A stretch of 64,000 nucleotides of DNA from Botryllus schlosseri (GCA_051294905.1 CM119379.1:15624001-15688000), one strand, 5' to 3'; counted from the first letter of the stretch, positions 1 to 64,000 are shown. The notes: a model not told the origin generated them from the sequence alone. Numbers and translations: made by a program.

Positions 1-699
1 TGACCATCGACTTTACTTTTATTTTTATACATGACAGATGAGACTGTTCTCTAGTAAAGCGTAATATATAGTATATATATGGTGCCTCAGAATAGCCTTA
101 GTCATGCTTGCAACAGCAAATGGTCTACCCGTGATTTACAGTGATCGGTGCAAAATTTACATGTTCTCTGCAAGTCACTATGACAAAGCATAACATAAGA
201 GCAAAACAGCAAATACCAAGAGTTCAAGATGTTTCGCTTCATCATCATCATTGGTTTATGAAGTCACGTGACTTTGTTATTGCCAAGCGGTCACGGTCAG
301 TGCTCAAACTGGTCATTGTGGTCAAGTATCATTTTTTTAAACATGTTTTCATCAAATCACGTACAATCACCACAAGACTGCGATATGATGAAAAGATTGA
401 AGGGTACCGAAACGACTTGGGGTAGTCTTTTAATCAGACACCCACCTTGGCCCATAGCATGTAAATAAGAGGCATGCACATGCACATGCACAGTGCACAC
501 TTGCACAATGCACACTGCACAGTGCACACTGGAATTAAGAATCCTAATATTACGATTGCACGACTCACGGGCGTCCTCGAAGAACGACTACCATATGATC
601 AGGACAAAATACAAGAAAATACATCGCTCTATCAAGTATACCGGACAGCAGTTATTGCCCTGAATATTTCAATGATTTCTTTACCTCGGAATCAAAAGT

Positions 700-1370
700 A
701 CCCAAGTACAACACACGCTCGTCCATGTCGTCCAAATATCATATGATCGACCGGAAAGATCACCGCTCTATCAGATATACCAGACCTGACGTGTGGAACA
801 GTATCCCGCAGACCATCCGACAGTCGACGCCAGCCTGACTGTTTAGAGTCAAGTGTACCTGTTTGATGCTGGTGTGATCAGACTAGATGACCTTCACGGT
901 CTTATCGATCATTCCTATCTAATACCGAATACTGTGCATGCATATTTTCTGTACCACCATCACTCCCGTTTGTTATGTATTTTGATCGGATGAAAATAAA
1001 GACTCTCTCTCTCTCTCTCTCTCTCGACGAGCATGTCCAGTGTCCACATTCAAGTCGAAATACAAGCAATTTCTACGAAATAAATACTAGTCCTCCTTCA
1101 AGATTACCTGACCACGACATGACCTATCGATCTCGCCTCCCGTGACATGCCATCCCATTTTTTGTCGTTTGCTTTTTATTATACTATCTTCTTTTACTTA
1201 TCATTCGGTGTACGTGCCTCCTCTTCACATCTCCTAGGCCAAGTTGGGTGTCTGATTCCAAAGACTACCCTAAGTCGTTTCTACTTTCGACACCTTCCTA
1301 ACTTTTCACTGTGACACATTTTTGTGGGGTATTGAACTGATAAAAATTGTTAATAAACCGAACTGAACTG
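700..1370 (+). mobile_element. CR1/L2-group LINE 3' end, interrupted by a second retroposon
   Basis: Nucleotide similarity to 24820-25250. The insert at 830-1023 ends in AATAAA(CT)n and is flanked by a TCGACG duplication (824-829, 1024-1029). Confidence 0.8.
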
Positions 1371-2465
1371 GAACAGCATCCCGCTGACTATCCGACAGTC
1401 GTCGAGCATGTTTGCATTAAAATCGTAATACAACCAATTCCTAGATTACCGTACCACAATCTGACATATCGACCTTTTCTACCGATACATGCAGCATTCA
1501 TTTTCGTCGCTTGCTTTTATGTTATCTTTTCTTGATTGTGACATAATTCTACAACTTGAAAAACATTTTTTTTAAAACGGCCTTTGTTTTAAATGCAACC
1601 CTACTTCTGACTGTTTACGACTATACCACATGTCACAAAGTGATCAACAATCGACACTTCAGTACAGAAAAAAAATCAATATTCGTTAACGAGTCATAGA
1701 ATAACAATATCAGAAACATCATAGCCAGTAATAAGCTCCGTTTCGTACACACAAAGAAATTGCATTAGCAGACATCATTTGAAACTTGAACGATTATTTC
1801 CTTTCATCAGGATCACAGGATTATCCCTCAATTCTTCAGGTCGTGAAACTTAATTTGTCCCATCATATTTGATGAAATTCACACTCATGCACCTATTTCA
1901 ATATTTAAATGAGCCAGCTTGTTGGCTACAACACTACGTCACGAATTTATTTTAGAATTTAGCATTTGAGATCATGATTTTTGAGAGTAGACCTAACACA
2001 TGTAAAAATATTATATTTTGCTTTTCGTGAAATGAAAATACAGGAACAGAAAAATGTTCTACCCTACACGTCAATGTACGCAGGTCAACTGTAGTCCACG
2101 ACTTGTTTGGCCTATATAAACGAGGGTGCAGAACAAAAACTTCGGGTGAAAGCACAGTTGGTCATGACACAGTTGGTGATGCGTGATGGAGCGATAATTG
2201 TTAAATGAAAAGAGATCGTAATGACGTATTGACGTGATTAGTGGTTTTTAACGGTGGCGGTCGTTTATTGGTGACCTGACCATGAGCTGAAGCTCAAATT
2301 GAACACCCTAATTTCACTGTTTAGACATCGTCGGCATTCTCGTGAATGGCGATCTTGTTACAGTCGAATTGTGACGCGGTGGTATATTGATGGTGGCATT
2401 ATTCCGCCCCATTTTACAGACGCAATCAGTCGAGACGAGCAGGTAGCGGGATATAGAGTGCACAA

Positions 2466-3083
2466 TAGGGCTGTTCAAAAATAACTTTTTTTTCCTGATT
2501 CCAGCCATTCACTGATTAAATTGTCAGGTTACCACAACAAAGGCTGCACACCAAATTTGGTTCAATTCGAACATGTCTAAGCGTCCGCAGAGCCAATTAA
2601 AATTTTTAATTTAATACGTAAAATTAAAAAAAAAAAAATTCAAATTTTTCTCTCAACCCCATGAAAATGTTGAGATGTCTTCAAAGACCATGCAAATGAA
2701 ATTTGAGTCAATTCCAACCAGTAGAAACGGAGTTATTTGAGTTTTTCGTTGATAATTCTCGGATTATCCACCAATCAAGGATAATTGGAGAATTATCAAC
2801 GAAAAACTCCAATAACTCCACTTCTACTAGACCGAATTGAGTCAAATTTTATTTGCATCGTCTCTGAAGACAGCTCAACAATTTCATGGGGTTGACAGAA
2901 AAATTTGAAAAATTTTTTTTTTCAATTTTCCTGTATAAATTAAAAATTTTAATTGGATCCGCGGAGCCCTATACTTGTTAGAATTGAACCAAATTTGGTG
3001 TGCAGCGTTTTTTAAGGTAACCTGACGATTTAATCATTGAATGGCTAGAATCCGGAAGAAAAAGTTATTTTTGAACAGCCCTA
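2466..3083. mobile_element. Fully palindromic (foldback) hAT-type MITE, 618 bp
   Basis: Arms of about 300 bp (TAGGGCTGTTCAAAAATAACTTTT...AAAAGTTATTTTTGAACAGCCCTA), centre near 2770, perfect 8-bp TSD GTGCACAA (2458-2465, 3084-3091). Confidence 0.9.
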
Positions 3084-3346
3084 GTGCACAAGTTTGGGAA
3101 GTGTTGAATTATACCTAGGCCTATAACTATAAATTATGGTGTAACTTAAGTCACGTATGTATAGCTAACGATCAATTATACGGCAGTGGTAAAGTCATTA
3201 ATTGATGTCAGGTACTTAGACCCGTACGCATCCTAGATCGAATCATCGAAAACTGTGTATATGAAAGGTACAGAAAAATCGCGACAGCCACGATATAAAT
3301 AAGATGTCAAAATGAATATTTCTGCAGCGCGAGCAATTCGATGACG

Positions 3347-6300
3347 TTAAAATTCGGTCCTATACTTGGGGTTCGCTTCTAGAAATTTCCCAAGCCGTTT
3401 GGGATAATCCGTCATCACACCAGTCACCCCCAATTCGAAGGCTTCTCTGAAATGTTCCTCTTCGTTGACCACCCAGAGGTATACCTGAATTGATACCATA
3501 TCAAAAGTCGGCTGACATATGGCTGGGTACACGCAATAGCGCACTCTAAACGAGACCTATGAAGCAAGTCAAATTTTTTTAGTGATGTAATAGTTAGTAT
3601 AGTATTACTATTATATCAAAATACAAGTAGCATTTTCAATCACGAAATTTTAATTGCACAATGGCTGTGAGTTGATTCAATCACTTGATTTAAAAGTATT
3701 CGCAGTGTTCTGCATTTCTTTGCTTTGATGTAGCGAGTAGTATAAACACAACATAACTTGTACGGCGTTTGTATATCACCAAAATCAGCAGGTCTGAATC
3801 TTTGATACGCTACAATATTTGAAATTCAGCGATATGAACTGAGACTTACGTTGATCCCTCGGTCTGTAAGGTGCTTGATCAAGCTTTTACGGAGCAGCAA
3901 TAAGTCCATGAAGAAAAGAAAAATCCTAACTTTCAACGACTTGAGATAGGAAGACGGCAACCTGCATTGAATATATTCATTATGTCCGGGTCACAAATAG
4001 GGGCGCATAGGTTTGCATTTAAAACAAATGGTTGTTTAAAACACTTTGTTTGAAACATGCTTTAAACACTGTTTTAAACAAATGCCTTTAAAAAAAATTG
4101 TGTTTGTTTCAATTTATATAATTATGCCATAATTGTGTAAATACTTTCCGAAAACATGTTGTATGAGCCTGAGCCTATATGGACGACGATTACCACCCGA
4201 TATAGCCGATGGTTGTAACTCTTGGAATAGTCGTTTCAACAACTACAGTACGTCTATATAGATCGTTGGTACGGAATAAATGTTCTGATGATGATGACCG
4301 CCGACCGTAAAAAATGCTGCAAGACGATGTAGTCCTGGTTAAAAATATTTTTGGTCCGAATATGACAGGGGTTGGAAGCCTATTTCGTCAAAGGAACTAT
4401 ATTTACCCTATATTTTCAATTGTGAATATCGATTCACTATGACGTCACAATTTAATACGCGTGACGTCATGGCTTAGAAAAAAACAATAAAAAAAAACAT
4501 GTTTTAAACAAGGGCCTTGTTTTACACATGTTTGTTTTAAATTTATTTTTGTTTTAAACACAACCCTAGGCACGCAACTGAAACTGATAATCCAAAAATT
4601 GATCACATTGATCAATGCGAGGATAGCTCTTCCAGATGATGTAAAGGGAGTAGCAATTGACTTAAGAAATGCACCACCAAGGCTAATAATAGGCCCAGCA
4701 AAACAATGCAGAATTTACCGCATCTTCTCACCCCTTTCTTACGGCTTTCGCCATTGGTATTGCGAAAGATGATTCTCTAATAGGCAGTAATGGCAGCAGC
4801 CCGAACCAGAATGTGCAAATGACGAATATGACTCGCCTAGTGGAGAACGCAAGAGGCACCAATGGATTCTGTAAAAAGAACCATGTACTTTATAAACTAT
4901 AAAAGCATATTTTCTCAAAATTGGGACCCGTGTAGGCCTACTAAGCAGAGCGGTGAAAACTAAAAAGACATTTTATAATTGTACGGATTTTAAATCATTA
5001 TTACGTTTATTGTTTGTGACATAAATATAATGGTCAACTAATTTTGCGCTCCCTGTACTTTGCCCCTGCCTAAATGATATTCAACTCTCATCACGAAAAA
5101 TACACGGGATTTGTGACTGGAAATGCTACGAAACATTACTATTCAAAAACGCTTGACAAAATAACGATAGTCCATTTGAGACGTTGTGCATTCCGCAACT
5201 ATCCCGATGAGATCAGTACATGTAACATTTTAAAAACTAAGATTCAGGGACAGCCAGGAGCAAGTATTTATTCAATAATAAAATGACGTCGCGTGTCTAT
5301 CGTGAAGCGGAAACACGATGGTCTGCAAAATATTAGGGGGCCAAGATTGTTTCTTACTCATACGTACAACATATGCACAATTACAATACGACACACGCTC
5401 GTCCTTGTCCATATTGTCCAATTACCATTATGTTCAGCAGGAACTACAAGAGAACGCATCGCTTAAGTAGAAGTACTGTGACGTGAAACAGTGGTCGACA
5501 ACCATGTCCAGTTGTCCACATTCAAGTCAAAATAATATCAGATTCTACAGAATGAAAATTTGGCAGCGAATGCATATTTCGGCGATATGAAATTACGATG
5601 CTATGAAATTGCAAAGGCGAATCATTTCGTTCATACACTCACCGATTCGTGCAGTGCAGCGGTTGTTTCGTCGGAGAAAGTGCCCCAAGGGGTGATGCTT
5701 TCGCGGTTGTACTTTTTTATCAGTGCATTAGTCTGAAAACGTAAATACGGATAAGAAAATTAATTATAAAAGAATACGTCAAATAATAAGACATGATATC
5801 ATCGGCACGCAAAAATGCTAGCACCTCCATTATAAGGGTCCGGTGGTACGCGGTAAAAGATGAGAAGGGGGTAATGATCCACAGTATATAGCGATTATGC
5901 ACCACTACCATAGATCCATGCGTTGAGCGGATTCACGCAATAGTATCGCTAAGCTTGACATCGATGACGTAGTTGTTACAAATTGTAACTAAATTTCGGT
6001 TGGCCGCCTTTGACATACATAAGCAGATTGCCAGATGGCAACCAGCGTCGAAGATTCTGATCGATCTCTCCACGTAAAGAAACCATTGCCTTATCAATTA
6101 AAATGAGTGCCTCGCGGGAATTACTCGTAGCCGCCGCACTTCGCTGATATCGCAGCAAGAAACCGCTAAAGAGTAGTTCGAATATTGACGCTGGGGCAAT
6201 ATTGGGAGAAATAATTGATTTCGGTCGATATACCTTTCACTTACAGAGGATAGGGTACAGCCTTACAAGGAAATGTGAGGCTTACAATCCGTTATTAAAT

Positions 6301-9300
6301 ATTTATGAAATGATTAATATCGCGTCGGAGCCGGTTTGTTGCGGTATAGACGTCCCCATAAATGTCAGGCACATGTAAATTGAACACGGTGCTGCCGTGG
6401 CTGAAAAGGCGATAAATTTGTTCAAATTTGCGTGAAAATGCTGAGATTCTAAGAATTCGATGTATTCATATTCCTTAAGTAATGAATAACTGAATAGAGG
6501 TATATAATTTCAAAAAAGCTGTCAAAAAGACGTTCACAATAACGTGCCTCTTATCAAGAGTTTCCTGCGCGATAACGTAAATAAACAAAGTTGATTTCAA
6601 AACCAAATGGCGAATTATGACGCAACGATGTTGGGTTGATGAATAACATCAATAGAAACGTGAGCGCGTGAGACATGAATGAATGAAATCGTTATCAATC
6701 AATCAATCAATAAATAAATGGGACAGTCTCGAAAAAATATATTCTCGAATTCAGATCCAATTGCACGTGAAACTTTTTACATTCGCAATGCTACAACTTG
6801 ACATCACAATTACCCATCACATGCCTTCTCAATCAGGTATCTGTTGAATGTTTTCACATCGATATGCATCGGCACTCCTTGAAACTCTTCAAACACCTCC
6901 TCCAGCGTGCAAATCCGAAGAGGAGACCCACTTCTGGAGCAGGTAACCCCTTCCACGACCGGTATCGAGTTCAAAAGAGGCGGAAGATCCTGTAGAACGG
7001 CAACACGACATTTCTGGACTGTCATGAAATCGGTTACTTTCGGGGAATATCAATGGGAATGACACAGCGATTAATTTGAAAGTAATTTAAATCATGTCTT
7101 TTATAGCCATTCTCAAGTCACATACAATAGGGTCCGTCGCATTTTGGCCGCTGAGTTCGAGTTTAACAAAGCACGGCATAGGAAAGTGCAGAGGTGGTCA
7201 ATAACGAAGTAGCCTACTTCTACCACATCTGGAAAGCCAGGCATGAACCGCACAGACGCGGGCGCGCGAACAAAATCAAACGATAACAATTTCCTATTTA
7301 GGATACTGTACTTATCGCTGTTGAAAAATGACGTAATAATGGTAACAATATGAGTTGCTAGGGTTCAGCTGTAAATAACCGAAATATCCCAGAGCAGCAA
7401 GCCGCGAATTATACGAATACTGTACTCGAATTTGTTCGAAGTGCGCGTATTGCCATTACGCCTACTCTTATAATAATTCACCCACATTAGAGAAAGCCAA
7501 GACTTTCTAATCTTGCAGAGATATTGGTAACCGCGTATGATATATATGCGTTGCACTTTCGACCGCGTTCAACCGGAATAAATACCCGAGATAGTCTTCA
7601 TTGATTTATGGCGATACCTGGCTGCACTCCCCATTCTCATAAAAAGGAATGTGCGATGTTGCGGGATTCTTGGAAATGGCAGTGGCAGTATATGATGCGG
7701 AGGTTGTGAAAATACAATGGGACTCGAATTAAAAACGAATGAATTCCATCAATAAGTATTTTGTTATTGCCTAATTAGTATACTTATCCGTATATGCTAC
7801 TTAATTTTGTTGTTATGTTCATGAGTTTCTTGATACAATAGTACAAAATATGGACACCAAAATCCGGCAAAGGCAAATGACGCAAATGCGTCAGTACGAC
7901 AAATTTATATTTTAGAAAATTGTAATGACAAGCGACAGACTACGAAGTACAAAGTGTCAGTGAATCTATTGTCCTGCATCACTACGACGAATAACATATA
8001 GTTTCAGAGGAACTAAGTGTATAACTATACATTTCAACCGCATTAGCAGATACAAACGTATGGGATACTATAACGGTAATGTCGTTTACCTAAACCCCCA
8101 CGTGCCGATAATAAAGTCATAGAATTACCTTATAAAAAGAGTTTTTAATGCATACACTCTCGCCCGTGGTGCGGGTAAGATCATCATCATGCGACACGAC
8201 TACCACATCATCTGCAGTTAGGTGGACGTCGAGTTCTAGCATTTGAGTTCCGCATTTCACTGCGCTGAAAAATAGAGGTGTGTGTCACCGTTGCTGTTGG
8301 TGTTGCGATAGTAATCAGTTCCCTCACACCCCAACATCACAATATTGCGATTTTGCAATATGATTCGATATGCGATAGGCGCCTGTCAGGAGCGAACTAC
8401 TTATATTCAAACTGGATGCTCGCAGTAGGGGTGCGTCTCATGTTACAACAAAGGCGTTACGATCTCGCAGCGCTAAAAGAATACTTCTCAGGTTAAAGGG
8501 TGATGGACACTAGTTTACATTGAAGGCGAAGGCTCTGTTTGTTTATTATAATTTGGAGCGCCTCATTACGCCTCAATACGCTTCATTAAGGGATCGCCAG
8601 ACAGGACGCCGATTGCCGAAAACCTAGCCTATAGCCGGAAACCTAGCCAATAGCCGAAAACCTATGCGATACAGACAGGTCGCGTACGAAGAAGCGTTCT
8701 CTCGTTTTTCGCGAGCCTGGCCGAAAGCGTACGGGCGCCTATCGAGTTAAAATGTTTTTAACTTTATCGGCTATCGGCGCTCACGGCTGGTCGTTCACCG
8801 TGTGCTTCAGTCGCATTTGGCTTGCTGGGCTATGTTTTGTTGAGTGTTGTGAATCGCAGGGAGAAGAGATGCGGTGGCAGTGGCGTTGTTGTTTGAAGTA
8901 ACAGTACTAATTTACTTCAATTGTAGTAGAGTACAGTGCCAATATTGTTTACTGCACTGTATACTTGATGAGAACAATATGAGATGGTCGGCAATCATGG
9001 CACCAGATATGTTGGTATTTTGAATCATTGATATACATGCAGATAGATAGATATAGATATAGATAGATAGATCGGTAGATATAATATGTTGGGGCTCAGT
9101 TCTTCTGATGGAAGGGGCCCTGTTGTTTTTACTCATATTTTCTTGTATGCAGTGACAGGCCTATTTATGCTGTGCATTTGATATGAATTTTAATGAGGAA
9201 CTGATCGAGAGCGTCCGGGACTACCCGGTGCTCTATGACTCTACACATACGAAATTTTTGGATACAATACGAAAAGATAATATTTGGATAAAGATCAGCG

Positions 9301-12300
9301 AAAAACTCGCTAAATACGATACAACAGGTAAGCATGACGAGTTTATGGTTATGAGTGTATGGTATGGTATAGCCCCAGTGGTTCTCAACCGGGGGTCTGC
9401 ATAGCAATTTTAGGGGGTCTGCGAGACGTGAGACCTCTAAATTTTTAAAATGATTGATATACGAATTTCAAATTTTTTAAATTAGGGAAATCACGAGGCA
9501 GTTTTGCTCCGCAACTACTAAATCCTCATTACTCACATCAGAATAATCGCCGGGCATGAAATATCCTACTGTGTAAATTCATTTTAATTGCCAAATTGCC
9601 AATAACCTACTGATACAATCATTTTGCTGTTTAGAGACATTTTGTTGAAGTTTGTGGAAAAATATAAATACTGGTAAGGAGATAGTTTACCGTTTGCGAA
9701 AACTTTTCAATTTAAAGATGTCAGTCGACCATAAAAATTCCTCAAGTATTTTCCCTAATTTGTCGCAATGTCTTACTTTTCAGAGGTAAGTGCATTTTTG
9801 CACCGCAAATATTGCACTCCACCCCAGCTCCAGTAATGTTGTTTTCTGCCCAACCTCAAATCTGTTTGCTTTGTTAATATGGTAGGACTGTAGAATGACA
9901 TTGTGGGAACAACATAGTTGAAGGAATCTGTCCATCAGAAAATTGTTCTGAAAATATTGCACGTCTCATCTTGGCCTCCTCACCCCTACCATTTGTGTAA
10001 ACAATGCATAACGGAGGATGCAGTGGTATCACCCCGGGAAGTCTAGACTGATCCTATTGTCTATGCAATGTCCTATTTGTCGACCTACACCCACTGCTCT
10101 TGATATGCATGTGCACTAGGGGTGTCAAAAAAACAACCTTTTTTTATTCAAATTTCATCGGTTTAGTTGTCAAATTGTGAGTTTACCTAAAAAAAGTACG
10201 TTGCACACTCAATTCCAACCAGAGAAACTGAGGTCAGTCGAATTGACAATTCGGCCATTTTTGAAGTGATTTCCAGTGAACTCGGCACTTGGTGAATTCG
10301 GTCGCACAAACTCGGCACTTGGTGAATTCGGCCGTGGTAGATCTCGTAGCGGTACCGGTCACAAGGATTGGTTACTGGACTGTTTGCTGGTGAACTTGGC
10401 ACTTTGAGTGGTTGTCAATGTTGTACGGGGGTCAGGGCATGGGTAGATCACACAGTCACGGCGTGATTAGATCACAGATTGCGTAACGTCGGGAAATAAC
10501 GCGACGCTCTTCACTTGGTGAACTCGGCCCTTGGAGGAATTGGCACTAGAACACCTACGCTTTAGAAATGCATTTAATATGAATGAACAGTATCAAAAAG
10601 GAAATTTAAACGTGTCGTGGCTGGCGGTAGATCTCGTAATCTTGGGACCCTTCAACCCTTTTGTCGAGACGCCCTAACCCCAGAGTGGAATCGTCTCTCC
10701 AAAGGCAAAAAATAATTTATTTTGACGTGATCATGCAAAACATTTGTTGATGAGGAACACTGGCTTGTCGTGATCACTAAACGAAGAAGCGCCGCTTGAT
10801 CTTCCACAGCTCCGATCACACATACAACGACAAGATCCATCTTCTCAAAACTTACACGACACAGGCCCGTCACTCGCGTCATCGATTCCAAGCAGACCGC
10901 GTGTGGTCGGTATATGCGGCTATACAATCCGTGATCTAATCACGCCGTGACTGCGTGATCTACGGATGCCCTGACCTCCTTACAAGATTGACGAATCACT
11001 TGATAATGCTGTTATTAGTTTAATAATTCATATTATTAGCTGTTAATACACTTCATTACAAAATTTCCCGAGGGCCGAATTCACCAAGTGCCGAGTTTGT
11101 GCGGCCGAATTCACCAAGTGCCGAGTTCATCGGCTCTGAAAACTGTCGAAGGTGTCTGTCTATATCAGGGGTGGGCAACCCGCGGCCTGCGGGCCCGCAA
11201 GCTAATTTCCCATTATATTATCGAAATTGAATTGCTCAGATTGTGAACTTGCAAGGCCAACCAAAAATATGATTAGTCTGGCTGCGACACTTGGGATGTT
11301 GATGACTAGAATATCAGTTCCGGCGCATTAGCGAATTCAGGATCCAGTCACATTTTTAGTAAATGTAGAGCCCCGGCTCCAGCTCCGGTAAAAATGCATG
11401 GCTCCGGCTCCAGAGCCCTGCTTATAGTACAAGTAAAGTTATTGAAAGTGGTGATATTCTTATATTTTTCATATGCAGGCCGCCATATCCGACTTCATGA
11501 GCCAAAACGTTAAATCAATGAATGACTTTACTGCTCATCTTGCAAACCGTCCAAGAAACGAATATGCCCACTTTGGCAGCATGGTTGCAAAGATGCTGGA
11601 GAAATTGCCACCAGTCAAAGCTATTTCTACAATGAGCTGTATTATGCAATTCATGGGTGAGCAGATGTCTTCACTCGAGACACAAGTTATTGATACACAG
11701 GATACAGAATGATGTATGTTGTGTGACGACTGGATATGTGCAACTGGAACTATAACTACTCGCTTTTGAAAATCGGAAACTAGAACGATTCAATTTTCAA
11801 AATCTGCAATTAGAACTAGGACTTACTCAGTTTTCGAAATCCGTAACTTAGTCACCACGTCAATTAACTAAATTGGTAGATTGCACAAGTCTGGCTGTAT
11901 GTTTTTGACATTGTTGTTTACCTCTGTGTTGATACATGCTAAATTCTCTTCACTGCATTTTTTGCTTTTGACATTTTTCATGTCTTTCGCTGTGGTTCTA
12001 CCTTTCTTATGCGGTAACTTGCCCCTAGTTCTCGTTCTTGATCTGTGATATTCTGTACTTAGTTGTATGTGTTTCGTTATACCCTGCTGTCAAACTATTA
12101 CACTGCTTAACACTATGTTCACACAAGCAATTTTCATATTTTCTTTAATAAAAACTGTTCCAGTGATGTGAATGAAAGAATATTTATGTTTTGGAACAGT
12201 GGTTAACAATTAAATGTACATCGGATAGTGTCATTTCGTCTAGCAATATATTCAAAAGCAGATTTGGGGTCCCAGAATATCCAAAGCAGATTTGTGGTCC

Positions 12301-24682: not shown

Positions 24683-25257
24683 GCTGAAGAGATTCGGCGT
24701 CCTAAACATAGAAGATATGCGGAAACTAGAAATCGCCAAGTTTACGTATCAGTTTCACTGCGGTCGTTGCCCCAAATATTTCAATGACTTCTTTACCTCT
24801 GAATCAAAAGCGCACAAGTACAACACACGCGCGTCCACGCCGTCCAAATATCATATGATCGACCGAAAAGATCATCGCTCTATCAAATATGCCGGACCTG
24901 ATGTGTGGAACAGTATCCCGCCAGCCATTCCGCAGTCGACGAGCATGTCCACATTCAAGTCGAAATACAAGCAATTACTACTAAATAAATACAGCCCATC
25001 CTCAAGATTACCGGACCACGACTGACCTATCGATCACGCTTCCCATGACATGCCGCCCTATTTCTTGTCGCTTCCTTTTTCTATACTATCTTTCTTACTT
25101 TCATTCAGTGTGCATGCCTCCTCTTTACATCGCCTAGGCCAAGGTGGGTGTCTGATTCCATAGACAACCTAGTCGCTTCGACATCTTCCTTTCTTTTCAT
25201 TGTATCGCATTTTTTGTGGTGTATTGAACTGATAAAATTGCTAATAAACCAATGATG
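24683..25257 (+). mobile_element. CR1/L2-group LINE, 3' end (ORF2 C-terminus plus 3'UTR)
   Basis: HKYNTR...SIKYAGPDVWNSIP...STFKSKYKQLLL is a typical CR1/L2 ORF2 end, followed by a 3'UTR shared with other copies, AATAAA and an ATG-repeat tail. Confidence 0.85.
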
Positions 25258-26654
25258 AAGAGTTTCTCGACGGTGAGCGTCGGGCGGGCCAATAGTCATT
25301 AATTACTTTGTTGAAGCATGCTATTATTTCGTGATACCCGGAAAAAGTTGTCGCCACTCAGAAGATCGCTCCCGCTCACGCTAGGATCTCGCACGTACCA
25401 CAACAGATTGGTGAGACGCGCACGATCGTCAATTAGCATTTATTCACGGCGCGATCTTCGGCAAAGGTTCTATCGCCGGCGATCTTTTTAGGGTTGCACT
25501 TCGTGTTGGCTAAAACGTTATATGCCTTGAGTTGTCTATTTGGTGCCGAATGGGTGGCGCCTAATAAGCTTACAACCCCACAACCACAGACAACACTCGC
25601 GAATACAGTTAGAATAAATTCTGTTCATCATGCGCATTTTTATTTAGGCCTATTTTTCATTTATTTGTCGGGCGGCGTGTATACTCAACGATTATAAATG
25701 CCATTCATCCGATATAGGCCTATGGCACGAGGCTCGAAGAAAAATTTCAACTTGAATACATGTCTACTCAAAAATACATCACCTTATGTTAATTTTCGAT
25801 TTTTTTATGGCCTGTTTCACCCACCCTATTGGCTACGCCTATGGCTACACATTACACACCCAGATAGCGAAAACAGTTGTCCACACCATCGATAACCCGT
25901 TGGTCATTTTGGATGAAGGTTTTATCATCCACAATCTTTTTGACAGAGCACGGAGTCGCTTATTTGTTTGTTTGCGTTATTCATGGTGTTTTTCGAATAA
26001 ATGTAAGGTTACCACACACAGGGCCGTGACAGCACTTCGTCAGCCACCCCCCAAAAAAACGTTGGTCTAGGGCCCCCCATAGGGTGACAAACCGGAATTC
26101 TGGGGGACTTCGCCCGCCAGACCCCCTTCAGGCTATACGCTGTTTACCGCTACTAATCATATTTGTTGGGTGTCTTGTCCGTTTAGTGGGTAAGCTTTTC
26201 TCGCCTAAACCCGCTACGCGCGAAAAATTTCTATAATTCATGATTAAATCGGTCAATATGACCGGGAATTGCATATATATTGCTATCAAATTTTATCCTC
26301 TCTCTACTCACGTAACCAGATTTACAGATAGAGAGCTGAGTGAGCGGTGTTTGAAAAGGTATAGGACCACTCAATGATAATTATACATCTTCGGGCGTAT
26401 GCCCGTCGGCAGGAACGAAACAGCACTTCGTCCGGCACCCCAAAAAACATGGGTCTTGGGCTCCCATATGGTGATAAACCGCCCCCCCAATCACGTTGTT
26501 CGCTTTTGCCACGAATGTTTTGTACTATTTAGTGAGCAAGCGTAGGGCCCGTAAATACTAATTAAAAATCTTCGGGTGGGCGGACCCATTGGTATGACTT
26601 TGTTACATGATGTTGTTTCAGTTGAGCTCAGCTTGGCGCCCATCTTCAGATTCT

Positions 26655-27255
26655 TCTCAAAAGATTTGGTGTTCTAAACTTAGAAGATATGAGAAAGCTA
26701 GAAATTGCCGAGTTTATGTATCATTTCCATTGCGGTCAATGTCCCTCAAATTTCAATGACTACTTCACCTCGGAGACAAAAGCGCACAAGTACAGCACAC
26801 GCGCGTCATCGAAGAACAACTACCATGTGATCAGGACTGAATACAAGAAAACTCATTGCTCTATCAAGTATGCCGGACCCCAATTGTGGAACAGCATCTC
26901 TCCGGCTATCCGACAGTCGTCGAGCATGTCCGCATTCAAGTCGAAATACTAGCAATTTCTTCTAAATCAATACTAGCCAGTCTTCAGGATTACCGGACCA
27001 CGACCTAACATCGACCTCGCCCTCCGCCACATGCCACCTCATTTTGTCGCTTGCGTCTTATATTCTCTGCATTACTTTTCATTCAGTGTGCATGACTCTT
27101 ATTTACTTCGCCTAGGCTAAGATGGGTGTCTGATCTTAATGGCTACTCCAAGTTGTTTCGACACCTTCCTATCTTTTCATTGTATCGCAGTCTTGTGATG
27201 TTTTGAAACGATGAAAATATTAATAAACCTGATTGATTGATTGATTGATTGATTG
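26655..27255 (+). mobile_element. CR1/L2-group LINE, 3' end (same family)
   Basis: MRKLEIAEFMYHFH...SIKYAGPQLWNSISP..., the shared 3'UTR and a (TGAT)n tail. It interrupts a hAT-type MITE. Confidence 0.85.
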
Positions 27256-27609
27256 CTTTCACCGCCCTATGGGGGTGCGCCCCCACTTTGAGAGCCACTG
27301 CCTTAGAATTATCACGGTGAAATATACTAAGAAAAAGTTTAATCAAGTCCCAGCATTAATTCGAGTTTTAGTACGCATTTTATCAATATTTTTATAAGAT
27401 TTCTTTAGACTCTCGCGGGCCGCACAGAACGATGTGAAGGGCTGCATGCGGCCCGCGGGCCGTAGTTTGCCCACCACTGCTCTAGGCTAAAGCAAGAAGT
27501 GATATCAGGAATATAACGGCCTCTCCTTGCGAATACGCACCGTCGGTACTTTCATTCAATTTAACAAAGTAATATCGCAGTTGTAAATTAATAATATTTA
27601 ATAATCAAT

Positions 27610-27912
27610 AATCGTAAGACTACATTTTCACCTGAACAAGACACACACATGTACAAATGCGATAAAATACAATGCGATGTAATCAAGAGATAGGAGGATG
27701 TCGAACGACAAGCTGCGGTCTCTTAAACTGGCATCCACCTTGGCCTAGTACCTGATGTCTTTCCATTCTTCGTAAGTGCTCCTTCATCGGGTCTTTTTCT
27801 GGGCTATTTTGTCGCCATAAGACAGCGCGGGGGAAGAAGAGCCCTGAATAACCCGGGCCTCCTGGCCGGTAGGCGCTTATTATCGTCACCACTACTATAC
27901 GCCATCTCCCCT
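27610..27912 (-). mobile_element. Putative tRNA-derived SINE with LINE-related 3' tail; related copies at about 37960-38300(-) and 23715-23870(+)
   Basis: Head GGGGAGATGGCGTATAGTAGTGGT...GGAGGCCCGGGTTATTCAGGGCTCTTCTTCCCC has degenerate A and B boxes and acceptor-stem pairing. The purine-rich body GGCGACAAAA.AGCCCAG..AAAAGACCC is shared by three copies. The tail CTAGGCCAAGGTGG...TCGACATCCTCCT resembles the CR1/L2 3'UTR. Confidence 0.55.
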
Positions 27913-27957
27913 GTTCGTCCATCCAAGTTTAACTTCATTAGTTGACTTGATATAAAT

Positions 27958-30220
27958 CAGAGGTCTCAAACACGCGTGGCCCGCGATAATATTTTGTGGG
28001 GCCCGCGCAAGTATTTTCGATTTTCAAGTATTCGACAATAGCTAACAGTCACATATCTTTTTTTTATATTTAGGAACTTAAAATTCACTCCAAAACTGCT
28101 CCAAAAATCTCAAAATACGCATCAAACTTTAGTATCGCAACATTACCATGCGGTAGAATCATCATCATCATCATCATTGGTTTATTAGCAATTTTATCAG
28201 TTCAATACACCACAAAAAATGCGATACAATGAAAAGACAGGAAGATGTCGAAGCGACAAGGAGTAGTCTATGGAATCTGACACCCACCTTGGCCTTGGCC
28301 AGAAGATCTGCTATTACGTCACATTACCTGTTCATGATGATAAAAAATGACCCGTTTATGATTCGTGACTGAAAAGTGTGATTTTGTCTGGCGCGCGATC
28401 TTTCGTAGAATTACTCGAACCCGGACTGACTGGGTGATAAAATCAAGACGACTCCAGTGGAGTCGGTTCAAACGTTAAAATCAGAGAAGGACTTGTGTCT
28501 TGGAAAGCCGTGGGTTCGCAAAGCCATGGATGCAACAAACGCAATCAAACTGTCATGAGGAATAGTAATAGCCTATATAAATAGGTCGTAGAGAGCGTTT
28601 CGCAGCGTAGCGACTTTCGCTATCGAAGCAGGTCGGTATGGCAACCATTCGCATGCTGTTGCCACCCTGATGTGTATAGTTAGTTACATCTAGGGTCTCA
28701 CTATCCATGTTACTCACTATCCATGTCACTCCATGTTACTAACATGCTACCATGTTGCAACTGTGAAAATTGCTCCTGTACTGGGTGGCTCGACTCTGAA
28801 GACTTTGTTATATCGAGCCTCCCGTCTACCTTGCATGTCGCATTTCACTGTTACATTTTTGTAGTGTAATGTTGATATGTGATGCATACGAATAAAGATT
28901 CTCTCTCTCTCTCTCTCACTATCGCCAATTAAAGGTGGCCATCGCCAATTGAACGCGTCGAGTAACAAAGCGGTTCGCTAAGCGGTAACAGCGATGGATT
29001 GTCAGGCGATTGGACATTTCATAAGTATGACAAATAAATTTTGTATTCATGTTGTTATTTATCTGTTCCAATAAATATTCGAAGGTAAATCTGACGCTGA
29101 TTTAATTTGACTATGGCAATGACATGATCAATAGCCTATTTATCGGTAGTATGCCCGAAAACTGGATTGGGCTGGACTGCTCAAATCCTCTGATATCATA
29201 TCGATCCTTGGTCAATTCTAAAACATTCTACCTATAATTGTGGCACATCAAATGTCCGCTTGCTGCTATATTGTCACGCTACAGTTTTTACGATGCCAAG
29301 TATACAACAACAATTTTATTCGAATATTAAACATGTGCACTGTGCAGGGCCGTAACAGCACTTCGTCAGCCCCCCATAAAACGTTGGTCTTGGGGCCTGT
29401 ATATGATGAAAAACCGAACTTCTGGGTGCTTCGCCCCCCAGACCCCTCTCACGCTAGTCGCTGTTTACCGCTACTTATCGTCTACATTGCTGGGCTCCAT
29501 TTAGTGGGTCCGCCTTTCTCGCCTAAACGCGCAAAGCGCGAGAATTTTCTATAATTCATGATTGGATCTGTCAATATGATCGGGAATTGCGTATGTATTG
29601 ATATCAAGTTTTATCCTCTCTCTGCTCACGTAATCAGATTTACAGGTAGAGCTGAGGGAGGTGTGTTTGAAAAGGTAGGACCCCTCAATAATAATTAAAC
29701 ATCTTCGGGTGATGCCAGTTGGCAGGAACGAAACAGCACTTCGTCAGCCCCCCCTCCAAAAAATGGGTCTTGTGCTCCCATAGGGTGATATAAACCTATC
29801 CCCCACACCTTGTTCGCTTTTGCCACAAAGTTAGTTGTACTGTCTAGCGAGCCAGCGCCAAGCGCGAAAATTTTCGATAATTCATGATGAAATCGGTCAA
29901 TAAGATCGGGAATTTCAAAAAATACTCTATAATTTATGCTAATTTACGAATTAATTTTGGGGCCCCTTCGACCTCCCCCCCCCTAATAGGGGGTTTGGGG
30001 TGCGGCAGTTACGGTCCTGGACATGTTCAATGTTCATGCCAGGCGTGAATATTACAATATTACATCGCACGATGTGTGTGGAATGCCAGTATAGTCCTAT
30101 AAGGTCGCGTCAAATATTGCCTATACTTCGAAATACATTGAATGCCCCTACTATTTATGCTGCGGCGTCATCGAAAACTAGGAAATTGGCCCGTGAGCAC
30201 ATTTGAGTTTGAGACCTCTG
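27958..30220. mobile_element. hAT-type MITE swollen by nested insertions
   Basis: TIR CAGAGGTCTCAAAC/GTTTGAGACCTCTG and perfect TSD ATATAAAT. It contains LINE fragments and the 29345-30019 MITE. Confidence 0.85.
28750..28917 (+). mobile_element. Retroposon 3' end with AATAAA(CT)n tail (similar tails at about 1000-1023 and 34345-34360)
   Basis: AATAAAGATTCTCTCTCTCTCTCTC preceded by T/G-rich UTR-like sequence. Confidence 0.5.
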
Positions 30221-30549
30221 ATATAAATCATCAGGTCTTCCACTTCCATTCTAGGATCGCGTTTTGTGCAGGTATAGTGAAAGCATATGGTGAAGTAGAA
30301 AAATTAAATATCTCCTGGAAGAGTCGAGATAAGTTGCCTACGTCGTCTGCGCTGCCTATTTTCGAATTTTGTACAATATTGCGTAACTATAACTACGTGA
30401 ATTTTTCATCAGTCAAAATTTTGTCGAATAAACGCTTTTGAATGTCAAAAGTAAATTTTTTCGTTTTATGTCAAAAAAATAATCGCCATAGTTATCACAT
30501 ATACTAGAAAATTTCACAAATAGTTCTTTGGTCGAAATGTTCTTATAAC

Positions 30550-30787
30550 CAGAGGTGGTCAAAGTAGTCACCGTCGCCACTCAAGTAAAAGTAGAAGTAA
30601 CGCTGGAATTTCTACTCAAGTAGAAGTAGGAGTAGCTGGTCACAAGTAAGTAAGTAGGTATTCTACGCTTATTTTTGCCTACAAAACTGAAAACTGTCAA
30701 GTAGAAGTAGTCTAAAATTATAACTACTTAAAAAGTAATCTGAGTAGGCAAAATCTACTTGAAGTACTTCGTTACTGACCAACTCTG
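30550..30787. mobile_element. hAT-type MITE rich in AGTAGAAGTAG repeats; relatives near 46091, 55095-55240 and 56412-56750
   Basis: TIR CAGAGGTGGTCA/TGACCAACTCTG, perfect TSD CTTATAAC. Confidence 0.85.
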
Positions 30788-31401
30788 CTTATAACCCACC
30801 GGTTTCAATGACATTGACCCAGCAACGATCTCATGACATTTTCGCATATCAAACAAACTAGACTGACCTCTTTCGGACCGCCGGTTACGCACCATTAATA
30901 CTGACATCATTATGATTACATTACGATGGGCGTCAGAAACATGCCGAATAAAAAAATTCTATCACTCTCCTGAATGCGACACCGGCAACATCTCAATTCT
31001 AAACTCCATATCCCCACCGGAGCGTCGGCTGGTAAAATCGCACCGCTTCCCTACGACAATCGAACAGGACGAATATGGAATAATAACCATCGTGTATTTT
31101 CACGAATTCAATAATAATAGCAAACACTGTATAGCTATCCGGCACCTTAATCGCTCATCTAAGTGCTCTCAGTGTCCATTAGTCCCGATGCCATTCAAGT
31201 TACGGTTGCAGATTACGGGTGATGCCTAACTATCCGAAATTCCGGACAAAACCGCAGGCAACGCAATACGAGCTAGCAATTCGACGATTTGAAAAGGCCC
31301 GAATTCCCACTCAAGATCAAGAATGCTGGTAAGTTCGCGACAAAATATACAATAATTCAATATGAGATACACACATAATTAAAAGTACAAAAAAGACAGC
31401 G

Positions 31402-34400
31402 TCATGTCGCCGGGTCGTATCTCGACTGCCTATGTTGTAAGTCCTGTATACGCAGGTCTTTCAGGTGCAGCAGGTGTTCAAGCCTCTGGATTTTTACCTG
31501 ACAACAAAACACGAGCGGTTTATGCGATGGCACTCAGATGAGGATACAATAACTCCAAGCAGTATATTTTTGGAAGTACAATAGTTGGTAATGCAACAGT
31601 TATGTGGAATAAAACAAGTACCAGCTATATAGTTGCTCAAAAGTATGGAATGATAATGCAAGAAGTCAATTATCATGACAAGCATGCTGCATCCGTACCA
31701 TCTCAGAGACGGATGGCAATGAAGTACTTATACTTTTCTGCAGTATTCAAGAAGGTTTTGGCAAGTTGCGCTACTTACAGGTGTCAACGAAAACCCAGTG
31801 ATCTAGATGGCTGTATTAATGGCACAAAATAGCATTTGGAGATTGCATATTTGTGGCATCATTAACCATGTCAGATTTGTATACGATAGATGCTTTCCGC
31901 AGTTCTGGTCTGCCGCACCTAGCTCCCATCTAATTAATCGAGTCTCTTCAAACTATTCCACTCCCATTTGCACCCATGTACATTTAAAATTACTTCTGCT
32001 GGAATTTCTATTCCAGCTTGCAATCGAGTATAAATTCAAATTACCACTTCTACGGGGACGAGCAACTGCACAATTTGAAAGACTATCAAAATTTTCAAAC
32101 TATTTGTTTTTTGGTTGGAAACATGGTATGATTCCGCTGTTTTTACGTCATGGCCTTATCTCATCAAATGAATAAATAAAAATCACAAATTTTCTATTTT
32201 ACTGGGCACGTTCAATAGCGTTTTTTTTTCATCATAAATTACTGACTCATACTTTTTTTTCAAGCCAACATCTCGATCTATATTTTGCTACTTTCTGTTT
32301 TCTTCTGCCGATTGCAGTCGACTAGCTTTAATTATGTAAACGGGTCGTCCATAAAATCTCACTGTATATGCGCCGGATAATACCTGTTGGATTTGAACTG
32401 ACTCCATTGATGCCAGTAGCGCTTGCTCCTTTTCTTCCAAGATCAGTCTTGTTTCGGTATCCAATGCATCGAGATTTAATTGGCTAAGCGGAACGGGATT
32501 TCTCACAGTGTATTCAGGTATCTACAAACGGAAAATTTAAGATGTAAGATATTACAAATATCGATGCGCGATACCATGTCTATTTTCTGCATACATGACA
32601 GCTAGGTAGCACACAGCAGATACAATTTCAGTACATCAGTCCGAAGCTTGACTATTAAAAAAATTTCATTATGTGAGTGGCCTCACAAGAGCTTGCTGTC
32701 CGTGTCCAGTGTCCACTACTCACAAATCCGTGCTGAATCAAAATTGATACCGGTACATGATTTCAGTAGCGTTTTAAATGTTGTGGTTTCTAGGATGATC
32801 CATAATCTACATTTTGTAGCACAAATCTTGAAAGCACATCCTGGGTGATACACTTTAAATAGAGCATATCAGTAATCGATGTCAGTCCTAGCCATGGAGA
32901 GGATAATAGACCTGTAGTACCCTATGTGGGCCTGGTAGAATGCTAACAGCAGTGATCACGCTCCACCAGACATTGCAATTACATTACCACTACAAAATGC
33001 AAACAAAACAACCAACCAACCCCTGTCCGCATTGCCCGGCTATCTGCACTTTCTCCTGTTCGACTTTCAAATTCACTCCCGTCACTACGTACATTGTAAT
33101 ATGGCCTTTCAGGATATCCTGGAAGTGAAGAAATAATTCCAACCTACATTCAATTGTTTTATTGTAAACGGACAATCTAAAATGTGACATTCAGATACAG
33201 TGATGGCATGTGAAGAAATTAGCAATTAGCATTGATCGTCATCGTATTATTGTAGAGTGACACAAGTGAATTATAAGCATGGATAATAAAATAAGACAAA
33301 CTTATACAATCTCTGTTAAAGACATTGGCAATGGGTCAGCAATAGGCAAATTGCATAGTACGACTTCGCCAAAATTTTGTGAGATTCCATTTTAGAGAAG
33401 AAAAGATGTTACTGATCCTGGACGGGTTTAGTATAAATACAAGACAGTCAATTCTTTCCAATTATGACTAGCTGATATTTTATATAGCACTCAGTCACAA
33501 AATTTGTCCACTTTTGCGCCCTCAACCATTGGTAATGGCGTATCTATGATTCAATAACTGAGAAACAGCTTAATTGATGACAAAATTAGTCCAGAAATGT
33601 ATTTACTATGAATGTATATCTACTGTTGCTGTAATTACATAACATGATTCGCAGTTTGAAAAGCCCTAGTATAGCCAACGCAGTGATATAGTAACAAAAG
33701 GATGGGGAGTATTATGTTACCAATCAAAATTCTCATCGTACCCACTAGCTTCTTTTTCACAAGATATTCTTCTATTTTCCGCCAGAGTTGGAACAAAAAA
33801 CTTTCTATCACTCCCGGCTTACATTCGGCAATGTCCTGCATAATCGATGCTGTTATAGGGAAATTCAACTTTCCCAGCACCTAAAAACATGCGAAATCAG
33901 TACTAAGGGATCAGCCACCACTAGAGAATCCGTAAAAAAGAGGCAGTACAATGTCAAACATCTACTCAATTATTATAAACCGCTATTTCAGTTATTGCGC
34001 AATGCGCAAATAAAAAAATTACTCCATACACCTGCAGTAGACTGGATGATCACATGATCGCTTCGCTGTAGCTTCGTCTCGCAATTATACTGCATATAGG
34101 CCTTTAAAGAGCTTCTTTGAGGTTCAGAACTTCAATATACAATTGTATAGTATATTCAATTATATAGGCCTTCACTTGTTACTGTGCATTCAATACATCT
34201 AAATTTGTACATTTCATATCATATCACGATTCCTATGTTTTGATCTTACCTACTGTGATCGGGCAATATTTTTTGAATCATGTGTAGTTTACATTCAGTA
34301 TATATCTGAAGTGTTTTGTTATCTTATTTTTTGAGATGACCAATAAATTTTTCTCTCTCTATTGTCGATGAATGTACAATGTTGCCATTCATTTCCCAAA

Positions 34401-37196
34401 TTTTGATATAAAATGATTCAACACTTTTGTAAATATGCCTATTAGCTATCGGTGACATAATGAAAATCAATTGATTCACTCAACTTCCAACATCACAATT
34501 TTTTATTACATTGCGGTATTACATAAATTCAAAATTTTGAGCTTGAATGTGGAGTAACAGCAAGGTTATTAAACCAGTACCATAAATTTTTTCTCCAATC
34601 CATCCTGAAGTGACCCAGGTGCCTTGTAGTTTTCACAGGTGGTGCCTACCAGTTCTACAACAAGTCTTTGATCTGGTCCAGTCGAGGCTTGATCGAGAAG
34701 CCTGGCACCCTACCAATATACCATATTGTCAGTAGCAGGGTTTAAAATGTATATTTTTGTGTTCAGAACAAATTGAAAAATGTCAAGAAAGATTGCCTAA
34801 CAAAATATAGCCTAGATATTGAGGAATGATGAGTCACCATCGATATTTAAACTAAGCGACTTGCAAAATAGTCAGAACAAGAGTGGGTGAGCTCAATACA
34901 GCCATGCGTGGAGTACCACAATTCAAGGCCACCGGCACGGACAGCATCCCAATGGCTGCTTACACCTCGGGCATTGCACCTGTGCTCCTCGACGTCATGA
35001 ATGGCGTCCTCGAAGGCGGCCCGGTGCCCCCTGAGTGGCTCGAGAGCGAAATCGTCCCTATCTACAAGAAAGGCGCTGCGAGTGACCCAGCGAACTACAG
35101 AGGCATCTCCCTGATGCAGACCGCTGCCAAGTTGTTCGACCGAGTATTGCTCCTTTGCATACGTGAGCAACTCTCTACCAAGCTCCTGAATGCTCAGAAT
35201 GGATTTCGACCATCTCGCGATACTACAGAGCACATCCTGGCACTGCGCACAATCATTGACACCTGTCACTCACACAAAAAGAATGTTGTGGCCGTCTTCG
35301 TTGATTTCGCGAAAGCCTTCGACTCGGTCTCACGCCCAGCCATGGCGGAGATCCTCAGATTCTATGGAATTCCTGAGGTGATGACGTACGCCGTTATGGG
35401 CCTCTACATTGACACACAAGCGCGAGTCCGAACAGATGACGGCCCAAGCGGAGATTTCAACACTTCGGCTGGTGTGCCTCAAGGTGACACCCTGGCACCA
35501 TTCCTGTTCGTGGTCATCCTTGACTTCGTGCTACAAACGGCCTTCCCGGATCATACGAACTTCTTTGAATGGCGACCACGGCAAGGAACGCGCACGCGTA
35601 CGGCTCGCGAGGCAATACATTTAGGTATTCTTGCCTACGCAGACGACCTAGCCTTGCTTGCACCGAACACCGCATCGGCACAGCGCCTCATTAACCAACC
35701 AGAGGCCGCCGCCGCTCTTGTTGGCCTCCAGATCAACGCCAAGAAGACTGAGGTTCTGGCCATACCAGCTCTACCGAAGAACGCGACACCGATTCAACTG
35801 GGAGAAATCGATCTCAAGTATGTAACGAGTTTTGTGTACCTCGGTATTGACTTCGCTGACTCTGGAAAAGCGCTCAAGGCGAGGCGAGCAAAGGCCTGGG
35901 GCGCGGCAAGACGGCTACATAGCCTCTTCCATTCAAGTGCCTCAACCCAGCTCAAGACCCGTATCTTCCGTGCAACTGTCGAGCAGGTTCTTCTCTACGG
36001 AATAGAGGCACTCACGCTGACAGAGAAGCTGGCTAAGACGCTCAACGCCAACTGCGACGCACTCCTCCGCTATGAATTCGGCATTCACCATCCTGAGCAT
36101 ATATCCACGAATACATTGCGAGAACTCACAGTAACGGTCCCATGCCGTCTACTGGCAGCTGAACGACGCTTACGCCTAATCGGCCATCTAGTGCGGCATC
36201 AAGACGAGCAACCAGCCGCCGCCATCATCAATCACATTCCCACGGAGCCATGGCGCAGAGGTGGCTGGAATCGGAAAACATGGCGCTCGACAATGGAGAC
36301 TGACCTAGCGCAACGCGGGCTGTCGCTTGAAGACGCCCACGACCGCCTACGTTGGAGACGCTTGTCGCTTAATACGAGCATAAAACTGATTATCTCGATG
36401 TTTTTTTGTTTCCTGTTTTCTTTTGCCCTTTTCATTATATTTTATCTAATTGAAAAGTCAATATATATATATAAGAGAAATTGAATGATGGCAGACAAGT
36501 ATTGAATCATCGAACCTGTCTGTCCCTATCACCTGTTTATACCTATATTCGATAAAATTACATGCAATATGACACAGGTCATAGACATTGTGAGCTACTG
36601 ATCCCTGTAATACTTTATCAGGAGATAGGGCTAGTAGTTTCATATTGACCGGGTTGGAATCCTGGTACGTTTAGCGTAATATATTTGGTGTGCCAAGACG
36701 GTTCTTAGCGTCACACCTGCGTGTTGACAGTAGAATCTTTGGTGTGCACGAGACACCGATTCCATATTGGCATATTGATGAGTCTCAAATTTGGAGTCTT
36801 ACATTATAACATATTAATTTTACATTGCCACACCACTACAAAACTCTCCCTCTATGTATTACTCTGTTTGATAAAAAGCCTACCATTCTTTCATTCTCAT
36901 AACCTGATAGTAGCCTATATTGAGAACGACATAAAACTGGTAGATGATAAATGTAAGTATCAAATTACCTTTCTGTTTAGCGTTTGCCAGTTGTTCAACT
37001 TCTGGTTTGTGGAATTTGCACTCGCATAATTGTGCAATTCAACTAAACGAGGAACAAAATGCTTGACAATTTCTGCCACCAGAATTCCATCGCTGAAGTC
37101 CCTAGTAATTGATTTCTTTTTTCTGCTCAGGGGTACTTGATCTACCCAGGAGTACAGTTTCTGCAATTCGTCTTCTTTCAAGCCCACGTCCACCAT
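31402..37196 (-). CDS. SPEF1: Sperm flagellar protein 1 (N-terminal calponin-homology-type domain, C-terminal coiled coil), 5 exons, about 232 aa
   Basis: Exons 36969-37196 (MVDVGLKEDELQKLYSWVDQVPLSRKKKSITRDFSDGILVAEIVKHFVPRLVELHNYASANSTNQKLNNWQTLNRK), 33742-33880 (VLGKLNFPITASIMQDIAECKPGVIESFL...), 33021-33118 (low-complexity linker, least certain), 32384-32521 (...LDTETRLILEEKEQALLASMESVQIQQ), 31402-31497 (VKIQRLEHLLHLKDLRIQDL...stop). All are GT-AG and phase-compatible (699 nt). The motifs RDFSDG, HNY and EKEQALLAS match SPEF1. Confidence 0.9.
34877..36375 (+). mobile_element. 5'-truncated RTE-clade non-LTR retrotransposon, reverse transcriptase frame open, antisense within SPEF1 intron 1
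   Basis: ORF 34883-36484 has KATGTDSIP, NYRGISLM, QNGFR, FVDFAKAFDSV, GVPQGDTLAPFLF, YADD, FVYLG and an RTE-type C-terminus (LLYGIE...LRLIGH...DRLRWR). No endonuclease domain, tail or TSD. The last ~35 codons of the ORF are AT-rich host sequence. Confidence 0.9.
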
Positions 37197-38305
37197 TGTT
37201 AGATTATAGGATATCACTATTGAATATTTCCTGAAATCAATATCGTCAAAAGATCTAGGAAGTTAAATCGAGAGAATGAACTAATTGCATCCAATTTCCT
37301 GATTGACGGTATCATAGTATGAGCATGACATTAAATCAAAAATGAAAAGCGCAAGAACAAGAAGACGACAACATGTATATGAACAGTTACTTATGGTAAG
37401 CGATACGATCGAAATTGATCAATATGCGATCAGTCCAACAGTATACCGATAGTAATAGCGCTCAACGCATTTTCGTTCAAGCTTGGGTTCGATAACAACC
37501 ATAACCAACAAACTTACTAGCGCCTTTTTGTGGTGCAGGTTTATTATATTATGACTCTTGGAATTACAAGATCCTGCATATTGCGAGACCGGATGGGGAC
37601 TTGGGGTGAGACCAGGGTTGGAATGACTCGAGTTACGTTTATTGACTTAACTTGACTCAGGTCACTGTATTGTTGTTGTTCTTATTATTCGTGGTGTTTT
37701 TCGACTACAATGGTTATTTACTCCAGAATGATGTTCACCATTATCATTCCGTCAGTGCCGATTGTTTATGTAGCTCAGTGCTGTAGCACGGCCCCTTCTG
37801 GGGACTTGAAGACACTGCTTGGGCAAATCAGATCACGAGGAGGGGCGTAGATAAACCTCCAACACGTAGTGGAGGTAGGAATTCTGGAGTCGACCTCTGT
37901 CGGACTCGAACGGATAGGATTTCATTTCTGTTTTTTTTTTTCAACATAACATCGATGGGTTATATTTTTCATCTGAACAAGTCACACACAATGTACAATG
38001 CGATAAGACACAATGCGATGTCATGAACAGATAGGAGGATGTCGAACGAGACGCATCAGTAGCGATCCTTTACTCTAACATCCACCTCGGCCTAGAGTGC
38101 CCGATGTCACAGTTCTTTTCGATGTTGATCTTTTTGAAGCCACGGCCCTTTCTACTAGTTCTTTCCATTCCTTGTGAATGCTTCCTTTCGTCGGGTCTTT
38201 CACTGGGCTTTTTTGTCGCCGTAAGAACGGCTGTTACCGTTTTCGACCAGTTTAATCCAGCCAGCAGCGACATCGCAGACAAAACAACTTTGGTTGCCCT
38301 TGACC

Positions 38306-39810
38306 CAGAGGTCTCAAACTCAAATGTGCTCGTGGGCCAATTTCCTAGTTTTTGATGACGCCTCGGGCCGCAGCATCAATAATAGGGATGTTCAATGTAT
38401 AATTTCCAAGTAGCCTAGGTCTTATTTGTCGGGACCTTGCAAACAGGCATTCCACAAACATCGTGGAAATGTACTTACTATATTGTACTATTCACGCTTG
38501 ACACGGAAAAAATCACATTTTCAAATATTCGAATAAAATTGTTTTAGTGCCGGGCATAATTTGTTAAAATAATGAGTTATAGACACCATGCGAGATGATG
38601 CATCATGACATCGTGAAACTGTCGGGTTATAACTAGCGTTGGGACCCCGAGAAATCCAGATCCCGGGATCCCGGGATTTGAACCAATCCCGATCCCGGGA
38701 TTAATCCCAATGAAATCCCGGGATTTGTAAACATCATGTAACAAGGCTTACGGAGCGCGATATCTCTTATTTTGGTTATAAAGTAGTGTTACAAACTCGG
38801 CTGATTGTCTAAAACAGTGGTCTGAAACACGCGGCCCGCGTGGGCATTTTAAATTTTCAAGTATTCGACAGTATTTAACTGGAAAATATCTTATTTCGGA
38901 TTTGAGAACTTAAAATTCACTCTAAAACCACTCCAAAAACCTGAATCGCTATCATATGCCAAATGTCCGCTAGCTGCGAAATTGTAACGCGACAGCTTTC
39001 ACGATGACATGATGCATTTGTCGTCTTGCATGGTGTCCAATTGTCTGTAACTCATTATTTCGCCAAATTTTGCCAAGCACAACAATATTTTTAATAAAAT
39101 ATTACTTAATAAAATATTACTTATTAAAAATATTACTTTTTCGTGGCAGACGTGAATATCACAATAGTGAATCACAATTTCACAGTGTGTATGGAATGCC
39201 AGTCTGCAAAGTCCGTCAAATAAAAAGGCCTACTTGGAAATACATATTATCCCACTATTTGATGCTGCCCTCTGCCGCGTCATCATAAACTATAAAATTG
39301 GCCCGCGAGCAAATTTTAGTTTGAGACGACCCCTGGTCTAAACGATCATACTCGTGATGCTTGCATGTTTTTGCGTCATTATTACAAGGAATAAATGTTG
39401 TTTGTGTAGCTTGTATGTGTATTTTCTACTTTTGCAATCCCGGGAAATCCCGGGATTGAGAAGCGAAAATCCCGGGAAATCCCGATCCCGGGATTTCAAA
39501 TTTGATCCCGAAGTCCCAACCCTAGTTATAACATTGCAGCTATTGGACCTTTGACGTGCCACGATTTTATTAGAATATTTTAAAATCTACTGAAGATTGA
39601 TCTGATATCAGAGCATTTGAGCGGTTTAGCCTAATAGTGATAAGTGGGCTATTGTTACTGTCATTGTCAAAGTCAAATTAAATCAACGTCATATTTTGCA
39701 TTCGATTATTAGTGTAACATATCAATAACAACATAAATATAATATTTATTGGGCCATAGTAATTATTTCTTAAGATTTTTAGCGATCGGGCCGCGTGTTT
39801 GAGACCTCTG
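38306..39810. mobile_element. Three-tier nested hAT-type MITEs (outer 38306-39810, middle 38634-39524, inner 38815-39335)
   Basis: TSDs are CCTTGACC/CCTTAACC (outer), GTTATAAC (middle, perfect) and GTCTAAAA/GTCTAAAC (inner). Each element has its own TIR pair. Confidence 0.88.
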
Positions 39811-40608
39811 CCTTAACCAATAACATGATATCAATTTTATAATAAAATCATTATAACCAGGCGTGCATCAATATTGTTTGTGTGGAGCAGGAATATCCCT
39901 ATGGTGTGGAAATAGGTGAGGACAAGAAATGAATGAAAATATCCTGTTGGTACCTAAATTCGTACCAAGTCCTACTATTTATACAAACTTCGGCGAAAAA
40001 AACTGCTTAAATCCGATGAAATCCTGCTCCGGCGAGGTCACTTCTGGTGATAGGCGCCAACGAGTGCCGGATCAAGATTTTGGATTCTAACCGGACAGGA
40101 AACTGGTAGGTTTTCCGAAACGGGATTGGATCCGCATTCGTGTTTTTGTCCCATAGGCGGGGCCCAATGGGACAAGCGGTGGGTGAAAATGGGACAGTAA
40201 TAAAATCTGCTTCGAATTTTTGATAGTGATCGAGTTTTGAATTGTGTCGCAATAATGCTGCCTGGCTCTTCTTAGCTTTCATCCTCGTTTTGCGAGACAG
40301 AATTGTTGCGTCATAATATCAAAACTCGATAACAATGTATAATTCGAAGTAGATTTTGGGGGGCTCCAGGGCCATGAACCGAATAAAATTTATATTTTCG
40401 TAATCAGTACAGCAGCAGCTTTCCATTGATACCCGTTTTTATCGAATTTACCGCTCGGCAAGCCGGTCAACAATGGCCGTAATTGACTTTGACCAAATGG
40501 AAAGTGTGACGTAGACCAATTTCACTGAGCCGTGAGATTTGCCTGTGTCCACGCCATATAGGACACTACGGTGTGAACGTTAGGTTCACGTTAGCGTAGG
40601 GTTACCAT

Positions 40609-41505
40609 CAGTGTTGGGATGACTCGAGTCAGACTCGAGTCAACTTTTTCGTATGACTTGACTTGACTCGAGTCACTTTGCCAAAATGACTTGACTTGAC
40701 TTGACTCGGCGCTTCAAAAATGTGGATTGACTCGTGACTCGGAGCAAAATTCACGAGTCAATTTCAAGTCATCAAGTTAACTGGCTCGATCAAGTATCTG
40801 TGTCTTGTGTATGTTCGGATTGTTTGCAATACGCCGATGTCACTTGTTAAAATAACCACTCATTCACTGATTGTACGTTTCACTGATCCTCCATTGTTAC
40901 ATCACAAATAAATTGACCGCAAGCGAAATTATCACAGGTTACGTTGTAGTAATAGTAGATTAATCTAATTCTAATAGCAACGCATCTCTAATTCTTAGAC
41001 GGCTCACCTTTACCAACTTTATTGCGTGATTTAAATCGAACGAATATAGTTTATGCGTTTATAAGCTTACGGATGTGTAGATGGATGGATAGTGTAATGT
41101 ACGATATCCATTTGTTTCAACTTCCCGAGGCTTCGAATTCGATCTTCAATTTTGGATGATAATAACAGACTGAAGCATGGAGCTATACAGATACTCACGT
41201 ATTTTATTACCAGTTCTACATGTGCATGAGTGACACAACACCTTTTGACATGTATTCAGCTTCAAATTTGTTATTTCATTCCGGATAAATAGCCAATTAA
41301 CTCATGCTTCGAAAATTCAAATTGACTTGACTCGTGACTTGACTTGACTTGACTCGACTGGACTCGAGTCACCTCCAAAAAACGAGTGACTTGACTTGAC
41401 TCGAGTCACCTTCGAAAATCGATTGACTTGACTTGACTCGAGTCAAAATGTGCAATGACTCGAGATGACTCGTGACTCGAAGGTAGTGACTTGATCCCAA
41501 CACTG
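40609..41505. mobile_element. hAT-type MITE with GACTTGACTCGAGTC subterminal arrays, inserted into the TIR of another MITE; relatives near 37615, 49165-49640 and 56240-56400
   Basis: TIR CAGTGTTGGGAT/ATCCCAACACTG and perfect TSD GTTACCAT. The host element begins TAGGGTTACCAT at 40597 and resumes at 41506. Confidence 0.88.
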
Positions 41506-43257
41506 GTTACCATACGTCCTCTTTTAAGAGGATTTGTCCTCTTTTTTGACTTTTTTGAAAGTGTCCTCGGAGGACGCCCTTTTGTCCTCTTTTTTTGAGA
41601 TTTTGACCTCTTTTTTGAAAATTTAGGTCAGATTTAGAGCAAATTGCGAGTGATATGCCGTAAATTAGCACAGAACTGACGCTCCGGCGGGTATTTCGGA
41701 GTGAAAAACGGTTAATTTAGCTCTGGGCGGAAAGATGACCTTTTTTTTTTAGTCATCCACCTAGCAATGCGGGAAGAAAAACGGTATTTTGTGCTCTGAG
41801 CGGAAAAGATGACCTTTTTTTTTTTTTTAGTCAACCGATCACAAAGTGGGAAAAATTAATCGGTTTTTGAGAATTCTTCTCCGGTTTTGCAAGTCTCAAA
41901 TTTCCAAAACCTTGGTTGGTTCTGCATTGTCAACCTTTTTCATATATTACAATTTTCACTTCATTATAACAATTTTCGTTAAAATTTGTTGGATTTCAAC
42001 TGCGGGACACTACGCTGGCAGCATAAAAAGTCAACACTAAACTAGCTTGCACCATGACAATCTCAAAAGTTTTACTTGCTTTGTTACAAAAGTTTTCTCG
42101 AATAATAGTGACTCTCTGCCGTGAGCTTGACCCGCAATCACACAACATCACCAGGCTACATGTAGGTATCTAGGTAATCACCGAATGATGCTTATTTAAC
42201 CAACCAATGAAGTTGATATCGTTGTCTGATGTAAAAATTCTAGCACGCGTACGGGGTCCATCTTGATTTCGAATCCGTGCGATTGGGGTGTTGTCCACTG
42301 CTATATAACTTGTTGATGGGTTAATATCAGTAGCAAGTATAGAAACCCGTTTTACACTCTGCTCTGCATGTTCTCGTCGAAATTGTTTGCAAAGCGACGG
42401 AATATATTGATTTTATGGGATTATTGTATGCTTTGATTGCCCCAGTTGATACATTTGGCGACGTTTAAAACTTCAATTTGTACTTCAGCATCGTGTCATT
42501 ATGTGGCCTGAGTCGTCGCTAGGCATCGTGTACCATAGTATGGGCTATCACTTCAATGAAATGTAGGATTGGAATTAGCAATATGACGTCAGGTGACGTC
42601 ATGAGGTTCACATTCGTGTTAACATAGAATCTTTCAAAAAGGTTCGCGTTCACACGAACCTGAACCTTTCAGAGGTTCACACCATCCCCACAGCACGAGT
42701 TAGTATCGTGGTGAATCTTCATTCTTCACCTTCATTGGAATAACCAGCGAAATGGTGAGTAGAAAAAATTGTGGTGATTTTCACAGGCAAAGTTCCATTT
42801 ATATTTCCAAATTATTGTTGGGGAAGTGGCGAAGTTTTCATGAGCATCAAATAGGCCTGAGAGTATTTATCATCACCAGCGTAAACCGGGGGGGGGGGGG
42901 GGCGGCGGCGCTGGCGAATGACGCTTTTACTCTCTCGATCTTGAAATTCGTATTCTAGACGTGCTCGCCATTTGATTCGTTCGGTCGTAGTCCTCGCTAT
43001 CTGACTGAATAGTGAATACGGCTAAGTTACTTCAGATTCGACTGGACCCAGAGACACATTGCACATTCGGCGGATATATTACAACGAAGGCAGGCACAAT
43101 AAATAGATCAACACTTCCAATCCAAGCCAAGACTAACAACTCCATACAAAGACAACCCAGAGACCTCTTTCCCAATGCCGCACGCCACCTTACAAATGAC
43201 TGTAACTGGTCTTGCAACCAGATAATCCGGAGTCATTATTGCTCCAGAACCGAGCGG

Positions 43258-43258
<1 letters not shown>

Positions 43259-43290
<32 letters not shown>
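43259..43290. repeat. (CA)n microsatellite; others include (TGA)n at about 22435-22468, GATA/TAGA at about 9041-9080, (ACCA)n at about 60536-60560 and poly-G at 42886-42901 and 50578-50592
   Basis: Read directly from the sequence. Confidence 0.9.
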
Positions 43291-43291
<1 letters not shown>

Positions 43292-44553
43292 CCATTTGGT
43301 TTTGCGTCACCAAGTGTCACAGCTGCATTCTTCGCGCTAGCTAGTACAAAAATTGAATAATATTGTTTTAATTCGTTATAATCGTCGACGGATACACAAA
43401 GCGTAAATACACACTGGTTGGAATATTGACATTTTGAATAAACTAGTGGTGGGGCCCGTTTGTTGTGCCTGAGCAAACGTTTGGCAACGCTGCGTTAGAT
43501 AGGCTCTTTCAAATAACATAATTATATCCATAAACCGGTAATAGCGATCACGGATGGACGCAACAAAAGCATGTACGAATTATACCTTGCGGTATATGTA
43601 AAACATGTGCTGTGTCACGGCTAATCTATCACTAGTTCAATGACGTGTAAAAATTGCCGAAATATGTTCAAATTTGGTCAGTTAGGAGGGCTATTTATAA
43701 TCTCAACTACAATAATTATGCTACAAAAATGGTTTTACGCAACTGTCGTATTAGTAATTACACACCTCATCCGGGTAAGCGCGGTGTCTTACAAAAAGCC
43801 TAGAAGAGGGCCGTGCTACAAGTCGGCAGTTACGGAATACGGAAATGAAGAATATGGGCCTGGTGTAAATGACCATAGTAGTCGACAAACACCATGAACA
43901 CCACAACACACAAACACACCTATATGGAATCATACTGTAACATAAATCATCAATTTTTCGAAAATTTCACGGGAAATTTAATTCATAATTCAAATCTTTC
44001 ATGCACTCTTTTTTGATGGATACTTGTATCACCTCGGTGATGGTGCTCTTAGTCTGAACGCAGACAGAGCTAGACGTATATATAATATATATTCCTTACA
44101 TATTGGATATATGTAACGACTTACGATAATGTTTAAAATAAAAATGAATACAAAGCGGATGTTCTAAACATTGTCTTTGTTTAAACTAGAAGCTATAGGT
44201 TTTAATGGGAGGGTTTGTATGTTTATTTACTTAATTAAACAGGGTTGAGATAGCCAGTTTTAAAACACTCCCTATTGAAACAAAGCCGTATATATTTAAC
44301 GTATATCAGGATTGTTAAACACAAGTCCAGGGGCTCTCAAACTTTTTTGATCGCGTACCCCTTCAAGTTTTGTCAGCGATTGCGCATACCCCTAAATTTT
44401 CAGAAGTCGATGACTGGATTTTTCTTTCACATACCCCCTAAAACTAGTGCGCAGGCCCATAAGGGGTCCGTGGACCCCAGTGTAAGAACCCCTGTCCTAG
44501 CCTGTGCACCCAGTTTCTACATTAATGCATTCATGCATAGGTTTATCATTGCC

Positions 44554-47500
44554 CTAAAGTGTAACAGTGGTTTCTTCTTCCTGGTGGATGTAGAGGTGAA
44601 AGTCTTCATTTTCAATTTCAAGAAACTTCTTTTTCTTTAAGCTTTGAAACACGAATTTCTTCGTCAAAATGGGAATCTGATGTGAAGGAAACATATATCT
44701 GCTGTATGAATAATGCCTTGATATGCTTATACTTTTACAATTTGATGTACCTGCACTTGCATCGCTTGTTTCACGAGATACGTGACTTTTTTGAAGTCTT
44801 TTTTAGCACAGATGAGATAGGTATCCGGAAAAGTTTTCTGAACGTACCAACGCGGCTGGGGATCATAAGGACAAGCGGGAACGTCGTAGTCTAGAAAGAG
44901 ACAGCCGTACTTCACATTCATCCAGAAAATATTAAAGATTGAATGGTAAGCAGATGCATCATAAGAAGGGTTGCCCTCTTGTTACCAACCTTATGGCGTC
45001 AGAAGTTCACAGAAAAAAATAATAAACTTCGGATTTGTATTACTAGAACAAAGAGGTGGAAAAAGGTGTAATTGTAAAATTTTTGAGTGTCAGTACAAAA
45101 ACGACTTTACTTTATAATTGTGCTCAAATATATAAAGTCAACAACTATGCTGTCAACCCGTGGTGCCAGGCCAATTGCATAATCCGTTTATATAATTACC
45201 GATTGCGCCTCCACACCGTACAATGACATCTGCTATACTTTCCCGTTTCCATCCTACTTTTTTGCATCTCAGTCTTTCTGACAATACAAAAGTCTTTCCT
45301 TCGAAAACCCTAAAATGCATATTTCATTTAAAAGAGCAAGATTCGCAACCGAACTCTTTGGTTCAGTCGATATTATATCCACGTACCTACTGGTACCAAA
45401 CACTATTACAGTCTTTTTCGTAATCTTTGAAAGCTGCAAGGAAAGAATTGGGAAAGTCATTGAATGGTGATGATGCTTATATTGCCTTTCACTGCGATAT
45501 CACTCCAGTAGTCAAAATTGGCAAATCGCCTGCCCCTACTATTAAATGTACAGACACTAAATGGTGACTAATATATTTAAAACTCAACGACTTAGTTCCG
45601 TCTAGAACAGTGGTTCCCAACCTTTTCCGACTCATCGCTCCCTTATCAATCTCGACACAAATTTTCGCCCCCCATATTCACGGATCCGAAAAATAGGACA
45701 TAGATAGACGGGAAATTCATTCATCTACTTCTGATCGCTGGTGAATTTATTAAAAAAGGATCATTTTTCCGAGGTGGTAGGTGCTTGGAAAACCGGTTTC
45801 CACGTCTACTTTCCGTTGAATTGACTTTTTTTTCGCTTCATATGCAGAATAGCCTTCTTCTCGTGCATTTTTTGGCCGTGTTAATGAAATATATCTCATT
45901 AGACGTTCTAACATTTTCGCCCCCATGGCCCCTAAGTCAGCCCCTTTGGTATTTTCGCCCCCTTGTGTCTCAAATTCGCCCACTGCATGGGGAGCGATAT
46001 CGCCCACGTTGGGCACCACTGGTCTAGAACAAGCGAGATGGGAATGAGAAAATATAAGTGAGGCAAGATAACTTGGACAATTAAAGTTCAGAGGTGGTCA
46101 GTAACGACTTATTCATACTTTTCAGGGTATAGCTACACAAGTAGTTTTGTCCACTTGCGCTAATTACTTGTGATATGGTGACATGTTACGACTACTTTCA
46201 CATCTACTTCAACAGTTTTGGTCTTTTGGAAGTCAAACTACTTACTTTTTTCGTGTTAGATGTTGTCATGTAGAAAGTAGTGTCTTGATAGGTTTATATA
46301 AGCTTTATAAGAGAAATTACCGAACAATTGTTCGATAGGATGCTTGAGAACAGATTGTAGAATAAGCTCATGGAATGTCGTTGACCGCACCATCTATATA
46401 TGGTAATCGTTGCGATGCTTGTATTGATACATCATAAAGCAGACTGTAAAAACGTAAAGACCAACTTTTTCCACTTCTCTCAGTTTATTTTTAAGTCGCC
46501 AGTCCATGTTAGGCTGCTGTTGCTGATTGGGGAAGACACCCCTCGCCGTTGGCATTCCTGTTTCCAGGGTTGATTGAATCGCGTAGATTCTGCCGATATC
46601 ACTCTGACTGAAATGGAATGTATCAACTGCCGTAAATATCGATCAGTACTCAATCAGTGCTCTGGTATTCCAGCATTATTAGCAACGGAATAATGCCACA
46701 ACTTTTTATTTCATATCATAATTAGTCATTTCCCGCTGATTATGGAACAGTTTTTTTTTGTTTGGGAAGATTTTTTCATGCAACTTTCTGTTTCAAGAAG
46801 CTCTGAGTTCGAAAATTTTAATATTTTTCCGTATCTTAGATACGTTTCAATATATCATGGCACATATTTATTCTGAAAAATACGTAGTTCCAGAGGTGTT
46901 TGGGTAAAGTAATTTAGATGAACTATTGAAATCAAATATTACTACCTAAGATATTGCTGCAGGCGGTCTGCCTTGAAGTCAGCTTTCGTATGATATGTTG
47001 CTTTTCAATTTTTGTGAAGATAAAATTGCGCTAGATTTGTTTGAAATTAATGTTAAGCAAATGTTACGAAATGTGTTTTCTACCAACAGGGTTACCAGAT
47101 TTTGGAATCGGGAAAGGAGGCACTTTTTCAAAATTTTCAGATTCAGAATTGTGGAATAAAATTCGGAAAAAATGGAAAATATTTGCCGACTTTGTGGCTG
47201 GTTGACTAAAAAAAGTCGTTACTTTCGTTCTAACCACGAATTTTCTATTTATAGTCATTTATGCCCATTTCTTAGCTCTGAAAGCTGTAAAGGAGGACGA
47301 ATTCTCAGAAAGGAGGACATTTAGGCGTCCCCGGAGGACATTTTCAAAAACCTGAAAAAATAGGACAAATCATCCTAAAGGAGGACGTGTGGTAACCCTA
47401 ACCAGCGAATCATCCACAAACAGAGCAAAACAAATCTGTCGAATTTCGCATTGTCTATTACTAAGTGCGCCTTCTATATAGAAAAAAATACGTTAAATCA

Positions 47501-50500
47501 ATTTTACAATGATAAGTAATCACACTAAAACTCTGATATTCGATATATCTACTGGTGTATTGGATTCTTGAACGGAGAAATAAATAGTTTGCTTGTAGGT
47601 TTTGCCGTATTAGCCGAGGCCTGCTATTTTGATGCCGATTGCAACGACATTACAGCGTATATGAGTTAAATGAGCTTTGGAATTACTTCAGTTCTTCATA
47701 TCTATGTATGGGAGACCTGAACCTATAGCTCAACAATGAAGACACAATAACTAAATGAGATCTGCGCTATTCATTATGTAGAGCAGTTTAACCCGAACCC
47801 CATTCCCCACCCTCCCACCACAGAGGGTTAATAATATCGAAAATGGCGGAGAAATAATGGAAAAAACTTTTTGACTTAAAAACTGACAAATGTTTACATG
47901 AAAAAACATATTTTGAGTAAATCTGGACCTACGAAGAATTTCAGTAGTTACATCAAGCATTATGGTGGAAATGATTAAATTTGTTGTGGTACAACAAAAA
48001 ATACTTCCCTACATTCTCGGGTAGAAAGTGTCTGTCCTTGCCAAGTAGCTTGCCAAGAATGGAGAAAGAATGTTCAACAGCAGCAGTTGTTGGCTGGCAA
48101 CACTGAAGTTGTGTGTAGGCCTACTACACTGCTGGTGACACACTGTGTTGCTTCATTCTGACCATGCTGTCTACTTCACCATTTTTATCATGCGCTTCTT
48201 GACATAAGAACCACTGCCCTGCACGCAGTCTTGCTTCAGTTAGAATATTGCGGTGCGTTGAGCATAACACCAAGTCAACATATTTGTTTCATTTGACCGT
48301 TTATGATTCACAATTAGCAGACAATGGGCCGTTTACAACGGCAGGCCTATACAATAGGCTAAGCTGTAAAATGTTAAATGATAAGTTCACCGACAGTGCA
48401 AACAACTACGATACAGACGAAATGCAGGTTGCAAATTTTTTTTTGACTTTGTAAACAATTTTGACAATTTTTTGACATAACGCTGCAATTTTGACTTATT
48501 TTGACATGTCGAATAAAATCACCCTAGTGATAACACGTTTATGATTTCGCCAAACCCATATTGTATACTTACTTTTGCAACAGTCGTGCAGAATCCAAAC
48601 TTGAGATCCAGGTGGCTGCATTTTCATGCAGTAGTTTTGTTTCTGCTGATTGGTCCACCATCAATGTGCAATAGGATCGTTTGATTTTATTTATTTCGAT
48701 AATTGCTCCTTTAATGATCGCTTTATGCTCATTTGGTAAATCATCACCATCCTGTCTATAACCGAGACATGAACGCATACTCACAATGGAAACCATCAGC
48801 AATTACATATAACAGTTCTAGATAGGCCTATGTAGGCCACTTCGTATTTGGTATTAGGCTCACCTTACGCACAATCCTACATCATCAAGCGCCTTCACTC
48901 CGATTTGTCTATACTTTCCTTCAGCAATCATTAGGATTGCAGTTGCGACTTCAGTAGGAGATCGTAGGACCGACCCATTATCGACACAGTAGGGGGTCTG
49001 CTCTATCATGGGCTCACCTGGTCAACATATTCGTCCACATTAATACTAACTCGGTCCGTGTATGGGTGGGTAATCTAAATGCCTATCGTATCGTTGATAC
49101 TCTAAGACAGGGGTTCTTAACCTTTTTAGAGCACGACCCACATCTGAGGTTTATTGGCATCCCTGTAATGACTCGAGTCACGATTTTCTGATGACTCGAC
49201 TTGACTCGAGTCATCTTCTCAAAATGAGGAAATGACTCGACTCGACTTGGACTCGAGTCATTGCGCATGCCTCGAGCCAAGTCATATGACTCGAGACTCA
49301 GACGGCCGAAACCGACATTTGATTGTGATTCAGAAGAATAGTAAAGTAACCACCATATTGGGACTTCGTCTATTGGTACTGGTACTTGGAAAAAGCGACT
49401 AGAAACTGTTAAAAGTGAGAAAAATTAATATATTATAAACGCGAACCATTCGATATCACAAAACAAAGTTATAAAAGTAGGCTTAACAAGACTTTAATGG
49501 GAAATTGAACAGTCAACACAATGACTTGGACTTGGACTCGAGTCATATTACCATGACTCGGATTCGAACCTCTGCTCGATGACTTGGACTCGGACTTGAC
49601 TCGGTGGTAATTGAAAATGACTCGACTTGACTCGAGTCAAAACTATAATAGTGAGATTGACTCTGTAATGGCACCTTGCCACCCAAGCCTCGACTGAATG
49701 AATGCATTTTAATGTTAGTATGATACGGTTCTATGGGTATGCATGAAATAGAGAAGGGGCAGACAACCAGTTGTACGCCACGCAGTTCTATGAAACATGT
49801 GCGAGCACTGAGAAGTACGCAATTACAAATTGGGTTGCAGTTTTCCGTTGCTGTTTTCCGCGTGTCTCGGTTATTGGCTATTTTACCCAACGCAACAACA
49901 CTGTGACATTTGATATGCACCGGACCGTAACCGTACTTCGTCAGCCACCCCCCCCCCCCAAAAAAAAAATGTTGGTCTTGGTCTCCCGAGGATGATAAAC
50001 CGGACTTCTGTCCCCCAGACCCCATCAGGCTATACGCTGTTAGCCGTAACTTAGCATCTATACTTCGTGTCCGTTTAGTCAGTGAGTGAGCTTGTGTCGC
50101 CTAAACGCGTGAATCGCGAAAAAATTTATATAATTCGTGATTGAGTCGGTCAATATGATCGAGAATTGCATATATATTGCTATCAATTTTTATCCTCACT
50201 CTGCTCACGTGATCAGATTTATCGGTAGAGCTGAGTGAGGTGTGTTGGAAAAGATAGGACCCGTAAATAATAATTAAACATCTTCGGGCGTACCCGTTGG
50301 TATAATGACTTCGTTACATGATGCTGTTTCGTGTTTCTGCTATGTCTGCTATGTCTTGGTGCGCCCGAGCGCGGTAATGACTGACGCCAAAGTGCCGATT
50401 TCTAAAAACCATGCGTATTTTTTGTTGGTGGAAGGGTACCACCCAATAATAAAGATATTCGACAACATAAAATCGCGCACAGAGCGAAAAACTTTTTGAA

Positions 50501-53500
50501 AAACTTGCATAAATTCCAAAAAAAATACTCTATGATTTATGTTAATTCACGAAATAATTTTGACCCCCTTTCAAGCTCGGGGGGGGGGGGGGTTGGGGTG
50601 TGGCAATTTCGGTCCTGGATATGCACAAACCATCCACAGAAGATCGCGCCAAGCGTGAAAACAATATTTTTTGCAAGGAATTCAACAAATATTACTTACA
50701 TATTAGAAAATCGCTCTGGTGCGGTCCCGACCCAAATTCGTATACTTCGCGAACCATGTTTTGGTCCCAACCCATACTTAAGAACCCATCTTCTAAGAAT
50801 TACAAATTCATCACCCCAATTGGAACCGCAGATTTCACCGCAATATTTAGAATTGTAGACAGAAGATGCATCGCGCAGCCAACATATCGATCGAATGATG
50901 TCTTCTCAACATGTATACATGGACACTTGGAAAGTGGACACTTAGACAAGTAGTTATACTAACAAGAGAATAGTAAAGCGAGCCAGTGGCTTTGTGCCGT
51001 GTTTTATAATAGCGCAACATCGGATTAATTATGAAAAATAAATAGAGATGAAATTCAAGTCATTGTAAAGTTATGTAGGCTCATATTCATCTTGTAAAGC
51101 ATGAATAATTGAATATAAATAGCTACATGTCGATGTATATGGCGAGTTTCCTTGATGAATGTTGCCGTTTATTAAACGCCGCGTATGTCTTGGCTGAATG
51201 ATTCCACTGTCGAACCCGAGTCAAAGCGTTACATCACAGTGTCCCATATGGTGTGGACACAAGAAAATCTCACGGCTCAGTGCCATTGGTCTACGTAACA
51301 CTTTCCCATTGGCTAAAGGCAATTTGACAGAAATTTTGACCGGCTGCCGAGCAATAAATTTGATAAAATGGGGATCAGTCGAAAGCATCCGATGTACTGA
51401 TTGCGAAAATATAAATTTCATTCTGCTCGTGGTCCTGGAACCCCCAAAAATCAGCCCCGAATGTTGCATTGTAACGGAGTTTGGTATCGTGACGCAACCA
51501 TGCCGTCTGAGCAGCTCAGGAGCAAGTGCGCACGAGAGTGAGAGTATATGAATGCTCAATAGGTTGTGCATGTGAAACAATGGCCAATACGTTTGGGGTT
51601 TGCGCTGCTCCTCGCCTGCTCTCAGACGGCATGGTTGCGTCACAATACCAAACTCCGTTACAATGCAACATTCGAGGCTGATTTCGGGAGGTTCCAGGAC
51701 CAAGAGAAGAATAAAAGTTATATTTTCGCAATCAGCACCGCGGTAGCTTTCCATTGATACCAGTTTTTCAAATTTCGCGCTAGGCAAGCCGGTCAAAAAT
51801 TACAGTCAAATCGGCTTTAGCCAAATGGAAAGTGTGAAGTAGACTAATCACAGTGAGCCAGGAGATTTGCTTGTGTCCACACCGTACAGGATACTATATG
51901 GTTACATGCTTGAAATTGAAACGAGTATAGATATATGATTGTTTTTACGACACGTTCGAGTACCTCTGAAACTAACATATATGGATCTAATCATAGGCGC
52001 CGAGTTACGGGGTGGCGAGGTGGCGCAGCCACCCCATACAATAAGATTAAACGCCCGCCGTCGTCGATTTCGAATCATCAACGCTGTCAATTAGCGAGTC
52101 CGTGATAGCGCGTAAATGCAACTATTTACCATTAACTGTTACGCGCGCGAATAATTGAATACGCAGCTTTGTTGGCGACGACGAACGAGTGCTTAAAACG
52201 CCCCAATAAATTGTAATCCGTGATTAGTAATCAGACAATCGAAGCAACCTCGTTTACGACGTCAATTTCGACACGCTTGCGCTGACAAACACCATCTTCT
52301 CTCTCGACCAGGCGAGCGAATTCACGTTCTCCTTCTCTTAATTAAATTGTATTTGCGCTCATATTCGTTTACAAAATAATTCTTGAGTTAGTTCCGTGAT
52401 AGTCTGTTCAATTAGAGGCTTGGAGCGCGAAATAGGACTGTGTGTTTGTGTATGCCTGCGAATTGAAAGTCATTCCTGCGCAAAGTGAGCACATTCATTA
52501 CTGTACTCTAACAAGTCTTTGTCAACTTTTATCGGAAATGCAACAACGCAGCTGAAACGACGTTATAATGAGCAAACAATTGTCGCGATGTCAGACTTGG
52601 AACCCCATTGTGCTGTACGCAAGTTGAGGAATTACTGATTAGATGCGTGCTTTCGTTCGCTATCATCTGTAGGCTACTACGATAATTCTTGTCTGCTTTA
52701 TACACTCATATTCCCTCGATGTCACTTGTCAGTGGTTGATTTGTTATTAATACTGCACATTGTGCAGTGCACGGCGTTGAATTACGTTGTCAAAAAATGA
52801 TGCAACACGAGATTCTCGGTGGCGCAAATTCTGAATTTATTCGATTAGGTTGAACGGGAACCTTTTATGTTCAATAAACTTCATTGCAGTACGGACTCTA
52901 TCGAGCGCAACCATATCGCGGATCGAATTTCAAATCTTTGGAAAATGTATTTCTATTGATAAGGTCGCGGCATGCGCACTGCAATAACACTTGGATAATG
53001 AAAAATGCACCATTATACGATCAAATTCGACTTGCTGATCGGGACCTACGTAGGCCGTAGGCCCCAGGATGATATTAACTAGTGCGTTGTCGGCATAAAA
53101 ACCTCAGGTGCTTAGCCAGGGAGTTTCTCATTTATATCTAGAAATCCCGTCGATTTGAAATGCCAATTCACTAATTCGTATTGTCGATGCTGCGTACTGC
53201 AAATTGGCGAGGATCATTTGTATGCGAAATGGGTCATCGATATCTCCTGTGCACTGTCGTCAGTGGTTTGATTTAGCGCGTCCGCATGCAAGCCTGCTAC
53301 CGTCCGCAGAAACACATTCCACTAACAGTAACAATCTTTGAGTGTAATATTGTTTGTGTTTATATATCTTTTTTGATGAAAACTTATGCGCGCGTCTGAA
53401 CAAATTGTGCTCGTTGCCATTTGCCGAATCTGGGTATTTATGTATGACTAGCGCACCCTGTAATTGTAATTATTGCTGGTTTGCGGCATGTCTGCCATTT

Positions 53501-56500
53501 CGTTATCAGCGCAACTTTGCAGGCCGATTGTACAGTCCGATAAAATTGTCCACAACTATGTATTTCGCACAGCATACTGATGCTGATTTCAGCAAACTAA
53601 CGATCCTTATTAGATGTACAAATACGACCTCATCATTAGATACTTAGATTTCATCGCGCGCTCTGAGAAACACCATCTCCTATCGCGATTTGACGACCAA
53701 ATATACGTCCAGTCCACCTTCTACAAATTAAAGTGCATTATTTGCATCGATGAGAGCCGCAAGCCGGGTTTAAAATATTTTATTTTGTGAACCATTTTTG
53801 TGATAAATATTCTCGGAGTTGAACAGTGTTTTGTTGTGTGTGCCTGCTAGTTGAAATTTATTCCAGTGCCCATAATATTAATCCAATTATGCTTTGCGAA
53901 CGTAAATCGGGAAATGCAGCAATGCTGTCAAAATCGATGTTTTCATCAGCTACCAATTGTCGCGATGCGAGCTACTCAATACCAAGTAAAAACCCATTGT
54001 GTTGGCGGTAACGGATATTACTGATTGGCCGCGCGCGTTCGTAATCATAATCTTGTCTGTCTTTCGTTTTCCAGAATTGTCGCGATGTGTTACTGCTCAG
54101 TTCAGCAACGAATGCCTAATGCGCGGCAATCAATGACCTAATTTCGCAACATCTCAGCGGGAGATCGCGTTGCATTGTGCGATGCGATATGCGTACACAG
54201 ACGAGTCTCGCTAATTGGTCGCGGCCCGCGTAGCACTGATAGTACGACTTGTTGAATTGCAACTGAATATTAGCGTCAGAATGGTCGTTTCAAAAGGACG
54301 GGGTTTTGCGTTTCAGAAGGAGGGGGTTTCGACACCCCCTGGCTACGCGCCTGCCGCCACCCCATGCAAAAATAAAAGTCGGGGCCTATATGGATCTAAT
54401 CCCAACACCATATGCTACAATTCTTGTACTAGAATTACCTGATGCGCCAATTTCATTTCCACCAAATTGTGAGAACAAGACGACGTTATCAGTAAAGCTG
54501 CGATTAGACCCCTCATGATCAATATACGTAACATCTACTTCCAATATTGTCTTGCCCAAAGATTCCTGAAAATTGGGGGCGTTATGTTTGTAATTTATCA
54601 ATTCGACCGAACGGACTCACGTCAAATTTCTCAGCATCCAAGAGTATTTGCATTGGAATATGTTTAGCAACCATATCAGGAATGCTATGGATGAAGTATG
54701 TCAAAGACGTCGACCCGGAATCCTAAAAAATATCAGCCTCGACATTTTAGCGTCAACAGCATTTTAAGCGGCTATTGAACGGTTACCTGCAGATGGGTCC
54801 GGGAAACACTATCTTCGTTGAAAGTAGTCCCTTCAAGACTCCGTATCTCAATCCTAATGTCTGTGATGTGTGTCTCGTCCCTATAATATCATCGAATGAG
54901 CCAAGCAAAGACATTGTCACCATGCCGATGCCGCAGAAAGGGCAAGTGGCGGTCTTCTTTCTCTTATATTTTGAACTTTCATCAATGTGACGTCATTGTC
55001 GTTGGTGTGGTCATAGGTTTGAAACTTGTAGCAAATTATAGTTCGTGGTAAAGAAGGCCCACAATGGCGATACGCATCACTATAATATACAACCAGATGT
55101 GGTCAAAGCTGTCAAGAAAGCTACTCAAGTAGAAGTAGAAGTAGCGGCGCAAAATCTACTACAGCACGACTAGAAGTAGTGCCTTTAAAAGTAACCTAAA
55201 ACTACTTCAAGCAGAAGTATGATTGGCTTGCTTTAAATCTATTCAAGAAAGTAAACTGTGGTGGAAAGCAGTCATAGATGCACTCTCAAGGAATTTCGAA
55301 AACTGGAATCTGAGAGGAAGGTGCATAGAGCAGGAAAGAGGACATTTAGGCATCCTCTGAGGACACTTTCAAAAAAGTCAAAAAAGAGGACAAATCCTCT
55401 TAAAAGAGGACGTATGGTAACCCTAATTAAACCCACTAAGGACTAAGCCATCGTATCGCACGAAATGGTGCCGTAAATCACATAGTGACATAAAATTTCA
55501 GAAGAATTCCTAAATAATGAGGATGACAATATTGGAAGACTATATATTCAAATTATACGCATTGTACCTAGAAAGGATGCATTTGTACAGTGTCAACGGC
55601 CAATGACTGATACAGCTTACGTTTGTATTGATATTATTCAACGGTACGACAGGTCACACATGAAAGTAAAGATGCGAGCTATTGTTCCATAGAAAAATAT
55701 GACTGAATCTGCGGCCATTGACTGATACAGTGATACAGCTTACGTTTGTATTGATATTATTCAACGGTTCGACAGGTTACGCGTGAAAGTAAAGATTCGA
55801 GCTATTGTTCCAAAGAAAATATGACTGAATGCTGAATCTGCTCCTGATGTGTCAGGTACTGGGATATTTGACAGTACAAACATTTGTGAGTCTAATGTAG
55901 CATTGTTGCCCGTAGAAAGTAATTTTTAGCGATGGGAACGCTGGCATAATGTAAACGTGTTGCAGATGCAAGTCTGCAAGCGTCAAAATTCTTGACAAGG
56001 CTGTTTATTTCCATCCAAACAGGGTGGGATACCATAACTTACCGAAACTGCGGCCGTCTGTGCCGTAGGTTCGTAGTTAGGTAATTGGCCTGGTACAATT
56101 GAAAATTGGTATCATGCTCATATTCAGCATATAGAGTTGCAACACCATAACCGTGTATATTTATTGTTCTCAACCAAAAAACGGAAATACATGCGGAAAT
56201 CGTGAAATTGCTTGTAACTATAGCCAGAATTTTTCCATGGCGTGACTCGAGTAAGATTCGAATTAAATTTTTGAGTGACTTTACTTCATTCGAGTCAATA
56301 CTCTAAAACTGATTTGACCTGACTCGGAGTCGGCGTAAATGAGAAATATAAAATGGCTCGTGAGACAGAGTCAAATTTTCGAGTCTGAAAAGGGACTGCG
56401 TCATCCAATACCAGTGGTAGTCAGTAACGAAGTACTTCCAAGTTTTGAAGTACTCGAGTAGGTTTTTGTCTACTTTTACTCCTTACTCAAGTGCTACTGA

Positions 56501-59500
56501 TTTTAGAGAACTCCACAGTTCACAGTAAGTGCTTCAACTTGAGAGGAGATTTTCGTCATTATTTCTATACTTCATACTTTTAAAATCCTAATTGGAAAAG
56601 GTACGTAGGTCTGCCTCAAATCTCTTCAAGCAGAATCAGAAGTAGTGTAAAAACATTACCACATGAGTACGAAACGAAAGTAGGGAGAGCCTACTTTGAG
56701 TGTTCTGGAAAAGTAGAAGTAGAATATGTCATTACTGACCAGTGACCACCACTATATTTATGTGCATGTATTGTATAGGCCTAATCAATAAACATATATA
56801 TATACACAAATTATTTAACAGACTCCTCAAAATCTGCCTGTTTATTCATCATTTACCGCAACAGTACGGGCATCAGCATATCCGCTTCGAACTCATGACT
56901 ACGGTTCAGCCAATAGAATGCTTCATTGCCCAGGTTGGCCGCCAGCTAAATAACGAAAAGTAGAGAGAGATCAATATTGGGGGCTGAAAATATTGATCAA
57001 AAAACAACTTCAATAGAACAATTAAATAATAAATACTGACATGTAACATTTTCGAATTCGGCTTATTAGCAATTTTTTATCAGTTCAATACACCACAAAA
57101 ATGCGATACAATGAAAAGATAGGAAGGTGTCGAAGCGACTTGGAGTAGTCTTTGGAATCAGACACCCACTTTGGCCTAGGCGATGTAAAGAGGAGGCATG
57201 CACACTGAATGAAAAGTAAAAGAAGAAAGTATAATAAAAAGCAAGCGACAAAAAATGGGGCGGCAAGTTGTCGCATCGTAGCCATGTAATTTACAAAAGC
57301 AAATCCCGATATCACAAAACGTTTCTTGCATTGGCGTTTCAAGGATAAATCTTATGAATCATATGCACTAACAGTGTCTAGGACTGCCTTTAAAACAAAT
57401 ATGTATTAATTGGAACATGTTTAAAACGTAATCCCTTAAAAGATGCTCTTATTGACCCCACGATTTTTCAACTGTGACGTCACCGTGGACTAACATTGTT
57501 ATATGTTTCCATAATAAGTACAATTGAATAATAATTACAGTAATAAATACAATTGAAAATATAGGGTCAATAATATGGCTCCTTTGACGAAAAACGTTTC
57601 CGTGCCGTCTTGCACCGACCAATAAATATCTTTGACCTGGACTACTTCGTCATGCAGTAATTTTACGGTCGGCGTATCATCATAATATATCTATACCATT
57701 AGAGTGATATATAACTATAGTAACTACGTACTATAACTGTTTAAGTGTTTTAAAATATCACTTATTTTAAATGCAACCCTAGCAGTCACTCCCAAAACGG
57801 GTCCTGCGTTCCTTTTAGAACCCACGAATAGTTTGGGAGCACAAATCACCTTGAAAAAAGCCCTGAACTTTGAGACCCAAAATTCGACGTTGTACACCAG
57901 GACCACACAAATGGTGGACCGCGGTCCGAATTCGAACCTTTTCCATGTTGAATGCGGACCTTATCTGTTTCAGTAGGCTATATACACCAAAGAAGGTTTG
58001 GTCAACAGTAGGATACCCAAAATAATTTCCGTGCTCTTTTCAAATTAGTGGTGCAAATTATCATAGGGCCATACAACTATATACATATAGGGTCAACTAT
58101 ACGGCCAACTTCAATTCAAATCACATTTACCTCTTTTAGCAGATAAGGGTCGTCCTCGCCTATGGTGAAAGCCGACAAGGGCGTCATTTTTGCAAAGTCT
58201 TTTTGAGCTTCACGGTAATTTTGTACCAGTACTGCTGGATCGGTTTCTCCTTCATTTGCAACTCCGTCGGTAAATACAATTATAATATCTCTTGAGTTGG
58301 TCATGGTATTTCTTGGAGTGAAAAAACGGGTTTACGTGAATGATGCGCTAGTGAGAAGTCACGTGACAGTGAACAGAAATAAATGTATATATCGGTCGAT
58401 GTTAAATATCTGTAATAACATAAGTATACATTATAATGTAAAAATATACGTACGTTTGAAGAACATTCAGAGCTTCCAAGAGACCTATTTCGATGTTCGT
58501 GTAGCCTCTGGTTTCTATTTGTTCAACAACTTTTTCGACGTGTTTCTTTACATAAACATTAAACATGATGTGATTACAATTACGAAAATGCGGTAGTGCA
58601 CACGCACATAATAGTATCTACAACCGCCTTATATCTTCATTACTTTTTATCGTGTATCGCAGGGGTTCTCAACTTCCCTCGTATAACGGGCCGCATTTTC
58701 ACACTGAAAGACGCTGCGGGCCGCAGAACATTATCACCATGTATTTGTGGGCTACTATTGAATTTAGGCCTATTGATCAGTATTATTCGGGCATTTAGTA
58801 CATTTTTATGCATTCTAAAGCATTAATGGAGAGCGTTCGTAAGTTTGCAGTTGCTGGTTTTTTGTGAGAACAACGATCTTCATGGAGCGTACATTCCATT
58901 CGTTGCCATGTCGGTATAGTATATGCACCCTTCAAACCCTTCCATCATCAGAGAACCGAACTCTCTGTTTCAATGCGTGAGCGAGCAAGTATAAAATTAC
59001 GGTGACTTTTTCGGTACTGAGGTAGGCTTACCATACGTCCTCTTTTAAGAGGATTTGTCCTCTTTTTTGACTTATTTGAAAGTGTCCTCGGAGGACGCCC
59101 TTTTGTCCTCTTTTCTGAGATTTTGTCCTCTTTTTTGAAAATTCAGGTCAGATTTAGAGGAAATTGCGAGTGATATGCCGCAAATTAGCGCAGAAGTGAA
59201 GCTCCGGCGGGTATTTCGGAGGGAAAAGTGGTGATTTCAGCTCTGAGCGAAAAGAAGACCTTTTTTTTTTTTTTTTCAGTCATCCACCTAGCAATGTGGA
59301 GTGAAAAACGTGTTTTTGAGCTCTGAGCGGAAGTGATGACCTTTTTTTTAGTCAACCGATCATGAAGCGGGTGAAATTTACCTGTTTTTGAGAATTCTTC
59401 TCCAGTTTTGCTTGTCTGAAATTTCTGAAAAAGTGTCCTCTTTTTTCATTTCCGAAATATGGTAAGCCTAACTGAGGTCATTATCACTTTGAGCTCTCAG

Positions 59501-61189
59501 TTAAATGAGAAGAATTGAGACGTTAGGGGTAATTTCTGAGCAAATCAATCAACCCTTCTCCTTTCCTTCCATTGCTGGAGCCCTACACTAATAGTTACAG
59601 AAGTCAGCTTTGTCAAATTGATGTCCTGGTCCCCTTCCCACGTTTGTCCTGTCAGCATTTCCTCTGAAAATATGCCCATGCCCACTCTGATATAAAGCAC
59701 CTGGAAAATTAGCTATGCAATGTGTGTGCAGTAGTGCACTGTGCACTGTGTGCATCGATGGATAGGTCCAATGCCAGGCTAAAGTAGTCTACGTGGCAAC
59801 GTGTTACAGAACATGCGATAAAAGATCGACTGATATCGCTGTTACTCTTCTGGTGACTGTTGAATCAGACAACTGTAGCTTCGAAATTTGTCAGGTGATG
59901 TATGACTTGCTGCTAAGTTCCGGAAACAGCGAATATTTACTCAGTAGCCTACGTTAAAGTTTTATTGAAGTCATGCCTTCTCTAGCAGATTCTTGGGTTT
60001 AGCGATATTCCAAGCAATTTTGAACAATGCGCCTGTCACGTCGTCGGCAATTTTAAAAATGATTCGAAATATGGATTGCTGGACTTGAAACCAAGCTAGC
60101 AACGTTTGATATGTATAACTCCAGATGAAACTATCGTGCTATCATTTCAAGCTTCTGGGCTTTGTTATAACAACTGTTCTTCGACAAATGTGACACATCG
60201 GTCTTCCATAACAATACGGGACCAGTAGTGATTATATTGAAAGACGTCGCGGGCCGCAAAAGAATCGTCTGCGGGCCGCATGCGGCCCGCGGGCCGCGGG
60301 TTGAGAACCCCTGGGTATCGCATTGTGCATTATGCATTATTCTGTAGACAGAATAATGATAAATGATGATAAAAATACTGGTATCGTTGGTAAATGCGAC
60401 GTCAAAATCAAATGCATTATAGTTACGTCCTTATAATTATATTACCAATGCAAGCTTTTTTCCACATTAGGAATCAGAGTAAAGGCAACTTCAGCGTATG
60501 GGCTGTAAAGTTACGTTATGATACAGCAACAACAACAACCAACCAACCAACCAACCAACCCCACCTTCCCTTTCTTGTCCATTGACATCAAGGGCACGTC
60601 CAGTTGAACATCACTTGCAAAAGTTACGATAGCAAGAGAGTCCTTTTCAGAAATATGATTGGTGACAAGTTTCGCAAATACCTGAAATAGGGACATAATA
60701 TGTGCCTTATGGCTACTACAGGGATATCTAGAACTTCTAGATATCCATGGGCCACTATACTCGACGACCGCACATCAGATGCGTAACCAGGTTGAAAATC
60801 AGGGAAATATGAAAATAATAGAGGAAGCGAACATGAAAATGACATATGGGGTTGTAGATCCAGTGCTAAAACAAAATAGGCCTATACAATGTACTATAGT
60901 CGAAGATTGATTAGTAAAAACAGGCTAAACAGGCGCATTCAGCTGTCTGACTACGTCAGGAGTATAGTCACGGGATAATGTTTTAGTTCAGAAAATATTG
61001 ATTTTCTTACTGCACACCTGTCGTCTTCAGACAATATACCTTAACTCGGTCAAGCAATGTTTCTGTTTCCTCTTCCACAACTCGTAGATCCATGCTACCA
61101 CTGACATCAATGACCAGAACAAATCGTGTCGGGATTAAAGTGGTATTTCGGAACTTTTTCGCGGACATCTCCATGACAACATCAACGGT
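44554..61189 (-). CDS. Uncharacterised vWA-domain protein with C-terminal BRCT domain (at least 15 exons, at least 616 aa; 5' end unresolved)
   Basis: Phase-compatible exons: 61040-61189, 60565-60681, 58454-58545, 58131-58311, 56857-56945, 54787-54880, 54621-54722, 54439-54565, 48864-49017, 48573-48755, 46466-46607, 45387-45433, 45200-45309, 44751-44890, 44554-44676 (1851 nt including stop). vWA MIDAS residues: FVLVIDVSGSM, GYTNIEIGL, IIIVFTDG. BRCT pattern: VFEGKTFVLS...IADVIVRCGGAI...TYLICA...QAMQVQIPILTKKFVFQSL. The 49017 acceptor and the 46466 donor are the weakest junctions. Confidence 0.8.
45608..46021. mobile_element. hAT-type (Charlie/Buster-like) MITE
   Basis: TIR CAGTGGTTCCCAAC/GTTGGGCACCACTG, perfect TSD GTCTAGAA. 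Confidence 0.88.
49920..50617. mobile_element. About 700-bp hAT-type MITE with internal dimeric structure; further copies at 29345-30019, about 26019-26650 and about 15020-16102
   Basis: Termini C(A/C)GG(A/G)CCGT(A/G)AC...GTTACGGTCCTG-like, perfect TSD GATATGCA at this copy. ACAGCACTTCGTCAGCCCCCC occurs twice in the 29345 and 26019 copies. Confidence 0.85.
51235..51900. mobile_element. Foldback palindromic element, about 660 bp; a single arm of the same family at about 40330-40568
   Basis: Inverted arms at about 51237-51510 and 51610-51896. GTTACAT flanks both ends. Confidence 0.75.
55597..55835. repeat. Two-copy tandem duplication, about 115-122-bp unit
   Basis: GATACAGCTTACGTTTGTATTGATATTATTCAACGGT...GAGCTATTGTTCCA...AAATATGACTGAAT is repeated with few substitutions. 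Confidence 0.85.
57060..57300 (-). mobile_element. CR1/L2-group LINE 3'UTR copy; shorter fragments of the family at about 225-455(-), 1376-1535(+), 5385-5550(+) and 28145-28297(-)
   Basis: Shares the block CCTAGGCCAA(A/G)GTGGGTGTCTGATTCCA...TCGACACCTTCCT...GTATTGAACTGATAAAAATTGCTAATAA. Confidence 0.8.
58660..60313. mobile_element. hAT-type element bounded by CAGGGGTTCTCAAC TIRs, with a nested MITE and unique filler
   Basis: Matching TIRs and near-duplicated flanks (TGTATCGC/GGTATCGC). No vWA-BRCT exon is needed from inside it. Confidence 0.6.
59023..59470. mobile_element. MITE with TAGG(G/C)TTACCA termini and GTCCTC/GAGGAC repeats; other copies at about 40597-41905, 47087-47400 and 55320-55425
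   Basis: Termini TAGGCTTACCATA/TATGGTAAGCCTA, flanking duplication ACTGAGG(T). It is nested in the 58660-60313 element. Confidence 0.8.
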
Positions 61190-62433
61190 CTGAATGGAAA
61201 ACACTTATGATTACAGCATAAAGGTATTATTTCTAAACTAGGTCCCCACATTTTCAGCAACACTGACGACTGTATTACCTCCCCATTTTCGAACAGAATC
61301 CCTTCCCACGTATTTGGGGTTTATCTAGGCTCCTTCCCGCCATCTGACTCTCATATAAGCGGTGTCTTAAAAATCCTAGAAGTGGGGTCAGTATCAGTAG
61401 ATACGGAATCAAAAAAGAGTATCGGCCCGGAGTAAATTGCTGACCAGTGACCAGTCGAACAAGAATACAACACCATGAAAACCAGAAATAGCCACAACCC
61501 CACTTTTCGTGCCATGCTTGTAAAAGTCAGTGTACCTAATGCACTAATTCAACTTTATCAAACATCATAAGGCTGTCACGCATTGCCGCCACGAAATTTT
61601 CTTCATTCAATCGATGAAAGGTTGTATTTACTCGTGGGATTATTTCTGCCGCCGTGCGTTTGCTGATTTCTGCTCTAATTCAGGTGGTTCTCAAACTGAG
61701 TGGTGCGCCCCACTCGGGAGGCGTGAAGGCATCTGAAGGGGCGCGAAGCCGCCCGAGAGAAATGAAGTTTCTTGAACTCGGAATGAGTTTAATTTATAAT
61801 GAAAATTCCAAGATTCAACAATGACAATAATCCTAATTATATCATTATATTAATTATATTCAATGTATATAGTTCCATCGTACCATCCAAACACCGATGC
61901 TGAAGGATTGTGACTGATACTATAGAACTTGAACCGATCAGAAGTTGTCTCTGCATCAGGAGTAACTGAAGAATTCGTGTGGGGTAGATGTTATATCGGA
62001 TGCTTTTATGGTCTGTGTGTCAAGCATCTGTGCAGAGTGCACAGAAAGACTTAAAGTTATGGAGACGTAAGATATTTCCTTGTAAGGTCATGTCATATGG
62101 GATCTAAGAAGCAAGGAGTTGAATCGTAGAGGCTTAAAACGTCGAATTATAGCGATTACCAGTAGCCTATATACTGAATCATGACACCGATCGAATTATT
62201 ATCTTGCCGAAGACCTGAGAAAAATTGTTTGTCCCATGCAGAAATGCCAATTTTGAACTAAGCCTACTGTCCGCGCCTTTGATTTAGCTTATGGTCATGT
62301 ACGTTTGAGCCAAGCCCAAGCCATGACATCGAAGGTATTATAGACACCCTAATCGCTAAAATATATATATGCTACGTGCTACCATTGCACCAATTATTCA
62401 ACTGAAATTTTGTTCGTGCTCCGCGAGATTTAC

Positions 62434-62623
62434 CTCCGGCTCTTAATTACTGCTCTGTGTATAGTCCGAATTTCATATTTCAGAGTTGTTTCAACAGTCA
62501 TAACCTTATGTGCCCTCAAACTATGCGTTGGGATTGGACACTTTCTGGTTGCTCTTTTTAATATTTCTTTGATTTTACGATAAAGGGGTGCAAAAATTTT
62601 CACTATCATCGAGAGGGGCATGT
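62434..62623 (-). CDS. Probable upstream exon of the vWA-BRCT gene
   Basis: Open frame (DMPLSMIVKIFAPLYRKIKEILK...LKYEIRTIHRAVIKSR) between a good acceptor (TTTTCAG) and donor (AG|GTAAAT). It ends in phase 2 while the next exon starts in phase 0, so it needs an alternative donor (GCA|GTAATT) or an unseen micro-exon. Confidence 0.45.
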
Positions 62624-64000
62624 CTGAAAAAGTCTGAGAATCATTGGTCTAAAACAATATACAACGACATTGATGTCATTACCTGACAGTTGACCACATT
62701 GCAGTGGTATTTTCGTTTCAAAATATCCCGCTGTTTCATTCTGCTCCTGCTAATCACTATAATTTCACTGATAAGGCACTCTAATGTTATGGCAATCTAC
62801 CCGGTATATGTCCCTCGAATGACAGACGCCGATCACACTTGGTTGCTACGACAAAGTCAACAAAGTAGTAGAACTTAAAAAGAATTATAGGATTCAATTT
62901 CAGCGAGAATGAAGAAGTGAAAATGATACTTCAATATTGGTATGGTTCACAAAGTAAACATATGTCAGATCGGGAAACACAATCAATCATACGTTCGATA
63001 GTACACAAAAAAGTATCCGATTTCACCAAGATGCAACTAATATCTGCGTAATCATTATGTAGAATATGTACCGCACACTGCTGTACATCAGATGACAATA
63101 AATGTACTTGTAACGACCTTTTTAAAGTATCCAAATCTATATATCCATAACAGTTGCGCAAATTTTCAAAAAGTCGCGATTTTGTTCGATGAAATTGATG
63201 ATTCATGTCTACAAATCAGTATAGTTAGGTTTGAAGCTGGTTCCCCCGTTGTTTTATTTTCCCTTAATACACAAGGAAATCATCATTCATCATAATCAAT
63301 CATCATTTATTTGAGATTAGGCACTGTCGTTAGTATTTTATTATGATCTCATCTACATACCCTTCAGTTATTATTTACACATAGGATTATGAATAGGCTA
63401 AGTAAGCTTAAACCACTTCCACGGCCCATTTTGCATTTATTGTTTGTTTTAAAGACCCTACCGGGGCATTGGGTCGAATTGAGTCTTGTGTTTCCTGGCA
63501 TTTGTCCATTACATATCAATTAAGTGGGATCTGTCACAAAATTACATCTATCGCCAAATGATTGGATCTCAAAAATATTGGAAACTATTGTCGGAAGCCT
63601 GATATTATTCGACGGGAAATAGCACTGAAAAATTCCAGTTTCAAAATCGTAAATTCGAGGCTAACGTACATGAATGAGTCACAAGAATCCATCGTATAAT
63701 TGAAGTTCCGTTCTATCTGCGAAACAAGCATAAATCAATTTCTGTATTTTGCGTGTTTGATCAGCGTGTACTCAGCTGAGTACACGCTGGTTTGATGCGG
63801 CGAGATAGCGCAGTGGTATAATAACACTGTGCTGCGTTTGCAAACTAGTTTTCAAAGGTAAAAGATGTTTTAACTGTTTTTGGATCAGTGTTTCGCGCTG
63901 AACTAAAAAATGCAACCAATTTTTCTCAATTAGGTCAAGTTTTTTCTCCACGGCATATTCAATTATGCTAGCTTTTGGTCATTATTCTACCTACACAAAG

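Follow-up and report, generated by a model that had tools for sequence, protein, structure and literature searches.

On its minus strand, the window (the whole stretch of 64,000 nucleotides of Botryllus schlosseri DNA that was analyzed) carries what is very likely a real, intact protein-coding gene, whose product combines an N-terminal vWA domain with a C-terminal BRCT domain. The gene is a member of an uncharacterized multi-copy family in tunicates and amphioxus, and the vWA-BRCT fusion is conserved in both groups. The first-pass annotation of this DNA had not recognized the arrangement as one already described, and a literature search likewise found no paper describing the vWA-BRCT family.

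Fifteen of the exons, running from 61189 to 44554, were rebuilt from tblastn comparisons with full-length homologues and their borders were refined by eye. They chain in frame with no internal stop into 613 amino acids and end at a TAG (44556-44554), with an AG acceptor and a GT donor at every one of the 15 exons and consistent phases, which bears out the 15-exon chain proposed in the first-pass annotation. The length given there, at least 616 amino acids, becomes 613 for the same exons and 632 once an upstream Met exon is added. The latter exon was found using an HMM of homologue N-termini (best match E 0.005); its KYHCNV segment aligns with a family-conserved K-Y-[YF]-C-Q-V strand, modelled with confidence as a beta-strand by AF2 in homologue P0032. 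Nothing supports an exon at the earlier outer limit of 62623. The complete model consists of 16 coding exons, from 62739 to 44554 on the minus strand:

Exon 1, 62683..62739, minus strand: start codon and 19 amino acids (MKQRD...KYHCNVVNCQ), donor CAG/GTAATG, outside the range of the first-pass annotation.
Exon 2, 61040..61189, minus strand: vWA beta1 with MIDAS DVSGS; tblastn to P0007, P0005, P0011 and P0016, splice sites, Pfam VWA_CoxE fragment.
Exon 3, 60565..60681, minus strand: vWA alpha1/beta2 (SLAIVTF); Pfam fragment, tblastn, splice sites.
Exon 4, 58454..58545, minus strand: part of vWA with the MIDAS Thr (GYTN); tblastn, splice sites, family alignment.
Exon 5, 58131..58311, minus strand: vWA beta4 with the MIDAS Asp (FTDG); Pfam VWA and vWA_Ro60 fragment matches, phmmer, splice sites.
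Exon 6, 56857..56945, minus strand: end of vWA (GNEAFYWLN...ADMLMP); 63-67% identity to Styela homologues.
Exon 7, 54787..54880, minus strand: start of the beta-sandwich; tblastn, splice sites, strands in the homologue model.
Exon 8, 54621..54722, minus strand: beta-sandwich (YFIHSIP); tblastn, splice sites.
Exon 9, 54439..54565, minus strand: beta-sandwich (ILEVDVTYID); tblastn, splice sites.
Exon 10, 48869..49017, minus strand: end of the beta-sandwich and first bundle helix; tblastn to P0013, splice sites.
Exon 11, 48573..48751, minus strand: helical bundle; tblastn to P0005 and P0016, splice sites.
Exon 12, 46466..46607, minus strand: family signature GRIYAIQSTLETGMPTARGVF at a Vwaint-like position; tblastn, splice sites.
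Exon 13, 45387..45433, minus strand: short linker (..VIVFGTS); phase requirement and FGTS match to P0007 and P0032.
Exon 14, 45200..45309, minus strand: BRCT beta1-alpha1-beta2 (VFEGKTFVLSERL...RCGG); Pfam BRCT (PF00533) positions 3-41, E 0.006, 60% identical to P0007.
Exon 15, 44751..44890, minus strand: Pro/Tyr-rich insert, then BRCT beta3 and alpha2; tblastn, splice sites, BRCT profile.
Exon 16, 44554..44676, minus strand: BRCT beta4-alpha3 (IPILTKKFVFQSL), acidic tail and TAG stop; Pfam BRCT_2 positions 42-84, E 0.03.

Homology support is weakest for exon 13, which the phase requires. Exon 5, used as a phmmer query against 1.84 billion representatives, retrieved the family. End to end, the window protein aligns at 35-42% identity with five homologues that have both vWA and BRCT: the Logan protein P0019 and four proteins of Styela clava. 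Both VWA and BRCT_2 are above the Pfam gathering score in P0005, P0007 and P0032 from Styela and in P0033, P0130, P0131 and P0134 from Branchiostoma; Ciona P0034 has the same architecture, with BRCT_2 (E 3e-5) just under the gathering score. Altogether, at least 10 predicted proteins from three chordate genera have the vWA...BRCT order. A Logan contig of 2968 nt from another tunicate (L004) contains one uninterrupted vWA+BRCT frame of 657 amino acids, and since its alignment to a paralogue in the window genome (C9:6.39 Mb) breaks up into blocks the size of exons across 9 kb, it represents a spliced mRNA. The window genome encodes at least three further vWA+BRCT paralogues, all on contig C9 and two of them just past the window end; the nearest are about 40-55% identical in protein. 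The first-pass annotation had placed both domains in one gene and had proposed looking for orthologues of matching architecture, and these Styela, Ciona, Branchiostoma and own-genome proteins do keep the two together.

The closest relatives are uncharacterized predicted proteins of the same architecture and length: Styela clava LOC120346390/346391/346725/346726/341230, Ciona intestinalis LOC100178306 and Branchiostoma proteins such as Hypp1785. They share with the window protein the K-Y-[YF]-C-Q-V strand, a MIDAS vWA, a beta-sandwich, a helical bundle with ...SS...PT.xG.F and a single C-terminal BRCT; the Ciona and amphioxus homologues align over the full length at 22-43% identity, depending on the region. 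The window gene is a paralogue distinct from the Styela, Ciona and Branchiostoma members, in another tunicate species.

Domain calls for the window protein were based on exon-wise matches, homologues and a local profile. Individual exons have sub-threshold Pfam matches that run colinearly along the VWA and BRCT models. For the vWA, these fragments come from exons 2-5, which are 47-53% identical to the vWA domains of the homologues; the latter score 33-72 bits with Pfam VWA (PF00092) or VWA_2 (PF13519), above the gathering scores. In the numbering of the 632-residue protein, the MIDAS set comprises DVSGS (47-51), GYTN (122-125, T124) and TDG (153-155, D154), and all three elements are kept wherever a tunicate, amphioxus or annelid member extends over these alignment columns, so that the intact MIDAS vWA reported earlier is upheld. 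Judged by these residues, the metal site is complete and putatively binds metal.

At the other end of the protein, the spliced C-terminus (amino acids 507-618, three exons) matches a BRCT profile built from amphioxus only with 47.9 bits (E 1e-13), and the same profile reported 0 of 2000 shuffled sequences, which together with the colinear exon-wise Pfam matches excludes chance. BRCT_2 (PF16589) scores 29-45 bits in seven homologues, with a cut-off of 27.3. The AF2 model of the P0007 BRCT (residues 540-654) has a pLDDT of 83.6, with the insert as a low-confidence loop, and its best 50 PDB matches are all BRCT domains (50/50). A BRCT profile search against PDB sequences returned Mdb1 (2e-5), followed by Chs5, PARP4 and PARP1. 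Homologue model and profiles thus agree with the BRCT fold of the first-pass annotation, and the peculiarities listed there are present as well: LSERL occupies the beta1-alpha1 loop, and F replaces the usual W of helix alpha3 (KKFVFQSL). The Pro/Tyr-rich insert does lie between the GG motif and beta3; it is not unique to the window gene, being common to Styela P0007 and P0032 and the Logan protein P0019. The phosphate pocket of BRCT domains consists of S-G ... T-x-K, as in BRCA1. Within the family the loop Ser is invariant, but the next residue is Glu or Asp rather than the Gly of S-G, and the Lys of T-x-K is missing in tunicate members (T-Y-L in the window protein), whereas amphioxus BRCTs keep it (T-A-K) and have no Pro/Tyr insert. 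Based on these two substitutions, phosphopeptide binding by the window BRCT appears doubtful.

Expression of the window copy was explored in four bulk RNA-seq runs of the same species, 6-13% of each, over 6 kb holding exons 10-16. There were essentially no reads on these exons and no splice joint between them, and the confirmation of junctions by RNA-seq that the first-pass annotation had proposed was therefore not obtained; about 3-4 reads of one run fall in bins holding exons 12-14 and 16. This near-absence of reads suggests that the copy may be silent or narrowly expressed.

The lack of an RNA joint is also compatible with a wrong chaining of two neighbours, one coding for the vWA (62.7-54.4 kb) and a second, small one for the BRCT (45.4-44.5 kb), as are the 5.4-kb, repeat-rich intron between exons 9 and 10 and the weak donor of exon 12 (AAA/GTTGGT). 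We consider this very unlikely, since exons 10-13 fall between the vWA and BRCT blocks and match the central part of those full-length proteins that the two blocks match as well, the phases agree at 15/15 junctions, nothing calls for a start codon or another upstream exon, and the same domain order recurs in the predicted proteins of three chordate genera and in the spliced, mRNA-like contig. It is unlikely, if less so, that the architecture is real and the locus is a silent or decaying paralogue without a functional product. The scarcity of reads and the existence of the other vWA+BRCT copies in the genome would fit such a state, but the RNA-seq sample was a small one, the frame of 632 codons is intact across 16 exons with canonical splice sites throughout, and the MIDAS and BRCT core residues are retained. 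Furthermore, the degree of divergence from the nearest paralogues indicates an old duplication, after which an unconstrained copy would have gained stops.

The intact single gene encodes, ahead of the BRCT, a module of approximately 500 residues in which, according to the AF2 model of P0032 (residues 20-525 confident, pTM 0.71), two N-terminal strands and a post-vWA sheet would form a beta-sandwich around the vWA. A helical bundle follows, ending in the family signature [GW]-R-[IM]-x-A-[IM]-x-S-S...P-T-A-x-G-[VI]-F (GRIYA...MPTARG at 451-469 in the window protein), which is kept in tunicate, amphioxus and annelid members, and a short basic linker joins the module to the single BRCT. In this homologue model a vWA trunk of the Sec23/24-ArnB type is packed on the beta-sandwich. 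Among solved structures, Foldseek places ArnAB (8s05) at 2e-18 with a TM by target of 0.68, and 4fx5, 5a8j, 6fpy, ITIH1 and Sec23/24 are also matched. The best of these, ArnB, the Sec23-Sec24 core, YfbK/sll0103 and ITIH, likewise have strands flanking the vWA that appear to build a beta-sandwich, but sequence identity is 10-14%, which implies kinship at the level of fold only; the window protein has neither the zinc finger and gelsolin domain of Sec23/24 nor the VIT domain and secretion signal of ITIH. In the AlphaFold database, amphioxus proteins come first, followed by RING, kinase and Hint proteins matched over about residues 1-560, and in Swiss-Prot, WAV3 (1e-16) and EDA40 (3e-16) rank 2 and 3.

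These matches raise the question of whether the protein is a true member of the vWA/Vwaint family (Vint/WAV3 lineage) beyond sequence detection, with a BRCT replacing the Hint or RING partner, a reading that we regard as quite possible, if still somewhat doubtful. The layout of the window protein is that described for vWA-Vwaint-Vint proteins (Bürglin 2008, PMC2362128): the vWA comes first, some 300 residues of spacer separate it from a domain at the C-terminus, and a signal peptide is lacking. Like these and the fungal and protist U-box-vWA-Vwaint-Vint proteins, the window protein is predicted to be intracellular; no hydrophobic segment, signal peptide or membrane segment was found in the product (pI 5.6). 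Its vWA is clearly homologous to that of the Vint proteins (hhalign probability 99.5% with U-box-vWA-Vwaint-Vint proteins, the alignment being confined to the vWA), which also provide many of the profile matches outside the family (E 1e-12 to 1e-8), all to the vWA only and with bacterial vWA proteins equal or better. Fold matches to WAV3, EDA40, WAVH1/2, kinase-vWA and Hint proteins run through the helical segment, in one Hint-domain protein over about residues 2-622, and the weak hhalign matches are colinear, placing G-V-F...Q-P-Y on the Vwaint G-N-F-K-D...Q-x-Y. On the other hand, Pfam Vwaint (PF14624) has no match at E<=10 in four family members, while the control P0039 in the same scan gave 7e-14, and the post-vWA parts reach at most 1.5% hhalign probability. 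In fold searches, WAV3 is equalled or surpassed by bacterial sll0103 and YfbK, ITIH and ArnB/Sec23, which indicates a fold class wider than the Vwaint family, and the Foldseek superpositions on WAV3 and EDA40 have an rmsd of about 19-22 Å.

Any kinship to the Vwaint family is therefore a matter of fold and architecture only. The likeness noted in the first-pass annotation stands for fold and layout, which resemble WAV3/EDA40/WAVH and Vint-type proteins over ~530 residues, and lapses for Vwaint by sequence. The WAV3 and EDA40 alignments reach the end of the helical segment, and it is fair to say that a BRCT occupies the place where a Hint domain or nothing is usually present. In the plant RING-vWA-Vwaint E3 ligases (WAV3/EDA40/WAVH) and in wheat Lr9, a kinase-vWA/Vwaint protein (PMC10260399), what follows the RING or kinase has a fold matching the N-terminal module in its entirety. 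The window protein differs from them in having no RING or kinase and a partner domain at the C-terminus instead of the N-terminus, with sequence likeness in the vWA only; Pfam found no N-terminal RING or U-box in the homologues, where ~20-40 residues with beta-strands precede the vWA. From the Vint proteins it differs by a BRCT in place of Hint, the lack of a U-box and of a Pfam Vwaint match; no C-terminal Vint/Hint domain was detected by Pfam in the homologues or among the fold matches of the BRCT model. Vint genes have been reported absent from Metazoa (PMC2362128).

Another reading is a divergent member of a characterized animal vWA family, of the PARP4/vault or ITIH type. PARP4 (vault poly-ADP-ribose polymerase) is, to our knowledge, the only well-known animal protein with both BRCT and vWA; its BRCT is among the sequence and fold matches, and ITIH1 is among the fold matches. 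This reading is nevertheless highly improbable. PARP4 has the order BRCT-PARP-VIT-vWA, whereas the BRCT of the window protein is C-terminal, not N-terminal; the homologues have no PARP catalytic, VIT or ITI_HC_C domain according to Pfam; a signal peptide is missing; and the PARP4 BRCT matches are weak (E 0.02) and do not exceed those of other BRCT domains. The reversed order and the missing PARP and VIT domains accord with the differences from PARP4 pointed out in the first-pass annotation.

Among tunicate paralogues, P0016 carries the N-terminal module followed by a long tail that appears repetitive and has no match in Pfam, and in P0011 the same module is combined with a membrane anchor. Elsewhere in eukaryotes the module occurs together with RING, U-box, kinase or Hint domains. 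Such varied partners suggest that the module is a conserved binding unit whose output or targeting domains can be exchanged. The adaptor role in DNA, PAR or phospho-signalling put forward in the first-pass annotation is speculative. As a tentative proposal, which we consider possible but rather doubtful, the vWA-BRCT protein could serve as an intracellular scaffold. Metal-dependent contact between the MIDAS face of its vWA module and an acidic residue would capture one partner protein, and the BRCT would tether the resulting assembly to another partner, for instance a phosphoprotein, PAR or nucleic acid.

The minus-strand vWA+BRCT gene of the window is real, and so is the fusion of its two domains. 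On the minus strand, ORF and stop-to-stop scans of 43–64 kb recovered short open stretches that carry the motifs quoted in the first-pass annotation, and ten of these stretches, scanned one by one, gave colinear Pfam matches in which successive vWA exons correspond to successive parts of VWA-type models and two C-terminal exons to BRCT positions 3–41 and BRCT_2 positions 42–84. These single-exon fragments, all sub-threshold, were used solely as evidence of colinearity. When the Styela clava proteins P0005 and P0007 were compared with the window by tblastn, their matches formed a chain on the minus strand that is strictly colinear over 61.2–44.55 kb. With exon borders refined by eye, the 15 exons have AG acceptors and GT donors throughout, compatible phases and no internal stop, and encode 613 aa up to a TAG stop codon at 44556–44554; the earlier proposal of 15 in-frame exons running from vWA to BRCT is thus borne out. 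The 5' end proposed at 62623 had to be revised. The 15-exon chain lacks an N-terminal strand, K-Y-[YF]-C-Q-V, that is conserved in the homologues; the sole match of a search for K-Y-x-C-Q-V to 10 kb past the window was exon 1 of a divergent neighbour, on the plus strand, and an HMM built on homologue N-termini located the Met exon at 62739–62683 (MKQRD...KYHCNVVNCQ, donor CAG|GTAATG). Neither the proposed boundary at 62623 nor the ORF at 62430–62621 is supported by homology, and both were rejected. The final model comprises 16 coding exons and 632 aa, and its product aligns end to end, at 35–42% identity, with four Styela vWA+BRCT proteins and with P0019, a protein encoded by a Logan contig.

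The exon encoding the TDG motif (58119–58331) retrieved only 18 matches among 1.84 billion representative proteins, and the full-length ones are 'uncharacterized' proteins of Styela clava. Both VWA and BRCT_2 exceed the Pfam gathering scores in P0005 (618 aa) and P0007 (654 aa). Five or more Styela loci share this architecture with Ciona LOC100178306, where BRCT_2 has E 3e-5, and with seven or more Branchiostoma proteins, where BRCT_2 reaches as high as 45 bits; in the search for architecture-matched orthologues that the first-pass annotation had proposed, homologues of all three genera keep vWA and BRCT. The source of P0019, the 2968-nt contig L004, holds a single uninterrupted 657-aa frame and aligns with the paralogue at 6.39 Mb of C9, the genomic contig that contains the window, in exon-sized blocks over 9 kb at 70–78% identity, and therefore represents a spliced mRNA of another tunicate that carries both domains. 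A Logan contig also supplied P0001, an exon fragment that is 88% identical. Against a BRCT profile made from amphioxus sequences only, spliced residues 507–618 of the window gene scored 47.9 bits (E 1e-13), with none of 2000 shuffles reported. In the searches of this analysis the fusion was seen only in tunicates and amphioxus, and no match came from a vertebrate. Two annelid relatives, P0137 of Owenia fusiformis (E 6e-95) and P0139 of Paralvinella palmiformis (E 2e-78), have the N-terminal module and its signature motif with no detectable BRCT: either the module is older than the chordate BRCT fusion, or else these are truncated gene models. Literature searches on the combination of vWA and BRCT in amphioxus or Ciona, and on 'VWA-BRCT', returned nothing relevant, and no published description of a vWA-BRCT family was found; the window gene belongs to an uncharacterised family of invertebrate chordates that databases label only as 'uncharacterized protein'.

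In the 495-Mb genome all copies of the family lie on C9, where the window spans C9:15624001-15688000.

Family copies on C9 outside the window
C9:6391700-6400300, plus strand, vWA+BRCT paralogue (L008), compact, 8.6 kb
C9:15695400-15707800 and C9:15713800-15725500, plus strand, two vWA+BRCT paralogues (L003, L005-L007) past the window end
C9:25029000-25029500 and C9:25050400-25052250, minus strand, two vWA-bearing copies

Styela LOC120346390 and the mRNA-like contig L004 are the likely orthologues of the compact paralogue, and no BRCT exon was detected at the two vWA-bearing copies near 25 Mb. Relative to the window gene, the two paralogues past the window end stand head-to-head and in tandem; ~8.7 kb separates exon 1 of the nearer paralogue (..SKYFCQVTRNQ) from the Met exon of the window gene, so that a divergent promoter region may be common to both genes. 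Because these nearest paralogues are only ~40–55% identical to the window gene in protein, synonymous sites are saturated and the duplication is old, and it is on account of this age that the intact frame speaks against the window gene being dead.

Of the homologues, Styela P0032 resembles the window protein most; its AF2 model, computed from a nine-sequence alignment, shows a confident N-terminal module (pTM 0.71).

Parts of the N-terminal module in the AF2 model of P0032
Residues 21–43, strands
Residues 54–247, vWA
Residues 248–375, beta-sandwich
Residues 377–528, helical bundle

The module matches the fold of the ArnAB complex, an archaeal Sec23/24 core, in the PDB (2e-18, TM by target 0.68), with 4fx5, ITIH1, an ArnB paralogue and Sec23/24 as further matches. 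Two amphioxus proteins top the list of AFDB clusters, followed by RING, receptor-kinase and Hint-domain proteins that align over approximately residues 1–560 of P0032, and the Swiss-Prot fold matches are sll0103, WAV3, EDA40, YfbK, ITIHs and WAVH1/2. The BRCT is unusable within the full-length model (pLDDT 25–40); folded alone (P0007:540-654, seven sequences) it reaches pLDDT 83.6 and shows strands and helices in canonical order, the Pro/Tyr insert being the sole disordered part. The top 50 PDB matches of the P0007 model are BRCT domains without exception (50/50), those of Chs5, PTIP, Crb2, TopBP1, REV1, MDC1, PARP4, XRCC1 and BRCA1 among them, and a profile search of PDB sequences returned the BRCTs of Mdb1, Chs5, PARP4 and PARP1, so the predicted structure agrees with the BRCT fold originally assigned. 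The insert, which had been listed as an atypical feature, is present and not peculiar to the window gene, being common to P0007, P0019 and P0032.

Wherever an aligned member covers the columns concerned, it keeps DxSxS, the Thr of the MIDAS and the Asp of TDG, and this conservation extends to the annelid relatives without BRCT (Owenia, Paralvinella); the signature ...[AS]-[IM]-x-S-S-...-P-T-x-x-G-[VI]-F shows the same pattern, annelids included. Within the BRCT a loop Ser is invariant and the next residue is Glu or Asp, and helix α2 starts with T-x-K in amphioxus members and with T/S-x-L/S in tunicate members, the window gene among them. In BRCTs of the BRCA1 type, the loop Ser and T-x-K residues take part in phosphate binding.

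The group described by Bürglin (2008; PMC2362128) combines an N-terminal vWA, a ~300-residue spacer with Vwaint and a C-terminal Vint domain, has no signal peptide and was reported as absent from Metazoa; the vWA-BRCT family shares this layout, but has a BRCT at its C-terminal end. A relationship to Vwaint had been suggested at the outset, and layout and fold are in keeping with it, whereas the sequence test is negative. The Pfam Vwaint model found no match at E<=10 in four family members, the same library detecting Vwaint at 7e-14 in a true U-box-vWA-Vwaint-Vint protein as a positive control. When the family was compared by hhalign with ten U-box-vWA-Vwaint-Vint proteins, the vWA alone aligned (99.5%), and the parts following the vWA were colinear but insignificant (<= 1.5%). 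Membership of Vwaint by sequence was rejected, having failed in the Pfam scan and in both the full-length and post-vWA hhalign comparisons. It is conceivable, if rather doubtful, that the vWA-BRCT proteins represent an animal branch of the ancient intracellular vWA-Vwaint module (the Vint/WAV3 lineage), in which BRCT replaced Hint or RING in the chordate stem, with expansion in amphioxus and tunicates and loss in vertebrates, and that they act as metal-dependent adaptors through which a ligand held at the MIDAS is coupled to signalling of the BRCT type (phospho, PAR or DNA).

The window protein, with a pI of 5.6, has neither a signal peptide nor a membrane segment, and combines a complete MIDAS site with a C-terminal BRCT. 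Two types of tunicate paralogue keep the vWA, beta-sandwich and helical module and its signature: in P0011 (Logan, 787 aa) the BRCT is replaced by a coiled-coil and several membrane segments, and in P0016/P0030 (Styela, ~1490 aa) by a ~900-residue tail, apparently repetitive and with no Pfam match. Elsewhere in eukaryotes the N-terminal module is joined to RING, U-box, kinase or Hint domains. The most economical reading, which we put forward tentatively, is that the N-terminal part would serve metal-dependent binding and be combined with a targeting or output domain that can be exchanged, and that in the window protein this domain would be the BRCT, docking to a partner that is a phosphoprotein, PAR or a nucleic acid. 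Nearly all BRCT domains are linked to the signalling of DNA damage and replication, and MIDAS vWA domains bind proteins in a metal-dependent way; the conserved, multi-copy family that joins them has no studied representative. It would be an animal counterpart of the vWA module fused to E3 ligases and immune kinases in plants and to Hint in protists, which supports the view of a single binding module whose output domains can be exchanged. The finding is one of domain architecture, not of a new mechanism. As a Ciona homologue, LOC100178306, exists, the function is directly testable, and if these proteins are the animal branch, they would constitute an undescribed adaptor open to knock-out study in Ciona.

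Four bulk RNA-seq runs of the same species, aligned to 44100–50099, gave no splice joints on the window gene and an exon depth of essentially nil, with ~3–4 reads of run X7 in the bins holding exons 12–14 and 16; this result neither supports nor counts against expression. Depth otherwise falls on intronic repeats at 47.0–49.7 kb. The repeats in the introns at 46900–49700 draw many reads that are 95–99% alike and fit only partially, and odd RNA joints connect 49192–49218 and 49618–49639 within them; these reads are transcribed repeat copies from elsewhere, not transcripts of the window gene.

Elsewhere in the window, an open frame of 533 aa at 34883–36484 (plus strand) contains reverse-transcriptase motifs (YADDLALL) and is probably a non-LTR retrotransposon. 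The minus-strand open frames at 12317–13189 and 24212–24739 resemble a DDE transposase of the Harbinger/PIF type, in two adjoining pieces, and a retroelement integrase, of which they cover the C-terminal part. A repeat of ~170 bp at 63818–63991, with more than 40 copies, 82–92% identical, on many contigs of the genome, looks SINE- or MITE-like.
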